Numbered from the stretch's first letter, positions 1 through 64,000 are shown. The stretch: 64,000 nt of DNA from an uncultured Chloroflexia bacterium (GCA_963777965.1 CAVZSS010000009.1:29379-93378); one strand, 5' to 3'. The notes: generated from the sequence alone by a model not told the origin. A program made the numbers and translations.

Positions 1-837
1 CGTGCCGCATGAGCCCGGGCCTAAAACTTTTGCCACCCCGGGGTTAGAACGTGAGATGCGCGGGGCGCTCCACGTGACGAAGTCACGGTGCCCCCCGGGT
101 ACAAGCAGCATCGTCCCTGGCTCGATATTGGGATGGGAGTAATCGCCCACTGTTGCCGGGTCGAGCTTGTTGCCAGGCCAGTTGATGATCTCCTCCGGCG
201 TAACACCCAATCCATGCGATACACCATTCAGCCCTTCTCCTTCCGACCAGCGGTGATAGACACCATCCACGGGCATGATATTGAGCACCACTCCCGGGCG
301 TAGGTTATGCGGGTCGTCCGTCAGGGTGTAGTAATTGCCCCACAGGATCGTTTCGGGTTTCAAGCCAAACATCTCGGCGATACCGAAGATGGTATCGTCC
401 GTCTGCACGGTATAAGTGATGATCTCTGTGCGTGGGCGGGAAGGAATGGTAGTATGGAGCAGTGCGAGTCGGTAGATACCATGCCTATATGCCGGTCCAT
501 CAAACGTAAAAACCGGCATGATCGCTGGGATGGCAGTCGGGGTGGGTGTGGGTGCTTCGGCTGCCAGGGCAGCCGCATTGGGCGAGCTGATCTCAGCCTG
601 CTGAAAGCGCACGTAAAACAAGCGCATCCCCACCACTGCCAGTAAAATCAAGGCAATTGTCAGGAATGCGGTCCCCACCCGAAATACAGTTTCACCCAAA
701 CCTGCCTGAGATATTCTTTCCCAGATCAGCAAGAGCCGGTTTTCTTTGCTTGGTTTACCCCCAGAAGGTGTCTTTCCGGATCCCCTTGCATGTTCCTCAC
801 CGCCAGGGAATTCATCGAGATATCGATCTTTTGGCAT
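1..837 (-). CDS. LysM domain-containing membrane-anchored protein, N-terminal part (gene runs off the left edge; probable peptidoglycan hydrolase)
   Basis: Manual minus-strand translation from ATG (837-835) is open down to position 1. It is absent from the ORF track because there is no stop in the window. MPKDRYLDEF..., TM segment TAFLTIALILLAVVGMRLFYV, LysM-like motif YTVQTDDTIFGIAEMFGLKPETILWGN. Confidence 0.7.
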   Translation of the reverse strand, partial: MPKDRYLDEFPGGEEHARGSGKTPSGGKPSKENRLLLIWERISQAGLGETVFRVGTAFLTIALILLAVVGMRLFYVRFQQAEISSPNAAALAAEAPTPTPTAIPAIMPVFTFDGPAYRHGIYRLALLHTTIPSRPRTEIITYTVQTDDTIFGIAEMFGLKPETILWGNYYTLTDDPHNLRPGVVLNIMPVDGVYHRWSEGEGLNGVSHGLGVTPEEIINWPGNKLDPATVGDYSHPNIEPGTMLLVPGGHRDFVTWSAPRISRSNPGVAKVLGPGSCGT

Positions 838-972
838 GGTTACTGTTCCGAGAGCATCTCCAATGCTTATGTAGAAAATTAGTGCTTATTGGTACAAATC
901 GTTTGGTCGATTTGCATCATAACATCCCATCAAACCTGCGTCAAGCCATCCAGATTAGGGTTGCTTAATCCA

Positions 973-2334
973 TCAAGGCTGGTTTATTCTGTCAGTGGCA
1001 GCCTGAGCTGCGCTCACAGGATCGTTTTGGGCTTTCAACACATCCACCACTGCCTGTTCCACGGGTAGTCCAATACTGGACAGGATGTCTGCCGCGGGCA
1101 AGAGCTGGGCAGAGTAAGAAATTTGCTGGAGCACTCGGCGTAGGTCTGCATCCTGCCAGCCTTGCAGGGCATCCACCCTGGTTGGCAGGTACCCTGCCGC
1201 CTGGGTCCAGGCGGATAAAAACTCTTTCTCCACCAGGAACTCAGCTAATTGGGCGCTTAGCGCACGCCGTTCAGGGTCCTGTCCAGCTAATGCCCAACTC
1301 CAGCCTGTAGCCAATGTGAACGGGGAACCATCCGATGTGGATACAGGTGCAACCAGCATGCCAGCAGGTGCACCAGGCTTGCCCTCCAAATAGGTTGATG
1401 CCCAGGTAATTGCCATCGGGGCTTGTCCTGCCATGAATGCTTCCCAGGCCTGGTCGTCATTTATATACTGGGTCAGCCAGTAGGGCATTACCCCAGCCTG
1501 GCTTGCACGCTGGTAAATATCAAGGATGGCACCCAATGTGTCTTTATCCATAAAGGGGCGTCCTTCTGCATCCTGAAGGCTTCCCCCCTTTGCCAGATAC
1601 GTTCCGAGGGTATAAAGGGCTTGAGGGTCGGTCGCTGGAAAGAGCATCACCTCTCCCAATGAAACCGCTTCTTCCAGGCTCTTGGGTGGGTTTTCAATCC
1701 GGGATGGATCATAAGCCAACACCATGGCATCCCCCGCGAAAGGTATCCCATATGTACTTGCTTTCAGGCTTGCAAGCTGCCCGGCATATTCAAACCATCC
1801 CGGGTCATCCATCAAGCTGGACAGGCCATCATATGGGTGAAGTAACCCCTTAAGTGCTGCCGATTCGAGCAATGGCCGCGGGAGGAGTACCAGGTCAGGC
1901 AAGGCCAGTGGAGCAGCAGCATTGGCGGAGGCTAGTGCATCGAGTAATCCACCTGCGCCATCCACGGCTTTTACCCGCATGTCCAGCTCGATCCCAGGGT
2001 TCTGTGCTTTGAATTCCTCCAGGCGGGCTTTTAAGAGCTGGCTGGCAGGGTCGTTGCCAGCTGGATCGAATTCGGGTGGCAGCCAGATACGTAATATCCC
2101 CGACTCTGCCGACTGCGTGGTGACCTGTGTTTTACCACCCGCGTTTGGAGTTGTGGCCTCCTCAACTGTGAGTGTCGCTGGGGCCATGGTTGGAAGCCCT
2201 GCCCCTGGGTCGGCTGTGCTGACCGGTTGGTTACTGCCAGGCTGGAATGACAGGCTGCGGCACCCAGTCAGGGCAAGTAAACACAGTAATAGCACGTAAA
2301 TTACATGGCGGTTGGTCATTAATGAATATGGCAA
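973..2334 (-). CDS. ABC transporter extracellular solute-binding lipoprotein (family 1, carbohydrate type)
   Basis: 453-aa ORF with lipobox LLCLLALTGC and an overall family-1 SBP-like sequence. No cognate permease genes are adjacent. Confidence 0.7.
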   Translation of the reverse strand: MPYSLMTNRHVIYVLLLCLLALTGCRSLSFQPGSNQPVSTADPGAGLPTMAPATLTVEEATTPNAGGKTQVTTQSAESGILRIWLPPEFDPAGNDPASQLLKARLEEFKAQNPGIELDMRVKAVDGAGGLLDALASANAAAPLALPDLVLLPRPLLESAALKGLLHPYDGLSSLMDDPGWFEYAGQLASLKASTYGIPFAGDAMVLAYDPSRIENPPKSLEEAVSLGEVMLFPATDPQALYTLGTYLAKGGSLQDAEGRPFMDKDTLGAILDIYQRASQAGVMPYWLTQYINDDQAWEAFMAGQAPMAITWASTYLEGKPGAPAGMLVAPVSTSDGSPFTLATGWSWALAGQDPERRALSAQLAEFLVEKEFLSAWTQAAGYLPTRVDALQGWQDADLRRVLQQISYSAQLLPAADILSSIGLPVEQAVVDVLKAQNDPVSAAQAATDRINQP

Positions 2335-2337
2335 TAC

Positions 2338-3339
2338 TTAAAGGTTTACCGGATGGCTGACCAGCTCCACCAGGAGCTGGACCGCCTGCTGTACATCATT
2401 GAAATCCACCATCTCGGAGGGTGAGTGAATATAGCGTGCCGGAATGGAAAGGCACCCGGCTGGGATGCCTGCGCGTGTCAGCTGCATGGCGCGTGCATCA
2501 GTGCTGCCGCTCTCCAAGATTTCCAATTGGTACGGTAAGCCTAGCTTCTCTGCCCCGCGCACCATCCAATCCACCACCCTGCGATCTGCCAGCATACCTC
2601 CATCGCGCACCTTGATGGCCGGACCTTTTCCCAGGCTGACTTCCATGCGCACCTTGGTGCGCCGGGGAGTATCTCCAGTTCCAGTCACGTCCACCGATAA
2701 GCCCAGGTCTGGGTCAATCCCATAGGCGGCCGCGGTTGCCCCCCGCACACCCACCTCTTCCTGCGTGCTGAAGACAAAGTATAGCTGGTGAGGGGTATTC
2801 TTGACCTGCCGTAGGGTCTCAACCAGCACAGCAACCCCCACCCGGTCGTCCATTGATTTTGCCACCAGGCGATTACCCAGGTCAAGGAAAGGGCGTTCGA
2901 AGACTGCTACATCCCCAACCTTTACGGGTGCATCCGTATGATCAGATAGACCAATATCGATGTATAGCTGCTCGATCGTGGGTACTTTGGTCGCATCGTC
3001 GAGTGGTTCCATATAAATCACACCAGAGACACCATTCAGAAAACGTACCCGGCCGCTAACACAGTTGTGTGGGCGCACACCACCCAGGGTAGTGAAGCGG
3101 ACGAAACCAGCCTCATCCACTTGTGTGACCATGACGCCAATTTCGTCAATATGCGCTGCTAACATGATCTTAATACCGTCCGCCCCACCCTTCCCTTTCC
3201 GGGCGATCAGGTTGCCCAGGGCGTCCACCTGTAGCTCATCAGCGTGCTTCTCGATCTCCGCCCGTACCACGGAACGGATTTGGGCTTCGTAACCCGAAGG
3301 GCCTGGGACCTCAACCAGTTTCTGGATCAAAGATTTCAT
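2338..3339 (-). CDS. M42 family metallopeptidase (FrvX/TET aminopeptidase-like)
   Basis: N-terminus MKSLIQKLVEVPGPSGYE, then LAAHIDEIG and DDRVG motifs typical of M42. Confidence 0.85.
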   Translation of the reverse strand: MKSLIQKLVEVPGPSGYEAQIRSVVRAEIEKHADELQVDALGNLIARKGKGGADGIKIMLAAHIDEIGVMVTQVDEAGFVRFTTLGGVRPHNCVSGRVRFLNGVSGVIYMEPLDDATKVPTIEQLYIDIGLSDHTDAPVKVGDVAVFERPFLDLGNRLVAKSMDDRVGVAVLVETLRQVKNTPHQLYFVFSTQEEVGVRGATAAAYGIDPDLGLSVDVTGTGDTPRRTKVRMEVSLGKGPAIKVRDGGMLADRRVVDWMVRGAEKLGLPYQLEILESGSTDARAMQLTRAGIPAGCLSIPARYIHSPSEMVDFNDVQQAVQLLVELVSHPVNL

Positions 3340-3411
3340 ACGCGCTCCTATGTATATCCTGAGATAATTCTCGCTTGCGTTAGGTTATTCAGTAATAAAG
3401 ACAGCTTGCTC

Positions 3412-4494
3412 TCATCTCTCCCCTGCCAGGATATCGGGGGTGAGGTGGAATAAGGCAGTTGCAACCAAATCCAGCGTGTCCTGCCAATCGGATAAGCGCA
3501 CAATGGCCGCTGGGCTGTGGTGGTATCGCCCCGGTACCGAAATGGAAGCACTCGGTATCCCCATCCGTTGCTTATGGATTGACCCGGCATCCGTGCCTCC
3601 ACCGCCCGGTTGACGAATCTGATATGGGATCCCATGTTCATCGCCTGTCTCAACCAGGTGGCGTACCAGGCGCGGGTCATACAGCGTGCCAGAATCAGCC
3701 ACATAGATAGCCGGTCCCTTACCCAACCGGGTGTTATAACGGACATTCTCATCAACATCCCAGGTAGGCAGGTCATAGGCTGGGGTTGAATCCAATATGA
3801 TTGCCATATCTGGGTTAAAGGCATAAGCTGCCACCCGGGCTCCACGCAAGCCAATCTCCTCTTGTACGGTGAATGCCGCTAGCAAATTGATCTGTGGTGG
3901 GGCATTCTTGACCAGCTCGATCAAAGTTGCAACCCCCAGTCGGTTATCCAATGCTTTACCACGCAGGCTCCCCCCTTGCTGGGAAAACACGGTGGCAAAT
4001 GCAGCCCGATCACCAACTTTTACCTTACCTGCCACTGGACCAACATCGATCCGTAGGTCGTCCAAGCCAACCGGCCTCCTTTGATCATCAGAATTTCCGA
4101 GATGCAATGGCTTGAGACCGATCACCCCTGGGATATGTTCTTTACCCACCCATACTGCCTTGGCGGGTAGGTCTGTAGTAGCCACCCCGCCCACAGTATC
4201 GAATCGGTAAATGCCGTCTCCAACATCATGCGTGAGCATTAAACCTACTTCATCCATGTGGGCTGCCAGCATCACCCTCATTAGATGTTCTCCAGAGCCG
4301 CGCCTGGTTGCCAGTACATTTCCGAGGGCATCCACATTCACTTCATCGGAAAAAGGTCGGATCTCTTCCAGCACGATCTTTCGTACCTCGCCCTCGTCCC
4401 CTGAAACGGCACAGGCATTCGAGAGACGCTCCAGGAGTTTGAGCTGCGCCTCACCAATCTGTGGGAGGTGTTTTTCTTCAGTCATTCTCACCAT
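3412..4494 (-). CDS. M42 family metallopeptidase, paralog 2
   Basis: LERLSNACAVSGDEGEVR, LAAHMDEVG and LDNRLG motifs. An alternative start is at 4485 (MTEEK). Confidence 0.85.
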   Translation of the reverse strand: MVRMTEEKHLPQIGEAQLKLLERLSNACAVSGDEGEVRKIVLEEIRPFSDEVNVDALGNVLATRRGSGEHLMRVMLAAHMDEVGLMLTHDVGDGIYRFDTVGGVATTDLPAKAVWVGKEHIPGVIGLKPLHLGNSDDQRRPVGLDDLRIDVGPVAGKVKVGDRAAFATVFSQQGGSLRGKALDNRLGVATLIELVKNAPPQINLLAAFTVQEEIGLRGARVAAYAFNPDMAIILDSTPAYDLPTWDVDENVRYNTRLGKGPAIYVADSGTLYDPRLVRHLVETGDEHGIPYQIRQPGGGGTDAGSIHKQRMGIPSASISVPGRYHHSPAAIVRLSDWQDTLDLVATALFHLTPDILAGER

Positions 4495-4496
4495 GA

Positions 4497-5555
4497 TTAA
4501 TCCTCCCAGGTTAATTTGTCCATGAAATTCTCATCCAGTTGGGCGATAAATTCTGCCACCAATCGCCCAGCTCGGGTGATATCTTTGAGTGCGACCATCT
4601 CAACAGGGGTGTGCATATATCTCAGGGGAATACCAATCACCAAATTGGGGATACCCTCTGCCACAAGCACCATCGCGTCTGAATCCGTGGCAGAATAGTG
4701 GGGTGCAGGTTCTATGGATAGAGGTATATCGAGCTGTTCAGCCATCCGGTTTATTGTTTTATACAGGTACGGGTGAACAATAGGTCCCCACATTAATGTT
4801 GGACCTTTCCCCATCGGGAAGGTCAGGTGACCGGGACTGGTGGGATCGCTTCCAAAAGTCACATCAATAGACACTGCCAGGCTGGGATGAAGCTGAAATG
4901 CTGAAGTAAACGCGCCTGCAAAGGTGACCTCCTCCTGCACGGTTGCCACCGCCCATACATCCCAAAAGTGGGGCCGGGTGCGCAATATCTCCAGGCAGTG
5001 GGTCAAGGAGGCCATGGATGCTCGGTTGTCAAGTGTATGGCCAACCAGGGTTTCTCCACCGGTTTCGAAGGGTGGCTGGGCAAATGATATTGGATCCCCT
5101 ACCCTCACCAGGCTAGCCACCTCCTCCGGCAGCAAACCAACATCCACCAGGAGGTACTCCAATGGCATAGCAATATTTTGCGCGCTGGGTGGTAACAGCC
5201 TTGCTGGCGTTGCTACGATCATGCCAGGCAGATCCCTGCGTCCATGCACGGTTACCATCTGGCCAGGTAAAACGCGCCCATCAATCCCGCCAATGGTTGT
5301 GACTCGCAGGAATCCATCGATAATAGCATTCACCATCAAGCCAATGGCATCCATGTGTACTGCCACAAGGATGCTTGGGCGTGGCTCTGGCCCGCTTCCC
5401 TGCTGATATCCGTGCAAGCTGCCCAACTTGCTGACGCTTAGCTTATCGGTGAGTGGTTTCCAGGCTTTTTCGATCAGGGGGCGAACACCTGATTCGTACC
5501 CAGAAATGCCCGGTGCTGAAATTAATTCTTTTAGAAATGGTAGGAGTTCTGTCAT
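4497..5555 (-). CDS. M42 family metallopeptidase, paralog 3
   Basis: LKELISAPGISGYE, VAVHMDAIG and LDNRAS motifs. Its stop lies 3 nt from the start of the next paralog. Confidence 0.85.
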   Translation of the reverse strand: MTELLPFLKELISAPGISGYESGVRPLIEKAWKPLTDKLSVSKLGSLHGYQQGSGPEPRPSILVAVHMDAIGLMVNAIIDGFLRVTTIGGIDGRVLPGQMVTVHGRRDLPGMIVATPARLLPPSAQNIAMPLEYLLVDVGLLPEEVASLVRVGDPISFAQPPFETGGETLVGHTLDNRASMASLTHCLEILRTRPHFWDVWAVATVQEEVTFAGAFTSAFQLHPSLAVSIDVTFGSDPTSPGHLTFPMGKGPTLMWGPIVHPYLYKTINRMAEQLDIPLSIEPAPHYSATDSDAMVLVAEGIPNLVIGIPLRYMHTPVEMVALKDITRAGRLVAEFIAQLDENFMDKLTWED

Positions 5556-5597
5556 GTTTTATTCAATCGATAATGTCAAATTCATGTCTTGTGATGG

Positions 5598-6134
5598 TCA
5601 TGGTGTTGGTCCGGGCACCCCAATTGTAATAGTAGGAGATGGGGTCAATGAAGGCTCCATAGTGGGTGAAGGGGTAAAGGTAAGTGTAGGCGGAGTGGTA
5701 TAAGTTGGTGAGGGGATGGGCGTGTTGGTAAAAGTAGGCGGTGGCTGGAAGGGTGTATTGCTGGGTGTCGGTGTTGTGCTTATCGTAGGGGTCGGGGTAA
5801 TTGACGGTGTGCTGGTAGTTGTCTCCGTTGAAGTAAGGGTCGGGGTGGGGCTGGGAGTCAATGTACTAAGGGTCGGTAAAGCAGTAAATGTGGTCAAGGT
5901 TTGCGAAGCAAACACCACTGCGGTCGAGGTGGATGTTGGAGAAGGAGTGACAGATGCATCCCCGTACCTGCCCGGTGCAAAAAGTACCGCCAATAGCCCG
6001 GCGCAATAACAGGGTATGGTCGCTAGAATCACGGCAACCAATACTTTGCGCAAACGTGAACGGGCAAATGGATCAGATGTCATGATCAGGTCCTGATGCG
6101 GGTAGATGATAACACCAAGTGAATAAAATGGCAA
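5598..6134 (-). CDS. membrane-anchored Thr/Pro/Ser-rich low-complexity protein
   Basis: One TM segment (VLVAVILATIPCYCAGLLAVLF) followed by about 120 aa of TPTP/SPTP-type repeats. A likely start is M18 (6083). Confidence 0.5.
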   Translation of the reverse strand: MPFYSLGVIIYPHQDLIMTSDPFARSRLRKVLVAVILATIPCYCAGLLAVLFAPGRYGDASVTPSPTSTSTAVVFASQTLTTFTALPTLSTLTPSPTPTLTSTETTTSTPSITPTPTISTTPTPSNTPFQPPPTFTNTPIPSPTYTTPPTLTFTPSPTMEPSLTPSPTITIGVPGPTP

Positions 6135-6188
6135 TCAAAGCACCTTGCGAGCGAGTATGCCTGGCGCTTCTTGCGGTACAATGAAGGG

Positions 6189-6956
6189 ATGCAATGGATT
6201 TACCTCTCTCCACATTTTGATGACGTTGCCCTTTCGTGTGGTGGTCTGGTTTGGGAACAGGTGCAAGCAGGTGATATGGTCAGCATCTGGACGGTATGTG
6301 CAGGCAGCGCCCCACCTGGAGAGCTCTCACCTCTTGCAAAAGAGCTGCACATGCGTTGGGATGCGAGCCAAGATGCGACCGCTCACCGCAGGCTGGAAGA
6401 CATCCGCTCCTGCCAACGCCTTGGGGCAAGTTACCTCTATTTCACCATTCCTGATTGTATATATCGCCGTAATATACACACGGACGAGTACTTGTATATC
6501 TCCGAAGAATCATTGAACGGTCCGCTCCTACCCGCAGACACTTACAATATAACCTTGATCGGGGAAGAAATTAAACGCTCCATCCAGGCAGATGTGGCGC
6601 TTGTCTGCCCGTTGAGCTTGGGAAATCATGTGGACCATCAGCTTACTCGCCTGGCAGCGGAAGGGATGGGGCATGCACTATGGTATTACCAGGATTACCC
6701 GTATGTATTGCGCACCAAGGAAAAGCTTGTCCTCATCGAGCAAGAAGGATGGGAAAATCATTGCTTTCCAATATCACCTCCGGGTTTGGTTGCCTGGCAG
6801 GACTCAATTGCTTACCATGGCTCCCAGATCAGCACATTCTGGATGGATGTGCTTGAGATGCGGCAGGCAATCAGCGATTACCTTGAAGAGAATAATGGCA
6901 TCCATTTGTGGAGAAAGCCCGGGTCTATATCTACGCTGGCCTCCCAGCAGATTTGA
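6189..6956 (+). CDS. PIG-L/LmbE family deacetylase
   Basis: MQWIYLSPHFDDVALSCGG (the PH-x-DD motif) and LGNHVDHQ (H-x-DH motif). The start is taken at the internal ATG of ORF 6171-6956. Confidence 0.8.
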   Translation: MQWIYLSPHFDDVALSCGGLVWEQVQAGDMVSIWTVCAGSAPPGELSPLAKELHMRWDASQDATAHRRLEDIRSCQRLGASYLYFTIPDCIYRRNIHTDEYLYISEESLNGPLLPADTYNITLIGEEIKRSIQADVALVCPLSLGNHVDHQLTRLAAEGMGHALWYYQDYPYVLRTKEKLVLIEQEGWENHCFPISPPGLVAWQDSIAYHGSQISTFWMDVLEMRQAISDYLEENNGIHLWRKPGSISTLASQQI

Positions 6957-7203
6957 TTGCGCTCCTGGCAGACGGAAAAGTCGAGGTCCAAGGAGATAAT
7001 TTTGGCACAGTTTATGCAAATATAGCTTGTCCAGGCATCAATCAGGTTTGGCATACATTTGGTGGTTTTCCTGCTGCAAGCAAAGGCAATTGGCAATGTA
7101 TTGATTGGCCTTGGAAAGATGATTATCCAATTTTTACATGAGATTGGAGATAACAGACAAGCATGTCATTCTGCAAAAGAAAAAATACCTGATGAAATTT
7201 GTC

Positions 7204-7232
7204 TTGCGTTTCCATGTGTTATGTGCTAAAAT
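7204..7232 (+). promoter_or_regulatory. sigma70-type promoter candidate upstream of greA
   Basis: TTGCGT (7204-7209), 17-nt spacer, TGc-TAAAAT extended -10 (7224-7232). This would leave a leader of about 140 nt before greA. Confidence 0.4.
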
Positions 7233-7379
7233 CACGGCGCGCGGTAGTAGGGAAGCTTTTCCCCACATACCGCATACTTTTCATAAGGGGTAGCCCAGGT
7301 TTATAACCAGCTTCCCAATTTAATGCAAAGAATCGCTCTACGAGAGTGGTTCTTTCATCTTTATAGACAGGACAGGAAG

Positions 7380-7841
7380 ATGCCTCCCTCATTCTTGACC
7401 AAGCAAGGGTACCAGAAATTACAAGAAGAACTGGAATACTTGCGTACAATAAAACGCCATGAAGTTGCTGAACGTTTGCACGAGGCAATGGAAGGCGGAG
7501 AATTGATTGAAGACGCCGAATACGAAGCAGCCAAGAACGAGCAAGCTTTCGTTGAGGGACGTATCCAGGAGCTGGAAATGCTTCTGGCAAACGCCCGCGT
7601 GATCGAAGAGACCGTCAAAGAAGACCATGTCCAGGTTGGCTCAACCGTGACCATTCGGGAAGGGGATAATCCGGAAGAGGTCTATACTATCGTTGGCCCT
7701 GCAGAAGCTTCACCGCGCGATGGTCGCATCTCAAACGAATCACCCTTGGGACGGGCATTGATGGATCATCATCCTGGAGATGTAGTCCGGGTGGACGCTC
7801 CAGGTGGATCCTTTACCATCAGTCTCTTAAAGGTGGATTAA
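7380..7841 (+). CDS. greA: transcription elongation factor GreA
   Basis: LTKQGYQKLQEELEYLRT...EDAEYEAAKNEQAFVEGRIQELE coiled-coil plus a C-terminal globular domain. Start taken at the ATG at 7380, inside ORF 7323-7841. Confidence 0.9.
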   Translation: MPPSFLTKQGYQKLQEELEYLRTIKRHEVAERLHEAMEGGELIEDAEYEAAKNEQAFVEGRIQELEMLLANARVIEETVKEDHVQVGSTVTIREGDNPEEVYTIVGPAEASPRDGRISNESPLGRALMDHHPGDVVRVDAPGGSFTISLLKVD

Positions 7842-7860
7842 GAAAGGGGCTAATATCCAG

Positions 7861-7892
7861 CCCCGCGCACAGATTCCTTGCGCGGGGTTTTT
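7861..7892 (+). terminator. intrinsic terminator after greA
   Basis: CCCCGCGCA / TGCGCGGGG 9-bp stem with a 9-nt loop, followed by TTTTT. Confidence 0.7.
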
Positions 7893-7939
7893 GCTTAAAT
7901 AGGACCAGAGTGACCAAGAATCAGGTTTGGAGTGATACC

Positions 7940-9469
7940 ATGACAAACGAACTTACCTCCCTGGAAATGAACCGCCTTGAAAAAATGGAGCGCTTACGAG
8001 CTATGGGAATTGAGCCATATCCGACTCGTGTGCTACGCACCCACACCAGCCAATCAGCCTGTCAAAATTTTGAGGCTGCAGAAACTGCAGCTCAAGGGCA
8101 ACAGCTGCAGCCTATAAAGGCATCCCTGGCAGGCAGGCTGCGCTCAATGCGCCCGATGGGTAAGATTACCTTTGCCCACATCGAAGACGGTGAAGGACGC
8201 ATTCAGCTCTTCTTTCGGGCAAATGATATCGGTCAGGATCAATTTGACCTCTTTAACCGTGAATTTGACCTTGGGGATTTCGTCCAAGCCAGTGGTGAGA
8301 TGTTCCGCACCCGTTCGGGTGAGATTTCCCTGCACGTGGAATCCTTCCAGATGTTGGCCAAAGCCATCACCCCATTGCCTGCCGGAAAAGATGAGCTGGT
8401 GGATGGTGAAGTTGTCAGCCATGGCGACCTGGTTGACCCAGAAACACGCTACCGCCAGCGCTATGCTGACCTGGCTGTCCACCCCGAAATTCGCCAGATC
8501 TTCCAGAAGCGGACAGCTATTGTGACTGCCTTACGCAGCTTCCTGGATGGACAGGGCTTTCTGGAAGTGGAAACTCCCATCCTGCAGCCAATTTATGGCG
8601 GTGCGGCTGCCCGTCCATTCATCACCCATCACAACCAGCTTCACCAGGACCTTTACCTGCGCATCTCCTTCGAGCTGTACCTCAAGCGCCTGCTCGTGGG
8701 TGGGATTGAACGTGTCTATGAGATTGGTCGTGATTTCCGTAATGAGGGCGTTTCTTTCAAACACAACCCCGAGTTCACCCAGCTGGAATTCTATTGTGCC
8801 TATGCGGATTATTTGCAGGTCATGGAAATGACCGAGCAGATGCTTGCCTTTGTGTGCGATCGTGTGTTGGGAAAGCGAAAGGTCACCTATAACGGCAGTG
8901 AGCTCAGCTTTGAAATCCCATGGCCGCGCCTGGAGCTGCGCCAGGGAATCATAAACACTTCTGGGATCGATATTGCCTCTTTTCCAACCGTAAAAAGCCT
9001 TGAAGCAGAGATGAAGAGGCAGGGCATTGAAACTAAACCCGGCGAAACGCGTGGCAAGCTAATCGACCAGTTATTGTCCGAGTTCCTTGAGCCAACCTTG
9101 ATCCAGCCCACATTTATATATGATTACCCGCGTGATTTATCTCCCCTGGCCAAGAGCAAACCAGGTGACCCACTGACAGTGGAGCGATTCGAGGGGTATG
9201 TGGCAGGAATGGAACTATGCAACGCCTTTACCGAGTTGAACGACCCGCTCGACCAGGAGAAACGTTTCCTGGAAATGGGCCGTGATTATGAAGCCGAGGA
9301 CGAGGAACACCATCCCATGGATGAGGATTACCTGCGGGCTATGCGCTACGGTATGCCCCCCAGCGGCGGCTTCGGATTGGGTGTAGACCGCCTGATAATG
9401 CTCATGACAGATCACCCCAATATCCGCGAGGTGCTCCTGTTTCCACACCTGCGGACTCGTGAAGAGTAA
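7940..9469 (+). CDS. lysS: lysine--tRNA ligase (class II)
   Basis: Full-length LysRS-like sequence: N-terminal OB anticodon-binding domain and class II core (FLEVETPILQ, FRNEG, GGFGLGVDRL). ATG 7940 is preferred over GTG 7910. Confidence 0.95.
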   Translation: MTNELTSLEMNRLEKMERLRAMGIEPYPTRVLRTHTSQSACQNFEAAETAAQGQQLQPIKASLAGRLRSMRPMGKITFAHIEDGEGRIQLFFRANDIGQDQFDLFNREFDLGDFVQASGEMFRTRSGEISLHVESFQMLAKAITPLPAGKDELVDGEVVSHGDLVDPETRYRQRYADLAVHPEIRQIFQKRTAIVTALRSFLDGQGFLEVETPILQPIYGGAAARPFITHHNQLHQDLYLRISFELYLKRLLVGGIERVYEIGRDFRNEGVSFKHNPEFTQLEFYCAYADYLQVMEMTEQMLAFVCDRVLGKRKVTYNGSELSFEIPWPRLELRQGIINTSGIDIASFPTVKSLEAEMKRQGIETKPGETRGKLIDQLLSEFLEPTLIQPTFIYDYPRDLSPLAKSKPGDPLTVERFEGYVAGMELCNAFTELNDPLDQEKRFLEMGRDYEAEDEEHHPMDEDYLRAMRYGMPPSGGFGLGVDRLIMLMTDHPNIREVLLFPHLRTREE

Positions 9470-9482
9470 GCCTTGTAATGCC

Positions 9483-9513
9483 AAACTGGCGGTCTACAAA
9501 CCGCCAGTTTTTT
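9483..9513 (+). terminator. intrinsic terminator after lysS
   Basis: AAACTGGCGG / CCGCCAGTTT 10-bp stem with an 8-nt loop, followed by a T-run. Confidence 0.8.
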
Positions 9514-9874
9514 GTTCATCCGTGCACTTAATTTAACGGTTGTGGGTATTCTGCTAATTATGGCTAATAAAGGTTAGGCAGTATGCCGCGATTTCCACGC
9601 CAGGAGCAGCCTGGCGTTTGGAAATGGCGGTGTCATCTCTCCTATGTGGCGTATACTGTGGAGATGGCTTTTATCGAGTTTCTCCGTCCTGATGTTGGAT
9701 TTCTGACCGAATGAACCAATTAGACGGGTATTGGAGTTAATATATAGAGGAGGAAACCATGAATAATCCCCAAACGATAGCTCTGGAGAAACCAGCGACC
9801 TTTTTCGATTTGCATCTGAGCTGCGTTTAACTAAGCACATCGGCGGGCTGCTATCGTTTAATAGAAACGGATAG

Positions 9875-10147
9875 ATGGATATTATGTCCAATCGACAACG
9901 GCTGGCACGCGAAAGGCTTGAAATATACCTGGTTCATCTTCTCATGGCATACCGGCCACTGGTATTCATCGTTGGTTTGCTCTTGTTGTTGTATAGCATC
10001 GCCTCCTTGTTCGCCAGCCCACTGGTAGGCTTCGCCAGCCTTATACCCGCCTCGTATCTCCTCCTTCTGAGTACTCTCTACCCTGTCATCCTTTACACAG
10101 CCCGATTGGGTGCATGGGTTGGCACTTTGGGCAGAGAGAAGGACTGA
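9875..10147 (+). CDS. small hypothetical membrane protein
   Basis: 90-aa ORF with two hydrophobic segments. No recognisable family. Confidence 0.3.
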   Translation: MDIMSNRQRLARERLEIYLVHLLMAYRPLVFIVGLLLLLYSIASLFASPLVGFASLIPASYLLLLSTLYPVILYTARLGAWVGTLGREKD

Positions 10148-10580
10148 TTGATATCAGGCTGAACGACCTCAAGTTGATACATGTTGTGAAGATTTCCCAT
10201 TAATTGCGAATTAAATAGCTGCTTTTTAAAAACGATGCGATAATATGAAAACGAATCTGCAAATTGTGATCATGCTAAGTTTGAAAAATAACTCAGGTCT
10301 CACAGGCATTTGCTGATCCGGTATTGGATGTCTTAGTGAAATGAGTATCAGCGCCGCTCCACAATCTCAGGACGATATCCAGCGCAAGGTTCGCCGTAAA
10401 CGCTGGCGCGTGTATTCCATGAAGACGGGAAAATCACTTCCTTCCTGGAGCAGGAGACCGTCTTGAATATGGGAGGTCATTGCCTGTGCACACACGATCT
10501 CAATATCAGGCTGGTTAAGTCAGCCGGTGGGTGGGTCCTGGAATACATCCTCATGTGCAGCTAGCCCCAAAAGTGAATAG

Positions 10581-11573
10581 ATGACCACACCGTTTCCTGT
10601 TATCGTCTCCATCCTCTCGCCTGAGGCGCTTGTCAATGAAATCCTGCCAGGTTTTGGGATTGGCGCAGTTGCAGAGTGTAAGTTCTACTCGGGTGGGTTC
10701 AACCATACTTACCGGGTTAAAACTGTCGCTGGCGTTATCTATTACCTGCGTAGCTACCGCATCCACTGGCGGACGCTGGCCGATGTCCAATACGAGTTGG
10801 ATGTGCTCAACCATCTTAAAAACCATGGGGTTCCTGCTGCCAGGCCGGTTGCCTTCAACGACGGTCGATATTTCTGCCTGGTGCCTGCCCAAGAAGGCAC
10901 GCGCATCCTGGCACTCTTCACCGAAGCGCCTGGACCAGAGATTTCCTACGAGCAAGACCCCGCAGGAAATGCCCAGCGTTATGGACGGGCTGTCGCCCAG
11001 ATGCACAATGCCCTCGATGATTTCACCAGCCCGCACCTGCGCTTCCACCTGGACCTCGCCCACTTTATCGACCAGCCTCTACACAATATTCATCCGTTCC
11101 TCTCTCACCGCCCTGATGATTGGAATTTTCTACAGCAGTTCGCCGAAAGGCTGCGCCAACGCATTTTGGCGATGCCGGCTGAAACCCTTGAGAAAGGCTG
11201 CTGCCATGGTGATTTACAGGGCTACCATGCCAACACCACCCCGGATGGCACGTTGACCTTCTTCGACTTCGACTGTGGTGGTTTTGGCTACCGGGCTTAC
11301 GACCTGGCTGTTTTCCTCTGGTGCTGCCGGCTTGAAGGTGCGGTCGCTGCGCGCTGGGCGCCTTTCTTGGAAAGCTACCGGGAAACCCGCTTCATCCATG
11401 AGCGCGATGTCCTGGCTGTTCCCTTGTTTGTCTGTGCCCGTTATCTTTGGCACATGGGTGTTCACGCCCAGAATTCCCCCGATTGGGGTATCGATTTCCT
11501 TAATGACAGGTATTATGACAATCACTTAAAAGACTTAAGGCAGGCTGAAGAAGATTATTTGATAGCAAAATGA
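10581..11573 (+). CDS. phosphotransferase family kinase (APH/ChoK/homoserine-kinase-II-like)
   Basis: Catalytic loop CCHGDLQGYHAN and metal-binding FFDFDCGGFGYRAYDLA, typical of the APH fold. Confidence 0.75.
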   Translation: MTTPFPVIVSILSPEALVNEILPGFGIGAVAECKFYSGGFNHTYRVKTVAGVIYYLRSYRIHWRTLADVQYELDVLNHLKNHGVPAARPVAFNDGRYFCLVPAQEGTRILALFTEAPGPEISYEQDPAGNAQRYGRAVAQMHNALDDFTSPHLRFHLDLAHFIDQPLHNIHPFLSHRPDDWNFLQQFAERLRQRILAMPAETLEKGCCHGDLQGYHANTTPDGTLTFFDFDCGGFGYRAYDLAVFLWCCRLEGAVAARWAPFLESYRETRFIHERDVLAVPLFVCARYLWHMGVHAQNSPDWGIDFLNDRYYDNHLKDLRQAEEDYLIAK

Positions 11574-11697
11574 TTCGTGTTTCCGCAATCTGGGATAGAA
11601 TAAGAAATCCACGCCCTCCGGGATGCAATTCCTTGTTGCTTGCAATCCAAACCGGACAATTTCAAGACCATACTGGATATATATCGGAGCTGACCAA

Positions 11698-12911
11698 ATG
11701 AAGGATCAAACCTATCGGGTTTATGGCTATCGTTGGGTGGTGCTGGGTGTGTTCATGTTCGTCAACCTCAGCTATCCAGATGCTGTGGATCACTTATGCC
11801 ACTATCACGGGTCCAGCGGCAAAATTTTACGGAGTGACCGACTTGCAGATTGGTTTGCTGGCGATGACCTTTATGATTACTTTTTTATTTCTTTCCTTCC
11901 CTGCCTCATGGACGATTGATACCTATGGTTTTCGCAAAGCGGTCAGCCTCGGGGTTGTGCTGATGGCTGTGTTTGGCATTGTTCGTGGCCTGGCAGGAGA
12001 CAAATTATGGTCTTGTTCTCGCAGCACCGTTGGAATTGCCATCGGTCAACCCTTTCTAATGAATGCCTGGACCAAAGTACCCGCCAACTGGTTTGCTATT
12101 AATGAACGTGCCACGGCGGTCGGATTGGTCACCCTTGCCAACCTGCTCGGGACCGCCCTTGGCATGCGACTGACACCCATCCTGACTGAGCAGCTACTCT
12201 ATCCCAACTGTCCAACTGATCTTTGGCGGGGTGGCAGCATTCTCGGCCGTGCTGTTCATTGTCCTATCCCGTGAGCATCCGCTTACCCCACCCTGCCCAC
12301 CCGGGATGGAAGTCCGCTCCCTGATGCTCGATGGCCTCAAGCAAATCGTAAGATCCGTCCCATTCTGGCTGTTCGTGATCGTCATATTCTTGGGAATGGG
12401 GATTTTTAACGGTATCAGCACCTGGGTGGAAAATATCATCCGCCCGCGTGGTTTCACTCCGCTCGATGCAGGTTTCTTGGGCCTTGCGATGATAATAGGA
12501 GGCATCCTGGGTGCGGTGATTATCCCACTCCTATCGGATAGACAGCACAAGCGCCAGCGCTTCATGCTTCTCGGCGTCCTGATGGCAATCCCAGGCTTGG
12601 TTGGGGTGACTTTTGCCAATTCACTCTGGCTGATCCTCTTGTCGGCCTTCTGGATGGGATTTTTCTTGATCAGTGTCTCTCCCATTGGGATGCAATATGT
12701 CGCCGAGGTTACCTATCCTGCTCCCGAGGGAACCTCCAACGGCTTGATTCAGTTGGCCGGGCAGTTATCCGTGGTCTTCGTTTACATCATGGAAGCAATG
12801 AAGAGCCCCAACGGCGCATTCACCCCGTCATTATTGTTGGCCATCTTGCTGATGTTGGTAATGGGTGGGGTGATCACCCAGATGAAGGATCCACCAGCCC
12901 GGAATATATAA
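11698..12911 (+). pseudogene. MFS transporter, reading frame broken (three frames)
   Basis: N-terminus MKDQTYRVYGYRWVVLGVFMFVNL (ATG 11698) continues in ORF 11723-12274 and then in ORF 12231-12911. Frame changes lie near 11770 and 12195, and a possible compensated pair lies near 12000-12030. Confidence 0.7.
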
Positions 12912-12926
12912 GGAGCAGGTTCACGA

Positions 12927-13565
12927 ATGAGCACCGACATACGCCCACAGATTGTGCAAATATCCAATGAGTTGTATGCAAAATGCCTTATTACCTCTAC
13001 TGGGGGTAACATCAGCGCCCGCTGTGAGGATAACCCGGATGAGATGTGGATTACCCCCAGCGCAATATTTAAAGGTGACCTCCGCCCAGAAATGATGGTT
13101 TGCATCGATCTCCACGGCACTATCAAAGATAAATCTTCTTACCTGGCTTCCAGTGAACGCCGTGTGCACTGCGCCATCTATCGCTCCAGACCTGAGTTCA
13201 CCGCAGTGATTCACACCCATGCCCCCCAGGCCACCCTCATGGCTCTTACCGGGACCATATTTCTGCCGATTTCGTACGAATCAGCCTTCCTTGGGGATAT
13301 CCCCGTGGTACCATTCATCATGCCAGGGACGGATGCCCTGGGGGAGGCTGTCACCAACGCCATGGGAACTGGTTTTGCGGTTCTGATGCAGAATCACGGG
13401 TTGGTGGTGGCTGCCAGCAGCTTACGCCATGCTGCCGACATCACCGACATCATTGAAGTCACTGCCCACAAGCTTCTCACCTGCCGGGCGCTGGGGGTCA
13501 TCCCGCCTGTGCTAACAACCGATACCGTTGACTATATTCGTAAAACCGGAAATCTATTCGCCTGA
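12927..13565 (+). CDS. class II aldolase/adducin family protein
   Basis: [30 protein letters not shown] and LMQNHGLVV motifs. Confidence 0.8.
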
Positions 13566-13655
13566 GTGACCATACATCCACTCACCCGATGCTCGTTTTT
13601 CTTCCCTGCATCTGGCTCTTCAATAAGAAACCAATAAAATATAAGGAGGATAGTT

Positions 13656-14291
13656 ATGCCCACTGAATCTGCAGCTCAAGCGATGGCAATCTTGCGCAAC
13701 CCAATCACATTTCAATGGTATGTCATAACATTATTTGCTCTTATTGTGTATGTCTATGCCAACGAAGTGGAACGGCGTAACTGGAGTCTGGTCTTTGCCG
13801 GTCTGGCATTTTGGGGCATGGATTGGTTCAACGAGATCTGGAACGGGTTGGTTTTCCACTTTACCAATTACGCACCCGTCTGGGGTGCGCCTGGTCAGAC
13901 AGCTTACCTATTATTGATTGGCTTGAACATAGAGATTTGCTTTATGTTCGCCATCGCCGGGGTTACCTTCTCCAAGCTGCTACCTGCCGATAAAAGCCTC
14001 AAGATCCTGGGCGTGCCTAACCGTCTGCTTTTCGCCATACTTGGCTCAATTTTCTGCGTGATTGTTGAGCTTCTTTTGAATGCGGCTGGTGCACTGACCT
14101 GGGATTATTCCTGGTGGAATGTTGGTGCCCCCTGGCTGATCTTCCTGATCGGATACTTGCCCTTCTTCTTGGTCTCGTTCTGGGTGTTCGACATGCCCAC
14201 CCTGCGCCAGAAAGCCATCACCGTTGGGGTCATCCTCGGTTTTGACCTGATCTGCCTGGTCTTATTTGCTGGCGTATTGCACTGGATCTAA
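13656..14291 (+). CDS. hypothetical polytopic membrane protein
   Basis: 211 aa with about 6 hydrophobic segments. AGGAGG lies upstream of the ATG. Confidence 0.55.
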   Translation: MPTESAAQAMAILRNPITFQWYVITLFALIVYVYANEVERRNWSLVFAGLAFWGMDWFNEIWNGLVFHFTNYAPVWGAPGQTAYLLLIGLNIEICFMFAIAGVTFSKLLPADKSLKILGVPNRLLFAILGSIFCVIVELLLNAAGALTWDYSWWNVGAPWLIFLIGYLPFFLVSFWVFDMPTLRQKAITVGVILGFDLICLVLFAGVLHWI

Positions 14292-14298
14292 AAATAGC

Positions 14299-15498
14299 TC
14301 ACCAATTGGGTTCGGGGGTTGCGATGTCCAGCAGTGATTGTAAGATCCATCCCTTTCTTTCATCCTCAACTACCCGCACTTGGATCCATAGATACCCATC
14401 CACCTCCTGTGAGTCCCCCAGCAGCTGTATCAGCGTCCCCTGGACGATCCCCGGGTAGATGATGGCAGCATTGAAACCAGGTTCCTCGCGGATCAGCGCT
14501 CCTTCAGGCGGCGCAATACGAGCATAGACCGGCACCGGGGTTGGGGTAGATGTTATGGTGGGTGTGGGTGTGAGCGTCGGGGTAAGGGTGATTGTCGGGG
14601 TGAGGGTGGGAGGAACGGGTGTTGAGGTTATGGTGGATGTCGGTGGTATCGGTGTGAGAGTGGCTGTAGGAGTGGGAGTATACGTTGCCACAGCCAGCGG
14701 GCTGCCAAGCCATCCAAGCGTCGTGCTGAAGGCGCCTACGCCAACTACCAGCGCAATCAGGGTCAAAGTGACTGCCCCTCCCAGGGTGTATCCAAATATG
14801 CTCAACGGGCGAAAACCAAGGATTGCCAGGATGATTGCCCCCAGCACCACTCCCCAGGCAAGGTGGATGGCGAACACGACCAATCCATCCGGGAATAAAT
14901 GAGGTGCACCACTTCCAAAACCGAAACCAGCCGCTACAATCGGTAGGTACAACGTGTAAGCCAGTGCTACGCTCGGTGCGGCCGGGCTGCGTTCATGGTG
15001 TGCCATGGTCGCCGCAGTAAAAATTGCACCCACCGACAGCACGATAAAATTGATCGCGGATAATTCGGCATTGTTGTATGCCTGGGTTAAGGAGGCTGGC
15101 ATCCATAGCCTTCCCAGGAATCCGGCTGCTGCTCCCACCATGAAGACCAACAAGCTACCGATTGAGAAAGCCACCAGGCTGCGGGCAAAGAATTTAAAAG
15201 AACCGATCGCTGTCCCAAGTGAAAGGCCTATCACCGGTGCCATCAGAGGGGCAAACACAGCCCCCAAGACCAGCACTACCGGTGAATCCAGGAACAATCC
15301 AATACAGAAGATGACAGCTGAAAAAATTGAAAATAGGAAGAAATCAAAAGTAGGTGAGGTCCGATGCCTGAGCTGCTCCAGAACAATCGCCCGTTCATCT
15401 GCTTCCAGAGGTGCCAGCAACCGGCGTGCCCGTCTACGCCGCGCCGGTGGCATCAGGTCAGGATCATCAGGGATGTGTTCTGAATTAGGAAGGCTCAT
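14299..15498 (-). CDS. DUF389-like membrane protein with a Thr/Pro linker and a C-terminal SH3b-like domain
   Basis: TFDFFLFSIFSAVIFCIGL...LMAPVIGLSLG is DUF389-like. It is followed by a TPTPTATLTPIPPTST linker and a tail with YARIAPPEGALIREEPG...GYLWIQV...GWI. Confidence 0.65.
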   Translation of the reverse strand: MSLPNSEHIPDDPDLMPPARRRRARRLLAPLEADERAIVLEQLRHRTSPTFDFFLFSIFSAVIFCIGLFLDSPVVLVLGAVFAPLMAPVIGLSLGTAIGSFKFFARSLVAFSIGSLLVFMVGAAAGFLGRLWMPASLTQAYNNAELSAINFIVLSVGAIFTAATMAHHERSPAAPSVALAYTLYLPIVAAGFGFGSGAPHLFPDGLVVFAIHLAWGVVLGAIILAILGFRPLSIFGYTLGGAVTLTLIALVVGVGAFSTTLGWLGSPLAVATYTPTPTATLTPIPPTSTITSTPVPPTLTPTITLTPTLTPTPTITSTPTPVPVYARIAPPEGALIREEPGFNAAIIYPGIVQGTLIQLLGDSQEVDGYLWIQVRVVEDERKGWILQSLLDIATPEPNW

Positions 15499-15965
15499 TT
15501 CCGTAAAGTCGCCACGATCCTGAGTGGTTTTTCAAGCATCTCAAGTGCCTCAATGATATTGCCAGCCACCAGGTCTGCCGCCAGCATGGTTTTCACAGCC
15601 GTTCCTTCAATGGAGAGTATGCAGATCCCCAATCCGGCAGCCTGGAGCATTCCTGCGTCGTTAGCACCTTGCCCAATTGCCACGACCGTTTCTGCTCCCA
15701 ATTGTTCTACATATTGTGCTTTCTGTTCTTCTTCATTGCCTGGCTGGATACGTACTGCTTGTAGATTCAATTGTTGGTTAATGATGGTTTGTTTCCCATG
15801 CGTATCTGCAGTCAGTAAGTGCAGACTCAGGCGATCACTCAGTAGAGATAATCTTTGCTTCACACCTTCAAGGAGCTGTCCATCCACTGCCAATGTTCCG
15901 TTTACATCACACACCAGATGCTGTAGCTGGATCAGGCCTCGCCCCGGGATGTTCAGCTCGATCAT
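15495..15965 (-). CDS. HAD-superfamily hydrolase (soluble P-type ATPase-like, COG4087-like)
   Basis: MIELNIPGRG..LVCDVNGTLA (DxxGT motif) and GQGANDAGML (GDGxND-like). The stop overlaps the next gene's start by 4 nt. Start taken at internal M11. Confidence 0.7.
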   Translation of the reverse strand: MIELNIPGRGLIQLQHLVCDVNGTLAVDGQLLEGVKQRLSLLSDRLSLHLLTADTHGKQTIINQQLNLQAVRIQPGNEEEQKAQYVEQLGAETVVAIGQGANDAGMLQAAGLGICILSIEGTAVKTMLAADLVAGNIIEALEMLEKPLRIVATLRK

Positions 15966-15993
15966 GAACTTATTATACCCCAAGGTATTTAAC

Positions 15994-17145
15994 ATGTTCT
16001 TTACCCGTACACCTCAACTATTCCGCCTTGTAGTACAATACCCCGCGACCCAATTATGGAGAAATATCTTGAGGCTTCATAAACATCACATCTTATTTTC
16101 CATTTTGATCACCTGCCTGGGTTTACTTTCATCGGCCTGTGGATTGGTCTCCCCTTCCGAGAAGCCGACCCTTACCCCCTCTCCCAGCCAGGCTCCTACG
16201 ATCACCCCTATCCCTACCCCGACAGCCTCACCAACCCCGCTGCCACTGACGGCGGTAATCCTGGCACCCGTCGGAGCTGATGAGGCAATGGTAAGCTCCC
16301 TGCAGTCCGCTTTGAATGCCATCATCACTGCCCATGGCTTGCAGTGGCAGGTCCGGCAGCAGTTATTGCCGGAAGACCTGATTCCAGAGCTGCGCCTGGT
16401 GGTGGCTGTCCCACCCGATCCAGGCATTGCCCGGTTAGCTGCTTCTGCTCCGGATACGCACTTCCTGGCAATGGGTATCCCTGGGTTGCAATCATCCCCC
16501 AACCTGTCTGTAATGGGTGCAGCCAATGAACGGCCAGACCAGCAAGGTTTCATCGCCGGTGTGATTGCCGCCATGCTTGCCCCCGATTGGCGCGTTGGGG
16601 TGATCAGCCTCTCAGACACCACAGACGGGCGCTCTGCTCGTACAGGCTTCCTGAATGGCGTGGAATATTTCTGCGGCTTGTGCCGCCCTCTGCACCCCCC
16701 ATATTACGAATATCCCCTCTACTTTGAGCTGCCTCTAACCGCCACCTCCGCCGAGTGGCAGGAGGCTGCTAATTACATGGTCGACCATTATGTCCAGGCG
16801 GTCTATGTCTACCCGGGTTCGGGGGATGAAGCCATGCTGTCCACCCTGGCCTCGACCGGTGTGAGTATCATCAGCAGCGGAGAGCCTCCACAAGCGGTCA
16901 GCGAGAATTGGGCTGTTTCCCTGACCACCAACCCACTTCCCCTTATCCAAAGCCAGGTGGAGGGTTTCTTGAATGGCAATATCTCGGCAGGGCAGTCTTT
17001 AATGGTCCCCATACAATTCACCCATGTCAACCCGGCACTTTTTACACCCGGGAAGCAACAGCTGGCTGAGCAGATATTAACCGACCTTCAGGCTGGTTAT
17101 ATTGATACCGCCGTTGAATTGACAACTGGCGAAAATCGGCCATAA
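15994..17145 (+). CDS. lipoprotein distantly resembling BMP-family binding proteins
   Basis: Only the 3-prime two thirds of ORF 15553-17145 is credible. Lipobox LGLLSSAC, PT-rich linker, then QQGFIAGVIAAML...GFLNGVEYF. The start is uncertain (ATG 15994 or TTG 16069). Confidence 0.5.
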   Translation: MFFTRTPQLFRLVVQYPATQLWRNILRLHKHHILFSILITCLGLLSSACGLVSPSEKPTLTPSPSQAPTITPIPTPTASPTPLPLTAVILAPVGADEAMVSSLQSALNAIITAHGLQWQVRQQLLPEDLIPELRLVVAVPPDPGIARLAASAPDTHFLAMGIPGLQSSPNLSVMGAANERPDQQGFIAGVIAAMLAPDWRVGVISLSDTTDGRSARTGFLNGVEYFCGLCRPLHPPYYEYPLYFELPLTATSAEWQEAANYMVDHYVQAVYVYPGSGDEAMLSTLASTGVSIISSGEPPQAVSENWAVSLTTNPLPLIQSQVEGFLNGNISAGQSLMVPIQFTHVNPALFTPGKQQLAEQILTDLQAGYIDTAVELTTGENRP

Positions 17146-17307
17146 TTATTGGTAGGATACACACATCCAGCGAAAGGAGGTAAAAAATCGCTAATAAAAG
17201 TTATTAATAACACCATTGCAAAAGTACCATCTTATTGCTATACTAGTCATATCCCTTTCGGGAAAATTCAACCTTTTTTTACCAAACTCTTTAGGAGGAG
17301 AATTGTT

Positions 17308-18336
17308 ATGTTCAAGAAATTTTCTGTTGTAATGGTTATCATCATGATAGCCAGCATGATTTTGGCTGCTTGCGGCGGTGGAGCACCATCCGAAGCTGAT
17401 TGTGCCAAGGCAGATGTTGTTTGTATTGGTCTGGTCACAGATGTAGGCGAAGTGGACGACAAGTCCTTCAACCAATCAGCCTGGGAAGGTGCGCAGCAGG
17501 CTGCAGAGGAGCTGGATGGAATCGCCAACTACATCGAAACCAAGGATGCCAAGGACTATGCCGCCAATATGCAGCTCTTCATTGATAAAGCTTACGACTA
17601 CATTGTGACCGTTGGTTTCGCTATGGGTACCGCCACTGTCGAAGCTGCCAAGGCCAATCCGAATGTCAAGTTTGTCGGTGTGGACCAGGGTCAGTGGACC
17701 GAAACCGTTCCCAATGTGATTGGCCTGATCTTCCATGAGGACCAGTCTGGCTTCCTGGCTGGCGCTCTGGCCGCCCAGATGACCAAGACCAACACCATCG
17801 CAGCTGTGCTTGGTACCGACCTGATCCCCCCCGTGGTTGCCTTCAAGGAAGGCTATGAAGCTGGCGCTAAGTACATCAACCCAAGCATCAGCGTCATCTC
17901 CACCTACCATCCCGGTGGCTTGGACGTAGCTTTCACCGACCCGGAATGGGGTGCCACCACCGCTGCCCAGGCTATCCAGAACGGCGCCGATGTTGTCTTT
18001 GGTGCCGGCGGCAAGACCGGTAACGGTGCTCTCATCGAGGTTGCTGGCAACCCCGGCCTGTATTGCATTGGCGTTGATGATGACCAATGGAATACCGTCC
18101 CAGAGGCACACCCCTGCCTGATCTCCAGCGCCATGAAGCTTATCACCTCGAGTTTGGTTGACCTTCTCACGGGTGCACAGGCTGGAACATGGACTGCTGG
18201 TAATTACTATGGTGCCGCTGGTTTGGCTCCCTACCATGACTTTGACAGCTCGATCCCTAAGGATGTCAAGGATAAAATCACCGAGATCGATGCTGGCCTG
18301 AAGGATGGCTCCATCACCACTGGTTACGGCGGATAA
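17308..18336 (+). CDS. BMP family (PnrA/Med-like) ABC transporter substrate-binding lipoprotein
   Basis: AGGAGG 9 nt upstream of ATG 17308, lipobox MILAACGG, DDKSFNQSAWEG, EDQSGFLAGALAA. Confidence 0.85.
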   Translation: MFKKFSVVMVIIMIASMILAACGGGAPSEADCAKADVVCIGLVTDVGEVDDKSFNQSAWEGAQQAAEELDGIANYIETKDAKDYAANMQLFIDKAYDYIVTVGFAMGTATVEAAKANPNVKFVGVDQGQWTETVPNVIGLIFHEDQSGFLAGALAAQMTKTNTIAAVLGTDLIPPVVAFKEGYEAGAKYINPSISVISTYHPGGLDVAFTDPEWGATTAAQAIQNGADVVFGAGGKTGNGALIEVAGNPGLYCIGVDDDQWNTVPEAHPCLISSAMKLITSSLVDLLTGAQAGTWTAGNYYGAAGLAPYHDFDSSIPKDVKDKITEIDAGLKDGSITTGYGG

Positions 18337-18354
18337 TCAGTAAACCATCAACAT

Positions 18355-18388
18355 AAAAACGGCGTACGTCCTCTGTACGTCGTTTTTG
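18355..18388 (+). terminator. intra-operon intrinsic terminator/attenuator after the binding-protein gene
   Basis: ACGGCGTAC / GTACGTCGT stem flanked by an A-run and TTTTT. Confidence 0.6.
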
Positions 18389-18532
18389 TTTAACCTTATT
18401 TAAGCTCTTTCATAATCCACTTTACGCAAAATGAATTCATGGGTACAATCAATGCATTAACCTTCTATTCATCTTCTCGCAAGTTGGCTGCTTGCGTGAA
18501 GCACATCAGCCTTCCGGAAGAGTGCACAATCT

Positions 18533-19666
18533 ATGGACTCTGATCAAAAAGTCCCCAACCAACCCAAGTTTCTGCGCTCGGTATTGGATGTCTTGCTCAA
18601 CGAGAACACCTGGCGTACCATCCTCGTTCAGGTGGTAGCGGTGCTGCTGGCATTGCTCATCGGGGCAGTCATCCTGCTAATCTCAGGCGCAAATCCTCTC
18701 GAGGCGTATGCAGCCCTCTTTCGGGGTGCTTTTGGCACTCCCATCGCTTTGGGGCGTACGCTTGAAAAAGCCACCCCCCTCATCTTCAGTGGTCTGGCAG
18801 TGGCTTTCGCTTTCAAAGCCGGTATGTTCAACATCGGCGCCCAAGGGCAGCTTTTGTTTGGTGCCATCACCGCTGCTTTTCTTGGTTTTGCCCTGCATGG
18901 CTTGCCACCTATTATCCACATGCCCGTGGCTTTGATTGGCGGTGCGCTGGCAGGTGGCGCATATGCCATCATCCCAGGTGCCCTGAAAGCCTACCGTGGT
19001 GTGCATGAGGTCATCACCACCATCATGCTGAACTACATCGCCATCAATGTCACCGATTACCTCGCCGATGGACCCTGGAAGGATACCTCGCCGGGAAATG
19101 TCATTGCCCGCACTCCAGATATTGATCCTGCTGCTGCCATCGGAAAGCTTGGCCCGGTCCCCATCGGCTTCATCATTGCCATCCTGGTAGCCTTCGTTGT
19201 CTGGTGGTTGCTCAGTAAGACTACGGTCGGTTTCGAGATCCGCATGGTGGGGCTTAATCCTAACGCCGCCCGCTATGCGGGTATCAAGGTGGCAAAAACC
19301 CTGATCCTCACCATGGTTATCAGTGGTTTCTTGGCAGGCATGGGCGGTGCGGTTGAGACCCTCGGCGTAGTTGGCCGTTATCAGCCAGGTTTCAACGTCG
19401 GGTTGGGTTTTGACGGTATCACCGTTGCCATGCTCGGTAAGACCAACCCATTCGGCGTCATCCCGGCTGCTATCCTGGTAGGTGCCATGAAAGCCGGCTC
19501 CAGCGAGATGCAATTCGCCTCCGGGGTCGCCAAGGAGATCACCGATGTGATCCAGGCGCTAATCCTCTTCTTCGTCGCCGCGGATGTGATCGTGCGCTCG
19601 CTTCTGCGCATGGGTAAGGTAGGTGAGGAAGAAGTCAAGCTTAGCAGCGGTTGGGGAAAGCAATGA
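18533..19666 (+). CDS. ABC transporter permease (BMP/nucleoside-type)
   Basis: 377 aa and polytopic, with FNIGAQGQ and GFDGITVAMLG motifs. Confidence 0.85.
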   Translation: MDSDQKVPNQPKFLRSVLDVLLNENTWRTILVQVVAVLLALLIGAVILLISGANPLEAYAALFRGAFGTPIALGRTLEKATPLIFSGLAVAFAFKAGMFNIGAQGQLLFGAITAAFLGFALHGLPPIIHMPVALIGGALAGGAYAIIPGALKAYRGVHEVITTIMLNYIAINVTDYLADGPWKDTSPGNVIARTPDIDPAAAIGKLGPVPIGFIIAILVAFVVWWLLSKTTVGFEIRMVGLNPNAARYAGIKVAKTLILTMVISGFLAGMGGAVETLGVVGRYQPGFNVGLGFDGITVAMLGKTNPFGVIPAAILVGAMKAGSSEMQFASGVAKEITDVIQALILFFVAADVIVRSLLRMGKVGEEEVKLSSGWGKQ

Positions 19667-19676
19667 GGAGCTCAGC

Positions 19677-20702
19677 ATGCAAAACACGATGACAACCTAC
19701 TCTCCCTGGAAGCGTTTCTTCAGCCGCAATAAAGGCATCCTGATTGGTGGATTGGCTGTATTCGCCATTGTCGTATTTTTCTACATACTCGTTCCCATGG
19801 AAACCATTGCCGTATTGAACGCCACCGTGCGCCTCTCCACGCCTTTGGTGCTGGGGGCACTGTGCGGTTTGATGGGCGAGCGCGCCGCAGTCATCAACAT
19901 CGGCATCGAAGGTCAGATGTTGATGTCTGCCTTCATTGCCTACCTTTTCAATGTATGGACCGGCAACCTGCCTCTCTCCATCCTGGCCGGTGTACTCACC
20001 GGCGCCCTCCTGGGGCTCCTGCTGGCTTTTATGGCCGTCACCCTGAAAATTGACCAGATCATCGGCGGCACAGTCATCAACATCCTGGCGGTCGGTCTCA
20101 CAGGCTACTTTTATACGACGGGTCTTACAACGGAAGGCAAGTTGCGTCCCATCATCATCCCGATCCTAAACAAGATACCCCTCGTTGGAAGGGTGCTTTT
20201 TGAAAACCCCCCCATCACATACGCGGCTATCATCCTGGTCTTCGTCGTGCATTATGTGCTGTTTTATACCAAGTGGGGCTTGCGCACCCGTGCCGTCGGC
20301 GAGCACCCGCGTGCTGCCGACACGGTGGGGATTAATGTCTACATGATGCGCTATGTCAACGTGATCCTGGGCGGGTGCCTGGCAGGGCTGGCGGGTGCCT
20401 TCCTCACCCTCGAAGCGGTCGGCTCTTTTGAGCGTGTCATGACCAACGGGCGTGGTTTCATCGCCCTGGCTTGCATGATCTTTGGCAGGTGGACGCCACT
20501 TGGCTCCTGGGGTGCTGCCCTGTTCTTCGCCCTTTTCACAGCTCTTGCCACTCAGATTTCGTTCATGTACGGGAATACGGTGAACATCCCCCACCAGGTG
20601 TGGGGTATTCTACCCTACCTGTTCACCATCCTTGTGCTGGCCGGCATGGGTAAGCGTGTTCGCTCCCCAGCCGCCGATGGCATCCCGTATACAAAGGAAT
20701 AG
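19677..20702 (+). CDS. ABC transporter permease (BMP/nucleoside-type, second subunit)
   Basis: GAGGAG RBS before ATG 19677, INIGIEGQM motif, polytopic. Confidence 0.85.
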   Translation: MQNTMTTYSPWKRFFSRNKGILIGGLAVFAIVVFFYILVPMETIAVLNATVRLSTPLVLGALCGLMGERAAVINIGIEGQMLMSAFIAYLFNVWTGNLPLSILAGVLTGALLGLLLAFMAVTLKIDQIIGGTVINILAVGLTGYFYTTGLTTEGKLRPIIIPILNKIPLVGRVLFENPPITYAAIILVFVVHYVLFYTKWGLRTRAVGEHPRAADTVGINVYMMRYVNVILGGCLAGLAGAFLTLEAVGSFERVMTNGRGFIALACMIFGRWTPLGSWGAALFFALFTALATQISFMYGNTVNIPHQVWGILPYLFTILVLAGMGKRVRSPAADGIPYTKE

Positions 20703-20705
20703 CCT

Positions 20706-22246
20706 ATGAGCAACGATGCGATTGCACTGGAAGTCCGTAACATCACCAAGCGCTTCCCGGGTGTGCTGGCCAATGACCGGGTCAACTTTGACCTGCGCAA
20801 GGGTGAGATCCATGCCCTGCTGGGTGAGAATGGCGCTGGCAAGACCACCCTGATGAACATCATCTACGGGCTCTACACCCCCAATGAAGGTGAGTTTTTC
20901 ATCTCCAACGGCGAAGGGCTTCAACAAGTCCAGATTCACTCCCCGAACGATGCCATTCAGGCTGGCATCGGCATGGTGCACCAGCACTTCATGCTCGTGC
21001 CCGTCTTCACCGTGGCCGAGAACATCATCCTCGGGCAGGAGACCACCCGCGGCCCCTCCCTCGACCTGCGAACCGCCCGTCAGAAGATCACCCAGCTCTC
21101 CGAGGAATATGGCCTGGAGATCGACCCGGATGCCATTGTTGAAGACATTCCCGTCGGCGTGCAGCAGCGCGTGGAGATCGTCAAAGCCCTCTACCGCAAT
21201 GCCAGGATCCTGGTGCTGGACGAGCCGACCGCCGTGCTCACCCCTCAGGAGGTGGAAAGCCTGTTCCGCATCATGCGCCAGCTTACCAGAGCGCGGGGTT
21301 TCCATCGTGTTTATCACCCACAAGCTCAAGGAAGTGCTGGCAGTGGCGGACCGTATCACCACCATGCGCCGTGGACAGGTGGTGGGAACCACCACCCCCG
21401 CCGAGTCGGATGAGCACAAGCTGGCTGCCATGATGGTGGGGCGCGAGGTCATCCTGACGGTTGATAAAGCCCCCGCCAGCCCGGGTGAGGTGGTGATGCA
21501 AGTGAAAGACCTGAACATCGTGGACGAACGCGGTGTTGAAGTTGTACGTAATTTGGGTTTCGAGGTGCGCGCTGGGAGAGATCCTGGGCATTGCCGGCGT
21601 GCAAGGCAATGGTCAGACCGAGCTGGTCGAATCCCTGAGTGGTCTACGGGAGCGCAAATCCGGCCATGTGCTGTTGGATGGTAAAGATATTCCCCAACTT
21701 TCCCCGCGCCTCAACGTGGAAGCCGGGCAAGCCCACATCCCCGAGGATCGCCACAAACATGGGTTGGTGCTGGCGTATTCCATCGCCGATAACGAGGTCC
21801 TGTGTACCTACTACCAGCCGCCCTTTGCGCGTGGGCTTCAGCGCAACCAGAAAGCTGTGATGGAAAATGCCGTCAATCTGATCGAGCGCTTCGATGTTCG
21901 CACCCCCAGCCCCAACCTGCCAGCCAGCAATCTTTCTGGTGGCAACCAGCAGAAGGTTATCGTCGCCCGCGAGCTCAGCCGCCCGATCAAGCTGTTGATC
22001 GCCAACCAGCCCACGCGTGGGCTGGATGTCGGTTCCATCGAGTACATCCACCGCCAGATCGTGGATATGCGCGACCGTGGGATAGCCGTGCTGCTCGTCT
22101 CGGCCGAGCTGGATGAGATTACCTCTCTCTCTGACCGCATCGCAGTGATGTACCACGGGCAAATCGTGGCAACCGTGGATCCGGACAAGATCACGCGTGC
22201 CGAGCTGGGCTTGCTGATGGCAGGCTCAAGCCTACCCACCCCATAA
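20706..22246 (+). pseudogene. tandem-domain ABC transporter ATP-binding protein, two frame breaks
   Basis: Walker A GENGAGKTT in frame 1. ERGVSIVFITHKLKEV...VKDLNIVDERGVEVVRNLGFEVRAG in frame 2. EILGIAGVQGNGQTEL, LSGGNQQK and LLIANQPTRGLD in frame 3. The breaks lie near 21285 and 21575. Confidence 0.8.
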
Positions 22247-22252
22247 AAATCC

Positions 22253-22286
22253 AAGACCCTTCGGACGAATCCGAAGGGTCTTTTTA
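22253..22286 (+). terminator. intrinsic terminator at the end of the BMP operon
   Basis: AGACCCTTCGG / CCGAAGGGTCT stem followed by TTTTT. Confidence 0.8.
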
Positions 22287-22792
22287 TATCATATTATCTC
22301 CATAAGGATAATTCACCCCTGCCCGTATGGTTAGGTTCCCCGTCCTGCTGTTGTAGGGGTAATCGGTGATCGCCCCAGTAAAAGTAGAGACGCCCCGCTG
22401 GGGCGTCTCCATGATGCACATCTTCATTCTCACGTCCCCGCAAAACGGCTCAAAATACGCTTGCGTACGTGAAAGAATTCTGCGAAGCCTTCAATCACCG
22501 TGGTTTTCATTTCTGGTGATGAACCTTCTGGTATCATCATACCGTAGGCATGTCCTCTAAACAGTCTGTTAAAGATTAATAATTTCGACCTTTTTACGCA
22601 TTTTCGCCCATTTTATAGCGTCTTATGGATTTCGCCCGATATCATCTCCCTTGCAGAAAGGATTTTTCCTCTCCCTTTTAGGGAGAGCATGCACGCGTCT
22701 TCAGGTTTTCGCTGGACAGGGTGAGGGTAAATTCCAACCTTAAAATATCTTGCATCGAGTGATTTTCTCGATATCCAATTCCCTTAAACCCC

Positions 22793-22821
22793 TTGTGAAA
22801 TTAGAACATGTGTGCTATAAT
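22793..22821 (+). promoter_or_regulatory. near-consensus extended -10 promoter with no obvious downstream gene
   Basis: TTGTGA (22793-22798), 17-nt spacer, TGc-TATAAT (22813-22821). Confidence 0.45.
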
Positions 22822-23497
22822 CAGTGTGTAATTACTCACCATTCATTCTTGTTTTGATATTCCTTAAGTTATGCCCAGCAATGAGAAAAAAATATACCCC
22901 ACATATCATTGCAGTCTTCCTTGCCAATACACAGGAAAATATGACGGGGTTTCCAAATGAACCATTCTACTTTTTGGTCATTGCGGTCATCCCCGCTGAT
23001 TTTCAGGGATGGAGCGAATTGGGCGACCCTTACCCCGAGCGGAACGAGGGGGAGCAATCTTCCACAGACCTTGCAGGTCAATTGGGATTAGAAAATATAT
23101 TGAGCAATCTTGGAAAAGGAAGATTGCCACGACCAGCAAAGAACGCTGGTCTCGCAATGACAGATTCCTTATTCACTCAAAGAGAAATCCCCAAAGGCGT
23201 GAGTAATTACATAGGCATGCCCCTCGCCTATATAACGAACGTTTCTTGTGAGCTATGTAGGAAAGGGCTGGGGTGAGGTCGCACCTTACCAACTCAATAA
23301 ATTATGGGATCAAATTCGTTCCTCGTCGTTTTTTCGAGGAACCATTCTTCTAAACACCAAAACAAAAAAATTTCTCACCATGCTGATTAACCGCCTCCAT
23401 CTTGAAGCACAACTTTTATTAACTTTATGCTATACCGAGGAGAATATTAATTGAATGGTTTTGTTTTTTTTATGAAACAAATCTCATGCCCCTTCGT

Positions 23498-23911
23498 CTA
23501 CTTCCCCAAGTCTCCTGGTCCGAAGGCACCGGGCAACAATTCCGAGAGCGATGTTTCCTGTTTCAGGCTACCTTCCGCATCGGCAATGAGCACCCTCGTT
23601 TCCAACCCGAACTCGGCCAGCACCTGCCGGCAGGAACCGCAGGGCGTGCCAGCGTTGCCCGTCACCACGGCGATCGCCACAAACTCCCGCTCACCCTCCG
23701 ACACAGCCTTGAAGACCGCCACGCGCTCGGCGCACATACTGGTGGGATAGGCAGCATTCTCCACGTTACAGCCCGTGAAGAACCTTCCGGAAGAGGTTAG
23801 AACAGCTGCCCCCACCCGGTAATTCGAATAAGGAGCATAGGCTCGCTGGCGCGCTTCAATCGCCAGCTGGATCAACTGGGTGCGCAAATCATCGGTCAGC
23901 ATCGTCTTCAT
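23498..23911 (-). CDS. cdd: cytidine deaminase
   Basis: Zinc motifs MCAERVA and PCGSCRQV, 137 aa. Confidence 0.9.
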   Translation of the reverse strand: MKTMLTDDLRTQLIQLAIEARQRAYAPYSNYRVGAAVLTSSGRFFTGCNVENAAYPTSMCAERVAVFKAVSEGEREFVAIAVVTGNAGTPCGSCRQVLAEFGLETRVLIADAEGSLKQETSLSELLPGAFGPGDLGK

Positions 23912-23934
23912 CGTGCCTCACTTCCTGGTCTGCT

Positions 23935-25233
23935 TCAAGCTGCTTTCTTCGCCCTCACCTTGCGGATTCGCCGCCGGGTGACCTGCTCGATGGTCAGGCT
24001 GATGTCGCCCACCTGCAGGCTCTCGCCGCTGACCGGCACACGCCCCACCTGCTCGTAGATAAAGCCACCCAAGGTCTCAGTCTCTTCGGTAGGGCAGTTG
24101 GCTGCCCATCACTTCATTGAAATTCTTAAGGTCTACCCGTCCCAGGAAAATATATTCCCCTTCCCCCACCTGCACGTAGGGTGCTTCCTCGCTCTGGTCA
24201 TATTCATCCTGGATCTCACCCACGATCTCCTCGAAGATGTCCTCCAGGGTGACCAACCCAGCGATGCCGCCATACTCGTCCACCACCATCGCCATGTGCA
24301 CATGCCCAGCCTGCATCTCTTCCAGCAGCTCATCCACTTTCTTGGCTTCCGGCACAAAGGTCGCCGGTCGCAGCAGGCTGCGTAATGAAACAGCCTGGTC
24401 CATCTGAGATTCCGCTGACGCCTGGAGCCCCGCTTGCGCTTGGTTCCCTGACAACTCCTGGTTCCAGACCCGCAGCAGGTCCTTGGCATACAGCAAGCCC
24501 AGGATGTTATCCACCGACTCCTCATACACCGGCACGCGCGAATGACCCAACTTGATGCAGCGCATCCACTGCCTGTGCGAGCGGGGTGGAGACCTCCAGG
24601 GCATTGAGGTAGATGCGCGGCAGCATGATCTCGCGCACCAGGGTATCGCCCAGCTCGAAGATCGAATAGATCATCTGGCGCTCATCCCCTTCCAGCACGC
24701 CGCCCTCATGCCCGGCATCCACCATGCTCTTCAGCTCTTCTTCGGTGACGGTGCTCATCGGACCCTGTGCCTCACCCTTGCGCCGCCCGATTGCCAATGG
24801 CAGGATCAGGAACGGCGAGAGGATCACCGTCAGGATGCGCACGTACGGTGCCAGGCGCATCGACCAGGTTTCAGGGTGCTGAGTGATCACCACTTCCACC
24901 ACCCATTCCAGCCAGAAAACGACCACCACCGCCAGGATCAGGATGCCCAGCTCAAGCAATACGGATGTGGTTGTCCATGCTTGCGGGGCGAATAATGCCA
25001 GCAGCAGGCTGGCACCCAAAAAACGTGTGAAAAGCTGGGTGAGATTACTGGCAGCCTGCCATTCCTGCGGGGCTTGCAGAAGGTTGACGGCCTGGGTGAC
25101 CTTGACCTCCATCTCTTCCTTGAGGGACAAGCAAGCGCGCCAGGCTGGCATTCTGGAGCGCAGCCCTGAAGGCGATGGTGAACAGGTCCAATAAGAGTAA
25201 GACCAGCAAGCCCAGGACAAGGTAAGGGGTCAT
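23935..25233 (-). pseudogene. CNNM/TlyC-family protein (DUF21 + CBS pair + CorC_HlyC), three frame breaks
   Basis: The N-terminus MTPYLVLGLLVLLLLD is in ORF 25045-25233. The DUF21 domain is in ORF 24522-25220 and the CBS region in ORF 24077-24604. The C-terminal tail TEETETLGGFIYEQVGRVPVSGESLQVGDISLTIEQVTRRRIRKV was found by hand in a fourth segment ending at 23935. Confidence 0.75.
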
Positions 25234-26576
25234 TTCTTCAGCTCTTTGATCACCCTGGCAGGCACACCTACCGCCAGTGTATGGGGAGGGATATCTGTGG
25301 TGACCACCGCACCCGCCCCGGTCTTGGCACCCGCCCCCACTTTCACTGGTGCCACCAGCATGGTGTCGGACCCGATGAAGGCACCCTCACCGATCTCGGT
25401 CGGGTATTTATGCTCACCGTCGTAGTTGCAGGTGATGGTGCCGGCACCGATGTTAGCCTTCGCACCCACGGTGGCATCGCCCAGGTAGGAGAAGTGACCC
25501 ATCTTGGCACCCGGTCCAAGGGTGGAGTTCTTGACCTCACCGAAGTTGCCCATGTGCACACCGCGGCACAGGTGGGCTCCCTTGCGCAGGTGGCAGTAGG
25601 GTCCCATCTCCACGTGGTCCTCCAGCAGCGCCCCTTCCAGCACCGAAGCCAGCAGGGTGCAGTCATCACCAACTTTGCTATCCCTGATGATGGTGTCTGG
25701 GCCGATGACGCAGCCTGCGCCAACCTGGGTGCTGCCGTGCAGGTATGTGCCAGGCCATAGGATGGTATCTTGCCCCAGGGTGACCCCGGGCTCGATGTAT
25801 ACACTAGCTGGATCGATCATGCTCACACCCGCCAGCATCCAGGCCTGGTTGATGCGCTGGCGCATCAAGGCTTCCGCCTGTGCCAGGTGCACGCGGGTGT
25901 TGATGCCGATCACCTCGCTCGGGTCTTCCACGTCCAAGGTCTGGATGTCTGCACCCTGCTCCACCGCCATGCCCACCAGGTCGGTCAGGTAGTATTCTCC
26001 CTTGGGAGAGAGCTGGATGCGCTTTAAAGCCTCCCACAGCCAGTCAGCCCGGAAGCAGTACATACCCGGGTTGAGCTCATGGATGTTCAGCTGCTCAGCT
26101 GTGGCCTGGGCTTCCTCGACGATGCCTCTCACCTGACCGTGACCGTCGCGCAGGATGCGCCCAAAACCGCGCGTCTCGCTGGCAGTCACCGTCAGCATGC
26201 TGACCGGACCAGCGTGGGCGCGTGCCTTTTCCACAAGCTTGCCAAGTGTCTGCGCAGTGAGCAGGGGCATATCGGCATAGATGACCAGGACCAGATCACT
26301 CTTTCCAGCCAGCAATGGCTCAGCCTGCATCACCGCATGCCCGGTGCCCAGCTGAGGCTGCTGGAGCACGTACTCGGCCTGGTCACCCAGCACCTGGCGT
26401 ACCTGCTCGGCAGCATGCCCGATCACCATCACCGGTGTGGATTGGGTAACCTGCCGGGCGGCTTCCAGGGCATAGCACGCCATGGGTTTGCCAAGGATCG
26501 GGTGGAGCACCTTGGGCAGGCTGGATTTCATTCGGGTTCCCTGACCGGCAGCAAGGATAACTGCGGATAATCTCAT
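25230..26576 (-). CDS. glmU: bifunctional UDP-N-acetylglucosamine diphosphorylase / glucosamine-1-phosphate N-acetyltransferase
   Basis: MRLSAVILAAGQGTRMKS plus a C-terminal hexapeptide-repeat domain. GGAGGG RBS before ATG 26576. Confidence 0.9.
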   Translation of the reverse strand: MRLSAVILAAGQGTRMKSSLPKVLHPILGKPMACYALEAARQVTQSTPVMVIGHAAEQVRQVLGDQAEYVLQQPQLGTGHAVMQAEPLLAGKSDLVLVIYADMPLLTAQTLGKLVEKARAHAGPVSMLTVTASETRGFGRILRDGHGQVRGIVEEAQATAEQLNIHELNPGMYCFRADWLWEALKRIQLSPKGEYYLTDLVGMAVEQGADIQTLDVEDPSEVIGINTRVHLAQAEALMRQRINQAWMLAGVSMIDPASVYIEPGVTLGQDTILWPGTYLHGSTQVGAGCVIGPDTIIRDSKVGDDCTLLASVLEGALLEDHVEMGPYCHLRKGAHLCRGVHMGNFGEVKNSTLGPGAKMGHFSYLGDATVGAKANIGAGTITCNYDGEHKYPTEIGEGAFIGSDTMLVAPVKVGAGAKTGAGAVVTTDIPPHTLAVGVPARVIKELKK

Positions 26577-26690
26577 CGTCCCTCCAAGAAAGCAAAAACG
26601 CAACGTCGGTGTAGGATGCTGATGGTGACTGAAATCTCGCACCCGAGTGACCTTGCGTTAATCATACCAGATGTCATATGTAGAGACTAG

Positions 26691-26761
26691 CTGGGGCATC
26701 CGGGCTCGAACCAGAATAAACAGATCCAAAGTCTGTCGTGCTGCCATTGCACCATGCCCCA
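26691..26761 (-). tRNA. tRNA-Gln (anticodon UUG), CCA not encoded
   Basis: Hand-folded cloverleaf: acceptor TGGGGCA/TGCCCCA, D stem GTGC/GCAC, anticodon stem ACAGA/TCTGT, loop CTTTGGA, T arm TCTGG-TTCGAGC-CCGGA. Confidence 0.85.
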
Positions 26762-26836
26762 ATTTACACCCTGTTTTCAGGGCGTCTGGTATTTTATCAT
26801 ATTTTTGATGGGTTCCTGGTGGGAGGCAGGAGATCT

Positions 26837-27973
26837 TCACGGAGAGACTGGAGGAGCCTTGTCCTCATCCGGTGCCAGGCCCATATCACGCGCCTGATCG
26901 TAAGAAAGCACACCTTTACTGCGCCCACCTTCCAACTCGCCATTTTCCCCCAGGGTCTCCCAGAATCCATCCGCCTCTGCCTTGCCTCCAGATTTTGGAG
27001 CTTGCGAGAATATGTCTGCAACCCCTGCCAGGGTCTCCGGGTCCACGACGACATCTGCTGGCAGCTCCGCCGGCTCAACTTCAGCAGCTGCAGGCTGGAG
27101 ACTCTCTTCCTCTAGCATCCACTCAAGGATATTGCGAAGATCATGCACTGCCAGGTTGATAGCCCGGTCCAACAGGCCGATTTTGTCTGGCTCGTTGGAT
27201 CCAGCTGTGACCACCAACAGCAGGTTGGATGGATCGATCGGCGCAAGATAAATACGCTGCCTGGCGTCGGTGAAATAATGCAGGCATTCATTCGCACCCT
27301 TCCCCATGGCATCGGACACCCTCTGGCTGGTGCGGAAAGCCTCCATTAACGCAGGCAGCAATGCGGAGCTGGATGTAATCGGCGATGGATTGCCTGCCAC
27401 TTCAACAACCTGCCCGATCTCATTTACCAACAGGACCAATGTGGCTCGCAGCTGCTGTTTCAGGCTCAGCAGGCGCTTATCAAGCTTTGACTCAGGCCTC
27501 TTGGAGGTGTCTGGCTTGATCTCGCTGGCCTTGGTTCCTTCATATTCGCCTGATCTTTCAGACCCACCCATGCGGGCAGCTGGTTGGCCCACGCCTTTCA
27601 GGTCAGCCCATAAGCAATACCTGACCGCATCCAGGAAGGTGGCGATTTCGATGGGCTTGAAAAAGTAGGCAGCCACACCTGCCTCTGAAATCTGTTGGCG
27701 TGTGGCAGCATCTTCAACGCCGGTGACCAGGATGACCTTTGTCTCAGGCTTGTGCTTGCGCAGCCGGTTGACCATCTCCAGTCCCGACATGCCAGGCAGG
27801 CGGAAATCCAACACTACCAGGTCGAGTGGAAGCGATGCACCGATGAACAAGGCTTCTTCCGCAGAAGGCACATCCAACACATCCACCTCCGCACCAAGGG
27901 TCTTGATGCTGGCGGTCACCATGCGCCTGATCTCGTGATTATCATCTACGACTAAAACTCGATGAACAGCCAT
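26837..27973 (-). CDS. response regulator (CheY-like receiver) with a non-DNA-binding C-terminal region, possibly Roadblock/LC7-like
   Basis: VLVVDDNHEIR...LVVLDFRLPGMSGLE...KVILVTG...FFKP receiver domain. The C-terminal 250 aa has no HTH-like segment. Confidence 0.8.
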   Translation of the reverse strand: MAVHRVLVVDDNHEIRRMVTASIKTLGAEVDVLDVPSAEEALFIGASLPLDLVVLDFRLPGMSGLEMVNRLRKHKPETKVILVTGVEDAATRQQISEAGVAAYFFKPIEIATFLDAVRYCLWADLKGVGQPAARMGGSERSGEYEGTKASEIKPDTSKRPESKLDKRLLSLKQQLRATLVLLVNEIGQVVEVAGNPSPITSSSALLPALMEAFRTSQRVSDAMGKGANECLHYFTDARQRIYLAPIDPSNLLLVVTAGSNEPDKIGLLDRAINLAVHDLRNILEWMLEEESLQPAAAEVEPAELPADVVVDPETLAGVADIFSQAPKSGGKAEADGFWETLGENGELEGGRSKGVLSYDQARDMGLAPDEDKAPPVSP

Positions 27974-28142
27974 GTTGGATTCATTCTATCATGATTTTTA
28001 AAACAGAAGCAGCCGATGGGCACTAAACGCAAGCAGGGACACGATATTGAACATCCGAAGGAAGGTTTAATCCCTGAGGATGATCGTGCCCCTACAATGG
28101 GTAAAATCGTATCTCATGAGGTAATTCTATGCTGATAAATGC

Positions 28143-29153
28143 TTACTCCACTCGCCAGCAAGCCACCAGGTGGTCATCGCTGACCTCACGGAAGGGAGGC
28201 TCTTCGATGCCACACACATCCATTGCAACCGGGCAGCGTGGGTGGAAGCGACAACCGCCAGGTGGATTCAATGGGCTGGGCACATCCCCTTGCAGGATGA
28301 TGCGCTCGCGCTTCAGGGTGGGGTCAGGGATGGGGATGGCAGACATCAGCGCCTGAGTGTAGGGGTGCAGTGGGTTGCGGAACAGCTCTTCACGGGTGGT
28401 CATCTCGACCATCTTACCCAGATACATCACCGCCACCCGGTCTGAGATGTGCTCAACCACGCTCAGGTTGTGGGCGATGAACAGGTAGGTCAGTCCAAAC
28501 TCACGTTGCAGCTGCTTAAGGATGTTGAGCACCTGCGACTGGATGGATACATCCAGGGCGGAAACGGGCTCATCGGCAACAATGAACTTCGGGCGCAATG
28601 CCAGGGCGCGGGCGATGCCTATCCGCTGACGCTGGCCACCCGAAAATTCATGGGGGTAGCGGCGGGCGTGGTAGTCTTCCATGCCCACCTTGCGAAGCAT
28701 TTCGATCGTGGTCTCAAAACGCTCACGCGGGGTGCCAACATTGTGAATCTTTAGCCCTTCCGCGATCGACTCGCCGATGGGCATGCGGGGATCCAGGGAA
28801 GCATACGGGTCCTGGAAGATAATCTGCATGTTACGGCGCATGGCTTTAAGTTCTTTGCCCTTTAATTGGGCTACATCCACGTTATCGAAGAGGACCGAAC
28901 CGCTGGTAGGTTCAATCAATCTCAGCAAGGTGCGTCCAACCGTGGTCTTCCCACAGCCGGATTCACCCACCAGACCAAGCGTCTCACCCTCGCGAATATT
29001 AAAACTGATGTTGTCCACAGCCTGCACCCAGGCAACGATTTTTTGTAAAAGGCCGCCTCGCACCGGGAAATATTTTACCAACTGCTTGATCTCAAGCAGG
29101 TTTTTCTTGCCATTGGTATGTACAGCTTGATCAGTCATGATATCTATCTCCAA
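28143..29153 (-). CDS. oligopeptide/dipeptide ABC transporter ATP-binding protein (OppF/DppF-like), set 1
   Basis: [28 protein letters not shown] and a C-terminal CRFHPRCP motif. Confidence 0.9.
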
Positions 29154-29163
29154 GTGAGTGGGG

Positions 29164-30189
29164 TCAGGAAGGCTTTAGCGGAGCGGTGTGCCCCTCATAA
29201 TCCTGGTAGAGCCAGCAGCGGCAAAGGTGGTCGGGCTCAATTGGGAGTAACCGCGGTTCCACCTGAGTGCAGATGGTTAATTGGTGCTCTATTCGCAGCC
29301 GGCAGCGCGGTGCAAACTGGCAGCCCGGAGGCAGGTTGACCAGGTTCGGCACCGAGCCGGGGATGACCTCCAGCGTCTCTTTCACCGTGCCCAAGACCGG
29401 GATCGAGGCCATCAAACCCATCGTGTATGGATGCACCGGGTGCGCAAACAGGGTCCTGATATCCGTTTGTTCCACGATACGCCCGGCATACATGACTGCC
29501 ACCCGGTCTGCCATCTCGGAGATCACTCCCAGGTCATGGGTGATCAGGATGACGGCGGTGTTCATGCGTGTGCGCAGGTCACGCATCAGGTCAAGGATTT
29601 GTGCTTGAATGGTCACATCCAGAGCGGTGGTGGGTTCATCTGCGATGAGGAGCTGTGGGTTTAACGCAAGTGCCATGGCAATCATCACACGTTGCGCTTG
29701 CCCACCCGACACCTCGTGAGGATATGAATGGGCTTTGCTTTCAGGGTCGGGGATGCCCACCAGCCGTAACAGCTCCACCGCCTTGTTCCAGGATTCTTCC
29801 TTGCCCATACTCTGGTGAATTTGCAGCACTTCCCCCACCTGGTCGCCAATCTTGAACACCGGGTTAAGGCTGGATTGCGGTTGTTGGAAGATCATGGATA
29901 TACGGTTACCGCGCATGTGCACCATCTCTGATTCGGAAAGCTCCAGCAGGTTGCGACCTTCAAACATGATAGTTCCTTCCACTACTTTACCAGGAACACC
30001 GATTAAGCCCATGATGGAAAGTGACGTTACGCTTTTCCCGCAGCCGGATTCTCCCACCAGCCCCAAGACCTCACCCCGTCCAACGTAAAAATCTACCCCG
30101 TCCACGGCTTTAACCACCCCGTCTTCGGTGTAAAAATATGTTTTAAGATTACGAACCTCAAGCAGGGGTTTCTCAGTCACATTAACCAT
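29164..30189 (-). CDS. oligopeptide/dipeptide ABC transporter ATP-binding protein (OppD/DppD-like), set 1
   Basis: [27 protein letters not shown] and a C-terminal CQFAPRC motif. Confidence 0.9.
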
Positions 30190-30357
30190 AGGATTGTCTC
30201 CAATACAATAAGCTCACTAACTTGTGAATTTTCTAATGATATTTTTATCTTGCAGCTACATCTGCAGGTATTCCTATTTTAATATGAATTCCTCATTATC
30301 TCGTAATTGGCTTTTAGGATTTCAGATAGGTGATTATATCCTTGAGTGAATGTGTCC

Positions 30358-33330
30358 TCACATGCGTCTCAGCCTTGGGTTGAGGATGCTGTCCAGTGCA
30401 AAGCCAACTACCGCAAAAGCGAGCCCGGTAAGGATCATCAAGGCTATGGGTTCCAGCACCCAATAGTAGTAGCCGCCGAAAGCGCCTCTCGTTAGAGCAT
30501 CATAAACGACCTTGCCCCACGTGGGAAGCACTGGATCACTCACCTTCAGGTAAGCCAGTGTTGCCTCAAAGAAGACATAGCTGGGGACCAAGATGACCAA
30601 TTGTGGGATCATTAATGGAATAATGCGCGGCACAAGGTAATGTCGGATAATGCGCCAGTTGCTGGCGCCATAAGCCATAGCGGCTTCTATATACGGTGCT
30701 TCCTTGACTTGTAGGAAGGCAGCCCGGTAGGTTTTAATCGCACTGCCAAAAATACTCAGGATAATGATCACCCCCAGGATGACCCAGATACTCTTGGAAT
30801 ATAGGTAGAAAATCATAATGGCAATGGGCAGGGTCGGGATGATCATATTAATCTCGGTGAGCCGTTGGATCAAGTTATCAACCCATCCATCATACCAAAC
30901 ACCGAATGCGGCAATCATCATCGAGATGACGCATGTGGTAATGGCACCTAAAAAACCAAACGCCAGGGCTATGGGTGTTCCCCACATCAATGCAATCATC
31001 AAGTCACGTCGATAGTCATCAGTTCCTGCCAACCCATACACCTGCCCATAGAGGATCAGCTCGGCATCCAGATTGGCATTTTCTTCAAACAACGTTGTAT
31101 CCATCCGCAGGGTATACGTGCCTTTTTGTGGCACCGGTGTATCCCCCTCTGCTGGCTGCTTCATTAAGATTTCAGTAGCAGGATAGCTTCCTATCCCAGC
31201 TATGCGATCCACTGATTGTGAGCCCTCACCGGAAAGATATTTTCTGGGGATATCCTGAGAGGCAAGGTACCTCTGGGTGGAAGTTGCAGAAAAGTTGCCC
31301 AGCTTAAATTCCCTGCCATCCGGCGTCGTCCAGGTAAGGATAACGAAAGGCTTCTTTTCATATTGAGCATTAAAAATGATCAACATATCCTGCGGGAAGC
31401 CATCGTATGGGTAGTCGATCGTGTATGTGATCGTCTCCTTATAAGTCCCTGATTTCCCAGGGATAAATTCCTTGCTGACCACCTCATCCTCCTCTGCATC
31501 CTCCGCGCTGTTCTGGATGATTGTTGGAGGAAGAGTGCCTTTTATAAACAGGTTAACCCACTCCGGCTGGGCCTTTTTAGGGATCTGGTATTTACTCACC
31601 GTTTCCGGACCCCAAAGTTTGATGGCTTCATTATAAGGAATCGCAATCACTGTATAAATTGAAACACCAATCAGTGCAAGGATGATCACCACCCCAACGA
31701 CCGCAGCGGGGTAGCGGAAGAACTCTCGCAGGGAAGGATATAAACCACCAGCCCTTTTAGGCTTGGTTTTCTCCTGACCCGATGATGGGACTTTTTTATT
31801 AGGTATTGTGCGAGCCGCTGATGCCGGTATCAAGCGAGCACAGCTGTGATAGGCACTCGTCCGGCAAACCTCAGCCTGATATGAATGACCGATTCGCTCC
31901 GGGTGGTGGTGTACATAACAACGGCAACGCTCACTGGGGGCTATTAATGCCTGCCCACGACTATTTTCTAATCTCAGCTGTAGACAATATCGACCTGGAG
32001 AGATCCCTTCCATCTTGCTGGTTTGAGAGGCGCGAAGGGGTGTCAAAACTCGCACGGAATGGTGCCTAGGTGTGGGTGAGATCAGGTAACGTTTTCCAGG
32101 CATGTTTAGACGGCTTTGACCAGGTGAAACTCCGCTCAGCCGGTTATAGAATGAACGCAAGAAGACTTTCAAAGAAAATAATACTTGAAAACCGTTTTTC
32201 CTTTGTATGACCGGCTTTAATGTTTGACCATCGCCACCTATCCTGATCCTGGGATCAACCAGGGCATAGATGATGTCCAGCAGGAAGACCGACACGGCCA
32301 AAAGGATGGCAAAAATGACCACGATGCCTATCGTCACTGACATTTCTTTAATTTCAATGGAGGTCATGAATAGCTTTCCGATACCGGGCCAGTCAAAGAA
32401 GACCTCCAGGACAATGATCCCCTGCCAAAAGGTGAGCATCAGGATGGTGAAGCTGGTGATGATGTAGGGAAGGGTTGGTTTCAGGACATACCGACGCTCA
32501 AGGATTCTGTCTGGCAAGCCCTTTGCCTTAGCCATCTCAATGTAATCCTCACCGGAGTGAATCAGAAAGTAAGTGCGCCAGGTGTAGACGGTTGAAAAAA
32601 ACATGCCCAGGAAGATAGCGGTAACAGGCAGGATCATGTGCTTAAGCACAATGGGGACATATCCCAGTTTCGTGGCAGGTGGAAATGTATCATACATCCC
32701 ACTGAAAGGCAGTATGTGCAACTCCCCGGCAAAGATCACCACCAGCACGACCCCGTATACCCAGTTCGGGATGGAAGATAATGGGGAGAGTGCAACAATC
32801 GACCTATCTGTAGCACTTCCATGTTTCTTGGACAGGTTGAGAGCCACAAAAATGCTGGCAAAGAACAGCATGAAATTGGTTGCTCCGGCCAGTAGTAATG
32901 TATATGGAACACGCTCCAGGACGATTGACCTTACATCAGCTGCCGAAGAAGTCATGAAGCGGTTGACTCCAATCCGGTAGGATACCCCCCAATCGAAGGT
33001 CATGGTTTGGTACCACCAGCGTAGACACCGCAGCAGAAACGGCTGATGTAAGCCGTATGCCTCTTCCATAGCCCATCTAGCTTCTTCGGTAGCCTGGACG
33101 ATCTCCTCCTCAGACGCGCCTCTCATTCCCAGGGAAATAAAATTAAGCGCTTCGTCGACATTCGCCTGGTGGATCTTATCAATATACCCGCCATAGTTGA
33201 TCACAACAATGGCAAGGAATACGCCAATGGCAACCATCAGGAAGAGGGTGATTGCTCTGATCGTGATATACTTCGCAACCCTGGCGATGGTGTTGGTGGT
33301 GGTCTTATCTCCGGATGGTTCCATACACAA
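30358..33330 (-). CDS. fused OppB-like + OppC-like ABC permease with a roughly 160-aa non-homologous linker
   Basis: Single 990-aa ORF. The N-terminal half parallels the separate OppB-like gene at 37076-38241 (…ALVDPRIRIGG). The C-terminal half parallels the OppC-like gene at 35736-37079 (LREFFRYPAAVVG…). The linker is encoded at about 31744-32235. Confidence 0.75.
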   Translation of the reverse strand: MCMEPSGDKTTTNTIARVAKYITIRAITLFLMVAIGVFLAIVVINYGGYIDKIHQANVDEALNFISLGMRGASEEEIVQATEEARWAMEEAYGLHQPFLLRCLRWWYQTMTFDWGVSYRIGVNRFMTSSAADVRSIVLERVPYTLLLAGATNFMLFFASIFVALNLSKKHGSATDRSIVALSPLSSIPNWVYGVVLVVIFAGELHILPFSGMYDTFPPATKLGYVPIVLKHMILPVTAIFLGMFFSTVYTWRTYFLIHSGEDYIEMAKAKGLPDRILERRYVLKPTLPYIITSFTILMLTFWQGIIVLEVFFDWPGIGKLFMTSIEIKEMSVTIGIVVIFAILLAVSVFLLDIIYALVDPRIRIGGDGQTLKPVIQRKNGFQVLFSLKVFLRSFYNRLSGVSPGQSRLNMPGKRYLISPTPRHHSVRVLTPLRASQTSKMEGISPGRYCLQLRLENSRGQALIAPSERCRCYVHHHPERIGHSYQAEVCRTSAYHSCARLIPASAARTIPNKKVPSSGQEKTKPKRAGGLYPSLREFFRYPAAVVGVVIILALIGVSIYTVIAIPYNEAIKLWGPETVSKYQIPKKAQPEWVNLFIKGTLPPTIIQNSAEDAEEDEVVSKEFIPGKSGTYKETITYTIDYPYDGFPQDMLIIFNAQYEKKPFVILTWTTPDGREFKLGNFSATSTQRYLASQDIPRKYLSGEGSQSVDRIAGIGSYPATEILMKQPAEGDTPVPQKGTYTLRMDTTLFEENANLDAELILYGQVYGLAGTDDYRRDLMIALMWGTPIALAFGFLGAITTCVISMMIAAFGVWYDGWVDNLIQRLTEINMIIPTLPIAIMIFYLYSKSIWVILGVIIILSIFGSAIKTYRAAFLQVKEAPYIEAAMAYGASNWRIIRHYLVPRIIPLMIPQLVILVPSYVFFEATLAYLKVSDPVLPTWGKVVYDALTRGAFGGYYYWVLEPIALMILTGLAFAVVGFALDSILNPRLRRM

Positions 33331-33462
33331 TTGTATCGTCGTGTTTAAAGGCTAAATAAGAAACCCGCCTTCTAAACTACGCACTACGAAAACGGGTTTC
33401 TATATTGTATATATGATTTACTCGCCAGGATATAAAAGGTTCGCTCCTGCCAGTAGCGGATA

Positions 33463-33720
33463 TTACCAATCTTGTTTATGGTCAGTCGGTATCTCCGGAG
33501 GTGGCATGTTATCCCTATTCTTGCTCCTGCGGTGGCGGATCAAAAATGCACTGCCGATGATCCCAAGGAATAAGCCGACCATAGAAGCAATATATGAGAA
33601 AAAGTTCAAGAAGATTGTCGACGGCAGGATCTTCATGACCATCAAGAACGGCAGGATGGCTCCCAGCAGAACCAGCACGAAGCCAATCAGGATCAGATAT
33701 TCACCGCGAATCGTTCTCAT
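33463..33720 (-). CDS. small hypothetical membrane protein
   Basis: 85 aa with two hydrophobic helices and a basic tail. It sits between the two Opp-type sets. Confidence 0.4.
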   Translation of the reverse strand: MRTIRGEYLILIGFVLVLLGAILPFLMVMKILPSTIFLNFFSYIASMVGLFLGIIGSAFLIRHRRSKNRDNMPPPEIPTDHKQDW

Positions 33721-33801
33721 TTTTATATAACCAACACAACACTGTATGCTCGGGTTCGGGATTATATTCCGGTGGTTCCTGTACTTCGCACAAACCCTGA
33801 A

Positions 33802-34737
33802 TCATCTTGGAGCACAGCGCGGATGGAAGCGGCATCCGGGTGGTGGGTTGACCAGGCTGGGAGGTTCTCCGGGTGGCACCTCCTTGTAGGTGGTTGCGTT
33901 TTTAGCATCCGGCTCGGAAGTCCCCGTTAACAAAGCGACGGTATAGGGATGGAGTGGATTACGCAATAAATCACCAATATTTACTTTTTCAATGATCTTA
34001 CCAGCATACATGACAAAGACCCGCTCCGAGAAATAGCGCACGGTCGAAAGGTCATGGGTGATATAGATGACTGACAGGTGATAGGATTCCTGCAAGCCGC
34101 GCAGGAGTTTTAAAATCTCCACCCGCACAGAAGCATCCAGCATGGAGACGGGTTCGTCCGCCACAAGGAATTTGGGGTTCATGATCATGGCCCGCGCGAT
34201 GACCATGCGTTGCTGCTGACCCCCACTGAGCATGTGAGGGAATTTAGTCAGGAAGTCGCTGACCGGGGTCATTTTGACCTCCGTCATGACCTTGTTGATC
34301 CGGTCGGCTATCTCTCCTTTATCCTTGACCCCACCAATAATGAGCGGCTCAGCCAGGATCCGCTGGGCGCTCATAAAAGGAGGCAGGGCACCGTAAGGGT
34401 CCTGCTGTACATACCCTACCTGGGTGCGGTACCATTTTAAAATCTTTGGCTCCATCTTGCCCAAATCTTTGCCTTCATAAATCACATGACCCTCGGTTGG
34501 TTTGTTCAATCCCAGGATGGTCTTCATCAGGCTGGACTTTCCGCAGCCACTCTCGCCAACCACCGCGATGGCTTCACCATGCTTGACGTCAAATGATACA
34601 TCATCCACCGCATGCACAAAGCCGGCAGATCCAAATCCGAATTTGCGCAGCTCAAAATACACTTTAAGACCCTGTAAGGACAGCAAAGCGCCATTCTTGC
34701 CCGGCTGGTCCGTTACCTGCTCTTCACTCGTAATCAA
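33802..34737 (-). CDS. oligopeptide/dipeptide ABC transporter ATP-binding protein (OppF-like), set 2
   Basis: [35 protein letters not shown]. Confidence 0.9.
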   Translation of the reverse strand: MITSEEQVTDQPGKNGALLSLQGLKVYFELRKFGFGSAGFVHAVDDVSFDVKHGEAIAVVGESGCGKSSLMKTILGLNKPTEGHVIYEGKDLGKMEPKILKWYRTQVGYVQQDPYGALPPFMSAQRILAEPLIIGGVKDKGEIADRINKVMTEVKMTPVSDFLTKFPHMLSGGQQQRMVIARAMIMNPKFLVADEPVSMLDASVRVEILKLLRGLQESYHLSVIYITHDLSTVRYFSERVFVMYAGKIIEKVNIGDLLRNPLHPYTVALLTGTSEPDAKNATTYKEVPPGEPPSLVNPPPGCRFHPRCAPR

Positions 34738-34774
34738 CTGGTGTGCTTTCTATCATTCCATCACCTGTCCTGTC

Positions 34775-35731
34775 TTATGCATATAACCAGCACTTAACCC
34801 GACGACCTTCAATGGTGAAGGTGGGTGGATCCTCAACACATTTATCAAAACGAGAAGGGCAGCGTGCGGCAAACCGGCACCCTGTGGGAGGTGAGATCAG
34901 GCTGGGAGGCTGACCGATGATGAAATCTGGCTCTTTGTTACCGTGCAGCCTGGGCACACTATTCATCAATTTTCGCGAATATGGATGAAGTGGGGCAGGG
35001 AAGAAACGGGGGGTATCCCCCACCTCTACAATCTGACCAGCATACATCACCGCCACGTCATCCGCCAGCTCACTGGAAGTGGCGATGTCGTGGGTGATCA
35101 GGATATAACTCGTCTCAAATTCATGCTTGATGCGCTTGAGCACGTTCATGATGTTGGCCTGGGTGAGCAGATCCAGCGCCGAAGTCGGCTCATCCAGGAC
35201 GATCAGGAGCGGTGAAGTCACCAAAGACATGGCAATGGCTGCCCTCTGGCGCATGCCACCGCTCAGCTCGAAGGGATAGCGCACCAGGAAATCGGCCGGC
35301 ACACCCACATTCTGAAACATTTTACGAGCCATTTCCATGGCTTCGTTCTGCTTGACCCCCAGATGAATCATGGCGGGCTCTGCCACCTGGTCACCCACCC
35401 GGATGACCGGATTTAAGGCGTTCATGGCGGCCTGCGGCACCAGCGACATCTTGATCCAGCGCACATTCTGGCGGAACTCCTCATCATCATAAGCCATGAC
35501 ATCCGTGCCGTTCAGATAGACATGACCTGAATAGGTATCAATGTTCTTCGGCAGCAACCTGAGGATGGCCTTGGCAAGCGAAGTTTTTCCACAGCCAGAT
35601 TCACCTACCACAACCACTGCCCGATTGTAGGTCAGATTAAAATCCACCCCATCCACCGCCTGTACCACACCCTGAGTGGTGCGGAAGTAGAGTTTCAAAT
35701 CTTCAACGCGTAGTAGCTCCGTATCTGCCAT
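34775..35731 (-). CDS. oligopeptide/dipeptide ABC transporter ATP-binding protein (OppD-like), set 2
   Basis: [36 protein letters not shown]. Confidence 0.9.
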   Translation of the reverse strand: MADTELLRVEDLKLYFRTTQGVVQAVDGVDFNLTYNRAVVVVGESGCGKTSLAKAILRLLPKNIDTYSGHVYLNGTDVMAYDDEEFRQNVRWIKMSLVPQAAMNALNPVIRVGDQVAEPAMIHLGVKQNEAMEMARKMFQNVGVPADFLVRYPFELSGGMRQRAAIAMSLVTSPLLIVLDEPTSALDLLTQANIMNVLKRIKHEFETSYILITHDIATSSELADDVAVMYAGQIVEVGDTPRFFPAPLHPYSRKLMNSVPRLHGNKEPDFIIGQPPSLISPPTGCRFAARCPSRFDKCVEDPPTFTIEGRRVKCWLYA

Positions 35732-35735
35732 TAGC

Positions 35736-37079
35736 TCACATCCCTCGCAGCCTGGGGTTAAATATCCGATCCAAAGAGAAGCCTAACAGTGCAAAAGCCA
35801 GCCCGGATATCATTAACAGTATCGCCGGCTCCAGCACCCAGTAATATAACCCCTTATACAGGGCACCATTCTGCTGTGCGTCATTGATGACCTTGCCCCA
35901 GGTGGGCAGGGTCGGATCGCCCAGGCCCAATATCGCCAGGCCTGCTTCCAGGAAAACGAAGGCGGGGATCAGGGTCACCAGCTGCGGGATCAATAATGGG
36001 ATGATGCGCGGCACAAGGTATGAAAAGATGATCCGATTGTTTCCCGCCCCATAAGCCCGTGCAGCTTCAATGTAGGATGACTCCTTTACCTGCATGAACA
36101 CCGCCCGGTAGGTCTTGATGGCAGATCCAAAAACGTTCAGCAGGATCACCACCCCAAGGATCACCCAAATACTGTGCGAGTAAAAGGTGCCCACCATGAT
36201 CAGGATCGGCAGGAAGGGTAAAACCATGTTCACTTCGGTGACACGCTGGATGACACCATCCACCCAACCGCCATGCCAAACACCGATGGCTGCGATGATC
36301 ATGGTGAGGGCAGTCGTCCCGAGGGCAGCCAGCAGGCCAAAAGCCAGGGATACCGGGATCCCCCACAGAAGCGCTATCCTCAGGTCCCGGCGCAGGTGGT
36401 CGGTCCCGGCGACCCCATACAGCTTACCATAGAGCACCATTTCAGCATCCACGTCGGAATCCGCCTCAAACGTGGTCGCATCCACGATCAGCTGGTAAGT
36501 GCCCTTGACGGGCGGGGTCAACCCCTCCTTGGGGTCAGCCACGAACAGCCCTTTCTCAGGCGGCAATCCGGAAAGCCTGCGCTGTAGTTTCTCATCTTGA
36601 GATACATAATAGGCCTCCGACTCAGAGATGGCGAAATTCGCCACCCTGATCTCCCTGCCATCCGGTGTGATCCAAGACATGTTGACAAAAGGTTCTTTTC
36701 CACTGAACGTACTAGTGAAAAATACGGCGATGTCCTGAGGGAAATCGTCATAAGGATAATCAAATGTAAACGTGATCAGCACTTCTGTCGTGGTATCGCC
36801 CGGCGTAACGGTCTTGGGGGCAGTGCCATCCGCGCTGCTTTGGGTAATCGTCAGAGGTAATTTTTCTCTGCTGAAATAATTCATCCATGCCGGTGCCGCG
36901 TATCTGGGGCTTTTATACCAGACGCCTTCCCCACCACGCCAGAGGATAAGCGCTTGCTTATAGGGGATGGTAACCATCGCATAGATGGAGCCTATCAGTA
37001 ACAACGCGATAATCACCAGTCCGACAATGGCAGAAGGATATCGCAACAGCTCCTTGAAGGTGTTTTTAATCGCTTTCAT
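35736..37079 (-). CDS. ABC transporter permease (OppC-like with a large extracytoplasmic insert), set 2
   Basis: 447 aa, colinear with the C-terminal half of ORF 30358-33330. Its start overlaps the upstream gene's stop by 4 nt. Confidence 0.9.
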   Translation of the reverse strand: MKAIKNTFKELLRYPSAIVGLVIIALLLIGSIYAMVTIPYKQALILWRGGEGVWYKSPRYAAPAWMNYFSREKLPLTITQSSADGTAPKTVTPGDTTTEVLITFTFDYPYDDFPQDIAVFFTSTFSGKEPFVNMSWITPDGREIRVANFAISESEAYYVSQDEKLQRRLSGLPPEKGLFVADPKEGLTPPVKGTYQLIVDATTFEADSDVDAEMVLYGKLYGVAGTDHLRRDLRIALLWGIPVSLAFGLLAALGTTALTMIIAAIGVWHGGWVDGVIQRVTEVNMVLPFLPILIMVGTFYSHSIWVILGVVILLNVFGSAIKTYRAVFMQVKESSYIEAARAYGAGNNRIIFSYLVPRIIPLLIPQLVTLIPAFVFLEAGLAILGLGDPTLPTWGKVINDAQQNGALYKGLYYWVLEPAILLMISGLAFALLGFSLDRIFNPRLRGM

Positions 37080-38241
37080 TGCGGCCTGCTTTCACCACCG
37101 CCGATCTTCACCCGGGGGTCCACCAACGCATAGACAATATCCAGCAGGAAGACCGTGATCACCAATAAATAGGCAAAAATGACGGTTGAGCCTACGATGA
37201 CTGGCGTATCATACAGACCGATCGCCATGAAAAGGGCGCGTCCAAGACCAGGCCATTGGAAGACCGTCTCAAAGATGGTTGCCCCGGTCCACATGTAAAT
37301 GACGATCAAGGCAAAACTGGTGATGATCGTCGGCAGGGTGGGTCTCAGGATGTAGCTGCGCTCAATATTCCGCGAGGTCAGGCCTTTGGCTTTGGCCATA
37401 TCCACATAATCCTCGCTGGAATAGATGAGGAAGAATGTCCGCCAGGTATAAGCGCTCAAGAAAATCGTGCTGAGGGTGATGGCAAAAACAGGCAGGATCA
37501 TGTGCTTGAGCAAGCTCAAAGCATACAAGAACTTCGAGCTGGGGGAGGCGCATCCACCATCCCGCCAAAGGGCAGCCAGTGCAGCAAGGCCGCGAAGATC
37601 AGGATCAGGAAAATGCCATAAAACCACCCCGGTGCTGAAGAGGTCGGGGTGAGGGCGATGAATACTTTATCAAAGAAACTACCATATTTCCGGGAAAGAG
37701 AAAGTGCGATGAGAACAGCAAATACAAAAAGGATGACATCTGCAGTACCAAATAAGAGCAATGTGGGCGGAAGACGCTCCAAAATGACATTCTTCACCAT
37801 CTTCGAGCCACTGTCACTGGCCATTTGCAGGGCACGCCCCAGGTTGAGGGAGAGGGCATTTCTCAGATAGAGGAAGCTGCGCACCAGGAAAGGCTTATCC
37901 AACCCCAGGCGCTTTTCCTGGGTGGCGATCATGGTATCCATTTGATACTGTCTTTCTTCAGCGGACAACCCTTTGAAGGCAGGATTAAGCGCCAGCTGCA
38001 TGGAGACAGCTTCCTGGATCTGCCCACGCTGGATTCTATCCACATAACCACCCATATTGGCGATCAGGATGGTCAGATAGACCGCGATGACAACCGTAAG
38101 GAACAGGACAACCAGCCGGACAACCGTATAGCGCAACACCCGCGAAGCAGTACTGATGGTTGCTTTTTTCTTGATCGGCTCAGTTAATTTTGCATCTAAT
38201 GGGACTGTGGCTTCGCTCATGGCAGCCTCACTTTCATTCAA
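37076..38241 (-). pseudogene. ABC transporter permease (OppB-like), set 2, one frame break
   Basis: ORFs 37516-38241 and 37076-37627 join into one OppB-like protein (…HWLPFGGMVDAPPP / SSKFLYALSLLKHMILP…). The break coincides with the G5 run at 37541-37545. Confidence 0.8.
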
Positions 38242-38310
38242 TCAAAACATACTATTTATCAATGGAGGCAGGCGATTGCCTGCCTCCATTTTGGAAAACA
38301 GATGGTTATG

Positions 38311-40949
38311 TTATTGGGCTACAAACTCGTAGTCTGTAATCGTGGGGATGCTCACAGCCAGTGAGGTGGTAACGACTTCAAGCTTGTTCGCTCCAGCCAC
38401 GAGCTTGGCAGTATCGTCAGCGGTGAGTGTTACCGTGTAGTAGCCTTCTTCAACCGCTACAGCATCACCCTGGAGGACGACCGCACCAGTGGCATCGAAG
38501 ACCAGGTATTTCACCTGGTCGACCTTATCCGCAGGATAGGGTGCATCCGCGAAGCTGACGAACACATCATACACAGCTTCAGCGCCGATGCTGACCTCAC
38601 CCGGACCATCAACCTCGACGACTGCGACCATGGGCGCACCAAAGATGGCCCATTTTGAGGCAGAGTCGGGGAAATTGGGGTTGTACAGCATGGATACGGT
38701 CTTCTCGGTGGGGTAGGCTTTCTCCAGATAGAAGGGACCCGTGCCAACCCAGAAATGACCCTTAAGCGTGTACCAATCCGCGATAATTCGCCCAGCGTGC
38801 TGTCGCCTCTTCGGGGGTGACGAACTGGCTCATGGTGGGTGCGTAGGGGATGTAGTTCTCAGCCTGGGCTTTGTCCAGATAACCCTTGAGGATATCCAGG
38901 CTTGGGCCGGCAACTAAGCTCATCCACTCGACTTCCGTGGCAGTTGCCTTATCGGTCGAATAGGCCAGCTGGCCGATTTCCGGATCAACCCCGGCATCAG
39001 CCAGGTTACCCAGGGCATACGTTTGCCATGGTGGAGCAGGCCTCTCCCTGACCGCCTAACCAATCCGCAGGGAACCAGGTGGTTAGAGTAGACCATCCAC
39101 TCGGCATCCAGGTAGTATTGGTCGTCATAGGTGGTGATCACCAGCGGGTCGGTTGACTCGATCACAATGCCTTTGAAGTGTGACAGGAAGGCATCAACTT
39201 GGGGCGCCAGGGACTTCGTCATAGTTGGCGCTTTCCGGCTTGCCATAATCGAAGGTGGTGATCATATTGATGATGAAATCACCCACCGAGATCGGGCTGC
39301 CATCATGGAAGGTGACAGTGGTGAACAGGTCGGCAGGATAGGTTACGGTGACCTTCGATTTTGCGGTGAGTGTAGAAGTGTATTTCTCACCAGCGGTGAT
39401 GAACACCTGGTTGGTTGCATCCCAGTCCACCCAGGCTTCCGCGGGGTACCTCGATCGAGTCCACAGGCGCGGTTTCCAGCGTGAGCCAGTCCAGTGTCTT
39501 GGCAACCGGCAGGCCTTCTTCAACAACCACAGCAGCTGACTCGATGCGCTGTGGATAGTACAGGCCAGTGTACGGATCAGGGATAACACCATAATCAGCT
39601 GCAGCCGATTGAGCCGCGGCATCATAAACCCAGTTGCTGCCAGCCACAGGGTTCCAGGGCTCAACCAGGATACCCGGCTGGGCAATCCTCATGATGCCAC
39701 CTTCCTGGTCGGCAAAGCGGATCGTGAAGGGGTAGAGCGCAGAGCCAGCCACCCCACCCGCCAGGTCATAGGCAACTGAAACATCCGCCACCTGGGGTGA
39801 GAAGCTGGTCTGATCCACCAGCCAGACGCGTTGCCCTTCTAACTGGGCCATCTCAAGCGCTTGTTTAAACAGTTCACCACGCTCGTCCATGGATGCAAAA
39901 TCGTTGACCCATAGCTTATCGGCAACGCCATCCGTACCATTGTAATAAGCCGGGTCATTCACATAACCCTGCCAGAGTGGGGAGCCGGAGCCCAGGGGTG
40001 TGTAGAAGTAGCCAAAGTTGGTGGCATCATCGCGGCTGACGGCGGTGGTGATCCACCCGCCGGTGTAGAAGTGCATCAGGCCTAACTTCGGCTCACTCTG
40101 GTTCCAGATGGGGGAGGCTTCGCTACGGGTCTTGTACTGGCGATCCGTGGTGAACCCAATCGCTTCCAGCTGGTTGCAGACATAGTCACCGATCTCCCGG
40201 CGCTCATCCTCCGTGCGGATGATGGCGATAATGACCACTGGCTCACCGTTGAACGTCCACTTGCCATCTGTGCCCAGTGTGGCACCCATGGCGGTCATTT
40301 CCGCATCGATCACGGCCTTGGCCTGGTCCAGGTTATAGGCATACTTGACTTCCAGGGCACGCACGGTATCGATGTAGCGGGCATAGTCAGGGAAGGCGCT
40401 GTTCAGGCTGGTGACCTTCGGGACTGCCAGGCCACCGTAGATCTCCTGGACGATGTAGTTGCGGTCCATCAACCAGTTCATCGCCTCGCGGACTTTGGGA
40501 TTGCCGAAGGGGTTCAGGCGCCCATCCTCAAAGGTGGGCCCCCATGGGTTAAAGGTAAGCTCAGTGTAAGAACCAAAGGCGGACGTGTATCCCAGGTTGG
40601 GGTCTGCCTTGACTTCTTCAAAGAGCTGAGCGTCGCTGACGGAGTAGGCATACACATCCAAGTCGTTGGCCTGGAGTTGCTTGACCGCGGCATTGGCATC
40701 GTTCTGCTCCGTGAAGACCAGCTGGTCCACCCAGGCACCCATACGGGTCGATGGTTCAGCTGTGGGTTCTACTGGAACCTCAACCGGGACCTCGACGATT
40801 TGGGTCTCTATAACAACCTGGGTTTCCTTGACAATTTGCGTTTGAACAACCTCCTGGGTAACGACTTCTGCTGTGGGTGTTGCGCAAGCAGCCAACACCA
40901 TGCTGAAGGTTACCAGCAGGCTTAGTACTAAAAACAATTTCTTCGACAT
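38311..40949 (-). pseudogene. family-5 (OppA/DppA-like) substrate-binding lipoprotein, about five frame breaks
   Basis: Lipobox MVLAAC. Colinear sense segments occur in ORFs 39387-40949, 39194-39685, 38920-39246 and 38311-38691, plus two hand-translated segments. Breaks lie near 39445 (G4 run), 39210, 39085, 39045 and 38790. Confidence 0.75.
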
Positions 40950-41120
40950 ATTTCTCCTCCGAACTTATAGTTTGATTGGTTAAATAGAAAATTTTCGGGA
41001 TACTGAAATATCAATTATTGATATACCCAGGTATCACCTCCTCTCTAGTATTCAACAACATCAAAAACATTCCAAACGTGCACGAAATATACCTGTAAAA
41101 AGCTAAATGGTCAAGGATAG

Positions 41121-43078
41121 TTAAGAACAGCCGTTGCCATAATCCAGCCCCTCCAGGTTCCATAACGGACTGTCTATGGCCGATTCGGATGAATAGTTAC
41201 ACAAGTCAGGCCGGGCAACCGACACATTAAAATGAAGGTACAAGGGCAGGGCGGGTAACTCATCTGAAAAAATGTCCTGCGCCCGGAAATGTTCTGAGGC
41301 ATGTTGAGGGGCATCAGATAATGAGAAAAGCGCATTTTCACAAGCCTGATCATATTCCGGATTGGTGTATCCACTGGCGTTTACGCCGCCCCAACCTTTG
41401 GTAAATTCCGGATAGGGACCTGGAATTTCATCACTAAGGTACAGATAACACGCTGGCTCAAATGCCGTCGCCCAGGCGAACTGCGCTAGGTCAAAGGAAC
41501 GCCCAAAAATAGGACCCTCCGGCCCGGGAGCCAGGTACTCTTCCGGCGGCTGGGCGATGACCTTGGTGCGAATGCCACATCCTTGCAGCATCTTCTGGAT
41601 CATCAACGCATCTGACCCAGATTTAGCCTCATTGGAAACCAGATACTCAACCTCAAAGGGGGTGCCATCCGGCACTCCGCTCACACCTTGTGCAACCCGA
41701 GCTGTTGCAGGGTCGTTATCCAGGTCAAGCCAGCCAACTGATTCGAGCAAGGCAGCGGCTCCCTGGAGGTCAAAATCATAACCCTGGACCTGCGGGTTAT
41801 ATAGAGGATGAGAGGCAGGTATATACACATCCGTGAGCAGCTGCTCACTCGATGGCGTATCAGCAATCAATGCTTCCCGGTCAATGCACATGGCCACTGC
41901 TTGTCGTACTTCCTTCAGGGTAAAGAATCCCACCCGCTGGCTGTCGATCGGATTGATCCCAAAGGTGACCTGCTCCCAGCCAGCATCGTTCTGATAGAAA
42001 GCTTGAATTTGACCGTCCTGCTGCAGCTCCAGCAAACGGGGAGATATTGAACTCGAGCATCGCAGTCTGGTCAACAAAATCGCATTCACCCGCCTGAAGA
42101 GCATCCAAGCCCTTCATCAGAACTGCCCACAAACCGGAAAACTAAATGATCAAAGTAAGGCAAGTTCTCTCCTGCGCGAAAATAAAGCGGATTTTTATGC
42201 AGCGAAATATGGTCACCTGCTATCCATTCGTCTATAATGTACGCTCCCCAGCCGAGAGGCTTCCGAGTTGAAGCTTCAGCTGTGCGTATCTCTTCGATTG
42301 AATAGGTATGCCAGGCATGCTGAGGCAGCGGTGTGAAAAACTTGGTATGGTAAATACCATCCTGGTAGCCAGGTAAGCCAACCCATTCCACAGAATAATC
42401 GTCCAATGCCCGATAAGAATGCGTCCGGGAAATAAGCGCAGGTTGAGCTGCTGGATACAAACTGCGAGCAAGCTCATAGGAGTAGACCGAGTCTGATGAT
42501 GTTAAAGGAGTGCCATCTGACCATTGGATACCCGGCATTAACGTAAATCTTAAAACTAGTTGATCCATTGTAACAGGTTGATCATCGGAATAACTTTGTG
42601 TACAGTTGCTCTCGGTGCAGCCGCTTGGGCGAAATTCTACACCAACCTCCAGTGTGACCGGGTTTCCCGAGCTGTCAACGATTAAGTCCCCAGCTTCGAC
42701 CTGAACCGGTTGTAACAGGGCGTCCCCATCCTTCAAAGACGGCAATTTCTGTAAGATTACCGGATGAGCGGTGTAATCGCGGATATCCACCGGTCCATCA
42801 TAGATGGCTGCTAGGACATCCCTTGCCGCTGTCGAGGCAGCATCATAATAAAATAATGAAGCTGGCTCACGCCCAAGGCATATGGTGAGTAAACGCTCGG
42901 GGGCTGGCAACAGAGTTGCAGTTGGTGTAAGCTCAGACGCATCTTTTGTTGGCTGCCCCGTGGGAGATACCAATGGAATTGGTAGAGTAACAGCGGGAGA
43001 AGGTGGTTTTTGGTTGCAAGCCACCAACCCCATCAACAGGATCACTACCAGTAAATTGTTAAGGTGCAATACGATCAA
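41121..43078 (-). pseudogene. family-5 substrate-binding lipoprotein, two frame breaks
   Basis: Lipobox LMGLVAC. ORFs 42086-43078, 41881-42132 (…GLDALQAGECDFVDQTAMLEFNI) and 41121-42104 (SPRLLELQQDG…) are colinear. Breaks lie at about 42100-42135 and at the G4 run 42038-42041. Confidence 0.75.
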
Positions 43079-43111
43079 GCACGAGCTCGAATACCCGCAT
43101 TAAGTGATTGT

Positions 43112-43333
43112 TCAAAAAACCAGGTCAACATGTATCGGTGACCATTCATTGGTGCTATGGATTGGATAGTCATTGAACTGAGTCCTGGGGATGATGATAG
43201 AAAAGTTGTACTTCCTTCGGGGTGCATTTGCTGCCCGCCCTAGCAGCTCCGAGCGGCTATTGGCAGGAGGCTGGTATTGGGCAACCCAATTTTTTAGAAT
43301 TCTACCAAGCATGCGGTCAGAATAAGTGCTCAT
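43112..43333 (-). CDS. hypothetical protein downstream of the ECF sigma factor (possible anti-sigma fragment)
   Basis: 73-aa ORF 10 nt after the sigma gene. No recognisable motif. Confidence 0.3.
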   Translation of the reverse strand: MSTYSDRMLGRILKNWVAQYQPPANSRSELLGRAANAPRRKYNFSIIIPRTQFNDYPIHSTNEWSPIHVDLVF

Positions 43334-43343
43334 CCTTTTTAAC

Positions 43344-43961
43344 CTAAGTAAACTCGTAGTTCAAATCTGGGAAAGTCTTATTTTGTAACAGATCCAGAGA
43401 TTTCCTCAATGCCTGACGGCTGTAATGTAAACGAGACTTCACGGTACCCACTGGTATGTCTAAAATTTCCGCGATCTCCTGTATTGAGAGGTCATTAATA
43501 TAATAAAGAACAACTACTCCCCGATGGGATAGAGGCAGAGATGATAGCGCCTGTAGAACCTGGCGCCAAGACTTATTGATCTCCGATCGTACGGCGGGTA
43601 TGTCTCTTCGGCTGCCTGAGATCCAGTCTGCCACATCCTCCAAAGGACGTAGAAGGCGATTGTGCCGTTTAACCCAGGTATACGAAAGGTTCGTGGTCAT
43701 GCGATATAACCAGGGCTCCAACGGGCGTTTGGAATCAATATGACTCGCGAATCGATGCAGGCGTAAAAACACCTCTTGCAATAAGTCATCTGCGGCTTCA
43801 GCATCTCCGGTAATTGCCAGAGCAGTGCGGAAAACCAATCCCCGGTGGCGGTCGTATAAGACGCCCAGTGCTTCGAGGTTGCCTGCTTGTAATCTAAGGA
43901 CCAATTCAGAATCCAAAATTGCGTCCTTCTCCTCTGCGGCAATAGACATATAAACTCCCAT
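43344..43961 (-). CDS. RNA polymerase ECF-type sigma-70 family factor
   Basis: Region 2 (DLLQEVFLRLHR…EPWLYRMTTN) and region 4 (LSIQEIAEILDIPVGTVKSRLHYSRQAL). Confidence 0.85.
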   Translation of the reverse strand: MGVYMSIAAEEKDAILDSELVLRLQAGNLEALGVLYDRHRGLVFRTALAITGDAEAADDLLQEVFLRLHRFASHIDSKRPLEPWLYRMTTNLSYTWVKRHNRLLRPLEDVADWISGSRRDIPAVRSEINKSWRQVLQALSSLPLSHRGVVVLYYINDLSIQEIAEILDIPVGTVKSRLHYSRQALRKSLDLLQNKTFPDLNYEFT

Positions 43962-44148
43962 TATTAAAATACTCCAGCGGTCACGAAATGGTTCAAATTC
44001 TGTACAACGCTAAGACGAAAACCTCACAGGTGGCAGCCAAACCTGTGGGTAATTAAGATCCTTTCAGGAATTCTTTATCTGTAGCATCACAACCAATTAG
44101 ATTATACATCTTTCTGTAAAATTATTACAAACTGTAAATTCCAGATCC

Positions 44149-45063
44149 TTATGGCATTAAAAGCGATTCTTCCTGACCCAGGCGCATCCTCACATAAGAC
44201 GCGTAGCGTTCAGGATGCACAGCCCCATTTGCCAGGGCTGCCTGCACGGCACACCCAGGCTCATGCACATGCGAACAATCGCTGAACTGGCAACCCGCCA
44301 CCAATTCACGCAGCTCAGGAAAATAACCATCCAATTCTTCTGGACGAATATCCCACAGCGCCAGAGCTTTCATCCCTGGAGTATCTGCTACGTATCCCCC
44401 ACCCTGCAGAGGAAATAATTGGCGAACAACTGTAGTATGCTTACCTTTTTCGGTTGCCTGGCTGACGGATCGAATAACCAGACCAAGCCCTGGTTGAAGA
44501 GCATTAAGCAAGCTGGACTTGCCCACCCCCGATGGACCGGCAAATACCGATATCTTCCCCATTAATTTCTCGGCTAATTCAGGAATCCCCAGCCTACTCT
44601 TAGCGGATGTATAAATAACCGGATAGCCCAGGTGATCATAACGGGAAAACAGCTCCTGTGCCTGGATTGCATCCACCAGATCCACTTTATTGGCTAGGAC
44701 CAGCACCGGGACACCCTGTTTTTCAGCCACCACCAGGAGGCGGTCCAACATGCCCAGGTGCGGTTCCGGTTTAGCACAGGCAAATATAAACACAGCCTGG
44801 TCAGGATTGGCAAGAATAATCTGCCGGTATTCTCCCTGCGGTGTGGGTGCCATTCGGCAAAGCAGATGCGTGCGAGCTTCAACCGCTTCGATCATCCCCT
44901 CTCCATCGGATTGTTGGGAAATTTCCACCCAATCCCCTACCGCAACAATATCTCCCAGTCGCTTACCTTGCTTCAACCGTCCACGCAGGTGGCAATTGAA
45001 ACTACCCACTTCAGTTTCAACAGTATAGAAACCAGATTGGGAGCGAATGATCAAACCACGCAA
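44149..45063 (-). CDS. rsgA: ribosome small subunit-dependent GTPase A
   Basis: OB domain, circularly permuted GTPase (LANKVDL…GPSGVGKSSLLN) and a C-terminal Zn motif CQFSDCSHVHEPGC. Confidence 0.9.
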   Translation of the reverse strand: MRGLIIRSQSGFYTVETEVGSFNCHLRGRLKQGKRLGDIVAVGDWVEISQQSDGEGMIEAVEARTHLLCRMAPTPQGEYRQIILANPDQAVFIFACAKPEPHLGMLDRLLVVAEKQGVPVLVLANKVDLVDAIQAQELFSRYDHLGYPVIYTSAKSRLGIPELAEKLMGKISVFAGPSGVGKSSLLNALQPGLGLVIRSVSQATEKGKHTTVVRQLFPLQGGGYVADTPGMKALALWDIRPEELDGYFPELRELVAGCQFSDCSHVHEPGCAVQAALANGAVHPERYASYVRMRLGQEESLLMP

Positions 45064-45079
45064 ATATTTTTTCCAGTCT

Positions 45080-47365
45080 TTACGGGGTTGGGGTATCGGT
45101 CACTTCGGGGGTAGCTGTGTCCGTCACCTCAGGTGTTGGGGTGGCTACCACACCGATTTGAGCTTCCCAGGGATAACGCATTTGTGGGCTGCCCAAGAAA
45201 TAGATCTCAAGAACGCGCCGGAAGATTGGGGCTGCCACGACTGACCCCTCGCCCCCATTTTCAACCAGGACTACCACAGCGATATCGGGGCGATCTTCCC
45301 GCCCTGCATTGGTATATCCTGCAAACCAGGCATGTGGGTCAGTATAACCTGATTCTGCCGTACCTGTTTTTCCTGCCACCGGGATACCCGTGCTGCTGAC
45401 AAAGCTGTTCAGCCCATAGGCACTGGTGCGATAAGCCGTGCCGCGTGGGTCCATCACCACATTGGTCATGGCTTCCTGGATAATGGATAGGTTTTCTTGT
45501 GATATTGGTAAAGTCCCACGCACGGTCGGGGTAAATTCATAGGTTGGGTTCCCATCCACTGGCACAATTTGCTCGATGATTTGGGGCGTATAAAGGGTTC
45601 CGCCATTGCCCACCGCGGCAATGAAATCTGCCACCTGTAGAGGGGTAATCAACGTGCTGCCTTGTGCAATTGCCAGGTTAAAAGCATCTACTTGGCTGGT
45701 CGGTTCGGGTATCTGTCCTGGGATATCGCCGATCTCAATACCGGTTGAGCTGCCCAGCCCAAAACCGCGCGCCATATCCGAAATGGCAGTAAACATGCCG
45801 CGGTTATAAAAATCCACTCCAATATGCATGAACCAGGGATTGCAAGAGCGCATCAAGCCATCCATTAAATTCAACCTACCGCTAGGCTGGGTCTTGCCAT
45901 CTTCCAGGTAATGATCATAAGTCCAATCATGTGGCTCAATACCCGGAACCTCGGTGAAAAAGTAACCGCAGTCGTATTCACTATCCTTGGTGAATAACCC
46001 ACTCTGTAATGCAGCTGCCATGGTAATGATCTTGAATACCGAGCCGAGCGGATATTGGCCTTGGGTGGATCGGTTGAGCAGAGGCGCCGTGGGAGCGTAC
46101 AAATCATTGATCAAATAGGAATAATTGTAATTAGCCGGCTCAAAAAGATTGGGGTTAAAATCCGGCGAAGAAAGCATCGCCAGCACTTTTCCGGTATCCC
46201 GCTCCAACACAACTACGGCACCCTGCATACCATCGCTGAGGGCATTGCTACGCTGCAGGCCTTGCTGCAAGTCATAATCAATGGTGGTATAGACTGCCTC
46301 TGCAGGTTGTGGTTCTTTGGTGGCTAGTTGGGTAATGATGTTCTTATTGGGATCGACCACATATAACGCCCCGCCACGCTCTCCGGCAAGGGCATCCTCA
46401 GCGTAGTATTCCAACCCATCCCGCCCGACCCGCTCATCGATCCGATAACCCAGGCGCTTGTAATAATCTACTTCATCCGGTTGGATCAGGCTCATGTAAC
46501 CCAGCGCATGGGCGGCAATCCCATCATCGAAATAATAACGTGTGCGGAATGGTTGCAAGATTACCCCGGAGTAGCCCGCCAGAACCGACTCGCGTGGGGC
46601 CAGGGCATCCACGGAGATGTCTGCAACAGGCAGGTAATATCCAAACGGGCGCCAGGCTTCAATCATTCCCGACAATTTCTCAGGTTGAACACCGGTTAAC
46701 CGGTAAATTTCACCAAGCAGTGCATCTTCCTGTTCGGGATCGACTGCCGCGGTATCCAGGCCAATTGCGACCGCATCTGCCTGGGCAACCAGTGCTCGAC
46801 CATCGCTGGAGTAAATGTTACCCCGCGAAGGGATGCGGTAATCCATCAGCAGATTATTCCCGCCAAGCAGCTCTGGCAGGATCAGCGAATCATCCCACTG
46901 AATCCGCCACTCCCCGTTTTCCAGGCTCAAGTTCATTACCGTATCCCGTTGAATGTCACCGACCAGGACGCTATTTAAGAGTACTCGATACCCGACCTGA
47001 CCGCTTTCAGGATTTTTCAAGGATGAGAGGACTTCATAATCCCAGCTGCTCAGAGCAGCCTCATTTGTGACATTCTGATAACGGGCTGTAAAATCAGCCT
47101 CGCTGATGGCATCCTGGCTGACCTTGGTCAACAAGGCGTACATCTCTGGATATTCTTCTGCCTTCCAATGGTCCAGGTAGGTTTTTGCTATTAGCTCAGG
47201 ATCTGGAACAGCGGTTGTTTCCACTTCCGGTCCAGGTAAAGTGGAGGTTGGTAATACGGCAACTGTTGACGTAGGCGTTTGGGAAATTGATGAATTGCAA
47301 CCAATCAGGATGGCTGACAATACGATTAGAAACAAAAAACGGGTTTTCATGGCTTTAATAATCAC
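45080..47365 (-). CDS. penicillin-binding protein 2-type peptidoglycan D,D-transpeptidase with an N-terminal NTF2-like domain
   Basis: SxxK (GSVFK), SxN (RSCN) and KTG (GKTGTAE) motifs. Lipoprotein-like signal LSAILIGC, alternative start at 47350. C-terminal TPEVTDT repeats. Confidence 0.9.
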   Translation of the reverse strand: MIIKAMKTRFLFLIVLSAILIGCNSSISQTPTSTVAVLPTSTLPGPEVETTAVPDPELIAKTYLDHWKAEEYPEMYALLTKVSQDAISEADFTARYQNVTNEAALSSWDYEVLSSLKNPESGQVGYRVLLNSVLVGDIQRDTVMNLSLENGEWRIQWDDSLILPELLGGNNLLMDYRIPSRGNIYSSDGRALVAQADAVAIGLDTAAVDPEQEDALLGEIYRLTGVQPEKLSGMIEAWRPFGYYLPVADISVDALAPRESVLAGYSGVILQPFRTRYYFDDGIAAHALGYMSLIQPDEVDYYKRLGYRIDERVGRDGLEYYAEDALAGERGGALYVVDPNKNIITQLATKEPQPAEAVYTTIDYDLQQGLQRSNALSDGMQGAVVVLERDTGKVLAMLSSPDFNPNLFEPANYNYSYLINDLYAPTAPLLNRSTQGQYPLGSVFKIITMAAALQSGLFTKDSEYDCGYFFTEVPGIEPHDWTYDHYLEDGKTQPSGRLNLMDGLMRSCNPWFMHIGVDFYNRGMFTAISDMARGFGLGSSTGIEIGDIPGQIPEPTSQVDAFNLAIAQGSTLITPLQVADFIAAVGNGGTLYTPQIIEQIVPVDGNPTYEFTPTVRGTLPISQENLSIIQEAMTNVVMDPRGTAYRTSAYGLNSFVSSTGIPVAGKTGTAESGYTDPHAWFAGYTNAGREDRPDIAVVVLVENGGEGSVVAAPIFRRVLEIYFLGSPQMRYPWEAQIGVVATPTPEVTDTATPEVTDTPTP

Positions 47366-47410
47366 TGGTTATCAAGGAGCAAAGATTATACTACCTCCCG
47401 TATACCTAAC

Positions 47411-48091
47411 CTATATGTTTTCTATTAAAATCTGATGATAGACTGGACAGTCATAGCCAGTCGCTGCCTGGCAAGCCCTTGGGATATCCATTTGCGGGGC
47501 AACTCCGAAGTGTGCCAGGCTGCGGGTCAGGTGGCATAATGGCAAACCCATCACATTGGCAAAGCAGCCACCCAGCTTCTCAACCGGATGAAACTCGTCA
47601 TGTTGAATCGCGTATGCACCGGCTTTATCCATCGGATCACCACTGGCGACATATTCCTTTATCTCTCCATCGCTGTAGTTGCGCATCGTCACATACGTAG
47701 AACACAAATCGGAACGGGTGGCTCCATTCTGGCTATTTAAAATAAAGATCGCCGTGTGGACCTGGTGTGTGCCACCTCGTAAGCCGCGCAACATTTCCAA
47801 TGCCTCACCAGGATTACAGGGTTTACCTAAAATCACGGGGGATTCGCCACCCTGAGGATTAATAACGGTCGTGTCTGCACCAATGAATACACCTTCAACG
47901 CCTGCCTGGCTGGCGGCGGTGGTCGCCTTATAAGTTGCCAAACGCTGAACATATTCCATGCCATCTTCACCTGCCAGGGGAGTTTCATCCACCTGCGAGG
48001 ATAGAATGTCATATTCCCAACCTCCAAGAGCTAGCAACTCTTTCCGTCGAGGGGAGTTCGAGGCCAAAAAGAGCCGTATGTCTTTATTCAT
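47411..48091 (-). CDS. maf: Maf-like nucleoside triphosphate pyrophosphatase
   Basis: LASNSPRRKELL, GADTTV and AGAYAIQ motifs. Start taken at M11 of ORF 47411-48121. Confidence 0.85.
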   Translation of the reverse strand: MNKDIRLFLASNSPRRKELLALGGWEYDILSSQVDETPLAGEDGMEYVQRLATYKATTAASQAGVEGVFIGADTTVINPQGGESPVILGKPCNPGEALEMLRGLRGGTHQVHTAIFILNSQNGATRSDLCSTYVTMRNYSDGEIKEYVASGDPMDKAGAYAIQHDEFHPVEKLGGCFANVMGLPLCHLTRSLAHFGVAPQMDIPRACQAATGYDCPVYHQILIENI

Positions 48092-48200
48092 TCCATGAGC
48101 CTTATCCGGCGATTCTAACATACTCTCACTCTGGTTCTTTCATAGAAGGAGTTGTAAAATGAGGTGCGATTAATTAGTCAGTGTAAACAGGAGATACTCG

Positions 48201-48776
48201 ATGCGTGAATTACAAGAAAGAATTAAGCTTGAAGGTAAAAACCTCGGCAATGGAATCCTCAAAGTTGATGGGTTTATTAACCACCAGGTTGATCCAGTTT
48301 TAATGGACGCATGCGGAAAAGAACTTGCGTATCGCTTCAAAGACATTGGAGCAACCAAGATCCTGACCGCCGAGATTTCTGGCATTGCACCAGCGGTCAC
48401 CACTGCTTTTCATCTTCAGCTGCCCATCGTCTATGCCCGAAAACACAAGCCCATCACGATGCCCGACCAGGTATTCCTGACGCTCAGCCCATCTCACACG
48501 AAGGGGCGGATGGTTGAGCTGATCATCTCACCTGAGTATCTCGGGCATGGTGAACGAGTTCTCATCATTGATGACTTTCTGGCAACCGGCGCTACCATCC
48601 TGGGGTTAGTACGTTTAGCTGAAACCGCAGGCTCAACCGTGGTTGGGGTTGGTGCATTGATAGAAAAAACATTTGAAGGCGGACGGAATGCTTTATCTGT
48701 TTTAGGCATACCCATCGAAGCCCTGGTACAGATAACTTCGATGGAGAATAACCAGATCGAATTTGCCGCTGATTAA
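48201..48776 (+). CDS. xpt: xanthine phosphoribosyltransferase
   Basis: [26 protein letters not shown] and PRPP motif [13 protein letters not shown]. Confidence 0.9.
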
Positions 48777-48781
48777 TAAAC

Positions 48782-50326
48782 ATGGACTCAATTGCTGTCA
48801 TTGACTTTGGCTCTCAATATTCACAGCTTATCACCCGCAGGGTGCGTGAAGCACATGTTTATTGTGAGTTGTTTCCCTGGAATGTGTCCCAAGAGAGGGT
48901 ATTAGCACTAAAACCTAAGGGCTTTATTCTATCTGGCGGTCCTGCGTCAATCTATGACCCAGACGCACCGACGATCCCCCCTTATGTTCTTGAAAGCCAA
49001 CTGCCTGTGTTGGGAATTTGTTATGGGATGCAGGCACTAGCGGGTGTATTAGGAGGGCATGTAGCAGCCTCAATAAATCGCGAGTATGGCCCTGCTGAGA
49101 TAGATGTGATCCGTCCTAACCCGTTGCTGCCTGAGGGCAAGAGATTGGTATGGATGTCGCATGGTGATCGCATCGAAAAATCTCCAGATGGTTTTGTCAC
49201 CCTGGCACACTCACCCAACTCACCATTGGCAGCCATTGGTGATTTTGAGAAACGCTATTTTGGCATTCAATTCCATCCAGAAGTACGTCACACGCAGGGT
49301 GGTACTGAAATCTTGCGTAGATTTGCAATCGAGGTGTGTGGTGCCCGACCTGAATGGACACCCGCATCCATTATTACACAGATCATCCAACGCATACGTA
49401 ACCAGGTAGGCACGGGGCATGTCATATCTGCAGTCAGTGGAGGCGTTGATTCGAGTGTGGCGACAACACTGGTTCACCAGGCTGTTGGAGACCAGCTGGT
49501 AGCAGTATTTGTGAATAATGGTCTGCTCCGGCAGGGAGAAGCTCCACAGGTAGTAAGGGCTTTTCAAGATGCGATGGGCTCAGAATTAATTGCGGTGGAT
49601 GCTGTTGACGATTTTTTGAACGCCTTGAAGGGAATTAACGAGCCAGAACAAAAAAGGCGCATTATCGGAGAGAAATTCATTCGCATCTTTGAAGCTCAGG
49701 CGCGCCACCTTGGAATGCCCCACTTTTTAGTGCAAGGAACAATATACCCTGATGTAGTCGAGTCCAGCGCACCTGATCGAGCCCAGGCAGCCAGGATTAA
49801 AAGTCATCACAATGTTGGCGGACTGCCAGACAGCATGAACTTCGAGCTAGTTGAACCATTGCGATATCTATTCAAAGATGAGGTGCGCCATGTTGGTGAG
49901 GCGCTTGGCCTTCCGCGCGAGCTGGTGTGGAGACAGCCGTTTCCCGGGCCTGGGCTGGCTGTTCGCTGCCTGGGAGAGGTTACATCTGAGCGTCTGGAAA
50001 GACTGCGCCATGCAGATGCAATATTCACCAGCGAGCTGGCAACAGCTGGATTATTGAGTATGAATGAAGATGAAGGTACCGCACAAGCCTTTGCCGTGTT
50101 GCTGCCTGTCCGTTCCGTGGGGGTGATGGGGGATAACCGTACCTACCAGGAAACGATTGCCTTGCGCGCCGTTACCACCGACGATTTCATGACTGCAGAT
50201 TGGGCACGCTTACCCTATGAACTGCTGGCTCGAATTTCCAAACGGATTGTTAATGAAGTTAATGGTGTGAATCGCGTGGCATACGACATTACAAGCAAAC
50301 CACCCGCAACGATCGAATGGGAATGA
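48782..50326 (+). CDS. guaA: GMP synthase (glutamine-hydrolysing)
   Basis: GATase catalytic [10 protein letters not shown]-PPase SGGVDSSV, C-terminal …KPPATIEWE. Confidence 0.95.
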
Positions 50327-50423
50327 GTATCGCGAGCTGTCTATCTTCTTGATCAAACCCACTATGAAACAAAATAGAAACTTTTACGTATAGAGTAGTA
50401 AAGCTGTTAAAAAGGAGATAACT

Positions 50424-51389
50424 ATGGATTACGGATATGTGCTTAAGCGGTCTTGGGAGATAATCTGGAAATTCAAGGTTTTATGGATATTTGGCATCCT
50501 GGCAAGCTGTGGACAAGCCACCGGTTCGAGTTGGAGTAACTCGGGGTATCATTTTTCAAACCAGGATAGCAACTTATTTCCACAAATTGAACGATTTTTT
50601 GCTCAGCCAGACCCTGCAATTATTGCTTTGATGATCGGCTTAGGGATAATCATTGTCCTTGCCATAATCGTTGTATTTATATTACTTGGAACGATTGGTC
50701 GGGTTGGATTGATCCGCGGCGCAATGAAAGCAGAGCAAGGTGCGGATCGCCTCACTTTTGGTGAGCTGTGGCGCGATGGATTGAAGTATTTCTGGAGAGT
50801 CTTTGGATTAAACCTTCTGGTTGGGGTGGCCATCTTTCTAGCTGTCCTGGCTCTATTCATCCCAGGGGTGATTCTGACTGGGCTTACTTTCGGTTTGTTG
50901 CTTTTATGTTGTATACCGCTTATGTGCCTGTTCATCCCTGCGATGTGGGCTGTAGCGGTGGTGATTGAGCAAGCTAATATTGCCTTGGTGGTAGAGAACC
51001 TGGGTATCATTGATGCTATCAAACATGGCTGGCAGGTGGTCAGGAACAACATTGGCAATATGATTTTGATGTCACTGATCCTGTTCTTGGGTGTTGGTCT
51101 GGTGGGTAGTATCGTTATAGGTTTACCGTTCATCATCATTTCTGCTCCAGCATTTATCGGTGCTTTTTCCGGAACCACGGATGCATTGCGCAATGGATTG
51201 ATGATTTCTGGGTTGCTCTTCTTGGTCTACCTGCCAGTATTGCTCCTGCTGAGTGGTATCTTGAGGTCATATACATCCTCCGCCTGGACACTTACTTATC
51301 TGCGTCTGACAGCCCAGCCCTCACAATCCATCATCGATGCTCCGACCATTCCAGATGATATGGACATGCCACCAGCACAAACGGTATAA
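50424..51389 (+). CDS. hypothetical polytopic membrane protein
   Basis: 321 aa with about 6 TM segments. GGAG RBS upstream. Confidence 0.55.
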   Translation: MDYGYVLKRSWEIIWKFKVLWIFGILASCGQATGSSWSNSGYHFSNQDSNLFPQIERFFAQPDPAIIALMIGLGIIIVLAIIVVFILLGTIGRVGLIRGAMKAEQGADRLTFGELWRDGLKYFWRVFGLNLLVGVAIFLAVLALFIPGVILTGLTFGLLLLCCIPLMCLFIPAMWAVAVVIEQANIALVVENLGIIDAIKHGWQVVRNNIGNMILMSLILFLGVGLVGSIVIGLPFIIISAPAFIGAFSGTTDALRNGLMISGLLFLVYLPVLLLLSGILRSYTSSAWTLTYLRLTAQPSQSIIDAPTIPDDMDMPPAQTV

Positions 51390-51423
51390 GCCTTGCCGAA
51401 TCAAAAAAACATGGATTTCGCCT

Positions 51424-51458
51424 ATAACGCAAGCGATCTGCTTGCGTTATCTTTTTTT
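51424..51458 (+). terminator. intrinsic terminator
   Basis: ATAACGCAAGC / GCTTGCGTTAT 11-bp stem with a 5-nt loop, then a T7 run. Confidence 0.75.
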
Positions 51459-51575
51459 ACAAAAGGTCTTAATCATTGGTTTAGATGTTTAATTTCAATC
51501 GGGTTATAATTAATCAACTGGATAGTATTGGGTTATTAATAGAGATATGCTCATTGCTTAGTAAAGGAGAAATAA

Positions 51576-51980
51576 ATGGCAAAGATCATTGACGTTGAAG
51601 GAATTGGACCCAAATATGCGGAAAAACTGATTAAGGCAGGCGTTAGCACTACCAGTGCATTGTTGGAAGCTGGTGCAACACCCAATGGCCGTAAAGAACT
51701 TGCTGCGAAGGCCGGCATTGGGGAGGCATTGATCCTGGAATGGGTCAACCATGTGGATTTATACCGTATTAAGGGCGTTGGGTCTGAATATTCCGATTTA
51801 CTGGAAGCTGCTGGTGTGGATACAATTCCTGAATTGGCACAGCGGAAAGCCGCACACCTGACCGAGAAGATGGCGGCCGTAAACCTGGAAAAGAAACTTG
51901 TTCGCAAGCTTCCGGTTGAAAAGCAGGTTGCAGACTGGATTGAGCAAGCAAAGAAGCTTCCAAGGGTAATCACCTATTAA
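51576..51980 (+). CDS. DUF4332 (helix-hairpin-helix) domain protein
   Basis: IDVEGIGPKYAEKLIKAGV and LYRIKGVGSEYSDLLEAAGV repeats. Confidence 0.7.
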   Translation: MAKIIDVEGIGPKYAEKLIKAGVSTTSALLEAGATPNGRKELAAKAGIGEALILEWVNHVDLYRIKGVGSEYSDLLEAAGVDTIPELAQRKAAHLTEKMAAVNLEKKLVRKLPVEKQVADWIEQAKKLPRVITY

Positions 51981-52041
51981 TCAGCTGTAGAAACCTTTTA
52001 TACCGGATTAAAAAAAAGATTCTCAAAATTCGGAGGGTATC

Positions 52042-52434
52042 ATGCCTTCTCTAAACCGTGTCCAATTGATTGGTCGCCTGGGTAAGGACCCCGAAGTACG
52101 CTCCACCTCCAAGGGCAAGAAGGTCTGTACATTCAGCATTGCTGTAAGCCGTCGTTGGAAGAGCAGTACTGGCGATGATAAAGAAGCTACCGACTGGTTC
52201 AATGTGGAAGCATGGGGTCGTCTGGGTGAAATCTGCAAGCAATATCTCCACAAAGGCCGGCTGGTTTTCCTTGAGGGTCAGGTGCGGACAGATCGCTACG
52301 ATCACGAAGGCGAGACGCGCTACTTCACCAAAGTAATTGCTTCTCAGATGCAAATGCTTGACCGTAAGGCCGAAGAATTACCAACGATTGAGGATGATGA
52401 GCCATCGGACGAAGAAGAATTTAGCACCGAATAA
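52042..52434 (+). CDS. ssb: single-stranded DNA-binding protein
   Basis: OB fold (LNRVQLIGRLGKDPEVR…DWFNVEAWGRLGE) and an acidic C-terminal tail. Confidence 0.9.
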   Translation: MPSLNRVQLIGRLGKDPEVRSTSKGKKVCTFSIAVSRRWKSSTGDDKEATDWFNVEAWGRLGEICKQYLHKGRLVFLEGQVRTDRYDHEGETRYFTKVIASQMQMLDRKAEELPTIEDDEPSDEEEFSTE

Positions 52435-52449
52435 AGAGCAATAAAAGGA

Positions 52450-52488
52450 CAGGGATTCGGATCATCAGTAACATGCTCCAAATCCCTG
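52450..52488. terminator. possible bidirectional terminator between convergent ssb and pepF
   Basis: CAGGGATTCGGA / TCCAAATCCCTG 12-bp stem (one mismatch) with a 15-nt loop. T-rich on both sides. Confidence 0.4.
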
Positions 52489-52491
52489 GGT

Positions 52492-54268
52492 TTATTTAAC
52501 TACTGGGATGGTCTCGAGCTGCTCGACCAGTCCTTGGATGACATTAAAACCACCCTGCCAAAAGCTTGCGTTATGTATATTTATCCCTGCATCAGAAAGT
52601 ATTTTTTCAGGGGGTTTTGACCCGCCTGCTGAAAGCAAATCCAGGTAGCGCGGCTTAAATGCGTTCCCTTCCACCTTATATTGCTGGTATAGGGATAAAA
52701 CCAGTAATTGACCAAAGGTATATGCATACACATAGAATGGTGTCTGGTAAATGTGGGGGATAGACACCCACTCCCAGCGGAATTCATCGCTGACTTCGAT
52801 GGCATCTCCAAACTGTTTATTCAGGTTCTCCAGGTAGGCGTTTGATAATTCATCAATCGTTGCGCTATTCTGAACCATATCATGGGCATGTCGTTCAAAC
52901 AAAGCAAATTGCGACTGGCGCATAACCGTAGCATAGGCGTCATCAACCTGGCGGAAGAGCAATGTTTGACGCACAGAAGCATCACTTTTTGTAGCCAGCA
53001 AGTGATCAATCAGGACCATCTCGCCAAAGGTGGAAGCTGTTTCGGCCAACGGGAGTGATGAATGGAAAGTGAACAGGCTGTGATCTGCAGCCAGCTGGGA
53101 GTGAATCGCATGACCAAGCTCATGAGCCAAGGTCGCCACATCATCGGGTTTGCCTTGATAGTTGACTAGAACCCAGGGAGTGATATCAGGGGCTACCGTC
53201 GCGCAAAATGCACCGCTCATCTTCCCTTTACGCACCTCGCTATCAAGGTGGCGTTGTTCAAGTACTTTATGGGCAAGATTGGATATTCTTGGCTCAAACC
53301 GCTGAAATGCATCAAAAACCATATCAGCGGCTTCATTAAAACTGTACATTTTCTCTGTTTTTACCACCGGCGCATAAATATCATAGCGGCGCAAGCGTTC
53401 CATTCCCAACCAGCGCGCTTTAAGTTGGAAAAATCGTTGAAAAACCGAAGTATTATCCTGGCATACACCCAATAAAGTGTCCACCACATCATTAGGGATA
53501 TCATTTGCCAGGTTACGCACAGCCATCGGACTGGTAAAGTGTCTCATATCCAGGTTTTCGTTATGCCAATCTCGCACCAGGGTCTGGTACATCTGGCCTA
53601 AGATTATGCCATCCTGACCATAAACACGGTATAGCTCCTGGTATGCCTTGGCGCGCATCATTGGGATCATAACTGCGTACGAAAACCATTAATTCTCCGC
53701 GGGTAAGCTCCTTTATCTCCCCGTCTACTTCCAGGTGGAAGATGTAACGATTGGTTAGTGTGTTGTACAGGTTGATGATCGCCCTCACACCAGTGACATC
53801 CTTGATATTAATCACCTTCTCTTCGGATTCCGTCAAGGTGTGCGGCTTGAAATGGCGCATCTCTTCCAGCCAATAGCGGTAATCGCCGGAGTAAGCCATC
53901 AACCGCTCGGCATCCTCCTCCTCCAGACTTTTCCACCACAGGCTAAAAAATAAAACGCGATTGGATATCAGCGCCATGCGGCTATCAACATCAGATTGAA
54001 AAGATTGTACAGCCTGGTCCTGAGTATCAGCGGCAAAACTTAACCCTGCAAAGTCGGCAATCCTGTTAGCCAGGCGCGAGATGGCTTCAAGCAAGCGAAT
54101 AGTATATAAAAATGCGTCCGGTGGCATTGCTGGGGAAAGGCTTGGGCGCAGGGCTTCGAGTTCAACCACCTTAACATCCACCTCGTCAAAGGCTGCTTTC
54201 ATTTCAGGGCTGTCATACGCTGGAAATAGATCGGATAGGCTCCAGGGAGATTGGGTAAATGTCATCAT
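52492..54268 (-). pseudogene. pepF: M3B oligoendopeptidase F-like, one frame break
   Basis: HELGH zinc motif in ORF 52492-53670. The N-terminal 235 aa are in ORF 53561-54268. The junction …MVFVRSYDPN / MRAKAYQELY lies near 53660. Confidence 0.8.
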
Positions 54269-54332
54269 TGCTCCTTATTGTTATGCTGTGTTATTACGAG
54301 ATTTTTCAGATCTTGATTATTTTCTATTGGTA

Positions 54333-55397
54333 TTAGACATTAAATCGAATATGCACGATTTCTCCATCGTGAACCACATATTCTTTTCCTTCTAATCGCA
54401 GGCGACCTTTAGCTTTTGCCTCATTCAAGCCACCCAGAGAGATGAGCTCATCATACTGGATTGCCTCCGCGCGAATAAAGCCTTTTTGCAGGTCTGTGTG
54501 AATCTCACCTGCGGCTTCATAGGCGGTTGACCCGCGGTGTATGGTCCAGGCTCGCACTTCGTCAGCTCCGACGGTGAAAAAAGAGATTAACCCCAGCAAA
54601 TCATACGATAAACTGATCACGCGTGCCAAACCAAGCTCGCTGATCCCATACTCTGACATAAAAAGACCTACATCTTCTGGGGCAAGCTGAGCGATTTCCA
54701 TCTCGAGCTTGCCTTGAAGCGCCACCAGGTTGCTGTGTGTGTGAGGATACTCGACCGCAGGCATTTCTTGTCCTTCGTGAAGGTTGAGTAATACAAGCAA
54801 GGGTTTGCGGGTCAGGAAGCCGAAACCAGCCAGTGTTTTTTCTTCTTCAGCGGTCAGGTCGATCTCCCGCAAGGGGATCTCCCGGGAAAGGGCGTCTTTA
54901 AAACGCTCGAAAAGTGCACCCTCCCGCTCGATAACCAGGCGCTCGCGCCCGCCCCCTTTTTTCCGTTCTTCTGCCAGGCGTTCCAGCTTTCGCTCTACCG
55001 CAATCATGTCATTGATGAGCAGTTCAGCATCCATCGTGGCGATATCACGCAAGGGATTCACGCTACCCGATGGATGAGCGACATTCAAGTCTTCGAAACA
55101 GCGCACAACGTGCAGCAAGCCATCCATTTGGGTAATTAAATTAAGCAGTTGCCCGGATATGGCACTTTGGCTTCCCTCCAACCCGGCGATATCGGCATAA
55201 GTCACCTTGGCATAAATCGTCTTTTTCGGTTTAAACAACTCCGACAGGCGGTCAACACGCCCATCCGGCACGTCCACCACCCCGGTATGTACATCAAACC
55301 TTCCACCACTGGTGGTCAATGGCTGATGCCCACGCGTCAGGGCATTAAAAACCGTCGTCTTTCCAGATTGGGGCAAGCCAATGATCCCTAGTCGCAT
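54333..55397 (-). CDS. ychF: redox-regulated ATPase YchF
   Basis: GIIGLPQSGKTTVFNALT P-loop and a C-terminal TGS-like domain (…VHDGEIVHIRFNV). Confidence 0.9.
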   Translation of the reverse strand: MRLGIIGLPQSGKTTVFNALTRGHQPLTTSGGRFDVHTGVVDVPDGRVDRLSELFKPKKTIYAKVTYADIAGLEGSQSAISGQLLNLITQMDGLLHVVRCFEDLNVAHPSGSVNPLRDIATMDAELLINDMIAVERKLERLAEERKKGGGRERLVIEREGALFERFKDALSREIPLREIDLTAEEEKTLAGFGFLTRKPLLVLLNLHEGQEMPAVEYPHTHSNLVALQGKLEMEIAQLAPEDVGLFMSEYGISELGLARVISLSYDLLGLISFFTVGADEVRAWTIHRGSTAYEAAGEIHTDLQKGFIRAEAIQYDELISLGGLNEAKAKGRLRLEGKEYVVHDGEIVHIRFNV

Positions 55398-55523
55398 TGG
55401 GTATCTCCTGCATTAGATCAGAATAATTATTGGGTTGTTTTTCATCATGTGCGATTATACTGCGGTTAGGAGGAACCCCTAAACTTTCGTTTTAGTTTCG
55501 GGTATAATGTTCTCCACCAACTT

Positions 55524-55605
55524 GCCGAAGTGGCGGAATAGGCAGACGCGCACGACTCAAAATCGTGTTCCGTAAGGAATGAGGGTTCAATTCCCTCCTT
55601 CGGCA
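55524..55605 (+). tRNA. tRNA-Leu (anticodon CAA), copy 1, CCA not encoded
   Basis: Class II cloverleaf: acceptor GCCGAAG/CTTCGGC, anticodon stem CACGA/TCGTG, loop CTCAAAA, variable arm TTCC-GTAA-GGAA, T arm GAGGG-TTCAATT-CCCTC. TATAAT at 55503-55508. Confidence 0.9.
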
Positions 55606-55756
55606 CTAATTTTAGACAAAACCAGTCAGAATTTCTTGGATCTTGAGGAATTCTTGGCTGATTTGCGTTTTGAGTAGAGGGGATAATTAGATGAGCTTGC
55701 AATCATCTTTAATAAGAATTCCTCGGACGCTTGATGTATTCCCACTCATCGACATT

Positions 55757-56947
55757 CTATGGAGTCACAGCTTTACTCTGCTGTGAAGAGCAAGATTCCT
55801 TTTTAAGTTGGTGAATTAACTCTTGTATTGTTTGCAAAGGCATTACTGAGATTTTCTTATCAACCTGGTAAGCATCCACCCCGGGATAAACCACCCACAA
55901 ATAAGACAAGTCCAGATCGTGCATGGCAGTTTGCATCGAACGGGTAATCTCAGGCGCTTCACTGAACTTCACTTCGATCCCGTAACGTTTCCCTTTGTGG
56001 AAGAATAGCAAATCCAACTCCGCACCATTATGGGTTCCCCAAAAATAGGCTTCTAAGGGACGGATGATTTGCAGCACTTGCTCGATCACGTATCCTTCCC
56101 AGGAAGCGCCAACTTTGGGGTGACCCAATAGGGTATGTATATCCTGAATATTGAGTAAGCCGTGTAAGAGACCGCTGTCGCGCAAATAGATCTTCGGCGC
56201 CCGCACTTGGCGTTTGCCCATATTTTCATACCATGGCTGGAGTTGACGCACCATAAAAGCCCCGGTAAGAATATCCAGGTAACCGCGTACCGTTTTATCC
56301 GACAGCCCCATCGCACGGCCGAGCTCGGATGCATTCCAGGTTTGGGCGTGATAATGGGCCAACATCGTCCAGAAACGCCGCATTGAAGTGGCAGGAATTT
56401 GAATGCCAAGCTGTGGAATGTCCCGCTCCAGGAAGGTGCGGATAAATCCTTCCCGCCATGTCAAGGAGTCTGCTTCATCATCTGCAAGGAAAGAACGCGG
56501 GAAGCCACCTCGAATCCAGAGCAATTCCCAATTAGAGCTCCCGACTTCGGCTAGATTAAATCCATTTAGATCTACAAACTCGATCCGCCCGGCAAGCGTT
56601 TCTGAAGCATTCCGGATGATGTCAGGCGAGGCACTACCCAGGATGATGAAACGTGCTTTTTGTCCCGGGCGATCCGCCAGCACTCTCAGGGTTCCAAATA
56701 ACTCCGGCATCAACTGGATTTCATCCAGAATGACCAAGCCTTCCAGGGTTCTCAACACAAGTTCGGGGTTCTGGAGTCGGCGCTGATCCGGAATAGATTC
56801 CAGGTCAAAGAAAGTCGCTGGTTTGAGCTCAGCGAACATTCGCGCAAGGGTGGTTTTCCCTGTTTGTCGCGGTCCCAGCAACGCCGTTATGGGAGAGCGG
56901 CGAACTGCCGTTTTCAATAATTCGAGATAATCCGGGCGTTTAATCAT
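55757..56947 (-). CDS. AAA+ ATPase (AAA_14 / DUF4143 family)
   Basis: Walker A GPRQTGKTT and Walker B LVILDEIQ. The C-terminal half is DUF4143-like. Confidence 0.8.
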   Translation of the reverse strand: MIKRPDYLELLKTAVRRSPITALLGPRQTGKTTLARMFAELKPATFFDLESIPDQRRLQNPELVLRTLEGLVILDEIQLMPELFGTLRVLADRPGQKARFIILGSASPDIIRNASETLAGRIEFVDLNGFNLAEVGSSNWELLWIRGGFPRSFLADDEADSLTWREGFIRTFLERDIPQLGIQIPATSMRRFWTMLAHYHAQTWNASELGRAMGLSDKTVRGYLDILTGAFMVRQLQPWYENMGKRQVRAPKIYLRDSGLLHGLLNIQDIHTLLGHPKVGASWEGYVIEQVLQIIRPLEAYFWGTHNGAELDLLFFHKGKRYGIEVKFSEAPEITRSMQTAMHDLDLSYLWVVYPGVDAYQVDKKISVMPLQTIQELIHQLKKESCSSQQSKAVTP

Positions 56948-57002
56948 CCGCTAATTATAGCATGAAATCTCGGAGTCGTACTCCGAGATTTCCGATCGAT
57001 AT

Positions 57003-57326
57003 TCACTCTTGGCAAGGCCAAGTGAACATGAGAGTGGAAGCCATAATAGGTCTGTCGAGCAACATCATCGTGATCATTGGCTGCCTGACGAAAAAAGTTG
57101 TCCGATTAATCTTGCCTAAGCCTGGAAACCAATCTATATAGTTTCTGCAAAAGTATGAAAAATCTTCCAGACTAACCCGCTTAGGCTGAATACCGCTGCC
57201 CACACACATGGGGCAAGGGGCATAGCGTATGTATGTCTCGCCTTTGGAGCTCTTAGCCTCTCCCATAGGTACATAGGCTTCGCCATTACAGTGCGAACAA
57301 GTGGCTAGGATATGGACTTTGAGCAT
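57003..57326 (-). CDS. small protein with a DnaJ-type CxxCxGxG zinc finger
   Basis: CSHCNGEA … CPMCVGSG in the first 45 aa. AAAGGAGG RBS upstream. The C-terminal half is low quality and may be out of frame. Confidence 0.45.
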   Translation of the reverse strand: MLKVHILATCSHCNGEAYVPMGEAKSSKGETYIRYAPCPMCVGSGIQPKRVSLEDFSYFCRNYIDWFPGLGKINRTTFFVRQPMITMMLLDRPIMASTLMFTWPCQE

Positions 57327-57339
57327 GGTTACCTCCTTT

Positions 57340-57560
57340 CTTAGTAAGAATCAAAGAAGCCCGCCCCAAACTCAAGAAAATGAGTTCGAGACGGGCTTGG
57401 ATAAGCCGTGCGATATGACACGGAATACAGGTTGCACGGCTGCCCGCACCCCGCTCCCCCCTATCCAGGCGGTGCCCTATGGGGTCATCGACACTTGGGG
57501 AAATTATTCAATTGTTGATACCCCCTATGCTCACTTATCGACTTCTTGACCCCTTATCAT
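57340..57560 (-). promoter_or_regulatory. structured 5-prime leader with a terminator-like hairpin (candidate cis-regulatory RNA)
   Basis: On the minus strand there are nested helices GGGGUCA/UGACCCC, GCACCGC/GCGGGGUGC and GCCGUGC/GCACGGC. A 16-bp hairpin (57359-57396) is then followed by CUUCUUUGAUUCUU, the RBS and the ATG. Confidence 0.35.
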
Positions 57561-57999
57561 AGGTAGCTCTAAAATGAGCAGAATATGTAGATTGAAATCC
57601 TTTTCTCCTGAATGGTCTAGTAAACATGGAATATTGATGTTCCCGATGAATGTTCACATTTAGTAAGTGTAACCACTTACGTGTCTAGGTGATTATTGCC
57701 CAGAGGCGATTTCGAGGTGAAAATAGTGGAGTGTGTTGCGTTGTTAGGGATTCTTCAGTATACTAGATGTAAGTACAGTTGCAGCGCTTCTCGAAATGTG
57801 AAATGCGAGTAGCAATAACGCGGCTAGAACACTGTATATCCAGCTTATATTGCGATGATAAACAGGGAATTTGCAGGATATCAAGAGTCCGTAAAATCAC
57901 TAGTTAGCCGCCTGTTGCAGGAGTAAGGAGTAATCGCAAAAAATATAAACTTCCATTGTCACATGCGTTCTGATTCGTATTAGCCAAGGGAGAAAACTA

Positions 58000-58785
58000 A
58001 TGGATATACAGCAACCCGTTCCCAAAATTTCACTCGATGAGTTGCGACAGGAAATCAAGAAAGAGTACACCAATGTTGCACTCGACCCCAATAAGGGATA
58101 CCACTTTCACACTGGACGCCGTCTTGCAAAATTGCTCGGATACGATGAAGCCTTGTTCGCCGACCTTCCCGAAAGCAATATTGCCTCCTTCGCTGGAACT
58201 GGAAATCCGTTTTCTGTCGGAACAATCAATTCTGGCGAGACCGTCGTAGATGTTGGTTCTGGCGCAGGTTTCGATTCTCTTATCGCATCGCGTCTGGTTG
58301 GCGCATCTGGTCGAGTTATAGGCTTCGACATGACAGCGGAAATGTTGAAGAAAGCGCAAGCGGGAGCGATGGCGATGGGAGCATCGAATGTTGAATTCCG
58401 CGAAGGGCTTGCAGAGTCATTGCCTCTACCCGATAAGTTTGCCGATGTAGTGATTAGCAATGGCGTCCTCAATCTTACTCTCGACAAAACCGAGACGCTT
58501 CGTGAATGGTTTCGTATTCTCAAACCAGGCGGACGATTGCAGGTGGGCGATATTTTAGTTGAACGCGAATTACCATCAGATGCAGTAGATGATATTTCGC
58601 TCTGGACTGGCTGAATTGCTGGCGCTCTGCTGGACGCAGAGTTACTCCGCGCCGTGAGCGCGGCTGGTTTTGTAGATGAAAAAATCGTTCACAAGTACAA
58701 CAATTATGAAGATGTACCCGAGCCGTCTGACGCGCTGGATTTCGGAACGCAAGGTATCAGTTTCCGCGCTCAAAAGCCTTTATAA
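58000..58785 (+). CDS. SAM-dependent methyltransferase (ArsM-like, type 11) interrupted by an in-frame TGA at 58612-58614
   Basis: VVDVGSGAGFDS SAM motif. It is colinear with ArsM-type proteins up to DISLWTG-TGA-IAGALL, then stays in the same frame to TAA 58783-58785. Confidence 0.7.
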
Positions 58786-59238
58786 GATAAACAAAGGCTT
58801 CTCAATCCAAAGACGGCTAACAAAGCGTGCACTGGACGGGTGGGGATTCTGCGCCTTTTCAAGCATTTTCCTCGCTTTGAGTTTTTTCTGCTCTTGAACA
58901 TTATCCACGCCCCAGCGCAGGTAACGCAAGCCGTTGGGCTGTTCCGACAATATAAATGAGGTACGGGGGAAATATTTACGTCACAGAACCTCACAACGTG
59001 AGAAATCTGGATATGTGATTCCTGGAACGCACGTTCTATTCTGATACAATGAACTCATGAAATCCCTCGCCAAGGCCTCTCGCACGTGCAAGAAGGGCAT
59101 TGACTTGATATGATTTGATGTCAACGCACATTGATTGAAGATTTATATCTGATTTTACTAAAAGTTTACGGGTAGGATGTAGTGCCTTCACACACCAACA
59201 TCCATAACAGTAATTTCATACAAATAATATAGCTAAAC

Positions 59239-59616
59239 ATGACTCGATATTTTAAATGTTCAAAATGTGACATGATTTATGATCTACAGGAAACAAGTTC
59301 TGAACCTATCTCATGTCCTTTGTGTGGTTCTTTACAAGACCTATCTGTTTCTGTTGAAGAAACAATCCATGTCCATGAGTGGCTGCAAAAGAAAGATAGG
59401 ATAGCTGGCTATAAAGAACCAATAGGCGAACAAGTCGTTGGTGATGAGTTATCCTATTCATCTGGAAGATGGGTTTACAAACAGAGGATTATCGACCGAA
59501 CAAATAACTTGTATTATGAAGTCGTGATCGATAAAGAGACAGGAAATATTATTCATCATTGCAATGAACCATTAGATCAACATCATGGTCATGGTTCTGA
59601 TAAGAAATACAAATAA
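59239..59616 (+). CDS. hypothetical protein with an N-terminal zinc ribbon
   Basis: CSKC…CPLC within the first 30 aa. AT-rich, no recognisable family. Confidence 0.45.
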   Translation: MTRYFKCSKCDMIYDLQETSSEPISCPLCGSLQDLSVSVEETIHVHEWLQKKDRIAGYKEPIGEQVVGDELSYSSGRWVYKQRIIDRTNNLYYEVVIDKETGNIIHHCNEPLDQHHGHGSDKKYK

Positions 59617-59670
59617 GGCTTCTTCAATAAATAGATGCTTGTATTATCCAAGCCCTAATAGAATGGTTTG

Positions 59671-60574
59671 TTACAGTCTGTTATTATCTACAGGGCTCCC
59701 TATCCTGTGCGCCTGAGCAATGTCCTCTGTAGTTTGAGCTTTGTAAGCTGAAAACATCCACTCCAGCACGAAGCATGTTGAGAGCAAATGATCGTCGAAA
59801 GGAATGGAGAGTTGGTGCTTTTATTCCAGCCTGTTTCGCCCGACGTTCAAGTATCCCCCTCAAACCTCGATATTCCAATCGTTCTCCTTCTTCAGTTATC
59901 CACAGGGCAGGATGGTCATCTAGGCGATGCTTCAGATAAGTGCGCATGGATTTTCTACTCGCCTTTCCTATAAAGACGGTTCGGGATTTACCTCCCTTTC
60001 CATGATGGATGAAGATTTCTCCACTAACGGGATTGGTGTCTTGAATGTTTACTCCCAATACTTCTCGCGCTCTTGCTCCCGTATCTAGGAGAAACATTAT
60101 CAATGCTTTATCCCGATAATCCAGAAACGAATTTGCTTCGCAGGTTTTCACGAGTGCTGATACATCTTCAGGTTCAACGGGCGATAGCGGTTCGTTCGAC
60201 ACTTTGGGTGCTTTCACCTTGCAAATAGGGTTCTTCCAGCCGTCGGGTTCTGCTTCGCTTTCATACCACATTAGGAATACTCGTAATGTACTAAATGTGG
60301 CGTGTAATCCGCCAGGGTTATGCCCTGTTTCCTGATGCCATAATAGAAATTGACGGATAACATTGGATGTAATATCCTCAATACTGGATATAAGCTGCGA
60401 TTCGCAATACTTCATGAAATGCCCTAGTTGCTGTTTATAGAAGGTAAGCGTAAACCCTGATACCCCTTCTATTTTCTTCGATTGATAGAATTGATTCGCC
60501 CATTCAAGCAGGTTGTAACGGACAAGATTTTCTATAATCGTGTGCGTTGAGTTGTCTTGATTGTTTGTATACAT
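59671..60574 (-). pseudogene. tyrosine recombinase/integrase with a disrupted 3-prime catalytic region
   Basis: R (LDTGARAREV), K (GKGGKSRTV) and HxxR (LHSFRRSFA) are present. After …GVDVFS the conserved tail AYKAQTTEDIAQAHRIGSPVDNNRL appears only in another frame (stop at 59671-59673), and the LLGH box is missing. Confidence 0.75.
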
Positions 60575-60660
60575 GGTTTAGCCTCCTGACTAATGGTCTA
60601 GATATGGGGGCCTAACCATCTTTTCCCGATTTCATGTACTATATATGGGGGTAGCTTCCA

Positions 60661-60745
60661 GCCGAAGTGGCGGAATAGGCAGACGCGCACGACTCAAAAT
60701 CGTGTTCCGTAAGGAATGAGGGTTCAATTCCCTCCTTCGGCACCA
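60661..60745 (+). tRNA. tRNA-Leu (anticodon CAA), copy 2, followed by CCA
   Basis: Identical to copy 1 over 83 nt. Here the discriminator base is followed by CCA. Confidence 0.9.
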
Positions 60746-60753
60746 TACGGCGC

Positions 60754-60794
60754 AAAAACCACCTGAAACAATAATCATTGGGTGGTTTTTATTT
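60754..60794 (+). terminator. terminator-like hairpin after tRNA-Leu copy 2
   Basis: AAAAACCACC / GGTGGTTTTT stem with a 17-nt loop, then a T-rich tract. Confidence 0.55.
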
Positions 60795-60825
60795 ACCCAT
60801 TATTCCATATCTCTGGTATTTCAGC

Positions 60826-61224
60826 TTATCCTGCCACCCTGGTAAATACGCTGAACACAGGCGGGGTTTCCAGGTGTTTTTTCACCGCACACAACTCAGC
60901 TGTGCGCACTAATGATGGTAGATATTTCTCCGGGAAATCGGTTGGAACTTAAATCTCCAGGTCTACACTCTCAATCATACCGGTTTGCTGATTTCTATGG
61001 GCTCGCTGGATCACCCTCATCCCTTCCGTGGGCAGGTTTCGCTGCTTACAAAAGCCAAGTACATAGATCCCGGCACAGGTGGCAATTGAAGCCAGAAAGA
61101 GTAAGAATGGCGTGGGTGCCGAGCCAGGCGCGCCACTTTTATTGGGTTGGTCGGTCATCACGGTATAAGGTCCAAAATGGGCATCCACACGATCTCCACC
61201 CGGAAAATCAATCATCATATCCAT
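60826..61224 (-). pseudogene. OsmC/Ohr family protein with an in-frame TAA
   Basis: ORF 60949-61269 ends …IESVDLEI-TAA. The same frame continues VPTDFPEKYLPSLVRTAELCAVKKHLETPPVFSVFTRVAG to TAA 60826-60828. Both OsmC cysteine regions are present (IATCAG, AELCAV). Confidence 0.7.
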
Positions 61225-61317
61225 AAATATTCTCTCCACTGATCTTATTTTATATTGGGTTAGATGCAATTCTCTAACATTCGTTTCTTAACCAATAATT
61301 CTGGGTATGGAATAGCT

Positions 61318-62593
61318 TCACTCGATAAGATTGAAAGCAGGCGTAGATTCTTTTTGCCCTCCTTTCCATAACCAGAAAAACCAATAAAGGAAAACCGAGA
61401 TGGTATAAAGAATAATTGTACCCAGGAATGGAGGTCCAAATCCATAACGCACTTGAAGAATCCCGCTGATCGTCGGGCTGATCGCCCATCCAAAGTTCCA
61501 TGACATACTCACCAGGCTGGCAACCATTGCCCTGGAGGAAGCATCCACTTGCTCCATGACAAAAGTCTGGTACACGGGAGAGCTCATGTTCATCAGCGCA
61601 ACTCGAATGTAATATGCGAATGCGCTGACCCAGAACAGCGGGGCAAATCCTAACAAAATCAGGAATGGAATAGATAACGCTTGAGTGAACACTACAACCT
61701 GTATCTTTCCAAAGCGATCCGCCAACGGTGGGGCTGCCAATAAACCCAGCCCCATAGCCAGGGAACCCCAGGCAAATAAAACGCCGATCACCTGGTCTGA
61801 TTGGTTGTATTGTACGCGGAAAAATACATTCATGAAGGGCATGATCAACCCCGCCCCAATCGAAGTGATTAGCATGGGCAGAATGAGCTTGGTCAATTTC
61901 TTCGGGTGTTTTGTTGCAAAAGAAATAGGCGCAAAGACGGTTCTCTCTGCTTGTTCAACACGTGGTATGCGGATAAGAAGCAGAGGAATAATTCCCACAG
62001 CCAATGCAACCGCCACGACCAGGAGCGAACCAGCATAAGCCTGGCTGCTGATCGAACTCGACCTCAAGCCTGCCTGCCACCCAGGTCGGCAGGTAACCAC
62101 CAATCCAACTGCCCACAGAGGCAGATACCATTTGTAAACCAGCTGTCAAGCTGAATAAATAGGTGCGTTCATGCGTACCGCTGTTTTCCATCAAAAACGG
62201 GCTCATCGTAACAGCGGCCAGGCTCTGTGCAATACCGGACAGGATATTCGTGCCATACAGAACAGGTGTGACCGGAAAGATCACCATCATGCCAACAGAG
62301 ACGCTGATCAGCGCCGCTGAAATGAGCAGGGAAGCTTTTCGTCCCAGCAGATCCGCCAGGTAACCCATGGGTAAAGCAAAAATCAAGGCTGTAATGCTGC
62401 TGACGGTCACCAGGTTACCCAACAACTTCTCATCGTAACCCAGGCTGAGGATATAAAAATTAAACAATAAGCGGAAGATTCCCATGGCGATGCCGGTAAT
62501 CATTGCATATATTAAATACAGGCGTGCATTCGGGCGGAATGCCGCCAGGTGATCTCCGTAGTCTTTTATGGTGCGCTTGATACCAGCAATCAT
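61318..62593 (-). pseudogene. MFS transporter, one frame break
   Basis: ORFs 61955-62593 and 61318-62103 are colinear (…GGYLPTWVAGRL / RSSSISSQAYAGSLLVV…). The break lies near 62070. Confidence 0.75.
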
Positions 62594-62653
62594 GTTTTTC
62601 TATCGACTATTATTAATAAGAACATACTCCCTGTCAATGACAAAGATTACTAA

Positions 62654-63080
62654 TGTGGATATAGAAAAATAACCACTATCCATCATTATTTACTTTATTT
62701 TCCTGTCTCTCAATAAATTGTGGATAACTGCCTAAATTCTGTGGATAAGTCAGCTTAATTGTGGATAACTCCCCAAGAATTGTGCGTGTTGGTTGGATAA
62801 TGGGTCTCCTTTTGTGTATAAAAAGCCTGTGTTATTCCTAAAATCCATACCAAGCACGGCTTTGCTCAGGAGAGTTCTTTTTATCCACATTTTTATTTAT
62901 CCTCTGTGTGGATAATATTTACATCCTCTTTACCCATATAGACATGATGTTGAGCATTCACCACCATCTATAAGTAAACTTCTATTCTAAATACCTCCTA
63001 TCCACATTTCCACATACTCTACTACGACTACTATTATTAAATATATATTGATCATATGTTATTTATATAAACAACTATAC
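62654..63080. other. DnaA-box cluster plus AT-rich tract: candidate replication origin (oriC) or DnaA-binding locus
   Basis: Perfect TGTGGATAA at 62719, 62740, 62760 and 62907. Perfect TTATCCACA at 62881. 8/9 matches at 62654 and 62998, and a 7/9 match at 62792. Almost pure A/T at 63031-63080. Confidence 0.6.
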
Positions 63081-63137
63081 ATCTCCCTAAATTAGACCTT
63101 CAAGAGATGTAAGATATGGCACGCTTATTTAATTCAG

Positions 63138-64000
63138 CTATTGTTCATTGAATACAAGGGTTAGGAAGAACTGCTCTATTCTTTGCAAAAACGGGAAGTC
63201 AAGTGTGGTGAGCATATCTGCGAAAACTTCCACTTCATCGATTGTAGCAGGCAGGTACCCATATGAGGAGGTAGTGACGGTATAGGTATCTGCCAGTAGT
63301 GTGCGGGTATAGTATCCGCTGTCATCCGTGGTAGCTTGGTAAGTATGACCCTGCCCATTAACTGCCAGCACAGTTGCTCCCACGAGAGGTGTTCCCCAGG
63401 TGTATGCAGTTACGTGACCATCCGAAGCGCCTAATCCACTGGGATTCAGGCAGTCGCTCATGTGGGCATAGGTACCAATAGAAGCTTTGACGAAATCAGT
63501 GAAGTATGAAGGATTGGTATTGGCAGGCTTGTCATTAGGAGTGTGGTAATAAGGGTTAAAATCATCAATCCCTTCTATAGCGAGGATGGCTGGATAGCCA
63601 TGATCTAAAAATGAGGTATGGTCGCTTGAGCCAGCATAACTTGTTCCGATTACGGGCTGAAGATTGAGGTTGTAAGAGTCAACAACACCTGAAAATAGAT
63701 TAGCCAGATCTAGCGAAGGAGGCATGGATGGAAGGTATCCAAGAAAAATACTTGCAGGGCTGTTTGGTGTGTTCCAGGCAATCATATCCAGGTTCAAATA
63801 ACCCAGGATGTTATCTCCATTTTTATAGGCTCTCTGGGCATAAGCATGGCTTCCGTTAATCCCAGTTCCTCGCCGGTCCAAAAAGCAAATCGCAGCGTGA
63901 AGCCCCAGTCGTGTTGTGAGAGGATATCCACGGCCAGCAAGGTGGCTACCAATCCGCTGGCATTGTCGTCTGCACCTGGAGCGCCTTGGACATCATCGAT
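63138..64000 (-). pseudogene. M28 family aminopeptidase with a C-terminal carboxypeptidase-regulatory-like domain; frame break; 5-prime end off the window
   Basis: Hand translation of 63882-64000 gives IDDVQGAPGADDNASGLVATLL…FAFWTGEELGL, which continues as NGSHAYAQRAY… in ORF 63138-63881. One A appears to be missing in an A-run near 63856. Confidence 0.75.

Follow-up and report, generated by a model that had tools for sequence, protein, structure and literature searches.

The 5-kb island that lies between two complete tRNA-Leu(CAA) genes is a stack of two integrative elements, an older module A and a younger module B, and it is now immobile. The segment between the tRNA genes was acquired horizontally and occupies an integration hot spot, ychF / tRNA-Leu(CAA) / OsmC, that extends through the genus. 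The window is the whole stretch of 64,000 nucleotides that was analysed, and its host is an Anaerolineae-type metagenome-assembled genome that is 64% complete. The island has a target tRNA with a direct repeat, an unoccupied site in relatives and its own recombinase beside the att site. The island ORFs named in the original prediction are all present in the ORF analysis, and the features are collected in Table 1.

Table 1. Features of the island and of its junctions, in window coordinates.
Feature	Position	Strand	Basis or remark
native -10 box TATAAT, chromosomal tRNA-Leu(CAA) promoter	55503..55508	+	sequence; 15 nt 5' of copy 1
tRNA-Leu(CAA) copy 1, attL-type junction	55524..55606	+	native promoter and 5' flank; 3' flank element-derived
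module A, remnant of older insertion	55607 to about 57030	.	94% identity to closest relative G007
AAA_14 + DUF4143 ATPase, 396 aa	55757..56947	-	Pfam, PADLOC
decayed right end of module A	56948..57050	+	pairwise alignments with G007
CxxC...CxxCxGxG zinc-finger ORF	57003..57326	-	weak DnaJ_CXXCXGXG match
module B, integrase-bearing element	about 57031-60660	.	no counterpart in G007
conserved non-coding block 5' of CxxC ORF	57388..57642	.	blastn
ArsM-like SAM methyltransferase, 261 aa	58000..58785	+	Pfam Methyltransf_31; in-frame TGA 58612-58614
SECIS-like hairpin GCUCUGC-UGGAC-GCAGAGU, 7 bp	58625..58643	+	fold; 10 nt 3' of UGA
zinc-ribbon ORF, 125 aa	59239..59616	+	weak Zn_ribbon_8 / FmdB and PepSY matches only
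tyrosine integrase pseudogene, XerC/D-like, small	59671..60574	-	Pfam, three-frame translation, alignments
integrase-proximal arm (P arm)	60575..60660	.	repeat search; conserved in relatives
tRNA-Leu(CAA) copy 2, attR-type junction, encoded CCA	60661..60745	+	element 5' flank, native 3' flank
native terminator hairpin (AAAACCACC...GGTGGTTTTT), chromosomal tRNA gene	60754..60790	+	sequence

The perfect whole-tRNA repeat on which the original prediction was built is confirmed. A repeat search gives an 83-nt direct repeat, 100% identical, at 55524-55606 and 60661-60743 with a spacing of 5137 nt, ARAGORN calls tRNA-Leu(CAA) at 55524-55606 and 60661-60745, and both copies score 60 bits against the Rfam tRNA model. 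The repeat begins exactly with tRNA position 1 and stops exactly with the first C of CCA, and the sequence beyond either end is unrelated between the copies. As had been described, the promoter box lies upstream of copy 1, copy 1 has no encoded CCA and copy 2 is followed by CCA. Copy 1 runs into the letters CTA, and a hairpin and T-run come after the CCA of copy 2. A block aaactttc...gtttcgggtataat is kept 5' of the promoter-side tRNA across same-genus genomes, those with empty sites included, and an equivalent hairpin stands 3' of the single tRNA at the empty sites of G003, G004 and G012. The proposal that copy 2 may be element-borne holds in part: its 5' flank comes from the element, as its 5' half probably does, but its CCA and terminator are native and conserved at empty sites. 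Both window copies carry an A at position 66 that is rare in the genus, and this shared base together with complete identity, despite the different origins expected for the halves, could reflect gene conversion, or else elements that circulate inside one population.

Comparison with relatives suggests that the attP of this type of element holds a full tRNA, as originally predicted. Full tRNA copies at both ends are found in the window and in G021, G010, G266, G050 and G164; in G021 and G010 these are tRNA-Leu, and neither carries module A. Islands with homologous integrases elsewhere are bounded by full copies of tRNA-Lys(TTT), tRNA-Met and tRNA-Thr(CGT), and a full tRNA comes after the same P arm in two metagenome contigs (L078, L083). 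The partial repeats in relatives also support this reading. They cover positions 33-83 (G015), positions 29-83 behind the same P arm (L034, L079, L082, L084), or the promoter with positions 1-39 in a tRNA-Leu(TAG) and a tRNA-Arg(TCG) (G264 and G139). All of them overlap at positions 33-39, the anticodon loop, and these boundaries would place the crossover at the anticodon stem-loop. The tRNA that corresponds to copy 2 has a degenerate 5' half and an intact 3' half in L079, L082, L084 and G007, and in G009 the integrase-side copy differs at positions 11, 17 and 24, from which the 5' half of copy 2 may well be of element origin. A search for an excised or free attP form found no match among viral contigs, so the whole-tRNA attP is read from integrated copies only.

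We consider it likely that the island arose as a two-element stack by way of a whole-tRNA attP, strand exchange in the anticodon stem-loop and later deletions. We infer the order of events, as well as any function of the cargo. The older insertion, module A, would have come first and would now be reduced to its ATPase and a decayed right junction. Module B belongs to a family of small elements in which transcription of the integrase gene leads away from the tRNA 5' end, and their attP would consist of a complete tRNA-Leu(CAA) between the P arm (two ATATGGGGG motifs and a -10-like box) and a distal arm. Exchange within the anticodon stem-loop would then give two full hybrid tRNA genes on integration: copy 1, with the native promoter, native 5' half and element 3' half and no CCA, and copy 2, in which the arm and the 5' half come from the element and the 3' half, the CCA and the terminator are native. 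Module B would have inserted at the terminator-side repeat of module A, a deletion would afterwards have damaged the A/B junction, and a 44-nt deletion would then have removed the second His box and the Tyr nucleophile of the integrase, fixing the island.

A secondary origin of the whole-tRNA repeat has a small but real chance of being the better account. The elements would then carry only partial tRNAs, and the full repeat would come from gene conversion of a partial copy by a full one or from the combination of a 3'-restoring A with a 5'-restoring B. This would fit the identity of the copies and their common A66, the presence of only positions 29-83 beside the same P arm in close relatives of module B, the existence of homologous integrases with pure 5'-fragment repeats, and the fact that the island in the window truly has two modules. 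However, G021 and G010 are full at both ends without module A, and SNPs between the two copies in G021 and G009 argue against homogenisation. The full-length pattern also recurs independently with tRNA-Lys, tRNA-Met and tRNA-Thr, and the 5' half in L079, though degenerate, can still be recognised as tRNA and is not unrelated DNA, so a full copy seems to have decayed there.

The division of the island into two modules, which contradicts the single 5-kb element first proposed, comes from the closest relative. By blastn, window 55402-57030 matches G007 (L021) 13339-14966 at 94% identity; the match stops at 57030 and resumes at 60674 with just a decayed tRNA between, and G007 has module A standing alone between a tRNA and a decayed tRNA copy. 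The right end of module A in the window consists of a hairpin-bearing spacer common to G007 and then a decayed tRNA 5' stub, GCCAAGTGAACATG...AATAGG, at about 57017-57050. The corresponding place in G007 reads GATTTCATGTA, an 11-mer that occurs without change in the integrase-proximal arm. The homology to the decayed tRNA of G007 ends after AATAGG, at about tRNA position 19, so the A/B junction is non-canonical. A motif search for the distal arm of module B gave nothing above chance; module B lacks its canonical distal arm as well as the tRNA junction at that end, and this, together with the non-canonical A/B junction, means that a deletion must be assumed. The A/B junction is present on the window contig alone, and the bin mixes related populations.

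That the whole is one 5-kb element with an ATPase-centred cargo, in which the DUF4143 ATPase works with the CxxCxGxG protein, appears improbable. The two genes are adjacent on the same strand and 55 nt apart, but that spacer contains the decayed junction of module A. The suggested check of their co-occurrence also came out negative, since in G007 the ATPase stands by itself, with a decayed tRNA repeat of its own as boundary and no CxxC gene, and in G010b and L034 the CxxC gene goes with the integrase and no ATPase is present. Slightly less probable again is an assembly chimera, with modules A and B from different strains joined in a mixed-population metagenome. Many contig ends of the bin have overlaps with other contigs, at 85-97% identity, the locus exists in a second version with another island at C18:1-15967, and the A/B junction stands without independent support. 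Against this, the putative parents share only AATAGG at the junction, which is too short for a k-mer or overlap join, and the tRNA junctions are backed by relatives, the left by G007 and the right by G021, G010b and L034.

The two-element stack sits in a slot that can be followed across the genus. The gene order ssb-pepF-ychF-tRNA-Leu-OsmC-MFS is common to same-genus genomes, and the single tRNA-Leu that the original prediction had asked for is found at empty sites in four of them (G003, G004, G012 and G001), which read ychF, one tRNA, terminator, OsmC; in the first three the promoter, one tRNA, CCA/terminator and OsmC all fall within about 200 nt. Unrelated inserts occupy the same slot in G011, G021, G017, G009, G010, G015, G020 and the sister contig C18, so it is an integration hot spot. 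The inserts in the other same-genus genomes measure 2-12 kb, and the relative G010 has a type III restriction-modification system at the hot spot. A native tandem tRNA duplication with resident genes between, which would explain why there are two complete genes that are identical and both preceded by a -10-like box, is refuted by the empty sites and variable slot content, the integrase and the nearest relatives of the methyltransferase in other families of the order also speaking against it, and we give it next to no weight. Base composition is a marginal signal. At 45.4% GC the island is AT-richer than the window (51.2%), as predicted, and 4% of equal-sized windows are equally low, but its immediate flanks have 47.3% and 45.3%, so it is not distinct locally.

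The integrase belongs to module B and has lost its catalytic end. Its ORF proper (59684-60574, minus strand) matches Phage_integrase (PF00589) at 4.5e-28 over profile positions 4-152 of 172 only, and it lies 86 nt from copy 2 and divergent to it. DNA alignment with G010b and G021, together with protein alignment, reveals a 44-nt deletion near 59740 that took out KLMGHSDLQVLRRYL, with the second His box and the catalytic Tyr, and shifted the frame; in a three-frame translation the conserved tail AQTTEDIAQAHRIGSPVDNNRL sits in another frame. The catalytic set R-K-HxxR-H/W-Y is thus incomplete: the motifs ARAR, GKGGK and HSFRR are kept and the LMGH...RRY segment is deleted, while the intact homologue in G010b has all catalytic motifs. 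Without the catalytic Tyr the island is fixed, and no excised circle is expected from a pseudogene. The P arm next to it has two direct motifs, at 60602-60610 and 60643-60651, and a -10-like TATATAT 14 nt 5' of copy 2; ATATGGKGG has three matches in the 64 kb, two of them in this arm. The arm is kept in G021, G010b, G009 and metagenome contigs, and the integrases of G021 and G010, which share it, are 83% and 77% identical to that of the window. Of the 300 other genomes of the order that were searched, 35 have integrase homologues, at 41-56% identity, and by ARAGORN a complete tRNA lies about 30-250 nt from the homologue 5' end, in either orientation, at 17 of the 29 loci examined. None of the phage integrases in the collection is close, all being less than 30% identical.

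The methyltransferase and the two small zinc-finger ORFs are apparently intact cargo. In the CxxC ORF conservation in related elements is limited to the first 57 codons (57156-57326), where tblastn identity is 63% to G010b and 60% to L034, and the remainder enters the A/B junction. The non-coding block upstream matches L034, G010b, G021, G020 (3 copies), G009, G015 and the host's own contigs C18, C19, C22, C25 and C29 by blastn; its core, at about 57440-57590, is a dispersed repeat found elsewhere in the genome and in islands of relatives, and an Rfam search of the block gave no match. The zinc-ribbon ORF sits in the most AT-rich part of the island (37-38% GC). There are no recognisable phage genes in the 3.6-kb module B element. 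Module A holds the ATPase, which is 95% identical in amino acids to the G007 copy and matches DUF4143 at 4.5e-43 and AAA_14 at 4e-22. It also matches PDC-S01 in PADLOC (PDLC04790 at 9.5e-79, with matches to six more of its models), and we regard it as a candidate single-gene phage-defence protein. The strong HMM match, the single gene and the variable hot-spot location are like PDC-S01, which is itself a computational candidate, and there is no conserved partner gene beside the window ATPase. A literature search for an experimental test of PDC-S01 found none and turned up only census-type papers.

The in-frame TGA of the methyltransferase is probably selenocysteine, since it is conserved in six orthologues. 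These come from other families of the order, are 69-80% identical, all have TGA at codon 205 within SLWTG-U-IAGALL, and their alignment runs on past it to residue 260. Matches in the same genus are merely paralogues, 43-44% identical and without the TGA, and judged by these matches the gene is cargo foreign to the genus. The SECIS-like hairpin is kept, with wobble changes, in all six orthologues, with a fold energy no better than that of shuffles. In the genome, at 64% completeness, SelA scores 432 bits, a TAA interrupts the SelB-like gene found on C5, and no tRNA-Sec scored above threshold. The best NCBIfam matches are ArsM-type selenoprotein families and PRK11873, all under their cut-offs (NF041537 240 vs 510, NF047649 227 vs 460, NF041536 216 vs 575). 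An assignment as arsenite methyltransferase ArsM failed, with 224.6 against the PRK11873 cut-off of 263, and by eye the protein has SFAGTGNP and VISNGVLNL where ArsM presumably has Cys. It resembles the three selenoprotein families in its SAM methyltransferase fold and in a UGA at the Cys of ...W-x-G-C-I/L-A-G-A, but with just one U, without an AhpD, DUF2284 or UXPK extension, and at these low scores it is a simpler relative outside those models.

The island illustrates a known kind well and involves no new mechanism. In the Islander survey (Hudson, Lau & Williams 2015, PMC4383910) site class A denotes a crossover in the 7-nt anticodon loop, with core sites in the stem on either side, and tandem arrays at one tRNA are known. 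Our case is similar in that the island encodes a tyrosine integrase and ends at a tRNA gene on one side and at its direct repeat on the other, and in the convergence of identity-block boundaries of relatives on the anticodon stem-loop. It differs in that the repeat is the whole gene and not a fragment, and in the place of the integrase, which lies at the opposite end from the promoter-side tRNA and diverges from the second copy. Islander also found the 5' tDNA fragment displaced in 159 of 3919 islands. G264 and G139 duplicate the promoter with positions 1-39, so there the integrase-side tRNA gets its promoter and 5' half from the element, and copy 2 is laid out in the same way; the promoter-side copy in the window is also complete, so the host is independent of the element's promoter. 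Whole-tRNA duplication is unusual, as the original prediction held, but it has a precedent: Furuta et al. (2010, PMC2853133) cite Haemophilus phage HP1 and Streptococcus phage T12 for integration involving an entire tRNA gene. In those cases the attP/attB identity block is reported to cover a complete tRNA gene, so that two complete copies result, as here, but HP1 and T12 are functional temperate phages of Proteobacteria and Firmicutes and the element in the window is a 3.6-kb one of Anaerolineae.

It is possible, although we hold it only tentatively, that in Anaerolineales the small XerC/D-like integrases mark out a family of mini-elements equipped with an expressed tRNA module of their own, either the whole gene or the promoter with the 5' half. 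If so, these elements would duplicate or take over transcription of a host tRNA, beyond repairing its 3' end. The class would also be systematically hidden from fragment-based island finders, since the tDNA filter of Islander drops matches inside full-length tRNA genes (PMC4383910) and whole-tRNA islands would thus be discarded by that method. That the identity block stops exactly where the mature tRNA does would then be the result of selection for an element-borne tRNA that functions.

The window holds one perfect direct repeat of 83 nt, and the original prediction that this repeat spans an entire tRNA-Leu(CAA) gene is borne out by the repeat search, by ARAGORN and by Rfam, in which each copy scores 60 bits against the tRNA model. 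Identity starts at tRNA position 1 and stops at the first C of CCA, and the flanks are unrelated. As had been read from the sequence, copy 1 lacks CCA (CTA lies directly 3') and has TATAAT 15 nt upstream, copy 2 is directly followed by CCA, and all the ORFs named in the prediction are present. After the CCA of copy 2 come a hairpin and T-run. The block upstream of copy 1 (aaactttc...gtttcgggtataat) is the native promoter, and the native 3' flank is represented by the CCA and hairpin that follow copy 2; the empty sites preserve both. Over 55000-61500 an Rfam search at E <= 1 returned, beyond the two tRNAs, just three weak sub-threshold matches overlapping the tRNA copies. The description of the island as AT-richer is valid only against the wider contig (45.4% GC compared to 51.2% for the window), because in the DNA directly on either side it is 47.3% and 45.3%. 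The observation is confirmed; the interpretation placed on it has partial support.

The island is an insertion in a tRNA-Leu hot spot. The window is C9:29379-93378 in a bin of 2.8 Mb in 36 contigs that is 64% complete. We took the tRNA-Leu(CAA) locus from 17 relatives and mapped the window proteins onto each, and the gene order ssb-pepF-ychF-tRNA-Leu-OsmC-MFS is conserved among them. The empty site with a single tRNA-Leu that the prediction had proposed to look for was found in G003, G004 and G012: after the lone tRNA come CCA or CAA and a terminator hairpin, and OsmC is reached within about 200 nt. In G001 the same slot measures about 490 nt. The cargo of the slot is different in every occupied genome. 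Examples are a GT87 glycosyltransferase (G017), a SUKH-family protein (G015) and a DUF2079 membrane protein in the 4-kb insert of C18, a sister contig in the window's own bin. The G010 island (L025 and L026) represents defence cargo in the same hot spot, with a type III restriction enzyme (ResIII), an N6/N4 DNA methylase and a Hypoth_Ymh protein beside an intact integrase. In the G021 island an ORF just downstream of the integrase has what we take to be a resemblance to a group II intron reverse transcriptase.

Features of the island and its surroundings, inserts at the same slot in relatives, and islands of integrase homologues for which the far end could be located (G266, G050, G164, G264 and G139) (window positions unless a contig, C, or locus, L, is named)
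Feature	Position	Size or state	Second tRNA copy or repeated block
pepF-like gene	52492-54268	two overlapping ORFs	
TATAAT	55503-55508		
tRNA-Leu(CAA), copy 1	55524-55606		
Direct repeat	55524-55606 / 60661-60743	83 nt, 100% identical	whole gene
Module A, DUF4143 ATPase	55607 to about 57030		
Scrambled tRNA 5' stub	about 57017-57050	GCCAAGTGAACATG...AATAGG	
Module B, integrase, CxxC ORF, methyltransferase	about 57031-60660		
Dispersed non-coding repeat	57440-57590	about 150 nt	
Methyltransferase TGA	58612-58614	frame open on to 58785	
Integrase, minus strand	59684-60574		
Integrase-proximal (P) arm	60575-60660	86 nt	
tRNA-Leu(CAA), copy 2	60661-60745		
MFS gene	61318-62593	two overlapping ORFs	
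Second version of locus	C18:1-15967, matching C9:84077-96525 (window 54699 onward)	79-89% identical	
tRNA-Leu of C18	C18:821-903		identical to window copies
SelB-like gene	C5:114454-116341 (L096, L097)	two pieces	
G021 ORF downstream of integrase	L017, about 9900-10850		
G283 tRNA-Met 3' copies	L066, 69-127		positions 41-54, 55-72
G011, tRNA-OsmC insert		3.3 kb	full
G021, tRNA-OsmC insert		4.4 kb	full
G017, tRNA-OsmC insert		1.9 kb	full
G009, between tRNA-1 and OsmC		5.7 kb	full, 1.7 kb in
G010, insert on two contigs		at least 11.7 kb	full
G015, insert at tRNA-Leu(CAA)		4.7 kb	positions 33-83 only
G020, insert		7.7 kb	none found
G266, tRNA-Lys(TTT)			whole gene
G050, tRNA-Met			whole gene
G164, tRNA-Thr(CGT)			whole gene
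G264 (L067), tRNA-Leu(TAG)	9690-9803 and 19640-19797		promoter + positions 1-39
G139 (L070), tRNA-Arg(TCG)	13780-13862 and 19765-19883		promoter + positions 1-39

Between the start of the integrase and the 5' end of copy 2 lie 86 nt, and the two genes are divergently oriented. The integrase counterpart in G010b, the part of G010 bearing the intact gene, has 315 aa, is 77% identical and ends in ...SLQKLMGHSDLQVLRRYLAQTTEDVAQAHRIGSPVDRNNI. The window gene is without 44 nt encoding KLMGHSDLQVLRRYL, and its conserved tail lies in another frame. With neither the second His box nor the Tyr nucleophile left, the island is unable to move by itself. In G021 an in-frame TAG closes the integrase 14 codons before the point that corresponds to the G010b C-terminus. 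The P arm contains two ATATGGGGG motifs 41 nt apart, which are two of the three matches in the whole 64 kb, and a TATATAT 14 nt before copy 2 that mirrors the native TATAAT. The same arm recurs in conserved form in G021, G010b, G009 and five metagenome contigs. The window, G010b and the locus L034 have a common backbone, made up of the integrase, the arm, the first 57 codons of the CxxC ORF and the non-coding block that lies upstream of it. Scanning viral contigs for the P arm together with the tRNA gave no matches, and the integrase matches in the phage collection are all below 30% identity, which gives no evidence for a phage origin.

The composite nature of the island becomes apparent when comparing it to G007, the closest relative, in which the neighbouring proteins are 89-95% identical. 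The G007 locus (L021) aligns at 94% over 55402-57030, including an AAA_14/DUF4143 ATPase that is 95% identical, and again from 60674 onward. Between these blocks it has only a decayed tRNA, with positions 14-83 at 90% and a scrambled 5' end; module A is therefore an independent unit, probably the older one. Upstream of the decayed tRNA lies GATTTCATGTA, an exact 11-mer of the P arm at the same offset, by which the G007 site can be recognised as a worn attR belonging to this type of element. The sequence shared with the window extends into the scrambled 5' stub of the latter, where homology with G007 breaks at about tRNA position 19; the junction of modules A and B is not a canonical att junction. 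In related elements the distal arm, at the end opposite the integrase, reads TGGCAG..TATATGGTGGTAATCT.. or ..TGCCAGATACGGGAG.., and a search of the window for its motif TATGGTGGTAATCT gave nothing above chance, which argues that module B lost that end. A deletion would have taken out a hybrid tRNA together with the distal end of module B. Relatives corroborate both tRNA junctions of the window but not the A/B junction. A chimeric join at this point is nevertheless unlikely, as its putative parents have just 6 nt in common. The suggested partnership of the ATPase with the CxxC protein is ruled out by their separate occurrence, since G007 has the ATPase without the CxxC ORF whereas G010b and L034 have the CxxC ORF together with the integrase and no ATPase.

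The duplication of the entire tRNA had been explained by an attP carrying a full tRNA copy. Full copies at both ends in G021 and G010, where module A is absent, indicate that the B-type element itself supplies both halves, although no free attP was found in the viral contigs or the phage collection. In four loci (L034, L079, L082 and L084) the same P arm leads into a 5' half that has degenerated, with positions 29-83 intact, so the 5' half comes from the element; the integrase-side copy of G009 differs at positions 11, 17 and 24. Copy 1 would then combine a native 5' half with an element 3' half, and copy 2 an element 5' half with a native 3' half. On this layout the proposal that copy 2 may be element-borne would hold for its 5' half, its 3' half being native. 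On one reading, the exact stop of identity at the mature tRNA ends reflects constraint on the tRNA part only. Gene conversion or a single source population could also lie behind the identity, and both are kept in consideration because the two window copies share a rare A66.

We searched 300 other genomes of the order for integrase homologues (E <= 1e-60) and found them in 35, at 41-56% identity. At 17 of the 29 loci examined with ARAGORN, the 5' end of the homologue has a complete tRNA gene within about 30-250 nt, in tandem with the integrase or divergent from it. In the integrase tree well-supported subclades each have one tRNA target and one orientation; the backbone is unresolved. The anticodon loop, positions 33-39, is common to all the partial blocks. 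The most notable point is that one integrase family gives 3', 5' (with promoter) or whole-gene blocks round one anticodon-loop core. In G264 and G139 the sole intact tRNA is transcribed from element-supplied DNA. In G283, copies of the tRNA-Met 3' part directly downstream of the integrase-side tRNA-Met may be relics of earlier integrations at that site. Islands in tRNA genes bounded by a tRNA repeat, crossover in the anticodon loop and tandem arrays are textbook, and the window island is a new, decayed example of an already known type. The partial blocks match the 'anticodon-centred' site class of Islander, in which 3' fragments account for 3760 islands and 5' fragments for 159, the rare class to which G264 and G139 belong; Islander explicitly rejects repeats inside full-length tRNA genes (PMC4383910). 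For phages HP1 and T12, PMC2853133 (references 55 and 57) cites integration that involves a tRNA gene sequence in its entirety.

Of the cargo, the ATPase matches PADLOC PDC-S01 (9.5e-79), a candidate defence gene for which we found no functional test in the literature. The methyltransferase ORF stops at a TGA in SLWTG-*-IAGALL, and its best NCBIfam matches are ArsM-type selenoprotein families, all below cut-offs. The TGA falls at the same codon (205, SLWTG-U-IAGALL) in all six orthologues (L086-L091; 69-80% identity, from other families of the order), each with a hairpin GCUCUGC-UGGAN-GCAGAGY after the UGA, and SelA is present in the genome. Together these point to selenocysteine, and the protein is probably a stand-alone ArsM-like selenoprotein outside the NCBIfam selenoprotein models. 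The SelB-like gene matches the model in two pieces (residues 2-136, then 138-580), and a TAA falls inside the second match. The Sec elongation factor is either truly broken or misassembled, and this bears on the ability of the organism to make the selenoprotein. Neither a tRNA-Sec above threshold nor the CCA-adding enzyme (PF01743) was found, which is uninformative in a 64%-complete genome. The same-genus genomes searched have only 43-44% identical paralogues without the TGA and none has this orthologue, so the gene was imported, apparently alone because the neighbourhoods of the orthologues differ. The dispersed repeat (core ...CCAGGCGGTGCCCTAT-GGGGTCATCGACAC...TATTCAATTGTTGA..TACCCCCTATGTTCACTTA...) occurs in several islands at the tRNA-Leu site and elsewhere in the genome: at C19:207849, C22:20965, C29:68863 and 182384, C25:5318, and C18:1114 and 1510 on the bin's own contigs, and in loci L015 (3 copies), L017, L019, L020, L026 and L034. 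It has no Rfam match and could be an RNA, a promoter module or a miniature mobile repeat. Since it forms the core of the 57388-57642 block, the reading of that block as a riboswitch-like leader specific to the CxxC gene is weakened.

At many of its ends, a contig of this bin overlaps another at 85-97% identity (C13/C26, C25/C28, C27/C28, C34/C35 and C10/C9 among them). The bin is therefore a mixture of closely related populations, even though its reported contamination is 0.86%, which should serve as a warning. C18 is a second version of the locus, in which the tRNA-Leu is identical and the insert is different, so this 'third copy' belongs to the sister population and is rejected as a paralogue. 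Additionally, the density of disrupted genes in the window, among them the flanking pepF-like and MFS genes and the broken integrase, is unusual and could come from genuine decay or from errors in the assembly consensus.

The current understanding of site-specific integration is unchanged, and the island is an ordinary feature with some instructive detail. It shows why islands between two complete tRNA genes escape fragment-based detection. It also lets the DUF4143 ATPase and the probable selenocysteine methyltransferase be recognised as cargo that arrived horizontally and not as core genes. In a poorly studied phylum (Chloroflexota, Anaerolineae), the locus provides a clean, well-controlled case of a tRNA hot spot that gathers, and then fossilises, small mobile elements.

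Follow-up and report, generated by a model that had tools for sequence, protein, structure and literature searches.

The intergenic region and its DnaA-box cluster

Close to the right end of the window (the whole 64-kb stretch of DNA that was analysed) lies a non-coding spacer of 544 bp (62594-63137). Both bordering genes are on the minus strand: on the left an MFS transporter gene begins (ATG at 62593), on the right an M28 peptidase gene ends (stop at 63138). With a GC content of 32.5%, the window as a whole having ~45-60%, the spacer is indeed the AT-rich intergenic region described by the first-pass annotation, and it gave no match to Rfam families. It harbors the following DnaA boxes, which belong to a larger predicted origin of replication:

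62654-63080, no strand assigned: predicted oriC overall (box arrays, unwinding module and DNA unwinding element)
62654-62662, minus strand: outlying DnaA box, 8/9 (ATATCCACA on the minus strand), just upstream of the MFS promoter-like site
62719-62727, 62740-62748 and 62760-62768 (array 62719-62768), minus strand: three perfect DnaA boxes TGTGGATAA in one orientation
62792-62800, minus strand: weak DnaA box, 7/9 (GTTGGATAA on the plus strand), read directly from the sequence
62813-62821, minus strand: DnaA box, 8/9 (TGTGTATAA on the plus strand, TTATACACA on the minus strand), missed by the first-pass annotation
62881-62889, plus strand: perfect DnaA box TTATCCACA, facing the unwinding side
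62907-62915, minus strand: perfect DnaA box TGTGGATAA, in the same orientation as the left array

All box coordinates that had been proposed for this region, in the spacer and up to the A/T tract, were re-found (five perfect boxes, two 8/9 and one 7/9). The three boxes of the phased array are spaced 21 and 20 bp from start to start, i.e., about two helical turns. The cluster is far beyond chance: the window contains seven perfect boxes (TTATCCACA/TGTGGATAA) versus 0.52 expected from 100 dinucleotide-preserving shuffles (sd 0.66, largest value 3), and five of the seven fall inside 197 bp. When up to one mismatch is allowed, 34 boxes are found versus 14.9 expected, a number that no shuffle reached.

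Outside the phased array, a promoter-like site for the MFS gene is found on the minus strand at 62637-62609 (TTGACA, 17 nt, AATAAT; 11/12 matches). At the other end of the cluster, the tract 63031-63080, previously described as almost pure A/T, has 86% A+T by count on the sequence. A repeat scan of this tract gave no repeated units beyond one short palindrome (63058-63075). The GATC that had been pointed out in it is present in a single copy, at 63050, but is not enriched, as the window's own density predicts 2.8 per 544 bp; the idea that it could hint at a Dam/SeqA system, as at an E. coli-type origin, was therefore rejected.

A predicted basal unwinding system beside the boxes

The strongest feature of the locus, a second box, a 4-nt spacer and seven DnaA-trios that directly follow the box at 62998, had been overlooked by the first-pass annotation. 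Together with the adjacent A/T-rich DNA, it consists of:

62998-63014, plus strand: tandem box pair, CTATCCACA (8/9, 62998-63006) and ATTTCCACA (7/9, 63006-63014), with a one-base overlap
63015-63018, no strand assigned: 4-nt spacer TACT between box pair and trios; G+C-rich in relatives (consensus gNCC)
63019-63039, minus strand: seven DnaA-trios, on the top strand CTA CTA CGA CTA CTA TTA TTA
63032-63080, no strand assigned: AT-rich DNA unwinding element, holding the least stable 40-mer of the window

On the top strand the order is thus CTATCCACA TTTCCACA TACT CTA CTA CGA CTA CTA TTA TTA aatatatattgatcatatgttatttatataaa. The least stable 40-mer of the 64 kb (63032-63071, dG -35.3 kcal/mol) overlaps the last trios; the mean over the window is -55.5 kcal/mol (sd 4.3), and the next-lowest value -41.2 kcal/mol.

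The basal unwinding system (BUS) has been defined as a DnaA box with at most two mismatches and an optional second box with at most four, in the 5'-TTATCCACA-3' orientation and upstream of the trios, a box-to-trio spacer of 0-16 nt (mostly 10-13), and a run of three or more trios with A in the center (NAN on the 3'->5' strand, consensus 3'-GAT-5') (PMC8287927). In the window, CTATCCACA carries one mismatch and ATTTCCACA two, the spacer up to the first trio measures 12 nt when counted from the better box and 4 nt when counted from the second, and trios 4-7 are four consecutive NAN trios located 13 nt from the second box. The bottom strand reads 3'-GAT GAT GCT GAT GAT AAT AAT-5', such that six of the seven trios fit [G/A]A[T/A]; the GCT at trio 3, which has no central A, breaks the rule, and the strict published pattern counts only the four consecutive trios. 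The rows of the published supplement are written 3'->5' (for Bacillus cereus: AATAGGTGT / ATAGGTGT / TCGG / GATAATGAT...; PMC8287927), and as they match, box orientation and strand of the window module are canonical.

Searching both strands for a box with at most two mismatches, a 0-16-nt spacer and at least six of seven trios matching [G/A]A[T/A], we found this pattern only at 62998/63006 in the 64 kb. Shuffling the whole window 60 times never produced it, and 2000 shuffles of the AT-rich spacer produced it in three cases. By its sequence, the box pair with its 4-nt spacer, the trios and the AT-rich element has the arrangement of a BUS.

Conservation of the layout across Chloroflexota

We scanned the GTDB species representatives for three perfect boxes at the exact 21/20-bp spacing and found at least 120 such loci, each in a different assembly as judged by accession prefixes; by a count of record titles, 113 of them carry a Chloroflexota label. 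Among the matches listed, the labelled groups include Anaerolineae, Chloroflexia, Dehalococcoidia, Thermomicrobiales, Caldilineae, and Ardenticatenia, and each assembly has one array, L007 excepted. The complete genomes NZ_AP018437.1 (Pelolinea submarina), AP024710.1 (Leptolinea sp. HRD-7), and OY729417.1 have a homologous array at about 326,645-326,694, 1,036,303-1,036,352, and 1,223,591-1,223,640, respectively. The exception, L007, is an Anaerolineaceae MAG with phased arrays of perfect boxes at 488-537 and 2544-2593, i.e., 2 kb apart, which flank a deoxynucleoside kinase gene and of which only the first is followed by a trio module; possibly, the two arrays form a bipartite origin.

The relatives examined in detail share one layout, in which the phased boxes are followed by an opposite-facing box at +160 to +190 (160-190 bp past the first phased box in several of them), the tandem pair TTATCCACATATCCACA, a 4-nt G+C-rich spacer, CTACTA..., and A/T-rich DNA. 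A strict test (box pair, 4 nt, and CTA[CT]T[AG]) was passed by 50 loci among the matches listed, with the module 186-341 bp downstream of the first phased box. Their consensus is TTaTCCACaTATCCACAg.CC CTACTA.tActAC, and the next 50 nt have 69% A+T versus 48% for the loci overall. The in-register CGA trio recurs in 24 of these 50 strict relatives (among the matches listed), and the window has the highest trio score of the loci listed. When eight origins were aligned, conservation was confined to two islands, the box array and the unwinding module. One relative, L063 (CAVSBZ010000001.1, a 780-kb contig), is syntenic with the window (OsmC-like, MFS, element, M28 peptidase); its unwinding module is 90% identical over 52 bp, the genes being ~70-74% identical at the DNA level.

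The genes around the element differ between lineages. In ~40 loci among the matches listed, the neighbors are an unnamed protein of ~340 aa and a deoxynucleoside kinase, these usual neighbors of Anaerolineae origins not being found in the window; other loci have GalT, CorC/CNNM, Obg, ParA or a bifunctional nuclease, and the window and L063 share yet another gene context, unlike that of other lineages. Thus the module persisted through rearrangements of its neighborhood, an argument against its serving as the promoter of one particular gene.

This bears on the proposal that the boxes are purely regulatory and belong to a DnaA-controlled promoter of the divergent MFS transporter gene, which we regard as highly improbable. 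DnaA-regulated promoters had been listed as an alternative by the first-pass annotation, and the MFS gene does have a good promoter-like site, with the 8/9 box at 62654-62662 just upstream of it. However, array and module are conserved throughout the phylum beside unrelated genes (those of the ~340-aa protein, deoxynucleoside kinase, GalT, SRP RNA, and dnaA), relatives that have no MFS gene keep the array, which is the opposite of what such a promoter would predict, and in the syntenic L063 an ORF for an ArsR-type regulator (L063 3638-4711) separates the MFS gene from the array. Trios and an unwinding element would have no role in a regulatory site of this kind, which would not be expected at a switch of GC skew either (see below).

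The same distribution can be held against an origin of an integrated plasmid or of another mobile element using the host DnaA, a reading to which we give very little credence. A putative island does lie next to the locus: an exact 83-nt direct repeat, corresponding to a complete tRNA-Leu(CAA) gene, occurs at 55524-55606 and 60661-60743 and encloses 5.1 kb that encode a DUF4143 ATPase, a SAM methyltransferase, a 125-aa ORF, and a tyrosine recombinase. The region 55524-60743 thus looks like an island integrated at tRNA-Leu that ends 1.9 kb left of the predicted origin. Yet the latter lies outside of the repeats of the island, comes with no rep gene and with no iterons besides the DnaA boxes, has an MFS transporter and an M28 peptidase as neighbors, and is syntenic with L063 among ordinary chromosomal genes. 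It is moreover found once per assembly in at least 120 assemblies, mostly beside chromosomal genes (dnaA, SRP RNA, obg, deoxynucleoside kinase), and the skew switch described below is a property of a whole replicon.

Three further observations concern the surroundings of the element in relatives. The gene for the ~340-aa protein, which has no Pfam or NCBIfam match, directly adjoins the origin and usually reads toward the array (L077 5601-6614, L118 3266-4288, L082 6063-7142). In the two Chloroflexia-type loci that were scanned with Rfam, an SRP RNA gene lies directly after the unwinding element (L010 5968-6068, from Candidatus Chloroploca asiatica, and L088 2004-2100, from Ca. Ribeiella danica). 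By eye, a promoter-like sequence (CTTGAAT/CTTGATT, ~17 nt, TACAAT) that reads away from the unwinding element can be recognized ~60-110 bp past the trios in L077, L079, L082, and L105; the window is without a clear counterpart.

Linkage to dnaA, GC skew and gene orientation

That the window has no dnaA gene, as reported by the first-pass annotation, was borne out by a tblastn search with seven Chloroflexota DnaA proteins, and neither dnaA nor dnaN was found among the 20 window ORFs scanned. Nine loci among the matches listed (L034, L062, L064, L089, L097, L103, L120, L122, and L123), four of them from Anaerolineae or Anaerolineales MAGs, have dnaA directly left of the array, and the module is therefore the classical dnaA-linked cluster in those lineages. 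For eight of these loci the strand of the array is given, and dnaA points toward the array in each. In B. subtilis, dnaA likewise reads toward the boxes and the unwinding side.

When the loci are oriented by the element, GC skew is negative on its left (mean -0.039, 85% negative, n=97) and positive on its right (mean +0.038, 76% positive, n=97). The difference between the two sides gave p = 4.9e-10 in a paired Wilcoxon test (n=76), a value that overstates the support as the loci are related, although the trend itself is consistent. This change of sign in the relatives is that expected at an origin, and the nearest genes do not explain it because their predominant orientation is toward the element. 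Of the window itself, the left side alone is visible: the 62.7-kb left flank has a skew of -0.023, and the cumulative skew falls toward the element; the skew in the window is weak, and over the first 10 kb it is not monotonic. Only 920 bp of the window remain to the right of the element, too little to reveal a skew switch or a divergence of gene orientation in this genome. Exact-protein look-ups with the MFS fragment, the integrase, and the OsmC-like ORF gave no match from which the sequence could be extended to the right, and neither did a scan of metagenomes for the exact 25-mer that covers the box pair and the trios. The first-pass annotation had also observed that most genes in the ~35 kb to the left are on the minus strand, co-oriented with a fork leaving leftwards. 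The majority is real (from 27 to 62.6 kb, minus-strand ORFs add up to ~27.0 kb and plus-strand ORFs to ~4.8 kb, so that the minus strand has ~85% of the ORF length over the nearest 35 kb) but limited to that stretch, since between 6 and 23 kb the genes are mostly on the plus strand, and it carries no weight.

Separation from dnaA raises the question of a locus that titrates or recycles DnaA, comparable to datA or DARS, or of a silent origin, relic or secondary, that binds DnaA while replication starts next to dnaA elsewhere in the genome. Besides the missing linkage to dnaA, this reading can draw on published Chloroflexi predictions (DoriC 6.5), which put several origins at low genome coordinates, and on the fact that the right flank of the element in this genome lies beyond the window. 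We nevertheless consider it unlikely. The module has no second copy in the window and borders on the least stable DNA there, the sign of the GC skew changes exactly at the element in relatives, the same layout is the dnaA-adjacent cluster in nine relatives among the matches listed, and the Chloroflexi origins of the database score only 4-10 for an unwinding module, versus 15-27 for canonical ones. We know of no titration or reactivation locus that carries a module of tandem boxes, trios and unwinding element. The datA-like alternative mentioned by the first-pass annotation is hence disfavored, as trios and an unwinding element would be needless there and as homologues of the element lie at a skew switch.

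Comparison with known origins and DnaA-binding loci

The BUS of the B. subtilis oriC (incC) consists of DnaA-boxes 6 and 7, DnaA-trios, and an AT-rich region (PMC8287927, PMC6669920). The window module resembles it in having a tandem pair of boxes in the same orientation, of which the upstream one is nearer to the consensus, a distance of ~12 nt between the better box and the first trio (8 nt of the second box plus 4 nt), and trios of the 3'-GAT-5' type on the strand complementary to 5'-TTATCCACA-3', followed by A/T-rich DNA; the orientation of dnaA in the dnaA-linked relatives, toward the boxes and the unwinding side, is a further likeness. In contrast to B. subtilis, the window element is not flanked by dnaA or dnaN, its third trio is GCT (top strand CGA), its 4-nt spacer TACT is not G+C-rich, a separate array of three perfect boxes with 21/20-bp spacing is located 279 bp upstream, and a CCCATATAT(GGG) motif is conserved between array and module.

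In E. coli oriC, DnaA boxes in both orientations lie next to an AT-rich unwinding element, and the window has the same combination. The E. coli origin is also separated from dnaA, as is the origin candidate of the window, but its unwinding-module score is relatively weak (PMC8287927), whereas the module of the window is strong. Further differences from E. coli are that GATC is not enriched in the window spacer (1 versus 2.8 expected), that the A/T tract is without repeated units save for one short palindrome, and that the flanking genes are others.

The datA and DARS loci of E. coli, an enterobacterial feature, are clusters of DnaA boxes that titrate or reactivate DnaA. With these the window shares a cluster of high-affinity boxes away from dnaA, and it differs from them in its trios and unwinding element and in the skew switch found at its homologues; to our knowledge, datA and DARS have neither trios nor an unwinding element and do not lie at a skew switch.

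For Chloroflexi, the literature that we searched contained no specific description of an origin in this phylum or in Anaerolineae, and no experimental evidence for any Chloroflexota origin. Unwinding-module scores are available for the DoriC 6.5 entries, with 7 for Anaerolinea thermophila, 4 for Chloroflexus aggregans, 4 for Roseiflexus, 5 for Herpetosiphon, 4 for Thermomicrobium, and 10 for Caldilinea, as compared to 15-27 for canonical origins (PMC8287927 supplementary file 3). These database origins are from the same phylum as the window and share its DnaA-box consensus, but the layout of the window is much closer to the canonical one.

A probable chromosomal origin unlinked from dnaA and its proposed mechanism

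In all likelihood, the element is a chromosomal oriC of Chloroflexota that is unlinked from dnaA. The first-pass annotation had presented the locus as a candidate oriC, and this reading is now supported by the unwinding module, the conserved layout, and the linkage to dnaA and the skew switch in relatives. Very probably the site at which the bacterium begins to replicate its chromosome, the element belongs to an ordinary kind, an oriC whose unwinding module is canonical; its exact layout recurs across Chloroflexota, usually away from dnaA. The assignment of the window to this phylum is based on the layout of the origin and on the synteny with L063.

DnaA binding, the site of unwinding, and firing are predictions that we draw purely by analogy with the B. 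subtilis BUS. DnaA would occupy the high-affinity boxes, and the left array (62654-62915), including the three perfect boxes two helical turns apart, would scaffold its oligomerization. The right-facing boxes at 62881 and 62998/63006 would aim DnaA-ATP at the unwinding side, where a DnaA filament would grow from the tandem pair onto the trios of the bottom strand (63019-63039). By stretching this strand, the filament would open the adjacent, very unstable A/T tract (63032-63080), at which the replicative helicase would be loaded and from which two forks would leave, the leftward one running co-directionally with most genes of the nearest 35 kb.

A conserved palindrome and a possible wider origin design

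Between array and module, the window contains one more element that recurs in related origins:

62933-62941, no strand assigned: CCCATATAG, a copy of the conserved CCCATATAT(GGG) motif found 30-70 bp ahead of the pair in related origins

Among 51 origins (the 50 strict loci and the window), ATATGGG/CCCATAT is present in 32 and CCATATA in 28, and both are absent from control segments of the same loci. These 7-mers have two preferred positions relative to the pair, roughly -30 to -70 and -160 to -210. The full form of the motif, CCCATATATGGG, is a palindrome, and CCCATATAT(GGG) is seen, e.g., in L077, L054, and L117. We know of no origin-binding protein for this site; under the tentative extension below, the ~340-aa protein encoded next to many of the origins would be one candidate for a factor that binds the palindrome.

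A tentative extension, which we put forward as a possibility rather than as the expected outcome, would be a four-part origin design specific to Chloroflexota and located off dnaA in most lineages. It would join the triple array with 21/20-bp spacing, one or two CCCATATAT(GGG) palindromes, placed ~30-70 and 160-210 bp ahead of the pair and bound by a lineage-specific factor, the tandem-box/trio module, and the recurrent CGA (3'-GCT-5') trio. If the module had indeed moved off dnaA in most lineages, the weakly scoring Chloroflexi origins of the database would be misplaced, and their low DoriC scores would fit such a mislocation. A phylum-wide design that is usually unlinked from dnaA, the recurrent CGA trio, and the conserved palindrome are possibly new.

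For this uncultured Chloroflexota genome, a probable start of replication can thus be fixed, which is of use for the definition of replichores, for growth rates from read depth, and for the orientation of assemblies. The phased triple array combined with TTATCCACATATCCACA-N4-CTACTA makes a simple signature that could locate likely origins in Chloroflexota genomes and MAGs, including those unlinked from dnaA. The general picture of bacterial initiation is unchanged by these results; they extend the BUS to a phylum whose database origins had scored poorly for it, and add two oddities that can be tested, a trio without central adenine and a conserved palindrome.

Further observations in the window

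The methyltransferase segment of the tRNA-Leu island (57750-59180, gene at 58000-58614) recurs with 95-99% DNA identity on short contigs (L001-L006) from several JGI and ENA metagenomes, some of which adjoin tyrosine recombinases while the contexts are otherwise different, and this suggests that the segment is a mobile cassette. Several genes in the right part of the window are broken into overlapping ORFs in different frames, namely those of the MFS transporter (61318-62103 and 61955-62593) and of the M28 peptidase (63138-63952), and apparently also that of an M3 peptidase (52492-54268). The splits reflect either indel errors from long-read assembly or pseudogenes.
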